DNA of 64,000 nucleotides from Ranitomeya imitator (taxonomy: Eukaryota). A program made the position numbers and the translations under genes. The stretch spans positions 34,472,001-34,536,000 of the forward strand of contig NC_091289.1 of NCBI RefSeq assembly GCF_032444005.1, in the 5' to 3' direction. This document shows, in pieces, positions 1-64,000 of this stretch. Position 1 is the first letter of the stretch. Each line of letters opens with the position of its first letter. A model generated the notes under the pieces. That model saw only the letters and a list, made by a program, of their open reading frames with translations. It was not told where the DNA came from and made no database searches.

Positions 1-1345
1 ACTTGTCTGTCTCCTGATTTCCCATCTCACGAGGATGATGTCACATTAAAGAGTCTCACACTCCTTTACAAGATTCCCTCAAGACCTAATCTGTGTCTTA
101 CATTATAGCATGTAGCTATGGCTGAGAAAACGATAATCAATAAATCTTCGCTCCTTTGTCATTCATTTTCCCAGTGTGAGTCACGTAGTTATCACATGTG
201 AAATAACGCAAATCCCGGATTTCATTTCGGTACGCTGACAACTATTTTTTTTTTCCTTTAGAGGGGAAGAGATTCAGGGGGTAAGGTGGTTTAATGGTCA
301 GCTAAAAAATTAATTAAAGGGAATCTATCACCAAGTTTTTGCTATTCCATCTGAAAGCAGCACGACGTAAGGAGGTGGAGGTGACGCCCATGTTTCCTCT
401 TGAAGACATGTATGTTGTTACAATGTATTTGGATGTGTAATGTGTTTAATGATGTGCGTTATTAGCAGAAGAGTTGTGTTCTGATCAGCCACAGATAGCT
501 GATAGGGACTGGTAGACTTAATGATTGGGACTAGCCCAGAGTGGGAGGGGCTGAAGTGAAGGGACAGAGGGATTTTCCTATCAGGATGGTTGACAGTGCT
601 TAGCTTACGGCGAGAGAAGACCTTTGGTCTGATTAGTCGGCAGAGAAGCATGTATTGGGTGCCAGTAAAGTGAGCAGAGACTGAGATAACCGATAACATA
701 ACCAAGTGTGGAGACAAGGAAAAGTATTAAAAGATGTGGAGCATTTTCGGTGAATAAAACTCATTTTATTAAAAATGTACTGTAGACAAATGACCCATGT
801 AATATGTATCATAAAAAGCAGCAAAAACTACTGCAAAACACGCACCAAAACCTGCTTTTTGTAATCAGCTTCTTTACTGTCAAGAAAGAAGGTTTTGCCT
901 GCAGAAAAATATGCATCAAAAACGCGATGTGTGAACAAAACCATAAGTAGTATAACATAAGTATTTCATTCAGTCATTTCTTATCAGTCGGTCAAGAAAC
1001 TGCACCAAAAGATGTCTCTTTGGCATCAATGCGATGTCGCAAACATTGATCTTACGTTATTTCATAGTAAAGAAATTCCGCCACAAAATTAATCATATGG
1101 CATATACAGTATGGGAAAAGGCTGGATATTAGACATATTGTGCAGGAGCAGCAGGAGCACCGATGACGCTGACTGTGAATGTGTAGTAAGTTAGTATTTA
1201 AGTGCCGTACAGGAAGGAGAAATAGTCTACGGGAGAAGAGATAGTCTACAGAAATACTGTGATTCAAGTAACGCCTGCGTACTGATGATAGCTACATTCA
1301 GTGTATTGCTGAATCAACAATCATATCCCCTCCAGGAAATGCAGA

Positions 1346-1512
1346 CGAACAAAGGCTGCCATGAGAGGTGGTGAGTTCTCCTTCAATGGAAGTCTTCAAA
1401 CAGAGGCTGGACAGACATCTGCCTGAGAAGGTTTAGTGAATCCTGCATTCAGCAGGGGGTTGGACACGATGACCCCGGAGGTCCCTTCCAGCTCTAACAT
1501 TTTATGATTCTA
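1346..1512 (+). mobile_element. CR1 LINE 3' end fragment
   Basis: Encodes LP-EVVSSPSMEVFKQRLDRHL-like RT C-terminus, then the CR1 3' UTR ending in ATGATTCTAT. Confidence 0.8.
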
Positions 1513-1864
1513 TAAAGTCATGAGAATGAAATTGGGAAAAATAATAATAATAATAATTGCACAGATATTTGCTGTCCCAGCTCTCTGAAGATTCAAAGAA
1601 TATCTACTAGCTATAAGTTCTCATTTTTTTACTAAATCCAGATGAACATTCAAACCCCTTGACCACCAGAAATTGGTTGAAACGCGTAATTTATTATTTA
1701 TTTCTATAGACATTTGCCAAAATGAGTATGTGTGAAGGAAAATTTTTATCTCCTCTGTATAGATGACCAAATGTCCCAAAATTCATTTGGGGAAGATGGG
1801 CTGCGACAGATAAGATTTGAGATAAGACTCAGTCTGAAAAAAAATTGCACCAAATCGAAAGAGC

Positions 1865-2120
1865 CCCAATTGCCGTGAACATGAAACTAAAAGGGAGAAG
1901 ATACAGATTAGATATTAGAAAAATCTTTTTGACTGTGAGGGTGATCAATGAGTGGAACAGGCTGCCACGAGAGGGGGTGAGTTCTCCTTCAATGGAAGTC
2001 TTCAAACAGAAACTAGAGAGACATCTGTCTGAGACGGTTTAGTAAATCCTGCATTGAGCAGGGGGTTGAACATGATGACCCTAAAGGTCAATTCCAACTC
2101 TAATATTCTGGGATTCTGTG
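1865..2120 (+). mobile_element. CR1 LINE 3' end fragment (second copy)
   Basis: KLKGRRYRLDIRKIFLTVRVINEWNRLPREGVSSPSMEVFKQKLERHL, with the same 3' UTR as 1346-1512. Confidence 0.85.
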
Positions 2121-2125
2121 GAGGC

Positions 2126-2734
2126 TAGAGATGGGCAAACCCTCCGATGATTGGGATCGACGGGTTCACCCGAGTTTTTTTTGTAATGTTCGAGCTCTGG
2201 GCCGGAGATGAGGCAAAATTGTGTCTAAATCCCAAACTTGGACTTTACAAATATGGGATGGGGCGGGGGTCTGTAAACAAAGCATAAAATTAATAATAAA
2301 CATTATAACTATACTTACCAATCCAGCGACGCGTCCTCCCGTCTTGCTGTCTCCCGGCCACATTATCTTCCGGGTTATTCACAGTTCATGGCTCGGAACC
2401 CTAGCGTCACCGCACGAAGACTGCCGGAAAAAGCTGAAGACTGCCGGAAAAAGCTGAAGACTGCCGAGTGCGGTGAATACCGCAGGAAAATAATGAGTGG
2501 CCCCCGGAAGCAGATGCGGCCGGGAGACAGCGGGATGGGAGGACGCATCGCTGGACAGGTTAGTATAATTATAATGTTTATTATTAATTTTATGCTTTTA
2601 CAGGCCCTGGACCCGAACTGGACCCGAACTGTAACACGGGTTTCCCATGGAAACCCGAGTTCGAGACCTTGTGACCGAACACGATGTGTTCCGTACGGGT
2701 CCAGAACTTTACAGTTCGGGTTCGCCCATCCCTA
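2126..2734. mobile_element. hAT-type MITE
   Basis: Termini TAGAGATGGGC...GCCCATCCCTA are inverted. Flanking 8-mers (gtggaggc/atgaagat) are only a degenerate match. Confidence 0.6.
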
Positions 2735-3773
2735 ATGAAGATGTTTATTATAATACAGATCCCCAAAGTATAAAAAATGGAAAGACGGGGGATAGAATAA
2801 AAACCCTGACTCCTTAAGTGACCTTTCCCTTGGCTTGAGTATTATTATTCCAGTAGAGGCCCAGCGGTGATGATGTATGGAATCAGATGAGGTTCTAGCG
2901 TAGGTGAGTACAATTTTTTTTTATTCGGCTCTCTAATATTTTCATAGTTTCCTTCAAATCAAATTCCGAAAATTTCAGATTCTATAGAATTCTTAATTCT
3001 TGGAAAATTCATAATGAATTTAATTAATTAATTACAAATCAATTTGCCCATTTCTTCTCCTCTGCCAATAAATCCTCCCCACCCTTCACTCTTGACCCTT
3101 GACCCGAGTTGTCGCTGTCACTTACCCAACTCAGAATTTGATACAAGGAGGTAAAGAACGATACCAATATTTATTTTACCCGAGCAGTTTTAATTTAGGG
3201 GCTATGCTCTTAATTTTGTTTTCATCCATGTAGTATTATCTGGGAAGAAAGAGCTTCCCAATAAGATATAGTAACCCTTTAATTACGTTTTATTTGAACG
3301 TCTCAGTACAATTTTGTTTTTAGCAATAATTTAATCAGCCTTGGATTCTGTGTGTGCCATTTCTAACAGCGTTCTAATGTACATATTAACAGCATTGCAG
3401 ATGGTGCATAATGTGGTTTCAATTTTCATTCTCCTCTTAATAATAAATTCCAAATCAAGTGTGAAAATCTCTGAAAGAGCTAATTGATTTAAAAGCAGCG
3501 GTTCACTTCTCCAGCGAGCGCAGAGGCAAATCAACGCTACGGAGTGCATCTGCAAGGAGAGAAATTCAATTGGAAGCGAAAGAAAAGAGCAGTGGTATTT
3601 AAAAAGCAGTAATGAACAATATTTTACTAAATATAGAAATAAATATAGAGCACAAGGAGCACCTACCTGAAAATCCTGCCAAGGTAGATCTTATGCTTAG
3701 ATACAATTGTGCAGATAAGCATTTGCTTATCCATCCTTAGATATTTATTCAACTATTTAAAATATTCTACTAC

Positions 3774-4050
3774 TAGTGTTGAGCATTCCGATACTGCAAG
3801 TATCGGGTATTGGCCGATATTTGCTGTATCGGAATTCCGATACCGAGTTCCGATATTTTTGTGATATCAGAAATCGGAATCGGAATGTGCGGTGCGTATG
3901 GTTCCAAGGGTCTGGAGGAGAGGAAACTCTCCTTCAGGCCCTGGGATCCATATTAATGTAAAAAATAAAGAATAAAAATAAAAAATATGGCTATACTCAC
4001 CCCTCCCAAGGACCCTGGCAGTCACCGCTGCAAGCGTCCGCCTCCGTTCC
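3774..4050. mobile_element. Left end of a hAT-type non-autonomous element, truncated
   Basis: Starts TAGTGTTGAGC, with CCGATAC/ATCGG subterminal repeats. It abuts the truncated Gypsy LTR. Confidence 0.6.
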
Positions 4051-4167
4051 GAGACGGCGGCAGACCCAGCAGCTGGAGGAACAGGAGCGCGCCGGAGCAG
4101 GTAAGTATGAGCTGGAGCGGCGGTTGACCCGGCAGCAGATACGGTGAGAGGAGAGGCGGCCGTGACA
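4051..4167 (-). repeat. Gypsy 3' LTR remnant (first ~117 bp only), preceded by polypurine tract
   Basis: The PPT AGAAAAGGGGGAGTAAGAGGAGGAG lies immediately before TGTCACGG. About 90% identical by eye to the 5' LTR start. Confidence 0.85.
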
Positions 4168-4169
4168 GT

Positions 4170-7100
4170 ACTCCTCCTCTTACTCCCCCTTTTCTAAGAC
4201 CAGACAGAAACCTGGATAAAATCTGAGGAGCTTGTATGTTCTCACGGGGCTCCCAAGACCTCTCCTCAGGACCAAAACCCTTCCAATCAACGAAAAAGAG
4301 AGTTTTACCTCTTGAATTTTTCATGGCAAGAATGTCTTTAACCTCAAAAACATCTGGATCAGAGACAGGTAAAAGAGTTTGAGCAGGAGAAACATGGAAC
4401 TGATTGAAGACAACTGGTTTCAAAAGAGGAACATGAAAAGAGTTAGGTATGCGAAGAGAAGCTGTCAATTTCAGCTTGTAGGCAACATCATTGATACGAG
4501 ACACAACCTTGAAAGGGCCTATGTACCGTGGACCCAATTTATACGAGAGAATCTTTAGACGAATAAAACTGGAGAAGAATCCAGACGTCGTTTATCGCCA
4601 TATCTCTTTATCCTGGCCTGAGCCTGTTCCAGGGCGATTTTGGTCTCCTGCCAGACCCTGGAGAACTCCTCGGACAGAAGATCAGCCGCTGGTACACCCG
4701 AGACAGGGAGTACCGGCAGAGGGATACCAGGATGTTGCCCACAGACGATGAAGAATGAAGACTTGGAAGAAGACTCATTGATGTGGTTATTGTAAGCCAA
4801 CTCAGCCCACGGAAGTAAATCAGACCCAGTTATCTTGATGAGCGTTGGAAAAATGATGAAGATAAGTCATCAGTATTTGGTTTGTGCGCTCTGCTTGTCC
4901 GTTGGTCTGTGGATGAAAAGCTGTAGAAAAATCCAGGGTAACATTCATTAGGTTACATAGAGCCCGCCAGAAATGAGAAGTGAACTGAACTCTTCTATCA
5001 GAGACTATGTGCAATGGAAAGCCATGAATCCGGAAGACATGAGAAATGAAGATTCTCGCCAATTCAGGAGCGGAGGACAATCCTGGCAAAGGGATGAAGT
5101 GAGCCATTTTGGAGTATCGATCCACAACAACAAAAATGACTGTATGACCAGAAGACTTAGGCAGATCAGTAATAAAGTCCATAGCGATATGTTGCCACGG
5201 GGCTGAAGGAACTGGAAGTGAATGTAGGAGACCAGAGGGCAGATGTCTGGGAACCTTGTTCCTAGCGCAAGACGGACACGAAGAGACAAAACCTCGAACA
5301 TCCGAAAGAAGGGATGGCCACCAATAGTGGCGCGAGATGAGAGCGAGCGTTTTCTTGCACCCGACATGGCCTGCCAGTCATGAGGCATGGCCCCAACATA
5401 GGACTCGAGACCTCTCGTTCACCCAGACAAGGGTTTTACCTGATGGTAAGGAAGACAAGCTGACCGGAGCCACTAGAATAATTTTGCTGGGGTCCACGAT
5501 GTGTGCTGGTTCTTCTACAACATCAGATGCAAGAAATGACCTGGACAAAGCATCAGCTTTAAAGTTCTTGTTCAGGATGGAAATGTAGTTCAAAGTCAAA
5601 ACGGGCAAAGAATAATGACAATCTGGCTTGTCAGGGATTCAATCTTTGCACAGAGTGGATATATTCCAGGTTCTTGTGGTCTGTAAAGATCTTGAAAGGG
5701 TGAACAGCTCCCTCTAACAGATAATTCCATTCCTCCAGCGCCAATTTTATGGCCAATAGTTCCTTGTCACCAATGGCGTAGTTCCTCTCCGAGGCGGAGA
5801 AGATTTTGGAAAAGAAACCACAAGTAGCCAGTCGTCCGGAAGAAGATCTCTGGGAGCGTACTGCACTAGCTCCAATGGCAGAAGCATCTACCTCAAGAAT
5901 AAAGTGTTTGTTGATCTCAGGCCGATGGAGTACAGGAGCCGAGGCAAATGCTTGCTTCAGAGACCGAAAAGCATCTTCAGCTTCGGAAGACCAGATGTGA
6001 GGATTGGACCCCTTGCGAGTCAAAGCAGAAATTAAGGCGACCAGAGAGGAGAAATGTGGAATAAACTGCCGGTAGTAATTGGCGAACCCAAGGAAATGTT
6101 GAATTGCTTTCACTCCCTGAAGAAGTGGCCAGTTAAGCACAGCAGACACTTTCTCCGGGTCCATTTGCAAGCTAGAGTCAGAAATGATATAGCCAAGAAA
6201 CAGTAGCGAAGACTGCTCAAAAACACATTTCTCCAGTTTGGCGTAAAGATGATTCTCTCTAAGACGGGAGAGCACTTGACAGACATCTCTTCTGTGAGAA
6301 GCAAGATCAGAGGAGAACACCAGAATGTCATCTAAGTACACCACCACACAGGAGTAGAGTAGATCTCAGAAAACATCATTCACAAACTCCTGGAACACTG
6401 CTGGAGCATTACACAAGCTGAAAGGCATGACTAAATACTCATAGTGACCATCCCAGGTGTTAAAAGCAGTTTTCCTTTCGTCTCCTGAACGAATACGGAT
6501 TAAGTTGTAAGCTCCGTGAAGATCCAATTTCGTGAAAATTCGGCTCCCCTCAGGCGATCAAACAACTCAGGTATGAGTGGTAACGGGTACTTGTTCTTGT
6601 TTGTAAGATTGTTGAGGCCACGGTAGTCTATACAAGGACGAAGAGTCCTATCCTTCTTAACTAAGAAAAATCCCGCACCTGCAGGGGAGGAGGATTTGCG
6701 AATAAAACCTTTGGTTAAATTCTCCTGGACGTATTCAGTCATGGCTTGAGTCTCGGTTGGAGACAACGGGTAGATTCGACCTCAGGGAGGAGTAGAGCCC
6801 GGAACTAGATCAATTGGGCAGTCGTAGGGTCGATGCGAAGGTAAAGTCTCAGCCTCTTTCTTATCAAAGACATCCAGGAAAGACAAATACGAGGAAGGTA
6901 AATTGGAAGTCCCCGAGATAGGACGAGAAGATTCTCTTGGCAACACAGGAAGCAAACAGTTACTCTGGCAGAAGAGTCGCCAACGCAGGATTTCACCAGA
7001 CCGCCAGTCAATGCAATGCTTGTGACTCCTCAACCAAGGAAGTCCAAGAAGAAATGTGTGGGATAAAGAAGGCAGCACATAGAAGACGATCTTCTCACGG

Positions 7101-7390
7101 TGCAGGATTCCAATTTGGAGTTCCAATTCTTTGGTAACCAACGTAACGGACTCCCACAAAGGTTGGCCATCGACTGACGCAATCTGTCGAGGAGTCTCCA
7201 GGGATCTGACTGGAATTCGCAATCTCCTAACTGCCTCGAGTTGAATAAAGTTCCAGGCTGTCCCGGAATCTATATAAGCAGAGTCAGAGAAACGTTTATT
7301 ACCCAGATGTAAAAGAACAGAAAGAGTGAGGGGAGTGAGGGGTTGAGAGGGTTCTGGGATACCTAGGGAGAACTCTCTTACCTGTCCTAG
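4170..7390 (-). pseudogene. Gypsy pol (protease, RT, RNase H, integrase, chromodomain), fragmented
   Basis: Motifs [34 protein letters not shown]...KELLAI, MDFITDLP, HPQTNGQAER and FVDWKGFGPEERSWEP, spread over several frames. Confidence 0.95.
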
Positions 7391-7880
7391 GTGGAGGCGT
7401 TTCCCGGCCTCAAAGGACAGGAACGCAAGAGATGAGACACACTGCCACAATAGAAACAGAGACCTTGAGCAAGCCTCTCTTTCCGACGCTGCTCCACAGG
7501 TTTAAGATGGTCCACCTGCATGGGTTCCGGGGCAGAAGTCGACTCAGACCGAGAACGGGAATAATTAGAAGTAACCGGAGGGAGTCGAGGAAATCTCTCT
7601 CTAGCGGATTCTCGAGAACGTTCCTGGAAACATAAATCAATGCGGGTTGCCAAAGCAATAAGATGTTCCAAGGACGTCAGAGTATCACGACCTGCCAACT
7701 CATCCTTGATTCGAGGAGAAAGCCCACGCCAGAAGGCTCCCACCAAAGCCTCGTTATTCCATCCTAATTTGGATGAAATGGTGCGAAACCGGATGGCGTA
7801 TTGGCCCACCGAAAGCGTACCTTGATGAAAGTTAAACAGAGACTCGGTGGTAGAGGCCAAACGACCCGGTTCATCAAATA
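7387..7880 (-). pseudogene. Gypsy gag, C-terminal part with CCHC zinc knuckle
   Basis: FDEPGR...QGTLSVGQYAIRFR...GLSPRIKDEL...PEPMQV...CFYCGSVSHLLRSC. It rejoins the N-terminal part in frame as FRKV|FDEPGR. Confidence 0.92.
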
Positions 7881-9769
7881 CAGGGTGGAGCGCGGTAATT
7901 TGCTTTTTTGCACTGCATGCTGTGGCGGCACTGTCGGTCGAAGAGAGGGGAGAGTGGGTGTGGCTTACAGTGGCTGATGGGAGATTTGTATTCCTCTGCC
8001 TTTCAGTTGCCATCATGCAGTGGACACGTGAGGAAAGGTCATTTTGTGTTGAAGCGTATTTTTCAAATGCCCACTCGATCATTGCAGTGCAGCGTGCTTT
8101 TCGTTTACAATTCGCTGTTCCTCCACGCGGACGTGTTCCTGGACGGCAATCAATTGTAAATTGGGTGAATGCATTCAGAACAGCAGGGAATGTGTCATGT
8201 GTACGAAGGGGACCTGAGAGAAGGATTACAACACCACAAAACATCGAGAGAGAGAGTTAGAGCAGCAGTACTGCAATCTCCGAAACGCTCTTGGCATTTC
8301 AAGACGTTCTCTCCACCGGATTCTTCATGATGAACTGAATTTTCACGCGTATAAAATGTGCGTGGTCCAACATTTGTCAGCATGGGACTATTTGACACGA
8401 CCGTCCCAACACCTTGGAAGACCTAAGGAACAATATTGAAGCTGAAATTGGCAGAATACCAGTGGACATGCTTGTTAGAGTTCATGAAAACTTCAGAAAA
8501 CGTATGCAGCAGTGTGTGGATAGCGAAGGTCGACATTTGCCAGATACACTATTTAAAACCATGTAATTTAAAAATTCCATTACTGTTCAGTAGAGTTGAG
8601 CGACCTTGACCTTTTTAGAGTCGAGCCGGGTTTTGCGAAACCCGACTATGTCCAAAGTCGGGTCGAGTGAAATCGGCCGATTATGACGTAAAGTCGGGAT
8701 CGACCGAAACACGAAACCCAATGCAAGTCAATGGGGCAGCATAGTCGGCAGTGAGTGGGGGCCAGGAAAACACCTAGAGTGCCCATTTTAATGTCAAAAC
8801 CATCCATTCTTCTTAATGAAGCTTGTCAAGCGTAATTTACCTTAAAATAATTGGAAGGCATTTGAAATTGGGGGTCATTTGGCTAAAGTTGTGGGGGGTA
8901 GGGCTGGTTCAAGTAATTAGTGGGCCCAGTAAATCTGGACCACGTCACGGCAGTGGAGCAGGGAGAGGTAAGTATTTCAACTTTGCAAGTGCTGTGATCC
9001 TGAGCAAGCAGGGGGGGCCCACTCGTTGGCATTGGCACTGGCACAGGGCCCCTCAAAGTACAGCGGTGTGTTTGCACGGCGGGGGCGCCTCCCACCGGCA
9101 GCAACACTTTTGCGTACTATGAGAGGCCCTGTGCCAGTGACGTCGCCAACTAGTATTCCTCCCCCCACCTGATGAAGGAACCTGCACTTTCATCTGCACC
9201 TTCCTCTTTGTCCCCGTGTAAGGTGGTATGGTATGCGGGACGAGCAACCTGACTTTCAGCAGGGTCACAATGTTGTTGTGTAGCGTGCACGGGGAATGTT
9301 GCGTTATGGGTCAATGTACCAGCAGACTCATCTATCACTGGCTGGGCAATGGGCACGATGAAGTGGAAACACAGATATAGGCCCAAAGAAGAAAGTGGGC
9401 TAAATGCAGTTCAAAATTGGTAACACAGGAATAACCAGGGGGCATTGCAGTGGAGGACAACTGGAATGAGAGGCTGACACAGAGAGTAGGGCCAAATCAG
9501 TAAGTAGTCGAAATGCAGTTCAAAATTGGCAACCGTAGTAAACAGGCGGCACAGCTTTGTTCAGTGGAGGAGAACAGCAAGGAGTGGCAGACACCGATAG
9601 TAGGCCCCAACCCAACTAGTAGGCCAAATGCAGTCTAACATTAACAACTACTTAACGAGAGGCTGAAAATGGAATTTCAGGACAGGAAACCAGGAGAACA
9701 GCAAGGAGTGGCAGACACCGATAGTAGGCCCCAAACCAACTAGTACGCCAAATGCAGTTGTTCCATTTA

Positions 9770-10750
9770 ACCACAATTTAATGAGAGCCTGAAGATAGAA
9801 GCTCAGGAAAGGCAACCTGGGGAACACCTTGGAGTGTAACACACCATCTCTCTCCACCCCATACCCATTTTGTAGGCCTAATGCTGTGTACTTTTCTACA
9901 ACTACTAAACGAGAGTCGGAAGACCGAAGCAATGGCAAGGAAACCTGGGGAACACCTTGGAGTGTAACACACCATCTCTCTCCACCCCATACCCAATTTG
10001 TAGGCCTAATGCAGCCTACTTTCCGACACCTGCTAAACGAGAGCATGAAGATCGAAGCTCAGGAAAGGCAACCTGGGGAACACCTTGGAGTGTAACACAC
10101 CATCTCTCTCCACCCCATACCCATTTTTTAGGCCTAATGCAGTGTACTTTTCTACAACTACTAAACGAGAGTCGGAAGACCGAAGCAATGGCAAGGAAAC
10201 CTGGGGAACACCTTGGAGTGTAACACACCATCTCTCTCCACCCCATTCCCCATTTTTTAGGCCTAATGCAGCCTACTTTCCGACACCTACTAAACGAGAG
10301 CATGAAGATCGAAGCTCAGGAAAGGCAACCTGGGGAACACCTTGGAGTGTAACACACCATCTCTCTCCACCCCATACCCATTTTGTAGGCCTAATGCTGT
10401 GTACTTTTCTACAACTACTAAACGAGAGTCGGAAGACCGAAGCAATGGCAAGGAAACCTGGGGAACACCTTGGAGTGTAACACACCATCTCTCTCCACCC
10501 CATACCCAATTTGTAGGCCTAATGCAGCCTACTTTCCGACACCTACTAAACGAGAGCATGAAGATCGAAGCTCAGGAAAGGCAACCTGGTGAAAACCTTG
10601 GAGTGTAACACAACCTGTCTCTACACCCCATACACAATTAGTAGGCCTAATGCAGCGTAGTTTCCAACAGCTACTAAACGAGAGCCGGAAGATCGAAGCT
10701 CAGGAAAGGCAACCTGGGGAACACCTTGGAGTGTAACACAACCTCTCTCT
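9770..10750. repeat. 128-bp tandem array inside hAT with alternating A/B monomers
   Basis: TTGGAGTGTAACAC recurs at 128-129-bp spacing (e.g. 9831, 9959, 10087, 10215, 10344, 10472, 10600, 10728). Confidence 0.92.
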
Positions 10751-11169
10751 ACACCACGGAAGGGCTGATTCTTAGGAAGGAAGGCTGTTGTAAATTGCGC
10801 GTCCGAGGGTGATTATATTCTTATTCGGTATCTACTCACCCTCGGACGCGCCATGCTTCTTGATTTGTAATTAATGTTTATTTGCAATGTGCTTTTGACT
10901 TACTCAATTATTTTTTTAATTATTGATTTTATTAAATTAATAGTTTAACATCTTATTGGAAATAATTTAAAGGAGACGCGACAGGACAACACTCGGTGGA
11001 TGCCATATCTGTGTTAACAACTCCAAAAAACTTTCAGTTAACTTCTTGCAGGAGAAAGAAATTGTAGCTGTTGGACCTTTGTAGTACAGTTCCAGATATT
11101 TGTTGTGTGTTTGTTTTGATTGTTAAAATGTCTGCATTTGAGATCTCAACACGATCTTATTTTTTATAA

Positions 11170-13135
11170 TCAAATTAATTTTTTAAATATTTTATTAGGT
11201 TGGTTCAAGGGGTACACGGGCCGCAGTAGACAGGTCAGTGGAGGCCTAGTGGAAGGAGGGACCACAGACAGGCATCGAAGGCCTAAAATAATAACACATG
11301 GCTGTAGGCAATTTTAAATTGGTTCCAGGGGTACACGGGCAGCAGTGCCCTGGTCAGTGTAGTAGTAGTTGAAAGAATGGACCGCAGACAGGCATCGAAG
11401 GCCTAAAATAAAAAAATTGGGCTGGCTGTAGGCAATTTTAAATTGGTTCCAGGGGTACACGGGCAGCAGTGGTGTGGTCAGTGGAGGCCTAGTGGAAGGA
11501 GTGACCGCAGACAGGCATCGAAGGCCTAAAATATTAACACATGGCTGTAGTCAATTTTAAATTGGTTCCAGGGGTACTTGGGCAGCAGTGCCCTGGTCAG
11601 TGTAGTAGTAGTTGAAAGAATGGACCGCAGACAGGCATCGAAGGCCTAAAATAAAAAAATTGGGCTGGCTGTAGGCAATTTTAAATTGGTTCCAGGGGTA
11701 CACGGGCAGCAGTGGTCTGGTCAGTGGAAGTCTAGTGGAAGGAGTGACCGCAGACAGGCTTCGAAGGCCTAACATAACAAACTTGGGCTGGCTGTAGGCA
11801 CTTTTAAATTGGTTCCAGGGGTACATGGGCAGCAGTGTATGGTCAGTGGAAGTCTAGTGGAAGGAGTGACCGCAGACAGGCTTCCAAGGCCTAACATAAC
11901 AAACTTGGGCTGGCTGTAGGCACTTTTAAATTGGTTCCAGGGGTACACGGGCAGCAGTGGTCTGGTCAGTGGAAGTCTAGTGGAAGGAGTGACCGCAGAC
12001 AGGCTTCCAAGGCCTAACATAACAAACTTGGGCTGGCTGTAGGCACTTTTAAATTGGTTCCAGGGGTACACGGGCAGCAGTGGTCTGGTCAGTGGAAGTC
12101 TAGTGGAAGGAGTGACCGCAGACAGGCTTCGAAGGCCTAACATAACAAACTTGGGCTGGCTGTAGGCACTTTTAAATTGGTTCCAGGGGTACATGGGCAG
12201 CAGTGTATGGTCAGTGGAAGTCTAGTGGAAGGAGTGACCGCAGACAGGCTTCCAAGGCCTAACATAACAAACTTGGGCTGGCTGTAGGCACTTTTAAATT
12301 GGTTCCAGGGGTACACGGGCAGCAGTGGTCTGGTCAGTGGAAGTCTAGTGGAAGGAGTGACCGCAGACAGGCTTCGAAGGCCTAACATAACAAACTTGGG
12401 CTGGCTGTAGGCACTTTTAAATTGGTTCCAGGGGTACACGGGCAGCAGTGGTCTGGTCAGTGGAAGTCTAGTGGAAGGAGTGACCGCAGACAGGCTTCGA
12501 AGGCCTAACATAACAAACTTGGGCTGGCTGTAGGCACTTTTAAATTGGTTCCAGGGGTACATGGGCAGCAGTGGTCTGGTCAGTGGAAGTCTAGTGGAAG
12601 GAGTGACCGCAGACAGGCTTCCAAGGCCTAACATAACAAACTTGGGCTGGCTGTAGGCACTTTTAAATTGGTTCCAGGGGTACACGGGCAGCAGTGGTCT
12701 GGTCAGTGGAAGTCTAGTGGAAGGAGTGACCGCAGACAGGCTTCGAAGGCCTAACATAACAAACTTGGGCTGGCTGTAGGCACTTTTAAATTGGTTCCAG
12801 GGGTACATGGGCAGCAGTGGTCTGGTCAGTGGAAGTCTAGTGGAAGGAGTGACCGCAGACAGGCTTCCAAGGCCTAACATAACAAAATTGGGCTGGCTGT
12901 AGGCACTTTAAATTGGTTCCAGGGGTACATGGGCAGCAGTGTATGGTCAGTGGAAGTCTAGTGGAAGGAGTGACGGCAGACAGTCTTCGAAGGCCTAACA
13001 TAACAAAATTGGGCTGACTGTAGGCACTTTTAAATTGGTTCCAGGGTAACACGGCCAGCAGTGGCCTGGTCAGTGTAGTAGTTGTAGAAAGAAGGGACCG
13101 CAGACAGGCTTCGAAGGCCTAACATAACAAAAATG
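11170..13135. repeat. 123-bp tandem array (~15-16 copies) inside hAT
   Basis: Unit TTTTAAATTGGTTCCAGGGGTACAC...GGCTGTAGGCAC. It produces the 41-aa periodic spurious ORFs. Confidence 0.93.
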
Positions 13136-13590
13136 TCAAAACAATGGTATTGTCAGTGCCAGGCATTGAAGGATGTCAGCGCCTAGACTACACATTGGTG
13201 AAGCTGTGAGAGATAATTTTGCTAGTGGTAGAGCACTGTTTGAGCTGGGGGGGGAACTGGCTTGTGGCCGGCGGTACAGGCACAGGGCCCCTCATATTAC
13301 AACGGTGTGTCTGACGTTGGGTGCGCACCACCACCGCCAGAGACACTTTATTGTACTATGAGGGACCCAGTGGCAGTGCCGTCGACCAAAAGCGGCCACA
13401 CCCACCTCTTCAGACAAACAGCACTCTCAAGGGTCCAAGCGCAAAGTGGCGATAGCACGGCCCCGTGTGGGGAGTTTGGCCATTTCGTGAGGTGGAAACA
13501 TGTCGTATGCTGGACAATCAGGTGAAGAAAATTACGAGATTGGAAAAGTCATTCAGAATAGTCCACAGGCAAGACCTTTTCATAGGAAAG

Positions 13591-16500
13591 CTAGGTGTCA
13601 GCCGGGCAGGGTGGGGCAAAAGATTTTGAAATCCAGTTGTGGTTCATTTTAATGAAGGTTAGATCATCTACATTTTGGGTAGCCAGACGAGTCCTTTTTT
13701 CTGTTAGTATTGAACCTGCAGCACTGAATACTCTTTCTGATAGGACACTAGCTGCCGGGCAAGCAAGCTCCTGCAATGCATATTCTGCCAATTCTGGCCA
13801 GGTGTCTAATTTGGATGCCCAGTAATCAAATGGGAATGACGGTTGAGGGAGAACGTCGATAAGGGATGAAAAATAGTTTGTAACCATACTGGACAAATGT
13901 TGTCTCCTGTCACTTTGAATTGATGCTGCAGTACCTGTCCTGTCTGCGGTCATAGAAAAATCACTCCACAACCTGGTCAGAAAACCCCTCTGGCCAACGC
14001 CACTTCTGATTTCTGCCCCTCTAACACCTCTGGTCTGCTGGCCCCTGGAGCTCGTGTGAGAACGATCACGGGCGCTGTGTGCAGGGAATGCCAGAAGCAA
14101 ACGGTCAACAAGAGTTGATTGTTTTGTTGCTAATATTAGTTCCAAGTTCTCATGTGGCATAATATTTTGCAATTTGCCTTTATAGCGAGGATCAAGGAGG
14201 CAGGCCAACCAGTAATCGTCATCGTTCATCATTTTTGTAATGCGTGTGTCCCTTTTGAGGATACGCAAGGCATAATCCGCCATGTGGGCCAAAGTTCCCG
14301 TTGTCAAATCTGCGGTTGTGCTTGGTTGAGGGGCAGTTGCAGGCAAATCTACGTCACTTGTGTCCCTCAAAAAACCAGAACCCGGCCTTGCCACGCCACC
14401 AATTTCCCGTGCCCCCGGGAAAGCTTCCTCATTAAAAATATACTCATCCCCATCATCCTCCTCATCCTCCACCTCCTCTTCGCCCGGTACCTCGTCATGT
14501 ACACTGCCCTGACCAGACAATCGCTGACTGTCATCAAGGCTTTCCTCTTCCTCTGGTGCAGACGCCTGATCCTTTATGTGCGTCAAACTTTGCATCAGCA
14601 GACGCATTAGGGGGATGCTCATGCTTATTATGGCGTTGTCTGCACTAACCAGCCGTGTGCATTCCTCAAAACACTGAAGGACTTGACACATGTCTTGAAT
14701 CTTCGACCACTGCACACCTGACAACTCCATGTCTGCCATCCTACTGCCTGCCCGTGTATGTGTATCCTCCCACAAAAACATAACAGCCCGCCTCTGTTCG
14801 CACAGTCTCTGAAGCATGTGCAGTGTTGAGTTCCACCTTGTTGCAACGTCTATGATTAGGCGATGCTGGGGAAGGTTCAAAGAACGCTGATAGGTCTGCA
14901 TACGGCTGGAGTGTACAGGCGAACGGCGGATATGTGCGCAAAGTCCACGCACTTTGAGGAGCAGGTCGGATAACCCCGGATAACTTTTCAGGAAGCACTG
15001 CACCACCAGGTTTAAGGTGTGAGCCAGGCAAGGAATGTGTTTCAGTTGGGAAAGGGAGATGGCAGCCATGAAATTCCTTCCGTTATCACTCACTACCTTG
15101 CCTGCCTCAAGATCTACAGTGCCCAGCCACGACTGCGTTTCTTGCTGCAAGAACTCGGACAGAACTTCCGCGGTGTGTCTATTGTCGCCCAAACACTTCA
15201 TAGCCAATACAGCCTGCTGACGTATGCCAGTAGCTGCCCCATAATGGGAGACCTGGTGTGCAACAGTGGCAGGTGCGGATGGAGTGTTTGTGCGACTGCG
15301 GTCTGTGGACGAGCTCTTGCTTCTGCAGGAGGACGAGGAGGAGGAGGAGGAGGAGGGGGTGCGAACGGCTACAGACAACTGTTTACTAGACCGTGGGCTA
15401 GGCAGAACTGTCCCAAACTTGCTGTCCCTTGTGGACCCTGAATCCACCACATTTACCCAGTGTGCCGTGATGGACACGTAACGTCCCTGGCCATGCCTAC
15501 TGGTCCATGCATCTGTTGTCAGGTGCACCTTTGTGCTCACAGATTGCCTGAGTGCATGGACGATGCGCTCTTTAACATGCTGGTGGAGGGCTGGGATGGC
15601 TTTTCTGGAAAAAAAGTGTCGACTGGGTAGCTCGTAGCGTGGTACAGCGTAGTCCATCAGGTCTTTGAAAGCTTCGCTTTCAACTAACCGGTAGGGCATC
15701 ATCTCTAACGAGATTAGTCTAGCTATGTGGGCGTTCAAACCCTGTGTACGCGGATGCGAGGCTAAGTACTTCCTTTTTCTAACCATAGTCTCATGTAGGG
15801 TGAGCTGGACTGGAGAGATGGAGATCGTGGAACTAGCGGGGGTGCCGGTGGACATGGCAGACTGAGAGACGGTGGGAGATGGTATTGTTGCCGCCGGTGC
15901 CCTAGATGCAGTGTTTCCTACTACGAAACTGGTGATTCCCTGACCCTGACTGCTTTGGCCTGGCAAAGATACCTGCACAGATACAGCAGGTGGTGCGCTA
16001 AATGGTGGTCCTACACTGCCGGAAGGGATGTTGCGTTGATGACTAGCTTCATTGGCCGAGGGTGCAACAACCTTAAGGGACATTTGGTAGTTAGTCCAAG
16101 CTTTCAAATGCATGGTGGTTAAATGTCTATGCATGCAACTAGTATTGAGACTTTTCAGATTCTGACCTCTGCTTAAGGAAGTAGAACATTTTTGACAGAT
16201 GACTTTGCGCTGATCAATTGGATGTTGTTTAAAAAAATGCCAGACTGCACTCTTTCTAGCATCGGATACCTTTTCAGGCATTGCAGACTGAGCTTTAACC
16301 GGATGGCCACGCTGTCCTCCACCAGGTTTTGGCTTTGCCACGCGTTTTGGGCAAGATACGGGCCCGGCAGATGGAACCTGTGGCGATGTTGATGCCTGCT
16401 GCGGCCCCTCCTCCTCCTCTGCTTCAGAACTGCTGCCGCCTGCACCCTGTTCCCCCAATGGCTGCCTATCGGGGTCAAGAACTGGGTCATCTAATAACTC

Positions 16501-17169
16501 TTCTTGTACCTCCTGCGCAACTTCGTCTGTGTCACCGTGTCGTTCGGTGGTATAGCGTTCGTGATGGGGCAACATAGTCTCATCAGGGTCTGATTCTTGA
16601 TCAGCACCCTGCGAGGGCAATGTTGTGGTCTGAGTCAAAGGACCAGCATAGTAGTCTGGCTGTGGCTGTGCGTCAGTGCACTCCATGTCAGATTCAATTT
16701 GTAATGGGCATGGACTGTTAACTGCTTCACTTTCTAAGCCAGGGACGGTATGTGTAAAGAGCTCCATGGAGTAACCCGTTGTGTCGCCTGCTGCATTCTT
16801 CTCTGTTGTTGTTTTTGCTGAAGAGGACAAGGAAGTGACTTGTCCCTGACCGTGAACATCCACTAACGACGCGCTGCTTTTACTTTTACCAGTTTCACGA
16901 GAGGAGGCAAAAGAGCTAGAGGCTGAGTCAGCAAGATAAGCCAAAACTTGCTCTTGCTGCTCCGGCTTTAAAAGCGGTTTTCCTAATCCCAGAAAAGGGA
17001 GCGTTCGAGGCCTTGTGTAGCCGGACGACGAACCTGGCTCCACAGCTCCAGACTTAGGTGCAATATTTTTTTCCCCACGACCACCTGATGCTCCACCACT
17101 ACCACTACCCTCATTACCAGCTGACAATGAACGCCCCCGGCCACGACCTCTTCCACTAGACTTCCTCAT
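13591..17169 (-). CDS. hAT transposase, 1192 aa, ZBED-like: BED finger, DDE core, CxxH, C-terminal dimerisation domain
   Basis: BED motif AVWHFF...CQKC...HRHLTTMH, plus TTDAWTS, SDNGRN, CLAH, TRWNST, SERVFS and YWASK...ELA. Uninterrupted ORF. Confidence 0.93.
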   Translation of the reverse strand: MRKSSGRGRGRGRSLSAGNEGSGSGGASGGRGEKNIAPKSGAVEPGSSSGYTRPRTLPFLGLGKPLLKPEQQEQVLAYLADSASSSFASSRETGKSKSSASLVDVHGQGQVTSLSSSAKTTTEKNAAGDTTGYSMELFTHTVPGLESEAVNSPCPLQIESDMECTDAQPQPDYYAGPLTQTTTLPSQGADQESDPDETMLPHHERYTTERHGDTDEVAQEVQEELLDDPVLDPDRQPLGEQGAGGSSSEAEEEEGPQQASTSPQVPSAGPVSCPKRVAKPKPGGGQRGHPVKAQSAMPEKVSDARKSAVWHFFKQHPIDQRKVICQKCSTSLSRGQNLKSLNTSCMHRHLTTMHLKAWTNYQMSLKVVAPSANEASHQRNIPSGSVGPPFSAPPAVSVQVSLPGQSSQGQGITSFVVGNTASRAPAATIPSPTVSQSAMSTGTPASSTISISPVQLTLHETMVRKRKYLASHPRTQGLNAHIARLISLEMMPYRLVESEAFKDLMDYAVPRYELPSRHFFSRKAIPALHQHVKERIVHALRQSVSTKVHLTTDAWTSRHGQGRYVSITAHWVNVVDSGSTRDSKFGTVLPSPRSSKQLSVAVRTPSSSSSSSSSCRSKSSSTDRSRTNTPSAPATVAHQVSHYGAATGIRQQAVLAMKCLGDNRHTAEVLSEFLQQETQSWLGTVDLEAGKVVSDNGRNFMAAISLSQLKHIPCLAHTLNLVVQCFLKSYPGLSDLLLKVRGLCAHIRRSPVHSSRMQTYQRSLNLPQHRLIIDVATRWNSTLHMLQRLCEQRRAVMFLWEDTHTRAGSRMADMELSGVQWSKIQDMCQVLQCFEECTRLVSADNAIISMSIPLMRLLMQSLTHIKDQASAPEEEESLDDSQRLSGQGSVHDEVPGEEEVEDEEDDGDEYIFNEEAFPGAREIGGVARPGSGFLRDTSDVDLPATAPQPSTTADLTTGTLAHMADYALRILKRDTRITKMMNDDDYWLACLLDPRYKGKLQNIMPHENLELILATKQSTLVDRLLLAFPAHSARDRSHTSSRGQQTRGVRGAEIRSGVGQRGFLTRLWSDFSMTADRTGTAASIQSDRRQHLSSMVTNYFSSLIDVLPQPSFPFDYWASKLDTWPELAEYALQELACPAASVLSERVFSAAGSILTEKRTRLATQNVDDLTFIKMNHNWISKSFAPPCPADT

Positions 17170-17329
17170 TGTTTTAAAAACGTAACCAAACTAACGTTAT
17201 TTGTTGCAGTCACACAACTTACACGGTGAGCTATAACTTCAGTATGATTTAGCTACCCCTTTACAGGTTGGTGAGACCACAGCGAAAATCAGGCCCAATG
17301 TTACACACTCTTTTTTTGGTGGCTGCAAA

Positions 17330-18990
17330 TTAGAGAGATGCCCCACACGCAGGACTGTCACTGAAGCACAAATGTTAATATTAATGTCACACTATTATTT
17401 TTTTTTTATTTTTATTTTTTTCAGGAACACTTTAGAAACCCCCCCCAAAAAAAAACATTGATTTTTGCAGGGAGAATTTAGAAAACAAATGTAACAAACT
17501 ATATGCTTTCTATGGGCCACTGAGTGAGAGATGACGCACACAGGAATCAGGAGTGGCACACAAGCCCAGAGGCCAATATTTTTCTACCAATGATTGATGG
17601 AGTTATTTTCTCTGGTAGATTTTGGAACCCAAATCAAGGAAAAAAAATATAGGCTTTCTATGGACCACAATTGGAGAGAGAGAGAGAGAGAGAGAGATGG
17701 CACACCCAGGAGTCAAGACTGGCACACAAGCAGAAAGGCCAATATTAATCTCCCACTGTTTTTTTTGGTTGATTTTTTTTTTTTTTTTTCAGGGAGACTT
17801 TAGAAAAAAAAATAATAAAAAAAATATGATTTTATCAGGAAGAATTTAGAAACCAAATAAAATAAAATGATTTTTTCAGGGAGAATTTATAAAACAAATA
17901 AAACCAAAAATAGGCGTTCTATGGCCCACTGACTAAGAGAGAGAGAGAGAGATGGAACGCTTAGTACTGGCACACAAGCCCAAAGGGCAATATTAATCTC
18001 CCTTTTTTTTTCCAGGGAGAATTTCTAAAACCCCCCCAAAAAAAAAAATAGGCTTTCTATGGCCCACTATTTGTGAGAGAGATGGGACGCTCAGGACTGG
18101 CACAGATGGCACGCTCAGGACTGGCACAGAAGCCCAGAGGCCAATATTAATCTCCCTTTTTTTCTGGGAGAATTTATAAAACCAAAAAAATATTTAAATA
18201 GGCTTTCTATGGCCCACTATTTGTGAGAGAGATGGCACGCTCAGGACTGGCACAGATGGCACGCTCACAACTGGCACACAAGCCCAGAGGCCAATATTAA
18301 TCTCCCTTTTTTCAGGGAAAATTTATAAAACCAAAAAAAAAATTAAATAGGCTTTCTATGGCCCACTATTTGTGAGAGAGATGGCACGCTCAGGACTGGC
18401 ACAGATGGCACGCTCACAACTGGCACACAAGCCCAGAGGCCAATATTAATCTCCCTTTTTTCAGGGAAAATTTATAAAACAAAAAAAAAAATTAAATAGG
18501 CTTTCTATGGCCCACTATTTGTGAGAGAGATGGCACGCTCAGGACTGGCACAGATGGCACGCTCACAACTGGCACACAAGCCCAGAGGCCAATATTAATC
18601 TCCCTTTTTTTCAGGGAGAATTTATAAAACCAAAAAAAAAATTAAATAGGCTTTCTATGGCCCACTATTTGTGAGAGAGATGGCACGCTCAGGGCTGGCA
18701 CAGATGGCACGCTCAGGACTGGCACACAAGCCCAGAGGCCAATATTAATCTCCCTTTTTTTCAGGGAGAATTTATAAAACCCAAAAAAAAATAAAATAGG
18801 CTTTCTATGGCCCACTATTTGTGAGAGAGATGGCACACTCAGGACTGGCACACAAGCCCAAAGGCCAATATTAATCTCCCACTGTATTTTTATCAGGGAG
18901 AATTTATACACCCCACAAAAAAAAATACAGAAAAATGAAAAGGCTTTCTATGGCCCACTATGTGAGAGAGATGGCACACACAGGGATGGC
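17330..18990. repeat. ~150-bp tandem array inside hAT, upstream of transposase
   Basis: TAGGCTTTCTATGGCCCACT recurs at 149-150-bp spacing (18049, 18199, 18348, 18497, 18647, 18797), with degenerate flanking copies. Confidence 0.9.
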
Positions 18991-19525
18991 ACTCTAGCAG
19001 AAATGCCAAATTGCCAATCTTAATCTCCCACCAAAAAAAAAAAAAAAAAAAACACAGGGAATGTCCTACAATTACTATCTCCCTGCCTGCAGTAATCTCA
19101 GCCAGGTATGGCAGGCAGCTACTATCTCCCTGCCTGCAGTAATCTCAGCCAGGTATGGCAGGCAGCAATAAGGAGTGGACTGATGCACAAATGAAATAAA
19201 AAGTGTGGACAAACAAAAAAGATAGCTGTGCAGAAAGGAAGGAACAAGAGGATTTGTGCTTTGAAAAAAGCAGTTGGTTTGCACAGCGGCGTACACACAG
19301 CAATGCAGCTATCAGGGAGCCTTCTAGGGCAGCCCAATGAGCTACAGCGCTGAGGGGAAAAAAAAAAAAAAAAAACTTCCACTGTCCCTGCACACCGAGG
19401 GTGGTGTTGGACAGTGCAAATCGCTGCAGCACAAGCGGTTTTGTGGTTAATGGACCCTGCCTAACGCTATCCCTGCTTCTGACAAAGCGGCAGCAACCTC
19501 TCCCTAAGCTCAGATCAGCAGCAGT

Positions 19526-19670
19526 AAGATGGCGGTCGGCGGGAACGCCTCTTTATAGCCCCTGTGACGTCGCAGACAGCAAGCCAATCACTGCAATGCC
19601 CTTCTCTAAGATGGTGGGGACCAGGACCTATGTCATCACGCTGCCCACACTCTGCGTTTACCTTCATTGG
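19526..19670 (-). promoter_or_regulatory. Putative Pol II promoter of the hAT transposase
   Basis: In transcription order on the minus strand: CCAAT (19666-70), CCAAT on + (19584-88), CRE-like TGACGTC (19565-71), TATAAAG (19551-57), YY1 motif CCGCCATCTT (19526-35). Confidence 0.55.
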
Positions 19671-19928
19671 CTGAGAAATGGCGCTTTTCGCGTCATTGAA
19701 ACGCGACTTTGGCGCGAAAGTCGCGTACCGCATGGCCGACCCCGCACAGGGGTCGGATCGGGTTTCATGAAACCCCGACTTAGCCAAAAGTCGGCGACTT
19801 TTGAAAATGTTCGACCCGTTTCGCTCAACCCTACTGTTCAGTATAATTAAAATATAAAATAAATTTTTCTAATGATCATAATTTTTTTATTTCATTCCCA
19901 AATCAGCAAATTACCGCGCTCCACCCTG

Positions 19929-20456
19929 TACTTTACGAAAAGTATCAACAAAGGTGGAGAGTTGGGAAACAAGAGGATCATCCCACTCCCAAAGAGGATT
20001 AACCCACGCCAAAGCCTCACCCTCTTTGTGACAGATTACAAAAGCCACTTTAGAACGGTCCGTGGGATACTGCATGGGAAGTAACTCAAAATGAAGCTGG
20101 CATTGGTTTAAAAACCCTCTGCACAATTTAGGATCCCCACTATAGCGAGGAGGTTTAGCCAGATGGGGAGGTGGGTGAGGAGCCAAAGCCTGAGAGGGAA
20201 CGGGAGCTGAAGACTGGAGGGCACAAAAGCGATCATCCACAGAAGCCATAAAATTAAGAATATGAGCTTGAGTGTCACGCTGTTGGGCCAGCTCCTGTTG
20301 GAGACTTGCTAACTGAGAGGTGCTCCCAGGATCGGAGGCCTGCAGGGATGAGAGTCGGGACTCCATGGACTTCAAGAAGGACAAAATCCTGGACTGATTC
20401 TCCCAGAGGAATAATAATTCCTTCTTAGTAGGAGTCGGGGTAGCAGCGGGGTGCAT
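19929..20456 (-). pseudogene. Gypsy gag, N-terminal part
   Basis: MHPAA...PPRYSGDPKLCRGFLNQC...AWVNPLW...FVDTFRKV, cut at the mariner TA site. Confidence 0.9.
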
Positions 20457-20469
20457 GGCCTGTTTGTAC

Positions 20470-21271
20470 TGTGAAGTTTTAAGGAACTTAAGAGCGAACC
20501 CGCAGATCCATGACAATGAACCTCCCAAGGGTGAGCTGACCAGGTAGACCACCCCCTATACAGGGAGCATTAGGGGCAGGCCCAAGGGAGACTGTTGCCA
20601 AAAAGGCGGGGACCCGGAAACAGGTAGAAGGAGGTACTAAATAAAGATGCTAAGCAAAGGATGGACAGTACAGATTGGTACTAGCAGGGTACAGGAGAAA
20701 CCAAGGGAGCACTGGGAAGAGGGGACACCAAGGAAGCAGGACAGGACAGAGACGCCAGACGGACGGAATACATGGAACACACTAGGAAGACTGGCCTGGA
20801 CAAGGAAGCCTAGGAAAGGCAACGAAGCAAGGCTAACTGAACAAAGCAGAAACTCTGGAGAGGCAATGCAGAGACATAAGTGGACCTGGGTCACAGAAAC
20901 ACAAATGATAAACAGGTAAAGAGCAGAGGAAGGAATTACCTTATATACATGACGTGCTGAAGGTCTTCCAGGTCAGAGTCCCCCCAGGATCATAGAGAAA
21001 AAAGGTATGGAGCGCCTGTAGTTCAGAAAAGAGAGGTGCGCGTGCGCAAAGAGGTGCTGGATCGAGGAGTGCGCATGCGCACCCGCCAAGAACCAGGAAG
21101 AGGACGTGCACCTGCAGGAGGAGCGCGCCGCTGTGGGTGAGAAGAAGAGGAGGAGACGGCGGCGGACTCAGCAGCTAGAGGAACAGGAGGAGCGCGCCGG
21201 AGCAGGTAAGTATGAGCTGGAGCGGCGGTAGTCCCGGCAGCAGATACAGTGAGAGGAAAGGTGCCGTGACA
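20470..21271 (-). repeat. Gypsy 5' LTR (~802 bp, TGTCACGG...CTTCACA)
   Basis: TG...CA termini, directly followed by GTACAAACAGGCC and the gag ATG (20456). Its first ~120 bp match 4051-4167. Confidence 0.85.
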
Positions 21272-21273
21272 GT

Positions 21274-21936
21274 GACTAGGGAATTTGAACTCAGTTTCCC
21301 AAAGATGTGATTAACAACAGTTAATTTATGTTTTAGAGGGGGTTGGCAATCACTTTTTCACACAGGGACCTTTAGGTTTGGATTTCTTTTTTCCTTAATA
21401 ATAAAGACCTTTATTTAAAAACTGCATTTTGTGCTTACTTGTGTTATCTTTGTCTAATATTTAAATTTGTTTGGTGATCTTTCCAGGCTGATATATCTCA
21501 ATTTCTTAGTTTCTCATTTGTTCTAGAATTTCTTTGGATCACGGCAAGATGTCAATCTTTTGAGGATCTTTTGGCATACTTCACTTCGTCATGCAGGTCG
21601 TATTTAAGTGATTCCTTGACTGAGAACAGTTGTGACATTAATCATGCCTGGGTGTGGCTAGGGTATTTGAACTCAGTTTCCCAAAGATGTGATAAACCAC
21701 AGTTAATTTATGCTTTAGAGGCGGATGGGCAATCACTTATTCACACAGGGCCCTGTAGGTGTGGATTTCTTTTACCCTTAATTATAAAGACCTTCTATTA
21801 AAAACTGCATTTTGTTTTTACCTTTGTTATCTTTGTCTAATATTTAAATTTGTTTCGTGATCTAAAACATTTCAGTGTGACAAACATGTAAAAGGATTGG
21901 AAATCAGGAAGGGACAAAATCTTTTTCACAAAACTG
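21274..21936. mobile_element. Tc1-like non-autonomous remnant with ~205-bp internal direct duplication
   Basis: 21274-21480 resembles 21655-21862. Ends ...TTTTCACAAAACTG|TA, like a Tc1 right end. Confidence 0.5.
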
Positions 21937-21945
21937 TATGTGTAA

Positions 21946-22755
21946 GGCCAGTCTCACACGTCCAGATAATTCCGGTACCGAAAAAATCTGTACCGGAATC
22001 ATCCATGTCCGTGTGTCCGTGTGCTTACATTGAACATCAGTGTGGCACACATGTGGCAGCCGTGTGCCGCCCGTGTGCTGACTAAGGACCACACGGACCG
22101 TGCAGGAGACAGCGCTAGAGTTAAGCGCTGTCCCCTGCGTGCGGTGCTGAAGCCGGTATTCATCCCTTCTTCCCAGCAGCGTTCGCTGGTAAGAAGGAAT
22201 GAATAATCTTTTTTTAAATTTTTTTTTGTTTTTAAAACAAAGTTGCCGGTAATCTGACCCCTCCCACCCCCTGTGCGCCCCCCCCCCCCCCCCCCGCTGG
22301 CATTAAAATACTTACCCAGCTCCCTCGGCGCTTACATCCTCTCAGCGTCGCAGCTCTTCCTGTATGAGCGGTCACGTGGTGCCGCTTATTACAGTAATGA
22401 ATATGCGGCTCCACCCCTATGGGAGGTGGAGCCGCATATTCATCACTGTAATGTGCGGCACCACGTGACCGCTCATACAGGACAAGCAGCAACGTGTCCA
22501 TCTTCTCCATTCAGTCAGTCCATGGAAATCGGACTGCGCTCAGATGTCATCCGAGTGCAGTCCGATGTTTCCAATGGACCCATTGCTTAGTGTGATCCGA
22601 ATATCAGATCAAACTCGAGCATCTAGTAATTTTTTTCATCGGACTGGCTCAGTCCAAAGAAAAAATCTGGAATGTGCAAGGCTCCAGAGAATAACATTGG
22701 TCCGAGTGCAATCCGATGTTTTGTTGTATCCCACTTGGACCATGTGCACGAGCCC
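21946..22755. mobile_element. PIF/Harbinger-type MITE
   Basis: TAA on both sides, imperfect GGC..CACAC TIRs and internal palindromes. Confidence 0.6.
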
Positions 22756-23212
22756 TAACATGGGATTATTAGAAGACCCTGTAAACATTAGATTATGTGC
22801 TGATTTTGACTAAACAAACTATGACTCCTTCCATGTGACATCCCTGTATGTTACGTCATTTATGGCAAATGTCAGCTTCGACAGCCAGGATCAGAGATAT
22901 CTCCAATCTGGACAATTTAATTTATTGAATGTCACTGTCAATAGCAGTCGTGGCATCCAAGCCAACTCATCACAATTGCCGGATGCCAATGGGTTGTAAT
23001 GGCAGGAGTTCTGCAGTGCAATTTAAAAGTGAATAATCATTGATTTAAGTCTCGTGGTGTGACTCAAGATATAAAACTCCATTTTCCCAAAAAAAATTTA
23101 AAAAAATTATCATTGCGATGTCTGTAAATGTAGAAGCTATTCAAATAAAATGTCTTTCGTTCTCAATGATAAATTCTAAATAAACAAATAACAAAATAAT
23201 AATAATAATTAT

Positions 23213-23259
<47 letters not shown>

Positions 23260-23266
23260 CATATAT

Positions 23267-23748
23267 ACAGCGCCCCAGGGTCCTGGTCGTTGCAGTAATA
23301 TCGTTCTTCCACCAGGGTAGAGTGATGTTACGTCTGATGGCAATAAAGGAGATCCCCTTACCAGTTATCACAAACTACACAACACACTTCACACTACAGG
23401 CCGCAAGGGGGAGCCATGCTTCTATCTATTAGGGCACTCCTCACAATTAGGTAAAACTGGTAGTCTGGACAGAAAGTTAGACAGAAGCTGGCGGGAGTGA
23501 GAGGGAGCCAGATGCAGACTGAGGTCTGCAGAGGACGAGGGTCCATGGAGCTGCGCCTGCCCCACGTGCAGCAGCATCCTAAGAAAGAGACGTCAGGAGG
23601 GAATTTTCTTGTAGTGAGTGAGAAACGAAGTCATAGCACAAGGAGAGGAAACCAGAAGGAGTTCTGCCCTGCAACAGGCTGCCTCCTTCTGAGGTGCAGA
23701 ATCCGGAAGCCGGAACACCGAGGGAGTCATCGTCTCTAAGCCTGGCTC
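23267..23748. mobile_element. LTR-like fragment embedded in (TA)n
   Basis: Starts AGCGCCCCAGGGTCCTGGTCG, resembling an LTR start lacking TG. (TA)n on both sides. Confidence 0.4.
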
Positions 23749-24317
23749 CATATATATATATATATAAATTATTATTGCTGTAATCCTAATGACCTGTAAA
23801 ATAAAGTCAAAGGGGACCAGTCAGCAGGACAAAAGTGGCAACTTTTTTCTCTTATTTTATTCCTGCTGCTCCTTTTATTATTACTTTAAAAAAAAAAAAA
23901 ATCTACCCTACAGTTTCAAAAATATGGCCCTTTTGTATTGAGGAAAATAATGAAGCCTAAAGACACCCCCCCAGAAAATCTATAAGACACACCCCCTTGG
24001 TAAAGAACATAAAACTTGCAGTGAATAAAAATGGTCAAATCCCTGGAAGAGTATGGCGGTGTACTCAGAGGAACAGCAGGAATAAAATAAGAGCAGACAG
24101 TGGTCACTTTTGACCTCGTGACGGATCCTGATATTTTTCGCACACGATGAATTAGAATAGAAAGTTGACTTTAAAAAGAATGACGCAGTTGCTTTTCTTT
24201 TAATCCAATCCCACAAATATTTATTTTTCATTTTTCATACGGTAAAAATATTACAGTAAAACAAAAGCTGCTATCTTGATAAGAAAATGTAAAAGGTTAT
24301 AGCCTTTAGTAAGCTGG

Positions 24318-24800
24318 GGTATTAAGTATGCAAATTTCCTGTTCAGAGAGAAAGAGGACTAGCACCTCCTAAAAGTCAATATTGACGCTTTAACGAGCCT
24401 TGTCACATGACATTGGATAAAAGCCAAACCAGAAACTCAATTTGCAGACTCTTTGTTTTGGGTTGTTGCCTGTCGTCAGCACAAAGTATGAGATCTGATT
24501 TGGCTAGGTCAGAGGCTTAAGACTGGGATCTATGGTGTAAAGTTTCTCCTTGTGGAGAGTGACAAGCCAGGCCTGGCATGTCAGAGTGAGGAGACTTATA
24601 AGGCATGCATTCTCGTCTGAGAAATTAAGTATGTAAATTGCCTCTTCAGAGAGGAAGAGGACTAGAACTCTAGTGCCACCTATTGTAAGAAGCAATTCAT
24701 TTCCCAGAGGAGCATGCATGGTGCACAAGTCTCCTCACTCTGACATGCCAGGCTTGGCTTGTCACTGTCCACAAGGAGAAATGTTACCCCTTAGATCCCA
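24318..24800 (-). mobile_element. Hammerhead-carrying repeat (retrozyme-like), copy A: monomer plus restart plus inverted segment
   Basis: The unit restarts 303 bp later (24324 vs 24627). 24695-24800 is the reverse complement of 24523-24625. Degenerate HHR at 24441-24485. Confidence 0.75.
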
Positions 24801-25051
24801 GTAAACTGAGATAAAATAAATGCCATAAAAGTGCTATAGCAAAATGGTATGTACTGCCATGCAACCAATTTGTAGTTGCTCCACTGCGTGTAAAATAAAA
24901 AGTGAAACAACTTTGCAGCAAAATGATTACAAAAAATGTGCAAACTTATTTTTAATTTTACCTCCATTGGTTTGAGAAAATTCGGTTGCAAAAGCAGACT
25001 CAGCTGTTTGGACACAAGAACAAAAAATGTTTTTACCCAATTGGTAAAGAT

Positions 25052-25290
25052 TAGTGATGAGCGAGCGTGCTGGGATAAGGTGTTATCTGAGCATGCTCGG
25101 GTGCTAATAGAGTGTCTTCGGCATGCTCAAAGAACATGTTGAAGTTTCCGCGCCTGCAATCCCTACATGTGTTGCGGCTGTTGAACAGCCACGGGGACTT
25201 GAATATATTTTTCAAGCTCGCCGAAGTCACTCTGTTAGCACTTGAGCATGCTCAGATAACACCTTATCCCAGCATGGACCCTCATCCCTA
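25052..25290. mobile_element. hAT MITE (239 bp)
   Basis: TAGTGATGAG...CTCATCCCTA termini, long internal palindrome, perfect 8-bp TSD GTAAAGAT. Confidence 0.9.
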
Positions 25291-25799
25291 GTAAAGATCG
25301 CACAGAAAATATTGATCATTGAAAGTATATGATAGCAGGTGAAGATTTGCAGAAGTAGCTTTTTATTTTTGCCCTATAAGATGATTTTTACCTTATTAAT
25401 ATACTGTATGAGGATGGGAGTGAAGTCCCAAATGACTTCACAACTATACATAGTGGCAAGCAATGAATTAGACAATGTCATTGCAATTGCTTGACACAAG
25501 ACAGATTACAAAGGGCAAGTGAGATGACTGTTGTCACTGATTAAACCGTCCACTTGAAGTGCTGCCAATAAAGTTTTTGTTCATTCAATTTAAACCCAAG
25601 ATCTTTTACTTGCTGCATATATTAATCTAGGAAACCTAAATTACATAGCAGAACCAATGTCTAGAGAAGTTATTACTATGGAGCTGAACCTATCTACGAG
25701 CATCTACTAAACACTCAAGGGGATATTGCTGCAGAAGCCTCTCTGTAATAACAGAATGCCTAATATAACAAGCCAAAAGTCTGGAAATAATACATACTT

Positions 25800-26182
25800 T
25801 AAAGAGGATCTGTTACTAGGTCAAAAGTGGCCGGGTTCTGCTCTTATTTTAATCCCGCTGCTCCCCTGAGTTTTCTGTTTGTTTTTGTGTTTTTTGTTTT
25901 TTTTTAATCGGCCATACAGTCCCTGAGATAAGGGTCTTTTTAATTCCATGGTCTTAAGCAGGGGGCGTGGCTTACAGTCTGAAGACACGCCCCAGAGGAT
26001 CCCGTAATTCACTCTCTAAGGTCGGTAACATAAAAATTAGCACTAAATAAAACATGCACAACCAAATGGCAGATTTACAAAAAGAAAAAAAGAAAAAAAA
26101 ACTGAATATCTCAGTTGAGCAGTAGAAATAAAATATGAACAAAAAAATGCCCTCTTCTAACCCAGTAACAGATTCTCTTTAA
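25800..26182. mobile_element. TTAA-flanked MITE (T2/Kolobok-like)
   Basis: TTAAAGAGGATCTGTTACT...AGTAACAGATTCTCTTTAA inverted ends. Confidence 0.7.
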
Positions 26183-26894
26183 GATAGAGCCATAGTATTT
26201 TAGGCTGTAATATTAAAACATTTCCTGCAATATATTTTTGAGACGTATTGAGATGTATTCACTCATTATAAGGCAACCTGTATATCAATTTTGTGGCTCC
26301 TAGGATTTTCCTGATGATGTCCTGTCCATCAGTCATGTGACATCTGCAGCCAATCAGTGGCCTCAGCAGTCAGATGACTGATGAAGGAGGCATCATCATC
26401 ACTGGAGTGGCAGCACCGAGATGACGAGAGAGAAAATTTCAGTGATAAATAACATTTATTTTTTGATTTTATGCCAATCTGCTCTGCCAAATTTTTTTTA
26501 AAGTCCTGGAAAATCCATTTAGCAAATTAATAATGTAATCATTTTCCTAACAGCAAAATCAGCACAGTAACTATACAGAACTGCAATTCCTTAGACCCAC
26601 CGGAGAAAATAACTGTGAAGTCCAGACCTGGTACACAGAACATATGCGCGTCCACTTTCACTAGCTGTGTAAACTGTGCTTCTATCATTGTACACAAGAT
26701 AAATCACAAATTAAACCTTATAGGTTATTATCAATCACTAGATTTTACAACCCAAACTGCATACATCATTATAGAGATTTATAAGACCTAATGACATTGG
26801 TGTACTTACTGTGAAAATCCACGTCAGAAAAACTGCCTTCGAAAGCCTTCCAACTTAATATTAAAGTTATGCTGGACTCATAAAATCCTCATTT

Positions 26895-27290
26895 TAATAT
26901 AATATGCAAATTGCCTCTTCAGGTAGGAAACTCTGGCGCCTCGTATTGGAAGCAGCAATTCTAAAAGTCAATATCGACCCTTTCACGAGCTTTGTCACAT
27001 GACTTAGGGCAAAAATCGATCCTGAATCTCAATTTGCAGACACGTGTTTTGAGATTATGCCCATCCTCGGTGAAAAACAAGAGATCTAATTTGGCTGTAT
27101 GACAGGCCTCTGACTGGGGTCACCCCTTAAACCCTAGTCAGAAGTTTCTCCTTCAGCCAAATCTAATCTCTAAAGAGACCATTTGCATATTTAATTTCCC
27201 AGAGGAGCATTGCATGGCCTATAAGTCTCCTTACACTGGAATGTCAGACATGTCTCTTCACGAAGGAGAGACATTACCCCTGAGATCCTA
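26895..27290 (-). mobile_element. Hammerhead-carrying repeat (retrozyme-like), copy B
   Basis: Homologous to copy A. Degenerate HHR at 27033-27076 with palindrome ACACGTGT. Inverted arm at 27181-27290. Confidence 0.75.
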
Positions 27291-27315
27291 TTTTAACACT
27301 AGTATTATATAGATA

Positions 27316-27773
27316 CTAGATTGTGGCCCGATTCTAACGCATCGGGTATTCTAGAATATGCATGTCCCCATAGTATATGGACAATGATGATTCCAGAATT
27401 CGCGGCAGACTGTGCCCGTCGCTGATTGGTCGAGGCAACCTTTATGACATCATCGTCACCATGGCAACCATTATGACATCTACGTCGATACTGTGCCCGT
27501 CGCTGAATCAGAAACGTGGGATTTCTACGTCCTTTATAACATCATCGTCGCTGTGCCCGTTGCTGATTGGTCGAAGCCTGGCGGCCTCGACCAATCAGAG
27601 AAGCGGGATTTCTACGTCGATGCTGTGCCCGTCGCTGATTGGTCAAGGCCTGGCGGCCTCGACCAATCAGAGACGTGGGATTTCCAGGACAGACAGACAG
27701 ACAGAAAGACAGACAGACAGACAGACAGAAAGACAGACAGACGGAAAAACCCTTAGGCAATTATATATATAGA
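27316..27773 (-). mobile_element. Non-autonomous Helitron (~458 bp) with (GACA)n
   Basis: Minus strand A|TC...CCCGAT-N8-ATCGGG hairpin...CTAG|T, with an internal tandem segment and a GACA microsatellite. Confidence 0.85.
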
Positions 27774-30311
27774 TAGATTTCCAAAATAATTGTACCAGTC
27801 CATTGTATTACTATTTAAGAATTCCTAAAGATTATATAACATAAACATTTTAGCATATGAAACTACTTCTACAGAGATTGTGACATATTTGGTAGAAATA
27901 CACCAATGGAATACGTCTATGTGTGTTCCAGGAAAAATGAGATTGAGGTGCATTTAAATTATAAGCGTCCATAGACTGAACACATTTTCCATTGTGTCAA
28001 GCTGTAATGAATCAACTCCAAGCGAAGATGTGACCTATTTTTTTTAGCAACAACCTATGCGTTGTCTTAATGCTTTGTGAGTATATTTTTATAAAAGAGC
28101 GAGCATTATTGACAGTGAAAAACATTAAAAAAGTGCTACCCATACCGATCGCCCACAGCTGTCATTCCAATGCTTTACCGATGCTCATTGGCCTCTTTTT
28201 CCTGGTCCAATTTCGACACACCGAAAAGCCTACTCAGCCAATCACTGCCCACAATGAGTATCCCACGGCCGGACTGGCCATCTGGCAATTCTGGCAAATG
28301 CCAGAAAGGCCTGTCTGATTGTGGTCTACCTTGTCTTCTACTTTGTTACCAGAATCGGTGTTGTCAAGACACCCATTCTGTTAAGAGTTGTGATGAAGCA
28401 CAAAATCACGGACTCTGTCACTTACCCCAGCAGGCCACGGGTATCATTAGAAATATTGGTCTTGTAGAAAAAATTTGCTTTCCTCCATCCAGGGTAATAT
28501 TAGTAATATATCCCATCTGGTTCATGGGGTGGGGTCAACATGTGCCTGTGCGATTTCAAATATCAGGGCTGAATTTTACTCCCAGTCCATACCTGGAGTA
28601 TCCTCTTAAACCAATCATTGATTGAAAGGGGATGCTTGTAGTGCATCAATGCGAGAGAAGGAAAAGGAGACCAGGAGGCATGGGTAAATGTTGTAATGGG
28701 AGCTGCGAGGAATCAGTTTGGGGGGGTATTTTTTTACTATTATTTTTGACATATCAGCCTCTGATTCGCCACTCCGCGTATGCAATGTGACTCCATCATA
28801 AACGTTACGGTACAACTGCGCTACCATTGACAATAAGCAAGACAATTTACCATAAGAGATGAGCAACAGCCACTATCCCACGACCACTGGACAGGAATCC
28901 TGAGGACCTCTTCATTCGTGGCTCTTCTTTTAATTAGCCGGCCTGGTGTGACATCGTCATTGCTATGTAATGCACAAACGGCATCGTGCCAGGGCGGCTA
29001 ATCAAATGGAAAGCCGTGGAGACCGCCTGGTAGAAAGCCGTTCTCATGGCTCTCGTCCAGCAGCCACAGAGTAAAGAACTGGTGGCTGGACTCACCTCCA
29101 TCTACCATAAATTTCTAATAATCCAATTGAAAGCCACAATTTGGTGACCAAACAGTTTAGACATGGCAACCACGTCATGGAATATGGAAGCCTAGAGGGA
29201 TAATACATTTACGTGCAACTTGCTACTCATAAAATCCATACATTCCCATATAATGCTACCTCAAAGTGTCGATATATTGTGCATCAAAACATTGTGGCAT
29301 GCTTCTTTAATAAAGGGGGAATTTAGTATTTTTTGTTTACCTTATAACATCCATTATAACGCAGAGATCACACTGCGTTTCTGCCACCACATCAGTGTCT
29401 CCATCGGGGCTTCTGTCTGAAGCCCTGAAAAGGGGGAATAAGGTGGAACCCCCAACGGAGCCACTGAAGCAGATGGAGTCACTTTGTGCTCTGCCGGTCT
29501 TCGTTTTGGCAATGTCCTTCTGCCCTATTGAGGAAGGCACAAAAGCTCAGTTGACCCACCTCAAGAAGGACTACGACTTCCTCATTAAAGTCAATAATAC
29601 CTTCTGGGTTTTGCCTTAGTCCTGACAATCAGGGCTTCAGACGGAAGTTGTGTCAAAAAGTTACATGAAAATAGTTCAAGTCGAAAGATAAAAATGATTT
29701 CAGGGACCATACTTGGATCCCGAAGACTACAGTTGCCCCTACCCTATACTATAATTTATCTTTACAGCTAAACTATGTTCTTTGAGGAGCTAACAGCCAT
29801 GGAGGCCAGACACTAATATGTCTTACGGCAGCACTTAGGTCTACAGCTTAGTCATTAGGTCTACCAGATCATATTTTGGGAATAAATATATCTATAGTAA
29901 CAATTGCTATTTACGGATCTCATCTGCTTTTCTAAGACCTTGGCAAGAACGGTATGTCCTCTGGTAAACTTTCTTTGAAGTTAAACAAAATCGTGTTGTT
30001 TTTTCCTTCCAAGCCAATGTAACATTTTCTCACATACACATTTTTATACAAATGCATTTTAAGTCCATTGTGTCTCCAAAGTCTCCTTGAACAACATTCT
30101 TGATGGCATCTACTGACCTTTACACTTTTCACAGTACGTTTGCTTGTATAATTTTGGTATCATTCTAACTTTCGAATCCCGAGAATGGTCAGTTGTCATA
30201 GGACATGGGAATACTGTTATGTCAAAAACTACTAACCCTTTGGGACGCCTTGACCACCAATAAATATGATATAGTTATAGATAACTGATACAAAGAATGG
30301 GTTATCAATAT

Positions 30312-30590
30312 TTAAAGGGGTTGTCTGGGACTTTCACATCGATGGCCGATCCTTAGGATATGTCATCAATGTCTGATGATCTGTGAGGGTGCGACACCCG
30401 GCACCTCCGCCAATCTGCATTTCCCAGTATCGGCGGTCGAGAGAACGTGCTCAGTTATGGAGCTGCACTTCACAACCTTGTCAACTGTGTCCAGGTACTG
30501 CACATCCGTCCCCTATTCAAATCTGAGAAAAACTAATGTGTGAATGTAGCCTTAGGATGCTAATGTTTCAAATTGGACAACCTATTAATA
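30312..30590. mobile_element. TTAA-type MITE remnant, same family as 55389-55967
   Basis: TTAAAGGGGTTGTC start and a shared ATCCTTAGGATA core. Confidence 0.6.
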
Positions 30591-31084
30591 TAATTATTAT
30601 CCACTGACCTGCTACAATGCCAAATTATTGGTATATCAAATGAGATGGAGTTGTCGGAAAGTTCAGTGACCACTTTCATCAATATTTCAAAAGATGTTTT
30701 TGAAGATTATTCTAAGCAGTTGTCATCCATTTGACACTCAGATGATAAATAGAAAAATGGAACATAGTGGTCAAGCTGCACGTTTATGGGAATCTAAGGC
30801 CACAATTCAATTTTGCCAGAATTATCAGAGTTGAGCAAAAATTTTGCGAATTTTGTCATTTTCACGACAGTTTCTCCCAGCTTCGCCAAAATTGTATGAA
30901 CTTGGGCTGAGCGAGGTTGCAGCAGGGGCATGATGTCATGGCTTGTTTAATTGGCGACAAGCTGCAGCATCCGTTATGCCAGAATTCTTACTACAGTTAG
31001 TGACTGGAGTAAGATTTGTGGCCAAGAGCATGAATGTGCAAGTCACACTTCAAACACCCCTGATTCATTAAGAGGTATGCGGCT

Positions 31085-31490
31085 CCTAAAGTATCAGGAG
31101 TATCTGACTTCAACACCTCCAAATGTATCAGGAGCATCTGACTTCAACGTCTCCTGAAGTATCAGGAGCATCTGACTTCAATGCCCCCTAAAGTATCAGG
31201 AGCATCTTACTTCAACGTCTCCTAAAGTATCAGGAGCATCTGACCTCATCGCCTCCTAAAGTATCAGGAGCATCTGACTTCAATGCCCCTTAAAGTATCA
31301 GGAGCATCTGACTTCAACGTCTCCTAAAGTATCAGGAGCATCTGACTTCAACGTCTCCTAAAGTATCAGGAGCATCTGACTTCAACATCTCCTAAAGTAT
31401 CAGGAGCATCTGACTTCAACATCTCCTAAAGTATCAGGAGCATCTGACTTCAACGTCTCCTAAAGTATCAGGAGCATCTGACTTCAACAC
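31085..31490. repeat. 34-bp minisatellite (~12 copies)
   Basis: AAGTATCAGGAGCATCTGACTTCAACGTCTCCTA repeated head-to-tail (e.g. 31327, 31361). Confidence 0.95.
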
Positions 31491-33179
31491 GACCTCTCAT
31501 CAAGGCGAATGAGAAAATCGTCATTAGTGATTTTTTCTTCAGGTAGGTATACTAAATATATAAATAAGTAACTAAGAAATGGAACAATCTGGGGGCATAA
31601 AGTGGGAAGAAAAAGACAGACTGGTAGAAAATATGTTGGAAAAGCCACAGAAAGTTAGAAACTAGGTGAAACCTGAACTTATGGTTCATTCAGACATTGA
31701 TTTTTCTCGCATTTTCATCAGTGCTTTTGATCATATTTTCATCAGTTTGTGATCAATGTGTCAGTTTTTACGATTAGAGTTTCATTGTTTTTTCTTGCAT
31801 GCAAAAAAAAACACTGATGGAGGTTTCTCAAGCTTCTCCTGTGAAACAGTCAGTGAGAAGCGGACAGCACTGAGATGGCAATCGCGTGTTGTCCAATTTT
31901 TTTTACCAACCCATAGACTTGCATTGGCGAACTTGATCCATGGCTAGGTACAAAATTGGACATGCCTTCTTGTTTTTTTTCGGACTGCTTAGTCCTCAAC
32001 AATACATGGACTTGTGACCAACCTCATAGACTGTCCTCTCCATGAAAAATTTGTACGTCAAAAATTGACTTCTGGATAAGCCCTTAGACTTTTCAACAGG
32101 AGTGAAAATTTTTATTGGAAAAAGTTGCAAACTCAAAAACAACCTATGATTTCTGATACTTCCTAAAGGGTTTTCAAAGAATAGGATATACACTAATATT
32201 CACCTTTTAAAAAATAAAAATCATTATTTCAACATTTCTATAAACTGGATGAAGCATTTTTAGGAATTGGCATGTTTTTAATTAAAACATTTTTTTTATA
32301 AAAAAAAAAAAACATCCAAATTGCTTGAAAAATTAGAATTGAGTTCCAGAACTCAATGTACCGAAAAGATTAATTGTCCAAAATTAGTGAATTTCAGGCC
32401 AGTTTATTAGCAGCTCAGCCAAATACAAACCATGAAAAAAGGGGGGGACGGCACAAAAATAAGCGTAAATCAGTGCGAGCCCTCAGGACCTTAGACATTT
32501 TTATACTGTTTGCTTGACTGCAATTATTACCACATGGGGCCCCATGAAAAAAGATAAGGCACAAATGTATTTGCATGAAGCAGATTATGTCTTTCACTTA
32601 CTGCATGAGTGACAAGCAATTCACTGGCACTCGCATTAACTGTTCATCAGCGATTCTCTCAGTAACTGGCTCTGAGCACTTATGAGGATGAGGAGGATAA
32701 TTTTAAAATCCATATAGAAATATTACACGCGTTCGGCTCATGTTTCTTACGTTGGTTAACACATAACCACCCAAGAACATTAATATTCAGCTAGCATGGC
32801 CATATACACACAACACTCTAGTAAACAGCGGGCAAACATCTATACCCCAAGAAAATGAAAAATAGGGTCACAATCAGGCTTGGACTGGCCAACGGGAGAA
32901 CAGGAGAATCCTCCAGTGGACCGCTGTGCAAGAGTGGACCACCACCCTCTTATATGAGCAGTAGTTGGCACTATATACTTGAATCTCTATGTACAGACAA
33001 TGGTGGCATCTTATTCATTTATCAATCTACCCAGTTCATTGTTATATAAATTTGTGATTGAGGACAATGTGACATTTGCAGGTAGCTGAAAAGTGGGTCC
33101 TGGAGTTGGTAACTGGTGAGCCCTTGGTACCTCAGTCTGACATTGGTCAGATATACAATAATGCATAGTAAAATAATTA

Positions 33180-33923
33180 CCGTATTTTTTGGATTATAAA
33201 ACGCACTTTTATGATCCCCAAAATTAGGGGGAAAATGGGGGTGTGCCTTATTAACCGAACACTGTTCATTCTGATGCTGCGGGCCCAGAACTGGCGGTGT
33301 TGCGATGGTGGTGCGGTGGTCCTGTGGTGTGCAGTGGTGGTACGGTGGCGAGCGGTGGTCCAGCGGTGGTGGCACGGCAGTGAGCGGTAGCCCTGAGGCG
33401 ACAGCATATGGCTGCCACCATTCTTCCTCCCAGGTCTGACGTCCGGCTTCCAGCTTCTCACTCGGCGCAGACGGAGATGGAGGAAAGCCGAAATCTCCAT
33501 CCGCACCTGCCTCTATGCAATGCCTCCAGGAAAATGGCCGCTGATGAAGATCTCGGCACCAAGATCTCGGGTGATGAGATCTCACTGCCAAGATCTCTAT
33601 CTCCGCATGTGCCGCCTCAGCAGCCATTTTCCCGGAATCCACTGCATAGTAAATAGAGTAAATAGTGCAGGGGCTCTGGGCTTTCACAAAATGTTGGCAG
33701 AGCCCCCGCACCACCGAACACTGAACACCCTGCTCCACTGTGGCCTGCACCACCGAACACCAGCAGCGACCCTGGGACCCCGCTTCACCGCAGCCACCAA
33801 TAAGACGCCTGGATTGTAAGAAGCACCACCATTTTATTAAAAAATGTTTTTTTTTCCTATTTCTCTCCTCAAGACTTGTGGTGCGTCTTATAATCCGTTG
33901 CATCTTATAAAGCCAAAATACGG
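33180..33923. mobile_element. Tc1/mariner-pogo type MITE (744 bp)
   Basis: TA|CCGTATTTT...AAAATACGG|TA with repeated TTATAA-GACGCA subterminal motifs. Confidence 0.8.
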
Positions 33924-35656
33924 TAAATGTATATGAAGAAAGGTGTCTACTGCCATAACCTTCCCATTGTACATGTATGTCTATGAGCTAGAATATTTTC
34001 CTATAAGTATAAGCTTTATATACATCCATTTGACCTACACACTTGCAATTTTTCACCATATCTTCCCCCTCCCCAGCAAAAACTTTCCCTTCAGGCCTAA
34101 GCCAAAAGACCCTACAAATGTAAGTAGACTGGGGGCCTGTGAACTTATGTAATTCTTCTGCACTGCAGATCATAGAGAAAAGGATCAAACCCCATCACAA
34201 TTTCGCAAAAAAAAAAAAAAACATCTCACGGAAGGAAAGTCATTTGAGTACTGTCAAGCCTTCGCAGAGCTGTTCATCAGATCAAAGTACTCTTAATGAT
34301 CAGTTGTAATTTGCTAAATAATGTCTCTCGTTTTCTTTTTCTCTCCTAACCGTAATTTCGGCAGCTGCAGAAAATCACTCATTTCTTTCATTTGTGTTTT
34401 TCAATGCCGGGGTAATTTACAGGAGAGAAAAAAAAGGCCAAAAAACCTGTTCGGAGAAGAAAAAAAATATGTTGATCTTGGCCATGTCAATGACGTTGAG
34501 GGTTGCGGAGGTTTTTATTTTTTTGTAATGTAGAAGCGAGAAGTGTGTCTGAAACGCGTTGGTGGAGGATGTTCTATGATAATTTCGGGACTGTCTTAAT
34601 GAAGTAGCAGTCATTAAAAGTAGGCAACGATCAGCAATTAGCAAGGTGTTTTTCTCATAACTTAGATCTTTTCGGGAATTTTTTTCTTGTCTCCATCTGA
34701 AATCCAGAAGGACGAGGATAATATATGCAAGACGCGAGAATATCGGTTGAGCATGTATTGAGGTGACTCACTGTGTGTACTATGTGAAAATGTTCACACA
34801 GGTAATTGTACGAGTCCTGGTTAATTCTGACTTCCAATCAACGTTCGTGTTGGATTTACTCCTGCGGTGCCACAGAGCTACTAAATCCTCATAAATGGCA
34901 CAGGAGCTGAGCGTTAGGCACATATAGGTGCATAAGGTTCATCAGAATGGTTTATAACCGTCATGAAATTTTTTTTTAATTTTTTTTTTTAATCTCCGAA
35001 AAAAAAGGTGCAGCTTTGGCTCCGGAGCTGATAATCACAATTTCACCTTGCTCATTACCGCCTGCAATAATTTCAACTTAGACGGATTCCTCAAGTTTGT
35101 ACATGACTTCTCTGGGTTATTACCCAGCTGTGCGGCTGAGCGGGGAGATAACCACATCCACAGCCTCTTATCTGTAATGATGTAATACATCCCAGCACTG
35201 GGTCCAGATGATTGGGGAATAATGGGATTGTAAGAACTGCAGAGATGACAACACGGCAATGCCTCCTGTCGCCCTGTAACGTGCAATCGTCTGATACGGG
35301 GGGGGGGGAGGAAAAAAAAATGGGGGAATATGAAAATTTTAAAAAAAGGGGAATATGAAAATAAACACTAATTCGTTTCGGAATCAAGTTAGCAATTTTC
35401 AGTCTGCCCAGCTGTTTGCATCGAAAACTAGGAACCCGAAAATTCACGCACCGTGCGAAAATTTCCCGGGCGACTGCAACCACGCAGTCTAGCTCATTTA
35501 GACAGTTTTGCAATTAAGTGTAACGGCTTAATTAACAAGATATTTTTAGATGCGACGCTATAATAAAGGCTGATAGCGTAGAGGAGAAACCTCCGGCATT
35601 GTCTGATATCGATACGCTCTGCCAGCGCCATCCTAGCACAAATACACTGCGCTTAC

Positions 35657-35738
35657 CTTCTGCAGGAGCTGGGAACCTGAGTACTTTGCTGCTATGGATT
35701 TGATCTCACCACCGAATGCAGAGGCCCAGAGCTTTACC
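35657..35738 (-). CDS. CACNA2D3: CACNA2D3 coding exon 2 (82 bp): (M)VKLWASAFGGEIKSIAAKYSGSQLLQK
   Basis: Acceptor tcttcgtcctAG and donor GTAAGC. The phase matches exon 1, and the peptide matches the recalled alpha2delta-3 N-terminus VKLWASAFGGEIKSIAAKYSGSQLLQK. Confidence 0.96.
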
Positions 35739-36353
35739 CTAGGACGAAGAGACATAGAGAGAAGCGTAAATGCACCAGCTTCGTTCCACGGAGAAAAACC
35801 TTTTCATTGAACACCCCCCACTACTACGGAAAACCAACAGCACTGCAGAAAAGGACATGGGAGCCACTTGCAAATCTGCATCTAGCCTTCTCGAGCAAGG
35901 TAAGGCCTCTCTGTGTCATGCATCTGCAGCAGCTCCTATCTGTATAAATGGAGACAAGGAACCTTCTGCTTTACTCCCTTAGAAATTACATTTTTTTTAG
36001 CCGTGCCGGTTCATTCACCATGGTTTTAATGCCGTAACGAAGCGCTGATAAAAAAAAAAATGTCAATATCTAAAAAGGATGATTTCAAAATCGTAAAGCA
36101 AGGTCAGAAATAGGCAGCAGGTAAATTGATATCGAGGTGACAAGAGGGAACGACAACAAACAAAAAAAAAAGCCTATTTCTCCTTCCCACACGACTATTT
36201 CTCCTTCCCGCACGACTGCATTTAATTGGCTACGTCAAAATAGCCCTTGGAAAAAAAAAAAATATCTGCAGTCTCTTAAACTTAAGTTTACGCCAACGTC
36301 TTCAGCCGTGAAAGAAATACGTAAAAAAAAAAAAAAAATGACTTGTCACTTAC

Positions 36354-36472
36354 ATAGATAAGGGGATCTGCTGCTCCGATCCGGTCGCTGGTTTTAGCGT
36401 CGTGTTCAAGGCTATCCAGAAGAAGAAGAAAAAGATCCCAAACGCTAGTGGAATGGTGAAGATCCCTTGCAT
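36354..36472 (-). CDS. CACNA2D3: CACNA2D3 first coding exon (voltage-gated calcium channel alpha2delta-3 signal peptide), MQGIFTIPLAFGIFFFFFWIALNTTLKPATGSEQQIPLS + 2 nt
   Basis: Manual translation of the minus strand. ATG in ACCATG context, hydrophobic signal peptide, SEQQIPLS motif recognised from vertebrate alpha2delta-3, then a phase-2 GTAAGT donor at 36353. Confidence 0.93.
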
Positions 36473-36799
36473 GGTTCCTGGTCTTGTGTCTGGAGAGGGT
36501 TGTACAGTAAAAGAAGTGAAAAAAAAAATCAGGCTGATTCTCTGGGGGGGGTTTTGGGAGGTTGAGTAGACTTAAAGGAATAAGAGTTGATCATTCATCA
36601 TTTTCCATCCGATAACAGTCCTGGTGGTGGAAGAGTAGACGGAAGAAGATGCGATGACTCGAAAAGTTGTGTCCTTGGTAACAGGAAGCGTGATGATGTA
36701 CCAGCACTGCAGCCTCGTGCCTTTACTTCTGTCCAACTCTGCAGTAAGCAGAGCACTGGAGTTACTTCTCTGACCTACTGAAGAGACTAGAGAGCTCTT

Positions 36800-37560
36800 A
36801 AGCTGCAAGAAAGCAGACTATTGATTCCAACCGTGCAGCCTGTCCTCTCACAATTACTGCTCACTTTACAAATGGGAAGCTGCCTTCGGGTCTCCTTTTT
36901 CTTTTCCTTGTAACCTCCAGCCTTCATCCCATATCAAGTCTAGAGCTGGTTCACTGGAGCAGGAACGGACATTAATGGAAAAGTGCTGACAAATTGGGAA
37001 GAAAAAAAAAAGAAGACGGGAACTTGTGCGAGATGGTCCAAGCGGAAAAATATATTGAAAACCGGAGTAGGAGGACGAGAAGCAAAGAGTTGAAGAGGGA
37101 GCAGTTATATGGCAAGCAAGTCTTCTCGGGAGGGACGGTCGATGAACAATTTTGCTGGGGTGGTGGGGGGGGTGTTGTGTTGACAGCGAGTGAGGAATAA
37201 AAGGGTAGGGGGGGAGTTGACACGAGGGACAATGAACACCCACCGGAGAGTTCCCCCCCAATTCATTCAGTGCCGTGCTGCATAGCAGCTATTGTTGTGC
37301 CGAACGGCTACACAGTACAACCACCCAAAGAGCAGCTCGCCGGCAACGTGGAGAAGACGGCGAGAGCAGGACCCTTCGCTGACATGTCATCTCGGCATCG
37401 CAGTCAGTTTTTTCGATCTCGCCCGGCTTTCGCTCAATCCCCCGCGCATGGCTGCTTCATATCACGGCCGCAGCAGATGCTTCGGATTTGCAAAATGCAG
37501 CCTCGCTAGATCAATGCAGGCTAAGTGACTCGAGACCATGAATAAATTATTAATTTCGGT
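36800..37560 (-). promoter_or_regulatory. Likely CACNA2D3 promoter / 5' region (CpG- and GC-enriched)
   Basis: CpG-rich, non-repetitive sequence immediately upstream of the first coding exon. TSS not determinable from sequence. Confidence 0.5.
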
Positions 37561-38353
37561 TTGAGGAGGAATCCCTTTGGTAAATTGTGCATCAGATCTC
37601 TGCCTTTAAACAAAAAAAAAAAACTAAACAGCTCAACAGCTCTGGAGATATCTATTCCCCCCCCCCTCCATCCCAACATTTCTTCCTTTCTCTTCCCTGA
37701 CTCACAACTCTGCTTTTATTTTTGTGCTTTGCACGCATGCTGAGCATCCATTAATCTAGCGGCTCTCAGAACGCTGCCATTATTCCAGATTAGCATAGTA
37801 CTACTGTAAAGTTCTGTTTACACGAGGATGAAAGTATCGCTGCCTCTTTCTAGTAATCCTTTAACCCCTGTGTGGCCGGCAGCCAAGTTTTGGAGATTCC
37901 CCCTTCACTACAGTAGTTAAACAAAATCAAAAATCCTTCTGGTGGGTGAGAACATGATCAGGAAGCCTTGGGTATCAAAGAGGTCAAATGGGACCGGTCA
38001 AAGGTCACTGCTCGGGGTCAAGAAAGTCCTTGGATGAACAGCATTAAATTACAGAATAATGGCACAGAATTGCCTCTTCACACTTCCCTTCCTTCTTATT
38101 GTTGATACTTCGGTTTGAGAAGTTTATTTGGGCCACGTGGACATTGGGCATTATGTAATAGATGAGCACTTTAGAAAGCACTTAAAGTCATGGACGCTAC
38201 TATTTATTATTTTAAATTAAGAATGATATAAATTATTTTTATTTACATAGCACCAACATAATCTGCGGCGCAGTACAGAGTTTTCACCATTCACATCACA
38301 GTGACCAATTAATTTATGTCTTTTATTTTAGTATTTTTGTAATATAACATAGC

Positions 38354-38523
38354 NNNNNNNNNNNNNNNNNNNNNNNNNNNNNNNNNNNNNNNNNNNNNNN
38401 NNNNNNNNNNNNNNNNNNNNNNNNNNNNNNNNNNNNNNNNNNNNNNNNNNNNNNNNNNNNNNNNNNNNNNNNNNNNNNNNNNNNNNNNNNNNNNNNNNNN
38501 NNNNNNNNNNNNNNNNNNNNNNN
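38354..38523. other. Assembly gap (170 N)
   Basis: Run of N. Confidence 1.
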
Positions 38524-38554
38524 CTATGTTATATTACAAAAATAACAAAAAAAG

Positions 38555-38601
<47 letters not shown>

Positions 38602-40280
38602 TTGCAATACGTTCCCCTCTACTTATAGTGCTAAAAATTAGAATAAATGATATAATGATGTAACAATATATAGTAATAAATATGGCAACATCATAAAATA
38701 TAAATGTATTTACATCGTTAATAGTATTATATATCCTCAACCACACACAAATCTATCAAGCTCCTCTTATTATCCTATTAAAATAATAATAACATACGCA
38801 GAACATTTATCAAACTGCGCCTTTAATAGATGTCGTATCGCCAGGTGCAAGGATTACCTACAGGCAAAATGTACAGATATGCATGGATGACTTACCATGT
38901 ATAATGAATTACGCGCCTCCCTGCGCACAAACTGCAGTCAGTATAGTCCCTTTTTTTTTGCTAAATAGGACAAAAATGATTGTAAGGAATAATTTTTCTC
39001 TCGCTGGTATGTTCGTAGTAGTCACCGATCAGAATTTTCCGCCCACTGGAAAGTTGGGTCTGCATCGAGATGCGTTGATTTTGCCGTTTTTCCACCTTGT
39101 TTTTGCCGCGCGCCGGACGTTACTGTGCTGCAGTGTGAACGCACAATTAATTAGTGGCTCATCCGCAATATTCCATGGATCGTAAGGCTGTAACGCGCGC
39201 TTGTTTGCTAAAATTAGTGAGCCAGAGCTTCCCGAAATAAAATCAATTACGCAGGGAGGAAATGTCTAAAAGAGGAAAACATTGACGCGCTTTAATATTT
39301 TATGACACATGCGGAAGAATGTGATAGATGGCTGAGTGAGCTGGTGAGTGCATGCTTGGTAAGTCAACAATGGTTTGTGTTCAGGGCGGAGGAGTGGAAA
39401 TATTCTCCGTCCATTCCTTGACCTTTTTTTATACCAATATAATATTCTCTTTCCAATCTCCCGACCCCTTTTTTATAGGATCGCAAAATAAAAATTGTAT
39501 TTTTTTCCAAACAACAGCACCACACCTGTCAATAGGTTGTGTCTGGTATTGCACTTTAGCTCCATTCTCTTCAAAAGAGCTGCCATACTAGATCCTACCA
39601 AGGTTGAAATGCTTTTGTAATCCGACACAATCGTTTCACCCTGGGCTTCTTCAGGGGTTGGCATTGCTAACGTGATACCTAATCTCTATAGGCATTGTCA
39701 TTGAAAACAATATTTATTACGAAGCCTAAAAGTCAATCTTTAATTATTCTTTTTTTAGAATTTATTACTGCTTTACACAGGGTAAATAATCGTCCCAAAC
39801 CCAATTGAGCGTTGCCGCGTATCCCTTACACGCCAGTATCGAGGCGGACATGAATATTTTCACCTCCAAAACAAGTGGAATTGTGCAGAATGAGGACCTA
39901 TTGAACGGCGAAGGGCCCATATATTGTTTTCTCACAGTGGCCCTTTCCTGTCTGTGTCCGCCAGTGCACCAGTACCTATATGGCGTGCTATATAAAAGTT
40001 GAAAAAAAAATTAATGACTTAAGGGCTTTGGAGGGATATGTGAATTATTATTAACAAATTGGAGAGAACCCCAAATAAACCCTCACTAGAAAGCCTAAAA
40101 ACTAACTTTTGGTAATTATTAATTAAAATTCAGAGAGGGTATAAAAAGAATGTCCCTAATCGGCTTACGTATTCACCTAACCATTATATAGCTTGCTGCT
40201 CTCTTTTATGAAAGTGGGTAACACCCCGGGGTGCTGACCTCTGTCTGGCAAAATAGGACATATATTTAGCACACTAGTCC

Positions 40281-40319
40281 CCCCAACATGTTTCGCCGCA
40301 TTTGCGGCATCATCAGGGG
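40281..40319 (-). ncRNA. Minimal type I hammerhead motif (PLE-type)
   Basis: CCC-CUGAUGA-U-GCCGC AAAU GCGGC-GAAA-CAUG-U-U-GGG, with palindromic ACAUGU in place of stem III. Confidence 0.7.
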
Positions 40320-41329
40320 TTGAGACATAGGCTAAATTATTTTCAATTAGTTCTATGGCATCCTTAGCTTCACTAACTGGAATATACATATGGTAGACCA
40401 ACACCGCCACCACTGATTACGCTGCATAATGGCAAAGTGGCATATGGGTATTATGCAAGTCCTGAAATCTAGGCATATTTTATTAGCGCTATGATGTTAC
40501 TGGGTAATAACATATGGGTGTAATATAGGGGTATATGGGTCTGATTAAAAAAAATTCTAGATAGATATACACATTTATCGTTACTCATACCCAAATACTG
40601 GTAGGCAATGCCAAATAATACGTTACTTCTGTACAATGACCACACAATTCTGCCATCAGGTGCAAATTAATGATGTCATACCATGTCTCAATAATACCTC
40701 CACACAAAAATCCAAATAATACTACCAGTCGGCAGGTTTTTATACTCCAAAGTAGCGTCATCACAATAAAATACCTGCAATGATGATTACTTCCATGTAT
40801 TATGTCTCCATTGCGTTATAATTCTTTGCCAAATTTTCATGCAAATCCAGGGTCCTTCACTTACAGCTTTCTGGCTTCTCCGGCTTCTTACTCCTGCCAG
40901 TGATTGACAGAGGAAAGAAATATATCTTGTACCGTGTTAGCCAGTAATTAGAAAAATATTTAGAATTGAGAGTCCTCAGTGGTTGATACCTTTTAATGGC
41001 TAACTGAAAAGATGGTAACAAATTGCAAGATTTCGAGACTACTCAGGTCTCTTCATCAAGCAAAGACTAATACAAAATCTGAAGAATCACTTATTTATAA
41101 ACAACACAGCAGAGAAATAATGCAATAGATAAGACAAGTGATGTGAAGCAGAACTATCATTATGGGAGAAGGATGAACATAAATATTGGAACAGTTCATA
41201 GATAGGGAGTATGAAAGTTTTATTGTTCTCTGATTGGGGTATCGTTCTGTGTGTGATGCCCTCAAAAGGTCTGAGGAGCAAATTCCTTAATTGATGTAAA
41301 AAGACATAAATCCATGCGACACATTCATT

Positions 41330-42760
41330 CCTGCACTGAGTCTGTCAAAGGTTGTCATGAGTTTATACTACCAGACCCTTCTCTCTCTCTGAGATTTGAA
41401 GTTACCTTTTATTACAAGTAATTTCATGTCCATAATGCTACGAGAGACAAAAATGTTTTGCCACAGGTAGATTCTTTCTTTTTTCTCTTATTGTGTGGCG
41501 ATGAGAATTCATCCTTGTTCTAAGTTTTTGCCCTGTCTCCCCACATACAGACCCCCAGTTGGGCATTTGGTACAAATAAGTAAGTACACTACCTTAGATG
41601 TGATGCAGCTGCAAATATGTGAGATCTTGTAGTCCTGATGTGAGTTGGTGATCTTTATCTTGTCCGTGATCATTATAAATGGACAGGTTTTACATTTTTT
41701 CTGGTTGCAGGGAAAGGTTCCTGTCGCTGTTGGAGAGGACAGGGAGCTTCTGACAATTATGCTTCTTAGATTTGGGGGCTCTGGAAAACACAGTAGTAGG
41801 GGATCTGGAAAAATGGATTGTAATCGGGCATCTTTTTGTATCTTTCCGTGCAGCTCCCCTTAGCACCTCCAGATTTGGATTGTAAGTGACTACTAGAGGT
41901 ACCCGGTTATTTTCTTCTTTATATTTGTAATGTAGGAGATGATTCTTTGATTGATATTCTGGTGGCTCTTGTAATCTGGTTTTCAATTGTTCTTGGATGG
42001 TAGCCCTGATTCAAAAAGGTCATTCTGAGGCGACCAAGGTGCTCATCCCTATCCATTGGGTTGGAACATATACGATTGTATCTAATGGCTTGGCTGTAGA
42101 CAATAGAGTTTTTTATGTGTTTTGGATGGAAACTGTCCCATTTAAGGTATGTTGGACGATCGATTGGAATCTGATACAGGGATGTCTCTATTTAATTGTT
42201 CTGCAGCTTAATGATGTTGTCCAAAAAGTTAATTTCAGTGCAGGAGTAGTTAAGTGCTCAGTTGATGGTGGGATGAAATTGATTAAACTGTTCGTGGAAC
42301 ATCTTTAGCTGTGGCTTAGACTCCGTCCAGATGATTAAAATATCATCAATGTAGCGGTAGTACGCCAGAGGCCTGATGGGACATGGAGATAAAAAGTCGC
42401 TTTCAAGCTTGGCCATGAAAAGCTTTGGATACTGTGGAGCAATTTTACTTCCCATTATTGTACCAGTCTCCTTTAGATATATGTTGCTGTCAAATTCAAA
42501 GTAATTGTGGGTGAGAATGAAATTTGTAAGTTTCACCACACAATTATAATCAGTCTCTGTGTTTTCCATGAAGACTTTGCAGGCATTTAATCCATCCTGG
42601 TGTGGGATATTAGAGTACAAAGATTCCACATCCATGGTGGCCAGGATGGTTCCTTCTAGTAGAGGACCTATTGCTGCCAGTTTACTCAATAGGTCAGTTG
42701 TGTCCTGAATGTAGCTGGCTGTATCATTTACCAGTGGTTTAAGAACACCCTCTATCCATC
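41330..42760 (-). pseudogene. PLE RT + GIY-YIG endonuclease ORF remnant
   Basis: Frames 42258-42689 and 41690-41986, plus manually read CKTCPFI...VVYLLICTKCPTGGLYVG...SHRH. Disrupted. Confidence 0.9.
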
Positions 42761-43107
42761 CAGATAAAGAGTAACTTCAAATATCAGAGAGACAGAAGAA
42801 TCTGGGAGTATAAACTCACGACAACCTTTGAAACACTCAGTGCAGGAATGAATGTGTCGCATGGATTTATGTCTTTTTACATCGATTAAGGAATTTGCTC
42901 CTCAGATCTTGTGGGGGCATCACAACACAGAACGAGACCCCAACCAGGGGACAATAAAACTTTCACACTCCTTATCTATGAACTGTTCCAATATTTATGT
43001 TCATCCCTCTCCCATAATGATAGTTCTGCTTCATGTTACTTATCTCTGGCATTATTTCTCTGCTGTGTTGTATATAAATATGTGATTCTTCAGATTTTGA
43101 ATTAGTC

Positions 43108-43150
43108 TATGCCTGATGAAGGGACCTCAGTAGTCTTGAAAGCTTGCAAT
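43108..43150 (+). ncRNA. Minimal hammerhead motif in PLE terminal repeat (mirror copy at 41022-41064, minus)
   Basis: UGC-CUGAUGA-A-GGGAC CUCAGUA GUCUU-GAAA-GC-UU-GCA. The mirror copy has GAGAC/GUCUC but C3U. Confidence 0.65.
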
Positions 43151-44922
43151 GTGTTGCCATCTTTTCAGTTAGCCATTAAAAGGTATCAACCACTGAGGAC
43201 TCTCAATTCTAGTGATTGACAGGTCACTCTTCTCTGTTTCCCAGCTACCATCATTTCCAGGTACCATCATTCCTGGAGTCCTGATGATATTGCGAGTGTC
43301 GGACTATCAATTTGCGCATGCATTGCACTGGGGAATGACGACGCATGCGCAAGATCTCAGGTGGGATAACAGGTCACAGTGACGGACATCTTACTCAGGG
43401 ACCATCATTCCCATGGGCAGCACATGTACACATGAATAGTCAATCTTGGGACATTACTAAGCATGCGCCGCCCCTGGGAATGACGGCACTTGCACAAGTT
43501 GATGGCCGCGGGAGCAGAAAAGAGTGACCTGTCAATCACTGGCAGGAGGCCAGCCCAGAGAAGAGAAAGAGGCCGCAGAGTTGTCGTTGCAGGCCGAGCT
43601 TCTGCGCTTGTGAACTCATTTGCTTAAGAATTCGCCAACTGATTAAGAGACAAAGGAAACAAGACTTATAATATAAATGTATGGAAAGGATCATCATTAT
43701 AGGTGATGGCGTTACTTTAGGGGCTGAAAACCCGATGACAGGTTCCCTTTAAATACCAGTTCTGTAGAAGAATGATGGAAAATCCGCTGCACACAAATGT
43801 GATCACATGCAAATGTCTTCTCATATATCTCTACTTATGTGGGCCGCAGGATACGTCAACGACTCCACCAGTTATCACACTCTGCAGGTTAGCGGACGTT
43901 GTAGAGCTAATCTTAATTAATCGCTTTGCCATCTTTTGGCTGGAGATATGCCTTCCTTCTACAGAAAAACGATAAGACGCTCTTAGTTCATTTACATTCA
44001 TCCAGGTAATATTAGCTAATATTCTCCTTTTTTTCCAATAATGAAGAAATAGAAATAGAAATTTCACAGGGGTTTTACAAATTCATAGAGTAAGGCGAGG
44101 GTCACCCCGGCGTGTATTCTCTCATCCTAGAAAACTGGGATAATTATGCTAATCACAGTATGATCAGACTCGCACTGCGATCGTAGTCTGATCCGATTCT
44201 CACGGATGAGAAGATGGAAAAAAAAATTCTCCATCCTCTCCATTTTGTTAGTACTTGAAAATCGAACTGCACTCAGATGTCAAAAGAGTGACCGTCACTT
44301 CCGAACAGAAAGACAAATGTGAACAGGTGCAAGCTAAGAGAACCACTTCCAAATGTAATTAATTAACAAATAAAAGCTGCACTCTGTACCGCTATAGCAT
44401 GCCAACATGGGAAAGAAAAAATTGGAATTGCCCTGCTACTCTAGAAAATAAGGGTCCAAAGAAAAATATCGAGTCTGAACCTATATTTGTATCGCACTTG
44501 GCCATGCAAGGGACTGAGTCCATAGAAAACATCAGACTGTACTCGGATGACATATGAGTGCAAATAACAAATTAAAGCTGCACTCTGTAATGCTATTGTA
44601 TGCAAACATGGAATATATGAAATTATAATTGCATTGCTGCTCTAGAAAATAAGTTAAAATAAGATACTTAGCACATAAATTGGCCAATTCTTGTGTGCCC
44701 AACAGCCAACGACAAGGCGACCTTCTTTCCTGGGAATCTATCTCACATGAGACCTCTCCCAGGCTGAAAGCCTACAAATATAAGAGTAAGTAGGAACAAG
44801 GCTGATAGGTGGAGTGCTCAGTCAGAAAGCATGAGTGTACAAATATCAAAAGACTGACCGTCACTTCCAAACAGAAAGACAAATGTGAGCAGGTGCAAGC
44901 TAAGAGTAGCCATCTTCATATA

Positions 44923-46528
44923 CAGTGGGGCAAAAAAGTATTTAGTCAGTCAGCAATAGTGCAAGTTCCACCACTTAAAAAGATGAGAGGCGTCTGTAAT
45001 TTACATCATAGGTAGACCTCAACTATGGGAGACAAACTGAGAAAAAAAAATCCAGAAAATCACATTGTCTGTTTTTTTAACATTTTATTTGCATATTATG
45101 GTGGAAAATAAGTATTTGGTCAGAAACAAAATTTCATCTCAATACTTTGTAATATATCCTTTGTTGGCAATGACAGAGGTCAAACGTTTTCTGTAAGTCT
45201 TCACAAGGTTGCCACACGCTGTTGTTGGTATGTTGGCCCATTCCTCCATGCAGATCTCCTCTAGAGCAGTGATGTTTTTGGCTTTTCTCTTGGCAACACG
45301 GACTTTCAACTCCCTCCAAAGGTTTTCTATAGGGTTGAGATCTGGAGACTGGCTAGGCCACTCCAGGACCTTGAAATGCTTCTTACGAAGCCACTCCTTC
45401 GTTGCCCTGGCGGTGTGCTTTGGATCATTGTCATGTTGAAAGACCCAGCCACGTTTCATCTTCAATGCCCTTGCTGATGGAAGGAGGTTTGCACTCAAAA
45501 TCTCACGATACATGGCCCCATTCATTCTTTCATGTACCCGGATCAGTCGTCCTGGCCCCTTTGCAGAGAAACAGCCCCAAAGCATGATGTTTCCACCACC
45601 ATGCTTTACAGTAGGTATGGTGTTTGATGGATGCAACTCAGTATTCTTTTTCCTCCAAACACGACAAGTTGTGTTTCTACCAAACAGTTCCAGTTTGGTT
45701 TCATCAGACCATAGGACATTCTCCCAAAACTCCTCTGGATCATCCAAATGCTCTCTAGCAAACTTCAGACGGGCCCGGACATGTACTGGCTTAAGCAGTG
45801 GGACACGTCTGGCACTGCAGGAACTGAGTCCATGGTGGCGTAGTGTGTTACTTATCGTAGGCCTTGTTACATTGGTCCCAGCTCTCTGCAGTTCATTCAC
45901 TAGGTCCCCCCGCGTGGTTCTGGGATTTTTGCTCACCGTTCTTGTGATCATTCTGACCCCACGGGGTGGGATTTTGCGTGGAGCCCCAGATCGAGGGAGA
46001 TTATCAGTGGTCTTGTATGTCTTCCATTTTCTAATTATTCCTCCCACTGTTGATTTCTTCACTCCAAGCTGGTTGGCTATTGCAGATTCAGTCTTCCCAG
46101 CCTGGTGCAGGGCTACAATTTTGTTTCTGGTGTCCTTTGACAGCTCTTTGGTCTTCACCATAGTGGAGTTTGGAGTCAGACTGTTTGAGGGTGTGCACAG
46201 GTGTCTTTTTATACTGATAACAAGTTTAAACAGGTGCCATTACTACAGGTAATGAGTGAAGGAAAGAGGAGACTCTTAAAGAAGAAGTTACAGGTCTGTG
46301 AGAGCCAGAAATCTTGATTGTTTGTTTCTGACCAAATACTTATTTTCCACCATAATATGCAAAAAAAATGATAAAAAAACAGACAATGTGATTTTCTGGA
46401 TTTTTTTTTCTCAGTTTGTCTCCCATAGTTGAGGTCTACCTATGATGTAAATTACAGACGCCTCTCATCTTTTTAAGTGATGGAACTTGCACTATTGCTG
46501 ACTGACTAAATACTTTTTTGCCCCACTG
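44923..46528 (-). mobile_element. Full-length Tc1 transposon (1606 bp), IR/DR type
   Basis: TA|CAGTGGGG...CCCCACTG|TA, ~208-bp TIRs each with two AAGTATTT(A/G)GTCAG direct repeats. Confidence 0.97.
45139..46161 (-). CDS. Tc1 transposase, 340 aa, intact DD34E
   Basis: Paired-like [22 protein letters not shown] and SPDLNPIE; 34 residues counted between the second D and E. Confidence 0.96.
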
Positions 46529-47502
46529 TATATCTAACAAATTAAAGATACTTAGCTCATAAATTGGCCAATTCGTGTGTGCCCAGCAGCCAACGACAAG
46601 ACAACCATATGGAAGTGTCTCTCTTAGCTTGCACCTGTTCACATTTGTCTTTCTGTTTTGAAGTGAGGGTCAGTTTTTTGATATTTGCATGCACAGGCTT
46701 TCTGACTGAGCACTCCACCCATCAGCCTATGGCGGTTTTAATCACAGCTTGATCCTACCTACCCATGTAATTGTAGGCTTTCAACCCGGGAGAGGTATCA
46801 TATTAGGTTAGGTTCCCGGCAAAGAAGGTCACCTTGTCGTTGGCTGTTGAGCACATAGGAATTAGCCAACTTATGTACTAAGTATCTTCACTTTAACTTA
46901 TTTTCTAGAGCAGCAATGCAACTCCAATTTCACATATTCCATGTTTGCATATTATAGTGTTACAGAGTGCAGCTTTAATTTGTTACTTGCACTCAGATGT
47001 CATCCGAGTGCAGTCTGATGTTTTCCATGGATTTACTTGCATGGCCGAGGGTTATACAAATATAGGACCAAACTGGAGCTCGCAACAATTTTTCCTTCGG
47101 ACCGGCTCGATCAGAGGAAAAAATGTACACGATCCTATAGACTAAAATTGGTCCAAGTGTGATCCAATATTTTGTCGGATCGCACGCGCACTGAAAATAT
47201 GGGTGTGTCTGCACGAGTCCTAAGAAAAAATCAGCAGCAGATTTTCGCTTTGTTGCAGATTTTCCAATCTTTTATGGGAACACCATGGATTTCATCCGTT
47301 GCAGAGTGATAACTAAAATTGAGTCTGTTTCTGCATCAAAGTCCGCAGCAAAATTCTGCGCAGATCTAATTGCTAATTTTTGGGGCAGTTTATCTTTACG
47401 CCAATTTAGTTCAGGAAAATAGAATGCAAATCGTCAGAGAAAGTTCTGTGCACATATTATGGTTATAACATTGGCTGTAAAGTCTGCAAACGTGACATCT
47501 AA

Positions 47503-48020
47503 GGCTAGTTTCACACTAGCGTTCGGCAGGACTGCGGATGGCAGCCTTCTTCCTCTGTTAAGCCCCGCCCACTGCGGCCAAATGTTAAAGATAGGTACGC
47601 AGGACGCATGCAGACATAGGCGGAGCTGAAGGAAGAAGCGTGCCAGTGGGCGGGGCTTAACGGAGGAAGAAGGCTGCACGGTGGCGCAGTGGTTAGCACA
47701 GCAGCCTTGTAGCGCTGGAGTCCTGGGTTCAAATCCTATCAAGGACAACATCTGCAAGGAGTTTGTATGTTCTCCCTGTGTTTGCGTGGGTTTCCTCCGG
47801 GTTCTCCGGTTTCCTCCCACATTCCAAAGACATGCTGATAGGGAATTTAGATTGTGACCCCCATCGGGGACAGTGATGATAATGTGTGCAACCTGTAAAG
47901 CGCTGCGGAATATGTTAGCGCTATATAAAAATAAAGATTATTATTAAAAAATAAAGATTATTATTATTATTATTAAGGCTGCCGTCCTCAGCCCTGCCGA
48001 ATGCAAGTGTGAAACTACCC
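47503..48020. mobile_element. Palindromic PIF/Harbinger MITE containing a SINE
   Basis: GGCTAGTTTCACACT...AGTGTGAAACTACCC, flanked by TAA/TTA. Confidence 0.75.
47678..47974 (+). mobile_element. tRNA-derived V-SINE
   Basis: A box GGTGGCGCAGTGG, B box GGTTCAAATCC, V domain GTTTGTATGTTCTCC...GGTTTCCTCCCAC, L2-like tail plus (TTA)n, 8-bp TSD AAGGCTGC. Confidence 0.9.
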
Positions 48021-48227
48021 TTAGTGATACAGTATATTTCTTGTTTTTTTCTTAAAATTCTAATACTTATTCTTATTTGTTTTTATTTTATAGACTACCA
48101 GAGCCTGTCAACAAGCTGCTGTCCGTGATCTACTTTTTTTTGTGTGTCCCTGATTCACATTTTGCTAATGATGATTTCCTACTGCAAACAGACTACATTC
48201 ATTGAAGGGGTTGTTCGGTACCTTTAT

Positions 48228-48665
48228 CTCCGGTTTCCTTCCATACTCACAAAGAAATGCAAATGGGAATTTTAAATTGTGAGCCCCGATGGGGACAGTG
48301 TTGATAATTAGTGATGAGCGAATATACTCATTACTCGAGATTTCCCGAGCACGCTCAGGTGTCCTCCGAGTATGTTTTAGAGCTCGGAGATTTAGTTTTC
48401 ATCCCCGCAGATGAATGATAAGTACATGTGGGGGTTGCCTGGCTGCTAGGGAGTCACCACATGTAATCAAGCTGGCTAGTAGCTGTAAATCATTCAGCTG
48501 AGGTGAGGTAAACTAACTTTCCGAGTACTTACAAATATTCTGAGGACACCCGAGCGTGCTCGGGAAATCTCGAGTAACGAGTATATTCGCTCATCACTAA
48601 TGATAATGTCTGTAAAGTGGTTTTGAAATTAATGGTGCTATATAAATGAGTAAAATAAATAAATA
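48228..48665 (+). mobile_element. 5'-truncated V-SINE interrupted by hAT MITE
   Basis: V-domain end and tail resemble 47678-47974. Confidence 0.65.
48309..48599. mobile_element. hAT MITE (291 bp)
   Basis: TAGTGATGAGCGAATATAC / GTATATTCGCTCATCACTA TIRs, TSD TTGATAAT/ATGATAAT. Confidence 0.9.
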
Positions 48666-48923
48666 TGTGTCCATGAGTTGAGCTAAAGGGGTTTTATATT
48701 AAAAGGTACTTTTACATTGATGGCCTATTCTTATGACTCTGCAGACATCCGTATTTTCCGGATCGCACTCAGACCAATGTTATTCTATGGGGCAGTGCAC
48801 AAGTCCAATTTTTTCCTTGGATTGAGTATGAAAAAAAATCATAGCATGCACGATATTCGGATATCACTCGGGCATGTGTAACAAGGTGGCACGGGGTGGT
48901 GGTCATGAGTGAGTCCACTAAGA

Positions 48924-49085
48924 CAGAGGTCCCCAACTCCAGTCCTCAAGGCCCACCAACAGGTCATGTTTTCAGGATTTCCTTTGCATTGCACAGGTGA
49001 TGCAATTATTACCTGGGCAAAACTAAGGAAATCCTGAAAACATGACATGTTGGTGGGCCTTGAGGACTGGAGTTGGGGACCTCTG
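48924..49085. mobile_element. Near-perfect palindromic hAT MITE (162 bp)
   Basis: CAGAGGTCCCCAACTCCAG TIR and perfect TSD CACTAAGA. Confidence 0.92.
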
Positions 49086-52000
49086 CACTAAGACACAGTC
49101 AGTGAGCACCCCGGCCCCTTGCACATAGAAAGACAGTTAAAGTCCCAGCACAGTGGCACAGTTGATTACCTCTAGCACACGGTTGCTCTCCTTACTGGAT
49201 GCAACACATGCCACCCTGCAGTTCCGTAGCAAACATTTAATAAAGATGAGCTGACTGAGGTAACATTTCCTGCACTTTCCCTATCAAAATATGCAGCATT
49301 GTCAGCTTTCATCTGGTCTCGGAGAACCAACAGTCTTTCGGTGGGCACTTCCACACTCCAGGTGCCCATTCCCACTGCCCGGTAGTCCTTGGCAGTATTC
49401 TATTCCCTTCAAGGGGTATACTCTGCTCCCAACAGTGAAGCACGTCTTGCCTTGGGCAAGCCTGCCCGGGCTCTGCTCCAGAAGCAGGAAATTCCGGTCT
49501 TGTAAGCTTGCTGGGCCGGCCCCTTTTTTTAACCCCTTCTATCCCTAAACTAACTAAATACAATGACATGGTATGTGCAAAGCATTACACATTACATATG
49601 AATCATGACAGTATGCAACATTAATACACAGCAGAACAGTGTAAACATGAGGGAACCATCAGGGTGCCGCATGGGCCCAGTGTATAGGAGAGAGGAGGCA
49701 AATGAGGGTCCCCGCCACCTCCTTACACATGCAAGTCAACGAGTCCGGGGAAAACATCGGACAGCACGCAGATGAAGGAATTTGTGCAAATAAAGGCAGG
49801 AGATCCGTCACAATGTGCAACCAACTTGTGGATGGTTTCCTTCTACACAGAGCAGATGAAAACTCGACCAATGCAGGACGTGAATTACATTTTGTATGGA
49901 TGAAGTCAAGATAACAAAGAATACCCATTGTTTAAATAACCGACCACGTTTAGATAACTGCAAAAGGCGATTAGAAAAACGTTTATACGTGATACATCTT
50001 TTATTTCATGATCAGTTTAGATATTATAAAAATAACTATTATTACAAATAATATCTCCATTGTAGAAATTATAGCTGCGCTGTTAATTAGAATGGTAGAA
50101 GAAAAAAGTAATGTGTCTTAACTATTGTTAAGTTAAGCCAACCGAGGAGGGTCATTCTTGGAAAAATCGGAATCCATAAATTGTGGTATTAGGAGCCAAA
50201 GCCTTGGATTTCTCCTGAACTTTGCACAGTTTACAAAGAGCAAATATCAAATGCTGTGTCTGGATACAAACGTTGTGATATTGCTGCAAACCTCTGCACT
50301 AAGCGCTGATGGATTTACTGTAGAGGATGTATTGTGTAGGATATCTACAGTCACCATTCACAAATACGAGCATTTATTTCCTGACAAGGACGTGTATTGT
50401 GACCAAGGACATTACAGTATAAAACTTTGATCATAATTGTGTTTTTAGAATTTATGGATTTTTTTTCTCTGACTTTTCAGCAATAGGCATTAGGGTTTAA
50501 CATGCCGCTAGAAGCGGAGGTGGCCCATCTGTGCACTATGAATTAGGATGGGTGGTGCAGAGGTCATAGAGCCTACGGGGCCCAAATGATCCCTTTGACC
50601 CATAATAGAAAAATAATACTACTATAGACCCATGATAGTTAGGAGCCCTGTTGGAGATTTTGCATTGGTGCCCATGAATTTAAAGTTACGCCACTGGGTG
50701 TTTTTGCCAAACGTATTGTTCAAAACTCAATAGTGCATGAGAAAATATGCGTATTTGCAATAGACGAGAAATAAAAATAATGTGGGGTTTTGAAATTACA
50801 ATTCATTTTCATTTATAATAAAGCAACTAAGCTATATGTCCTGCAGGATAAACCATTTTTATTATCGTTATAACTTTTGTAATTCTATATGACAGCAGCT
50901 GCTCCTTACTGACCCCCCCTCCCATCTGGGAAATTATATCACACACCAGCGTTCAGCACCCACCTGTAAGTAATAGCTAGTTTAAGAAGAGGGGGCATGG
51001 GCATGGCCCTTGTCCTCTACAGAGAAACAACAATTATCAGGAGACTGGCTGATAGTACAGGCATAGAGCTGCACACTGCTGTAATGTCCATGAGCAGTGA
51101 GGAGCAGCTCCTGTCACACATGATAATGTCTCCCTGTCTATAATCCAAGATGAGGGGGCATGGTGGGGGGGGGGGTTCTAATATTTTGATAACCCCTTTA
51201 AGATTACCTATTTCATGTTACTCTTTTATGTACTGCATCTACTAAATCACAGGTGGATGTAAATCCGGGTGTCAATATGTCTCTCTGTAGCCAACTTCAG
51301 GTATGTAATTGCAGTGAAAATATAGTTTTAGAATCAACGTTCACCACATTATGTTAATTAACAATCCTTCTACAATGTCAGACAATTTTCCTATACTGAT
51401 TGCAGACTGACAGTATAGCATGTCAGTCTGTCATTAATATGCAATAATCATCTAAAAGTACAAACTGTATTGGAATGATTCCTTTGCCCTCGTAGACTTT
51501 GTTCATTCTCGGCAGCTTATCTTCTGTGCACGCCAGGGGATGTTCTGCTGACCAAACATAACTTTTTGGTCCACATAAATATGTGATCAGCCGTTGACTG
51601 ATTATTGGTGTTTTATTGGTGGAATCTTTATTCAAATAAAAAGCTTTTTACTGTGAGCATTTATTTTAGATTACTGGGTTAGTAATAGGTGTGTCTGATA
51701 GACGCCTCTCCATTACTAACACCAGGGGTTGATGCCAGTTGACATTACACAGCTGACATCAACCCCATAAAAATATTATCCCGATTGCTTTCGCACCAGG
51801 GCAATTGGAAAGAACAAGGCAAAGAGTCAGAATTGGCACATCTAATGTGATGCACCATTTCTGCAGTGGCTGCGGGCTGGTATTTTTACGATGGGAAGGT
51901 TGTCAAAAATAGAAGGTACCCCACGTCATTTTGTAAAATTAAACATTTATTTAATTAAATAATGATTTAATAGGTTTTAAAAAGGTTAATAACATCCTTT

Positions 52001-53365
52001 AGTGCCATATGAAAGGCATTAAAGGGTGCAACTTCATAATATTTAGGGGTGGGGCAGACCTTATTCTGAATTCTCCCTCCTATAACAACTCTCCCTGAAC
52101 TGCTTACTGAACATTGTGTGCCGAGCATCATGTCACCTGGTCTTCTATAAGACCAGATGGCGGTACGTGGCCGCCCAATTACATTAATGCCAGTAGCCAA
52201 CATGGCTATGACATTACTGTGCATGGCGGGCAGTTCCTCATGTTCATTGGATGTCTAACAGGCGCCAAACATGCAAATCGAGGACTCAAGCATGGCGCTC
52301 AGGCGCTTGCGATAATTGATCATGTAACGAGCGTGCCTGATCACCCCGATGCTCTCTATCACTATTCCTTACCATAAGAACTATTAATCGGTGGAATAGT
52401 CTACCTCAGAAGCAGATGGGTTTTTTAGAAGAAAATAACATAAATGCTTATGTAAATGTATAAAATTCTTGTTTGAGAGTTGTTCCACATGATCAACACT
52501 CGATGTCAGGAGGGAAAAATTTGCTCTTTCGAGGCAGACTGGATCATGATTTATAGCTGTACCCATACCTTTACATTTATCTTCTCTGGTCCCTTGGTTG
52601 GATATGATGGATATGTGTCTTTTTTTTAGCCGTACTATGTAACTATGAAATAAAATGCTTTTGAGTAAATTCTTCTGGAAACGCTGAGACTCGAAAGCAT
52701 TCAAAAGGCTGAACATCCAAAATCTTTTTAACTTTTTGCAGAACTGAAAAACGTTAAAGAAACTTCACCAGGTAGGTGAGATAATTAACTAACTAAGATC
52801 AAAGTGCCGAAGAAATTGAGCTCTGGTGGCCTTACCGAACCTGACATTGACTTCCTCTTCTTGATGGTTGTACACTTTTCTTTAACACATTTAGATTTTT
52901 TTTCTGCCATTTCGTCATCCAAAAAACATAAAATCACATACAACTAAGTACTAGAGCACTAGTATTGTAGTATTATTTTCCCTATCCCCATGTCATGTCT
53001 GGTGGTATTATCAGAAACAGTACAATTGGGTCATTTGGGCATTACAATATTTGCCTGTTCACGATGATTGCCAATATTATCGATTGACACTCACTCAAGC
53101 AATTCTGCCCCAGCCCAGGATGAAACTTTTTTTTTTAAGCCCGTTGTTTCCTTTTTGCTGTACTTTTCTTCTCAATCTTATTAGACCATCACAGCTACTA
53201 TATGTTACTGGGGACTAATAAAAGCAAAATTGCATCCTCGAAAAAAGTTTACCCAGTGTTTGTTACTTAAATTACTTTGATCAAAAGTTTCTTAATAAGA
53301 TAAAAGTAAGAATTTTGTCTAATTTTTTTTTCTCCAAAGGAAAAAAATTTTGCTACATTTCTTTG

Positions 53366-53367
53366 AA

Positions 53368-53438
<71 letters not shown>
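53366..53438. repeat. (TA)n microsatellite; others at ~23210-23266 and ~38559-38592, (TTA)n at ~63640-63690
   Basis: Direct reading. Confidence 0.95.
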
Positions 53439-54187
53439 CTGTACAACTTCAAAAAGTTTTCAGTAGTGTACAATCATTTTACAATTTTGGCACCATGTCA
53501 TTCTTTAGGACTCGTAATTTCAGTGCTTTAAGAATTGCTCAATTCACCAATTATATATTAAATTAAGAAATTTCTTAAATTCTTCTCGTTGAGACGGTCT
53601 TTTGATAGAGAGACTTCCATTGTACCAGACTCTAATAGGTTTTGCTAAGTGGGACTGGTGTTTTAAAGTGACTGCCTTGGCTATACATTAGTGGCCTAAT
53701 CTAATTCACAAGAGTCAATTATCGGCCTGTGTATAAACCATTTCCCAGGGAGTGATGATGGCTTTGTAAATGAAGACAGCCTGTGCTCTTGCACAGATAA
53801 AAAGACAAAGGTCTGGCTGTCGGAGGTATGTCTCCTTTTGAGTACACAGGACTAAAACATCAATTATTGCCCCTACATACCGCTGTCAGAAATGTTTCAA
53901 GAAAATGTTTTAATGTTCTACGAGTGCACAGAATATCTTCATATATCTCATGTCCATCACATAAAATGGACAGGAGTTGTCTCCTGGAAGTTAACAATGA
54001 AAATTGTTATTGAATGACAGCGAGCAGAGACCTTGAAGATTATGAAAATTGATAGAAAAAAGTATATTGGAAAATTGTAGAACTTTTCTGTTATGAGGAA
54101 TAAGTGAGGTGAGACTGTGTAGTGGAGTCCAAGGATTACGAGTCTTCACCCTTTAAGGCCAATACAAGGAATTTGCCTTCAGGGAAG

Positions 54188-54590
54188 AGATATCGTTTCT
54201 CCTTGCGGAGAGTGACATGTTAAGCATGTCGAGATGAGCAGAATTAAAGCTGCAAAGCTCCTCTGGGAAATATGCAAATTGTCTCTTCAGAGAGGAAGAG
54301 AACTAGAACTCTAGTGCCACCTATTGGAAGTAGTAATCCTAATAGTCAATGTCGACCCGTTAACGAGCCTTGTCACATGACTTAGGATAATAGCCAAACC
54401 AGAATCTCAATTTGCAGACACTGTGTTTTGGGGTACTTCCCCTCATCAGTGCAAAGTGGAGATCTGGTTTGGCTGAGAGAGTCATGTGACAAGGCTCATT
54501 AAAGGGTTGACATTGACTGTTAGGATTGCTACTTCCAATAGGTGGCACTAGAGTTCTAGTCCTCTTCCTCTCTGAAGAGACAATTTGACT
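54188..54590 (-). mobile_element. Hammerhead-carrying repeat (retrozyme-like), copy C, palindromic
   Basis: Homologous to A and B, circularly permuted. Inverted arms span 54275-54587. Confidence 0.78.
54411..54455 (-). ncRNA. Type I hammerhead ribozyme motif (G12A variant)
   Basis: UUUGCA-CUGAUGA-GGGG AAGUA CCCC-AAAA-CACAGUGU-C-UGCAAA: 6-bp stem I, canonical CUGAUGA, 4-bp stem II, GUC cleavage triplet. Confidence 0.8.
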
Positions 54591-55388
54591 TCAGGGAAGG
54601 AAATCCACAGGTTATACATTCCCCAAAGCTAAATGGCAGATCCTGGTTTGAGGCTGAACAGGACCATTCTCAGTGGTGAGACAGGAGTCAGATCTTGATC
54701 AGGTGGAAGCCAAAGGTCCCAAACCAGTTGTGGTGCAACAAGTCCTAAGATGGCTGGCAGAGGAGTAGTCAAGAACAGCCCAGAGGAGAGCAGAAGAAAA
54801 ATATAAGTAGGAGGAAAATCCAATTAGAAGAGTCTGGAAACAACCGTAACCTCTCAAATATATTTTTCATTAAATCCAAAACTGACCTAATCTGAGAATG
54901 CAAATAGTTCATTGCCCTTTGTGATCCAACGCCCTTAGCCAGCTGGTGAGACCACCTAATGAGATGGTCTGCCAAAGCACTGATTAGCTAGCTAGCTAGG
55001 CACTTAGACCATCAACAGAAGCATGTTTGCAGTACATTTGCCATCAAAAATCACCACCAGCCCCCTAGAGAATCCTATAATGGCGACAGGAACTGAGGTC
55101 CGCTAGCGCAGGAACATGGCGAGATGAACAGCTTTCTTGTACAAAACCAGGATACTTTTCTATACAAAATGCCTGCAATGCCAACAACAAGCAGTGGGGT
55201 GTCTTGCTGCTGGGACCCACAATTCAGATTTAACATTTTAGTACTGTAAAGCCTCTGTGCACTGCAGTACTTGCCTCATTACGCTTTGCTTTTAGAGAGA
55301 TATTCCAGTTTAGAAGCAATACTTCTAGAGAATTCCTTCGTACATATAGAGTCCAACTGAACTTCTGTCTAATGTGTAGCGGGGGGCC

Positions 55389-55967
55389 TTAAAGGGGTTA
55401 TCCAGGACTTTAACATTGATGGTCAATCCTTAGGATAGGTCATCAATGTCTGATCGGTGGGGATGCGACATCCAGCACCTCCGCCAATCAGTTGTTCTCA
55501 GTGTTGGCAGTGGCCGGAACTGCTCAGTTACGGAGCTCCACAGCACCATAAAATAGTAGCCGCAGCCGGGTACTGCACATCAGCTCCCTATTTATTTGAA
55601 TAGTTGGTGTATGTGCAGTACCCGGCCGCAGCCATCATACAGTCGATGGAGCTGTGCGAAGGTTCATCAGGGGGCAGAGAGTGCGGTAACTGCCACAGCC
55701 TCTGTCCCCTCCCTGAAACAAAGCGTCATCAGTGACACTTGTGTCAGTGGCTGGGCTAGTCCCTTCATAATGTGCACAATGACAGTGCGCTCCCTCTTGC
55801 CGACTTACATGCACAATGACAGCGCACTCTCTGTTTCCTGCCCAAATGTGCACAATGATAGCACACCGGAAGTAGCTGATCGGCGGAGGTTCCAGAAGTC
55901 ACATCCACACCGATCCCACATTGATGACCTATCCTAAGGATAGGTCATAAATGTTAAAGTCCTTTAA
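55389..55967. mobile_element. TTAA-flanked MITE (T2-like)
   Basis: TTAAAGG...CCTTTAA ends with inverted ATCCTTAGGATAGGTCATCAATG. Confidence 0.7.
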
Positions 55968-58072
55968 CACTCGACTACGATATCAGACTACACAGAGGGA
56001 GTTCCTAGTCTGCGACCATGGAAGCACATACAATAGGTCTTCTTTGGAGCACTGTACGGAAATGAGTAGAAAAATTTTAACTAGGACTATTAGCAAAGTC
56101 GCTTTTTTGGTGCACTGGGGAAATAAAAATGGTGGAAACGCGCACAAATTCTTATTACAGGTATTAGAAAAAAAGGAAAGACGAATATGGCTCGACAACA
56201 TCAGAAATGACCCTTAATGTTCTCTGACTCTGACTGGTAAACTGCTTAGCCTTTGGGGCATACATTATAATGTTGTTTTGGCTTCAACGACAATCTCACC
56301 GATACTAACATATATCAAATCCAAAAATAAATGGAGATAAGATATCAATGAAAGAATAGCCGTAAGCTAGAACTCGGTGGGTTGGCATAATGATCGCCAG
56401 ATTTCCTTGATACTAGATTTCTTAGCCATTTTATCTACAGAAATAGAGATTTATTTAATCTAAACTCACGGGAAGAGTTCAATGCAGTTATTTTCTGTCG
56501 GTCTTATTTAATATTGTTTTCATAAATCTTCATCTATTTCCAATCATCCTGAATGATCAAACTTTTTACTTTGTGTGTGCGTCAACTTAAAGAATGAACA
56601 TATCAGCAGGCAGGTGAATTATTCCTGTACCCCTCGGGTGACGGCTCCATGTACCTAGTTATTCTGTTGTTGTTGTTGTATTCAGACGAGTTGAAAATGG
56701 AACAAATGTCGGGAATGAGATGCCACAGATGAATAATAGAGAACATTATAGACAGAATGGCTTTCAATGTGATTGGATTTAACAACGCCGCAGATAAAAT
56801 TAAAGCAATTCCACCAAAATGGTATCTGCCTTGTAAATTGTAAAAAGATCTTGTCAGCACAACGCTGGACTCGCTCTGTCATGTTAAGTTAACTATTTCA
56901 TATAAGGCAAAATCGGATTTAGACTGAAAATAGGTATCTGTAGAATTTTTCCACAACAGATGCTTTGTAATATATGGGATGTAAAAAAACAAATGTGGAA
57001 GTGATGAAAAAACATGTTTTATGCCCAAGTGTGCCAGCTACAGAGAGCGTGCTGTCATTGTGCACATGTGGGCAGGAAACAGAGAGTGCGCTGTCATTGT
57101 GCACGTGTGACGGCAAGAGGGAGCTCACTGTCATTGTGCACATCATGAAGGGACTAGCCCAGCCACTGACACGAGTGTCACTGATGACGCTTTGTTTCAG
57201 GGAGGAGACAGGGGCTGCAGCAGTTACCGCACTCACTGCCCCCTGATGACACTTTATTTGAGTATTGCATGCACTGGGATTCTCAAACTAAGCTTTATCA
57301 AAAAGGAAGTAGGGAAAACAATACAAAAGCAGTTAGACAGTGTAGTTAAGGAAGGATAGGACATTTTTAATGCAAGTTTACTAGCACATAGTTTAGATAA
57401 TGCACAAAATAGAGAGGGAGTTAAGAATGGAAATTACTCTGGCCTTCAGATCACCCATTTAAAGAGTAACTAAACTTTCACAACATATTTTCACATTTAC
57501 TAGGCACTTTAATTCATGGGGTCCGGGAACACTCTTGACTCCCCAGCTCTGCACTGTTTGAAGGTCTATTGATTGGTGGGGGTCTCAGGATGTGGTCCCC
57601 CACCAATCTGCATGCAACTAAAGTGTCTACCAAAAATAACAAAAAATGCAGTAAAAGTTTAGTTACTCTTTAGGCATGATACTTGGAGGAGCAACATATT
57701 GTACCTGGACTTCTCCCTCCAATCTCTAGAGTTTCTAATTGTACAGGCAGGATTTTTATTTTTTAAAAATGGTCTTGCCCCCTAAATGGTACCCTAGGTG
57801 ACTGCCTAGATTGCCTACCCCTGTCCTGTCTCTGCTTCTGCCATGATGGGTTTTCTATAGAAGAAGTCCTAGGGTCCCTGACTCTGGAGAACCCAGCGCA
57901 TTTGTGCACTACATGAACATCCCATTGGTTTCAAGAGAAACTGATGGATTTACTTCAATTCAATTCACCGTTTATCACTGGATACTCAAGCAGCATATCA
58001 TAACAGGTTAAATATTAAAGGGATTGTCCACTTTGAACAATGCCTATTGTTACAAGGGTCCCCTGAAGCTCA

Positions 58073-58525
58073 AAGGGGTTGTCCGGTCTAAAATGATAAG
58101 TCTGCAGTCGCTCTAAGTGACTGCAGACTAATGAATTCCCCCAGTGCACACATTGTGTTCTGCGAGGATTCTGAGCAGGGAATGGTGGTGATTTAAGTGT
58201 TCTGCATTCTCCCGACCAGAACCCAGCTAGTGGACGTGGCCTCACTCCATAAACTTGTATTGAGCGAGGCCGCGCCCCGTCTAGTGACAAGGCCGTTCAG
58301 TGGGGGCAGCCGTCTAGTGGCCACAGCCTCGCTCTATAAAAGTGTATGGAGCGATGCCGCACCCACTAGTTGGGTTCTGATCGGAAGTACGCTTAACGCA
58401 TACATCACCGCCATTCCTGGCACAGAAACCGCAGAATCCTCGCAGGGTACAGTGTGGGATTCATTAGTCTGCAGTCACATCGAGCGACTGCAGACTTATC
58501 ATTTTAGCCCAGACAACCCCTTTAA
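58073..58525. mobile_element. Palindromic T2-like MITE
   Basis: AAAGGGGTTGTC...GACAACCCCTTTAA with long inverted arms. Confidence 0.8.
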
Positions 58526-60089
58526 AGGGAATGTGCCATCAGGTTTCTATGTTAAGTTTATTTTTTTTAAAAACTGGACTACATTTAAACAATCATTTTC
58601 TGGGAGTGGTCACTTAACTATTTTTCTTACAGAGTTTGAAGTCAGATGTGATGTATCAGGTCAGAACGTTAAGAAATGTTTGTTTACAATTTATTTTTAT
58701 GTTTAGCTTGAAAAATTGACAAAACGGCTGAAGTACAGAATGACACATGATATTTTTCATACAAAAAGATTAGTCAATATACTAACCCAAAAGATCCTCT
58801 GTTATGCAGATTCTTAATTGTTAGGCACAAATGTTCGTCTTTTGGATTACAAATATACCGAGTGAGCAATGGGAATGGAAGCAAACTTATTTCCATTTAG
58901 CAATACACACTTTACACTACTCTTTGAACTGTAAAAAAAGATCCTCGATTCATCCCAAACAACCTCACATCCCATTAACTAACTATAAAAATTGGAAATC
59001 TTGCTATCTTCAGTCTGGTTACAAGACCTTATGCTAGACTCATACTTCTGTTTTGTACAATAGACGTTTCAGAAGTCTCATTATCATCACAGCCAGGATT
59101 ACAATGACAAGCAAGACCTCAATACTCAGTTGGTAACACCGGACCCACCATTCAGAGGGGAGATGATGCCATAACTTCCCTCTCTTCACAATGACCTTTG
59201 ATCGGGGTCAGATCGGGGTCCGAGATAGAGTTATACCCCTAAAGGCCGTGTGCTCAACAGGAAGCAGGAGTTTAATATTAAACCTAATGGCCAGTGTGAG
59301 AAAGAAAAAAAAAAAGAAAAAAAAAAAAATATATATATATATATATATAGTAAACAAAAAGGGAAACAGCACAAAAAGCTGTAAAAAATAAGAGGACTGT
59401 AATGCCCTGTGGCGTGGCGACGTTTCGGATAAAACAAATCCTTTCTCAAGCAATGAATCAAGCAGTGCTGCAGACATATATAGGGTGCACATGTCATTAA
59501 TGAATTAATTAGCATAACATTTCAAACATGATTTGTGAAGACCTAATCACCGTATTACATAGATTAAAGTGCTAAGAGCAAATATACAAAATCTTTCGTA
59601 AAATTTCTTATACTTGTATAGTGATATATAGTGTACAAAGTACTTAATATTGCAAATATCATGTGATTATTTAAATAGTCACAGGTGTTGCACACCAAAA
59701 AGGACTAAAAATACACACACATCTTCATTAAAAATACATGCTAGATCCTCGGCGTCCCCAGGAGTCTATTGCGCATGTCTGTGACGACATAACAATCTTC
59801 CCATAAATCCAAATGTGTATTCACCCGCGCAATTTATCCGAAATGTTGCCACGCCACAGGGCATTAAAGTCCTCTTTTTTACATCTTTTTCCCTTTTTGC
59901 TTACTTTCCGGAAGGCCATTGGAATGCTTGTCAGGGAAGCATGCACGCTTTAAGGTATTTTTTCTGGTGCTGTTCCTCTTTTTCTACAAATATATATATA
60001 TATATATATTACAAAATGCATTTGACATAAAAATCTAATTTTCTGATGACCCATTCCCTTTTAGCACTCTGATAATGACAAAATTACTG

Positions 60090-61800
60090 AAGGGGAGCTT
60101 GCTCATCTTCTCTCCAAATCACACCTCACCACTTGTGGTCTTGACACCATCCCACCTTCTCCCCAACCTCACCACCACACTAATCCCATCCCTAACCCAT
60201 CTCTTCAACCTATCACTAACTTCTGGTATCTTCCCCACTGCTTTCAAACATGCCACATTCACACCTATCCTCAAAAGCCATCCCTTGACCTGAGCGCTAT
60301 GTCCAGCTATCGCCCCATATCTTTGCTCCCATTTGCTTCCAAACTCCTTGAGCAGCACGTCCATGCTGAACTTTCCTCTCACTTTGCATCTAACTCTCTC
60401 TTCGACAACCTACAATCTGGGGCTTACTTACAGCCAAAGCTAATAGACAATTCTCTATACTCCTCCTTCTAGACCTGTCCTCTGCCTTCGACACAGTTGA
60501 CCACTGCCTCCTACTACAGATCCTCTCTTCCTTTGGTGTCAAAGACCTCGCCCTATCTTGGATCTCCTCATATCTTACCAACCGCATTTAGCGTTTCCTA
60601 CTTCCACACTACCTCCTCATCCCACCCTCTCTGTTGGTGTCCCTCAAGGCTCTGTCCTTGGGCCTTTACTCTTCTCAATCTATACACTTGGCCTGGGACA
60701 ACTCATAGCATTTCCAGTACCATCTATATGCTGATGACACTCAGATCTACCTCTCTGGTCCAGATGTCACCTCTCTGCTCTCCAGAATCCCAGAGAGTCT
60801 ATCAGCCATATCCTCCTTCTTCTCCTCTCGCTTCCTCAAGTTCAGTGTGAACAAATCTGAACTAATTATCTTTCCTCCATCTCACATATCTTCCCTACCT
60901 GATCTATCTCTCACAATAAATGAAATCACACTTTCCCCTGTCCCCAAAATCCGCTGCCTTGGAGTAACCCTTGACTCTGCCCTGTCCTTCAAACCGCACA
61001 TCCAAGCTCTCGCCACCTCCTGTCGCCTCCAGCTCAAAACTATTTTCAGAATCCGTCCTTTCCTCAACCCTCACTCTACCAAAATGCTTGTGCGTGCCCT
61101 AATCATCTCCCGCCTCGACTACTGCAACATCCACCTCTGTGGCCCACTTTCTAACACTCCCGCACCCCTCCAGTCCATCCTTAACTCTGCTGCCCGACTA
61201 ATTAATCTCTTTCCTCGCCACACTCCTGCTTCCCCTCTTTGCAAATTCCTTCACTGGCTCCCAATTTCCCAATGTATCCAGTTTAAACTACTAACACTGA
61301 CCTACAAAGCCATCCATAACCTTTCTCTTCCGTGTATTTCCAAACTCTCTCAATATCTTCCCTCACGTAATCTCCTGTCCTCCCAAGACCTCCTTCTCTC
61401 CTCCACGAATATTCGCTGCTCACCCAATCGCCTCCAAGACTTCTCCCGAATATCCCCCATCCTCTGGAATTCTTTGCCCCAACGCGTCCGGTTATCCACC
61501 ACATTTGGATCCTTCAAAAAAAACTTGAAAACCCATCTCTTCAAAGAAGCTTACAGCCTGTAAAGACCACACGGCCACCTCAACACCATCGGAGCTCCTG
61601 CAACCCTCGACCTACTGTCTCCTTCCCCATAATCCTGTAGAATGTAAGCCCGCAAGGGCAGGGTCCTCTCCCCTCTGTATCAGTCTGTCATTGTTAGTTT
61701 GTTTTCTGTAAGTGATATTTGTATTTTGATGCAACCCCTTCTCATGTACAGCACCATGGAATTAATGGTGTTATGTAAATAAATAATAATAAATAATAAT
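60090..61800 (+). mobile_element. L2 LINE, 5'-truncated, degenerate RT and 3' UTR
   Basis: [41 protein letters not shown]. The 3' tail is TGTACAGCACCATGGAAT...(AAT)n. Confidence 0.93.
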
Positions 61801-62779
61801 TTATACAGATTTTTAAGGTCGCCTCTAATTCATCACTTTTTCTTTCGCCATTACTTTATTTTCCTACACTAAGTTCTTTTATAGTCAGAACTTGTCAGCG
61901 TTCCCTGTTTGAGGCGAGGTACACGTGTCTGTTATAGTGCAGATTAGCAGGTGGCCCTCTGCAAAGGCCTGATCATAAGGAATTGTCTTTAGCCTCCTGT
62001 CTTGTCCCCCTCCTAAATTCCCCCATGCAAGCCATCCCCCAACACATCCTTTTCTTCTTTATTGCATCTTACAACACTGATAAGATACTGATCTCTTATA
62101 GAAGCTGGCGTTGTAGCAATTTTCTTCTGTGCTGTTCAGCAGTTGCCAGACATTGTTCACAGTGACCTTATAAACATTAAAATCTCCGGCAAAATCGGAA
62201 AAGAGTTAATGGGATAATACGTTACTCTGGGTCACAAAGAATAAGAACTATGGTGAGCAAGAAGTCGTCAGATCGAGACACAAAGTAACATCCATTTATT
62301 GTCGGCACCAGCGTTTATTTCTTTAAGGCAAAACGTTTTGTTTTTTTTCTTTTCTTCTCTAGAGATAGACAGTGAGATTTGTGTTAACGTTTATTGTGCT
62401 TGGTTGTCAAATGGCAATAAAACATATTTCCACCTAAATATATACACAAATTTTTACTAGTTCACATTTCATATTTTTCTGCTTACGCTTCACACTAAAT
62501 AAACTGTTGAATAAATTCTCCTAGTTTTACAGTCATGAAGATAGTTAAAGGTTTTGTCCACTACCAGGACAACCCGTTGATCAAAAAAGGTTTGGCCCCA
62601 ATAAAATAATAAAGCTTATACTGCCCTCCCGTGCCGGCGCCGTTGGCTTGGTCGGCGTTCCTTGTCCCGGAGCGCTCGTGCGGTGTTGTGACAGGTGACG
62701 CGCGCCCAATCAGCGAAATGCAGCATTTATGCCACAGTCTATAAGGCTTTATTCACATCACTTTTGTCCTCCATGTTTA

Positions 62780-62995
62780 TTATTATTATTATTATTATTA
62801 TTATTTATTATTATAGCGCCATTTATTCCATGGCGCTTTACATGTGAGGAGGGGTATACATAATAAAACAAGTACAATAATCTTGAAAAATACAAGTCAC
62901 AACTGGTACAGGAGGAGAGAGGACCCTGCCCGCGAGGGCTCACAATCTACAAGGGATGGGTGAGGATACAGTAGGTGAGGGTAGAGCTGGCCGTT
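62780..62995 (-). mobile_element. L2 3' end fragment
   Basis: Reverse complement of the L2 3' UTR (GAGAGGACCCTGCCCGCG; GCGCCATTTATTCCATGGCGCT) with (TAA)n. Confidence 0.8.
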
Positions 62996-63274
62996 TATGA
63001 TTTGTATTGCCAAACTATGGCCAAAGAATGTCCTTTTAGTCTCCGTCTGGATAATATACATCAGTATACTGCAAAAAAAAAAAATGTATGGAGTAGTGTA
63101 ATAGGCAACATGTTTTCATCACACAATAAACTGAAACAAAACATTTTTTTTCAATATTGCCATAATAACCTATGGGTCATTAAGGCCACTATATGGTGTT
63201 TGTTACTGATCTTTCCTAAATAAATGTATATGTCTATAAGCCACAGTGAGGTCACTACTCACACATATATGTAT

Positions 63275-63600
63275 TGTAGCATGGCTAAAGGGTGTGTAGT
63301 CGACGGGAGGTATGTGTCACATAGGTGGCGTGTCGCTGTTATGTAGCCCGGAGTGTTTTCTTTATTTCACATAACCATGTATATATGTGTTTCAGGACCT
63401 GTGGTGATGTCAGACCACATGTCTAATCATGTGATGGGATACTGGGTGTGGTTAGCTCTATATAAGACAGGCTAATGCTTTACACAGCAGATATGTGTGG
63501 AGGTGAAACCCTCCTGAGTGTGTTGAGGCTCCAGGACTGAGCCTGAAGGACTGGACGCTTGCTTTTCTTTCCTGAACGTGCCTTCTCAGTATCAGCCACG
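63275..63600 (+). mobile_element. LTR-like fragment
   Basis: Starts TGTAGC and contains a TATATAA box. No internal genes. Confidence 0.35.
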
Positions 63601-63635
63601 AGCAGGATGGTACCAATGATGTTAGCAATGTTGTG

Positions 63636-63685
<50 letters not shown>

Positions 63686-64000
63686 TTTCAGACTCTCTAT
63701 ATTTGTATTTTAATTTCTAAAAATGGTATTGAAAAAAAAAAAGTTGGAAGCAAAAAAAGGAGCACACATTAGTTCTGAAGAATATATGAGAGAGAGGAGG
63801 AACAAAGAACCAGAACGGATTTTTCTGAAGGGCGCACAGAGTTGCAGTGAGCAGGGCACTTCATTGTTATACTACTTTCTTATAGCTCTTATTGGCTGGA
63901 GCTGCCAGGAGAGGCTGCAGGGACAAGGAGCTGCTACTAACCAGCAGCTCCCCCTTTTCTGCCCGACCTCTGAGTGAGTCAGTCCTTTCCCACTCTCCCA

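What the first reader, a model, noticed from the sequence alone, without database searches (positions are those of the whole stretch)
54411..54455. Hammerhead ribozyme at the core of a dispersed ~300-330-bp frog repeat: candidate satellite-2-like non-LTR retrozyme
Seen: the minus strand reads UUUGCA-CUGAUGA-GGGG(AAGUA)CCCC-AAAA-CACAGUGU-C/UGCAAA. This is a type I hammerhead with a GUC cleavage triplet, and stem I continues through an internal loop into AUCUC/GAGAU and CCAAACCAG/CUGGUUUGG. Homologous, more decayed motifs sit at 24441-24485 and 27033-27076 in the same repeat; the latter has the exact palindrome ACACGUGU as stem III, which would allow dimeric folding. In copy A the unit restarts after 303 bp despite a ~25-bp deletion, giving a monomer of ~330 nt. 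The unit has no ORF. Established: newt satellite 2 is a ~330-bp hammerhead repeat, and metazoan non-LTR retrozymes are small non-coding hammerhead units that make circular RNA. Inference: this is an anuran retrozyme family. Caveat: all three copies have A at G12 (a CpG site), so these loci are probably inactive.
Basis: partly seen in the sequence, partly recalled or inferred. Interest (0 to 1): 0.88.

Follow-up and report, generated by a model that had tools for sequence, protein, structure and literature searches.

The report
Dead hammerhead retrozyme copy in frog
This is a real but mutation-killed copy of a very abundant 316-330-base non-coding frog repeat that carries a self-cutting hammerhead RNA; this kind of mobile element is already described in amphibians, so it is ordinary.

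Summary
The motif is there as described. On the minus strand, 54455-54411 reads a type I hammerhead with every core position intact except A for G at position 12. A relaxed hammerhead descriptor finds only this site in the window and none in 200 shuffles. Rfam gives no hammerhead hit above threshold.

Contigs of two frog species laid on the locus show a hugely abundant family. About 82% of the depth reads G12 (CCCC-GAAA). The only polymorphic core position is the free N7. Tandem joints give a 316-nt period.

So A12 in this copy is a derived CpG decay and the copy is dead. Copies A (24317-24799) and B (26900-27284) are more decayed still.

Each of the three insertions is non-coding and 43-45% GC. 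Each has flanking target-site duplications (18, about 15 and 9 bp) and consists of an inverted piece plus a direct or partial-tandem piece. That is the insertion style of Penelope-like retroelements, which are thought to mobilise animal non-LTR retrozymes.

This scan had already noted the same ~316-nt family elsewhere in this genome. Expression as RNA was not shown.

The parts
54411..54455 (-). Hammerhead motif of copy C: stem I 5' strand 54455-54450, CUGAUGA 54449-54443, stem II GGGG/CCCC 54442-54439 and 54433-54430, loop 2 54438-54434, A12-A13-A14-A15.1 54429-54426, stem III and loop 54425-54418, C17 at 54417 (predicted cleavage after it), stem I 3' strand 54416-54411.
   Evidence: family majority G at 54429
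54188..54581 (-). Whole insertion C, 394 bp, 44% GC. Read on the minus strand it is an inverted piece (54581->54480, reverse complement of unit 148->35) followed by a direct piece (54481->54193, unit 252->316->1->224) that holds the hammerhead.
   Evidence: the depth jumps from about 10-15 to 1e5-1e6 at these borders
54170..54187 (.). Target-site duplication of insertion C, left copy: AATTTGCCTTCAGGGAAG.
   Evidence: 17 of 18 identical to the right copy
54582..54599 (.). Target-site duplication of insertion C, right copy: AATTTGACTTCAGGGAAG.
54275..54382 (.). Right arm of the 313-bp palindrome of copy C. It pairs with 54480-54587 (108 nt, 94% complementary).
54480..54587 (.). Left arm of the palindrome, an inverted duplicate of unit 35-142.
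24317..24799 (-). Insertion A, 483 bp: an inverted piece (reverse complement of unit ~250->146) plus 1.25 direct tandem units (unit 80->316->1->~158, with a deletion of about 25 nt). Its possible 9-bp TSD, CAGTTTACT / CAGCTTACT at 24808-24800 and 24316-24308, is not significant on its own.
24441..24485 (-). Decayed hammerhead of copy A: CUGACGA is kept, stem II is broken (CAGG/ACCC), position 12 is A, stem III is damaged.
26900..27284 (-). Insertion B, 385 bp: an inverted piece (reverse complement of unit ~240->124), a complex junction, then a direct piece (unit ~209->316->1->152). TSD TGTTAAAAT-AGGAT / TATTAAAATGAGGAT at 27298-27285 and 26899-26885.
27033..27076 (-). Decayed hammerhead of copy B: core U4->C (CCGAGGA), stem II weakened, position 12 is A, 1-nt deletion in stem III.

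Best explanation
Copy C, and likewise copies A and B, is an old, inactivated insertion of a very abundant 316-330-nt non-coding hammerhead repeat of frogs, a non-LTR retrozyme. The expected life cycle of an intact source copy is inferred from the published model, not shown here. Tandem units would be transcribed. The type I hammerhead in each unit would cut after GUC; its helix III is weak (3 bp plus a triloop, or an 8-bp near-palindrome between two motifs), so it probably acts as a dimer as in salamanders. Unit-length RNAs that are highly self-paired would be released and circularised by a host ligase. Such RNA would then be copied back into DNA at staggered nicks by the reverse transcriptase and endonuclease of an autonomous element, most likely a Penelope-like element. 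What is shown at this locus is the product: a 394-bp insertion between 18-bp target-site duplications, made of an inverted piece joined to a direct piece. Because of that arrangement the hammerhead sits at the apex of a 313-bp palindrome. The copy then decayed. The catalytic G12 became A by CpG deamination, so this locus almost certainly cannot self-cleave.
For: The motif and its homologues are read directly, and the motif is beyond chance (1 hit against 0 in 200 shuffles). At family level, 21,961 and 25,178 contigs from two species lie on 54188-54587, and the summed depth there is 1e5-1e6 against 10-15 on the flanks. At 54429 the family reads G12 in 82%, 81%, 81% and 59% of depth in the four runs. 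At 54445 it reads C7 in 66% (the one free core position). At 54438 loop 2 is CAGUA in 99%. Tandem joints 54475->54196 with 36 letters between, and 54475->54191 with 31, both give a 316-nt period. G12 and N7 of copy C are CpG decays. There is no ORF above 62 aa and GC is 43-45%. The circular fold of a working unit is -101.9 kcal/mol, z = -5.3. TSDs are 18 bp (17/18), about 15 bp and 9 bp. All three insertions are an inverted piece plus a direct or partial-tandem piece. That matches the published Penelope-like insertion pattern of partial tandems, an adjacent inverted 5'-truncated copy and TSDs of variable length (PMC8557442). It also fits the published link between vertebrate retrozymes and Penelope-like elements (bioRxiv 10.64898/2026.07.22.740005). 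A contig of a second species crosses the right flank-element junction with 11 differences in 240 (record 32), so the insertion predates that species split. The axolotl Ax353 retrozyme hammerhead has the same layout.
Against: No Rfam hammerhead model reaches its gathering score. The best match is RAGATH-1-hammerhead at 13.8 bits against 56.3, E = 2.5. No self-cleavage, circular RNA or transcription was shown: the runs X15 and X16 are only guessed to be RNA, and their share of family contigs resembles that of the DNA runs. Family shares come from contigs aligned at 80% or more to this copy and are weighted by depth. No covariation test was possible with three decayed copies. No Penelope-like reverse transcriptase was seen among the ORFs of the window that were scanned, and homology of the unit to a Penelope-like terminal repeat (pLTR) was not tested. 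The outer end of the inverted piece (unit ~240) is not the same as the end of the direct piece (unit ~142-163), which is not exactly the textbook Penelope picture. The 9-bp TSD of copy A is within chance: 12% of random window pairs give 9 nt or more.
Confidence: 0.85

Rival explanations
1. The repeat is a MITE or fold-back DNA transposon, and the hammerhead-like string is a chance motif in the loop of its inverted repeat.
For: Copy C is a 313-bp near-perfect palindrome. Rfam gives no hammerhead hit.
Against: The palindrome is specific to this copy. Copies A and B have their inversion junctions elsewhere, and family contigs show head-to-tail 316-nt units. TSD lengths differ (18, ~15, 9 bp), unlike cut-and-paste elements. 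The family majority restores a complete hammerhead core, and the polymorphism falls on the free N7. The relaxed descriptor gives no hits in shuffles.
Confidence: 0.03
2. It is the same retrozyme family, but mobilised by a LINE (L1- or L2-type) enzyme, and the inverted pieces come from ordinary twin priming rather than from Penelope-like machinery.
For: TSDs of 9-18 bp and 5' inversions are also typical of L1-type target-primed reverse transcription (established knowledge). The element ends share microhomology with the target: AATTTG in copy C, AGGAT in copy B. The loose-end consensus beyond unit ~243 is T-rich on the plus strand, which could be an A-rich tail on the hammerhead-sense strand (table 7; agreement only 0.56-0.57).
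Against: None of the three window copies has a poly(A) tail. Partial tandems plus an adjacent inverted copy are the stated hallmark of Penelope-like elements. Vertebrate retrozymes co-occur with Penelope-like elements and are related to their terminal repeats. All three inverted pieces end at the same unit position, whereas twin priming by microhomology should scatter.
Confidence: 0.1
3. The locus itself is functional today, either as a still-active ribozyme or as a long hairpin that yields small RNAs.
For: The 313-bp hairpin with 94% complementary arms is very stable. The insertion is kept in a second species.
Against: G12 is the general base of hammerhead catalysis (established knowledge), and it is A here. 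Arm and core differences fit neutral decay with CpG loss: 6 CpG observed against 18.8 expected. Retention of an old neutral insertion in a sister species is expected. No RNA evidence exists for this locus: the flanks have zero depth in X15 and X16.
Confidence: 0.02

Closest known systems
Metazoan non-LTR retrozymes (Cervera & de la Pena 2020, PMC7229834), especially axolotl Rtz353 with HHR_Amex2
   Same: Both are small non-coding units (316-330 nt against 331 and 353 nt) with one type I hammerhead per unit. Both occur in tandem, have GC below 50%, have TSDs longer than 4 bp, and are predicted to fold into a highly self-paired RNA. The hammerhead layout is nearly the same as in the Ax353 clone: a 4-bp helix II, a 5-nt loop 2 (CAGUA here, CACUA there), and helix III CAC(A)GUGU here against CACGUGU there. 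A weak helix III implies action as a dimer.
   Different: Helix II here starts with a canonical G10.1-C11.1 pair rather than the U-U mismatch of HHR_Amex2. The cleavage triplet is GUC rather than GUA. Homology of the rest of the unit was not tested. Linear and circular RNAs are not shown for this frog. The window copies are dead.
Newt satellite 2 (Epstein and Gall; PMC2114352)
   Same: A dispersed or tandem repeat of about 330 bp carrying a type I hammerhead with a weak helix III. The unit also keeps an ATTTGCAT octamer (54272-54279). From my own memory (Coats, Zhang & Epstein 1994, not checked here), satellite 2 is driven by an snRNA-type promoter with an octamer.
   Different: The host is an anuran, not a urodele. 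No sequence comparison with satellite 2 was made. Promoter function was not tested.
Penelope-like elements and their hammerhead-bearing terminal repeats (PMC4209133, PMC8557442); Xenopus retrozyme families derived from them (bioRxiv 10.64898/2026.07.22.740005)
   Same: The insertion architecture matches: partial tandem, an adjacent inverted truncated copy, and TSDs of variable length. Both carry a type I hammerhead with a short helix III.
   Different: There is no reverse transcriptase or GIY-YIG endonuclease ORF in or next to these copies, so they are non-autonomous. The inverted and direct pieces end at different unit positions. Similarity to a Penelope-like terminal repeat of this genome was not tested.

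Membership tests
Hammerhead ribozyme, type I | Core C3-U4-G5-A6-N7-G8-A9 | tested here: met
   CUGAUGA in copy C and CUGACGA in copy A. Copy B has CCGAGGA, so U4 is lost. The family varies only at N7.
Hammerhead ribozyme, type I | G12-A13-A14 (G12 is the general base) | tested here: not met
   All three window copies read AAA with A at position 12. The family majority reads G12, at 82% of depth in X1. The family meets the feature; this locus does not.
Hammerhead ribozyme, type I | Three helices around the core with helix I open; G10.1-C11.1; A15.1-U16.1; H17 not G | tested here: met
   The descriptor hit has a 6-bp helix I, a 4-bp helix II and helix III, with the triplet GUC. Helix I extends to about 25 bp.
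Hammerhead ribozyme, type I | Score at or above the gathering threshold of an Rfam hammerhead model | tested here: not met
   No hit at gathering on the whole window or at E<=10 on 701 nt. On 71 nt the only hit is RAGATH-1-hammerhead at 13.8 bits against 56.3.
Hammerhead ribozyme, type I | Self-cleavage | not testable with these tools
   Needs in vitro transcription.
Metazoan non-LTR retrozyme | Small (about 170-400 nt) non-coding unit without LTR, PBS or PPT, and GC below 50% | tested here: met
   Unit of 316 nt to about 329 nt. Longest mechanical ORF is 62 aa. GC is 0.43-0.45.
Metazoan non-LTR retrozyme | Head-to-tail tandem units, each with a type I hammerhead | tested here: met
   Tandem joints in contigs of two species. 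Copy A holds 1.25 units with a 303-bp spacing. In this window no copy holds two hammerheads.
Metazoan non-LTR retrozyme | TSDs longer than the 4 bp of plant LTR retrozymes | tested here: met
   18 bp (17/18), about 15 bp, and 9 bp (the last is weak)..
Metazoan non-LTR retrozyme | Highly self-paired unit RNA | tested here: met
   Prediction only: circular MFE -101.9 kcal/mol, z = -5.3.
Metazoan non-LTR retrozyme | Expressed as unit-length linear and circular RNA | tested here: inconclusive
   Family contigs occur in many small runs that are only guessed to be RNA. None is on record as RNA, and contigs cannot show RNA ends or circles.
Penelope-like-mobilised element | Partial tandem plus adjacent inverted truncated copy, with TSDs of variable length | tested here: met
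   All three insertions, compared with the description in PMC8557442.
Penelope-like-mobilised element | Sequence similarity of the unit to the terminal repeat of an autonomous Penelope-like element of the same genome | not tested
   No Penelope-like element sequence of this genome was available. None was seen among the window ORFs scanned.
MITE / cut-and-paste DNA transposon | Terminal inverted repeats at constant ends and a TSD of fixed short length | tested here: not met
   TSDs are 18, ~15 and 9 bp. Inversion junctions differ between copies. The family occurs in tandem.

The most novel reading that the evidence does not exclude
The three independent insertions share both outer ends while their inner inversion junctions all differ. 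On one DNA strand the hammerhead-sense sequence ends at unit ~240 (AGATCC). On the other strand it ends at unit ~142-163, in or just past the ATTTGCAT octamer. Many family contigs also break off into heterogeneous flank at these two spots (table 7). This would mean that reverse transcription of the retrozyme RNA starts at two preferred internal sites, one from each nicked target strand, as expected if the template is a circle or multimer without a usable 3' end. That would be direct insertion-site evidence for how Penelope-type machinery copies retrozyme circular RNA.
Probability: 0.2. Interest if true: 0.5.

Novelty: new member of a known kind. Interest (0 to 1): 0.18.

Why it matters
It matters little as a discovery. 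Hammerhead retrozymes of about 316 nt are already reported for all amphibians sampled, and are experimentally characterised in the axolotl. The scan has met this family repeatedly in this genome. The locus is useful as a worked example. It shows that an apparently defective hammerhead (A12) is a CpG-decayed copy of a family whose majority keeps the full catalytic core. It also shows that three separate insertions carry the tandem-plus-inverted, variable-TSD signature that ties these non-coding elements to Penelope-like retrotransposition. The shared outer ends are a cheap lead for a genome-wide census of where cDNA synthesis starts.

Tried and rejected
1. Rfam cmscan at gathering threshold on the whole window, and at E<=10 on 701 nt and on 71 nt, gave no Hammerhead_1, HH9 or HH10 match. 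The only hit was a sub-threshold RAGATH-1-hammerhead alignment of the core. The other weak hits (PVT1_5, mir-304, snoRNAs) are chance.

2. Pattern scans for intact family copies in metagenome contigs and viral contigs found no frog copy. The degenerate pattern found three hits (two share one sequence), none like the frog family and apparently not from a frog, so they were dropped.

3. The search of earlier findings by sequence gave nothing.

4. A second sequencing-run run with kind rna listed no run on record as RNA, so expression stays open.

5. I first tried to read copy B as two cDNAs meeting exactly at unit 240/241. That failed on closer reading: its direct piece starts near unit 209 behind a small extra fragment.

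6. A covariation analysis was not attempted because three decayed copies carry no power.

7. A whole-unit comparison with the axolotl clones was not done because their sequences exist only as printed text. Only the hammerhead motifs were compared by eye.

8. The density of variable positions inside the motif (4 of 45) does not differ from the rest of the unit (about 22 of 215), so no claim of purifying selection is made.

Full report
**Observation.** On the minus strand, 54455->54411 reads TTTGCA CTGATGA GGGG AAGTA CCCC AAAA CACAGTGT C|TGCAAA.
- In hammerhead numbering this is helix I (6 bp), the core C3-A9, a 4-bp helix II that opens with G10.1-C11.1 and is capped by a 5-nt loop, then A12-A13-A14.
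- Helix III follows: A15.1-U16.1 and two further pairs around a CAG triloop. The triplet GUC puts C17 at 54417.
- Helices II and III are closed and helix I is open, so it is type I.
- Helix I continues through an internal loop into a 25-nt imperfect helix, 54392-54416 against 54450-54474. The 87-nt region folds at -37.6 kcal/mol, z = -6.2.
- A descriptor of my own requires the three helices and the core but accepts G or A at position 12. It finds this one site on both strands of the 64-kb window and none in 200 shuffled windows.
- The motifs at 24441-24485 and 27033-27076 are homologous. The three regions align at 86% mean column identity. Both are more damaged: copy A has lost helix II, and copy B has lost U4 and one letter of helix III. 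All three have A at position 12.

**Rfam.** No family reaches its gathering score in the window. There is no hammerhead hit at E<=10 on 701 nt. On 71 nt the only related hit is RAGATH-1-hammerhead at 13.8 bits against a threshold of 56.3, E = 2.5, and it aligns exactly the core and helices I and III. The locus therefore fails the curated models, as expected for a G12A copy with a minimal helix III.

**The family.** Only three copies lie in the window, so I laid public contigs on 54100-54800 at 80% likeness.
- The runs were two DNA runs of two species labels (X1, X3) and two small runs guessed to be RNA (X15, X16).
- 21,961 and 25,178 contigs lie on 54188-54587. Their summed depth is 1e5-1e6, against 10-15 on the single-copy flanks. 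The tool warns that this is not a copy number, but the family is clearly very abundant.
- At 54429 (plus T, which is minus A12) the other letter C, meaning G12, holds 82%, 81%, 81% and 59% of the depth in the four runs.
- At 54445 the family reads C7 in 66% of depth. N7 is the only free position of the core.
- At 54438 loop 2 reads CAGUA in 99% of depth.
- The only other variant listed inside the motif is a minor one in the helix III loop (54422).
- The family majority is therefore a complete hammerhead core. The sequence CCCC-G puts G12 in a CpG. Five of the eleven positions where copy C departs from the family majority are CpG decays, including G12 and N7. The copy keeps 6 CpG against 18.8 expected.
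G12 is the general base of hammerhead catalysis (established knowledge).

**Unit length and nature.**
- Contig joints 54475->54196 with 36 intervening letters, and 54475->54191 with 31, both give a head-to-tail period of 316 nt.
- Copies A and B carry about 13 more letters in the 54196-54268 region. Copy A restarts after 303 bp despite a deletion of about 25 nt. The family therefore spans roughly 316-330 nt.
- The longest mechanical ORF across the insertion is 62 aa, and GC is 43-45%.
- I stitched a working unit from pieces of copy C plus the 36 bridging letters. It is not a consensus. It folds as a circle at -101.9 kcal/mol, z = -5.3, with the long helix I, a 29-81 hairpin and a long-range 89-99/225-235 helix.

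**The insertions.**
- Copy C is bounded by an 18-bp direct repeat, AATTTG[C/A]CTTCAGGGAAG, at 54170-54187 and 54582-54599, 17 of 18 identical. Only 2 of about 300 random window pairs gave a repeat longer than 11 nt.
- Copy B has a repeat of about 15 bp with one indel.
- Copy A has a 9-bp repeat (8/9). That is within chance on its own: 12% of random pairs reach 9 nt or more.
- Mapped on the unit, every insertion is an inverted piece joined to a direct piece. Copy A is the reverse complement of unit ~250->146, then unit 80->316->1->~158, which is 1.25 tandem units. Copy B is the reverse complement of ~240->124, then about 209->316->1->152. Copy C is the reverse complement of 148->35, then 252->316->1->224.
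- In copy C the junction falls next to the natural helix I. The duplicated arms (108 nt, 94% complementary) therefore extend it into a 313-bp palindrome with the hammerhead at the apex. This is a property of this copy, not of the family.
- The inner junctions differ between copies, but the outer ends recur. One end is always near unit ~240 (GGGATCT, AGGATCT and AGATATC at the border). The other is at unit ~142-163, in or just past a conserved ATTTGCAT.

**Comparison with what is known.**
- Cervera & de la Pena (PMC7229834) define metazoan non-LTR retrozymes. These are tandem, non-coding units of about 170-400 nt with type I hammerheads, low GC and TSDs above 4 bp. They are expressed as self-paired linear and circular RNAs. 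Amphibian motifs need to act as dimers because helix III is weak.
- Their axolotl Ax353 clone reads CTGATGA TGCC CACTA GGCT GAAA CACGTGTA. It has the same helix II length, the same loop 2 size with almost the same sequence, and the same helix III letters as the frog family.
- Li, Clavereau & Pollet (bioRxiv 10.64898/2026.07.22.740005) found such retrozymes in all seven amphibians sampled, with a mean consensus of 316 bp. They include 57 Xenopus families related to the terminal repeats of Penelope-like elements.
- Craig et al. (PMC8557442) describe the Penelope-like insertion pattern: frequent 5' truncation, partial tandems, an adjacent inverted 5'-truncated copy, and TSDs of variable length. 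That is what all three copies show.
- No paper combining hammerhead or retrozyme with dendrobatid names appeared among the ten listed of 743 matches, so none was found. This particular family may therefore be undescribed by name, but the kind is known.
- Earlier notes of this scan report the same thing elsewhere in this genome: a ~316-nt monomer with a 5' inversion and a 14-bp TSD in Penelope style, and a decayed ~319-bp unit as an inverted pair. They call the host a poison frog, which I did not verify.

**Age and expression.**
- A contig of the second species crosses the right junction of copy C (54561-54800) with 11 differences in 240, so the insertion predates that species split (record 32).
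- Family words occur in runs of at least seven organism labels.
- Whether the family is transcribed remains open. X15 and X16 hold family contigs and no flank, but they are only guessed to be RNA. Their yield of family contigs per million letters is similar to that of the DNA runs.

**Verdict.** The locus is an old, dead copy of an abundant frog hammerhead retrozyme laid down in Penelope style. The kind is known, so interest is low. The one lead worth a census is the pair of recurrent outer ends.

Noticed in passing
window 54272-54279 (minus strand), also 24331-24338 and 26906-26913 regions: A perfect ATTTGCAT octamer sits at unit ~143-150, in the deepest bin of the family, with no listed variant. 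All three copies keep it, and many family copies end at or just after it. Newt satellite 2 is said to use an snRNA-type promoter with an octamer (from memory, unchecked).
   Followed up: partly
window 54191, 54271, 54586 (table 7): Hundreds of family contigs break off into heterogeneous flank at unit ~141-146 and just beyond unit ~243. The flank beyond ~243 is T-rich on the plus strand. This could reflect preferred element ends, AT-rich targets or A-tails.
   Followed up: partly
window 45139-46161 (-): A 340-aa ORF with Sleeping Beauty/Tc1-type HTH domains and a DDE_3 domain. It looks like a Tc1/mariner transposase.
   Followed up: partly
window 4022-8244 (-): A row of ORFs with gag, aspartyl protease, RT/RNase H, and integrase SH3 plus chromodomain hits. 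This is a Ty3/gypsy-type chromovirus-like LTR retrotransposon, broken into pieces.
   Followed up: partly
window 9783-13131 and 17950-18852: Long internal tandem arrays (periods 128, 123 and 150 bp) flank the 1192-aa ORF at 13591-17169.
   Followed up: no
window 27398-27690: Just upstream of insertion B lies a 72-bp tandem or palindromic array rich in CCAAT-box-like GATTGGTC/GACCAATC motifs. It is unrelated to the retrozyme.
   Followed up: no
L001 10986-11012, L002 4302-4328, L003 1827-1853: Metagenomic and viral contigs that match the degenerate core pattern. By eye they look like complete hammerheads (CTGAYGA GGGG-loop-CCCC GAAA plus a long helix III); they were not folded or scored. L001 and L003 show the same sequence around the match. 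None resembles the frog family.
   Followed up: no
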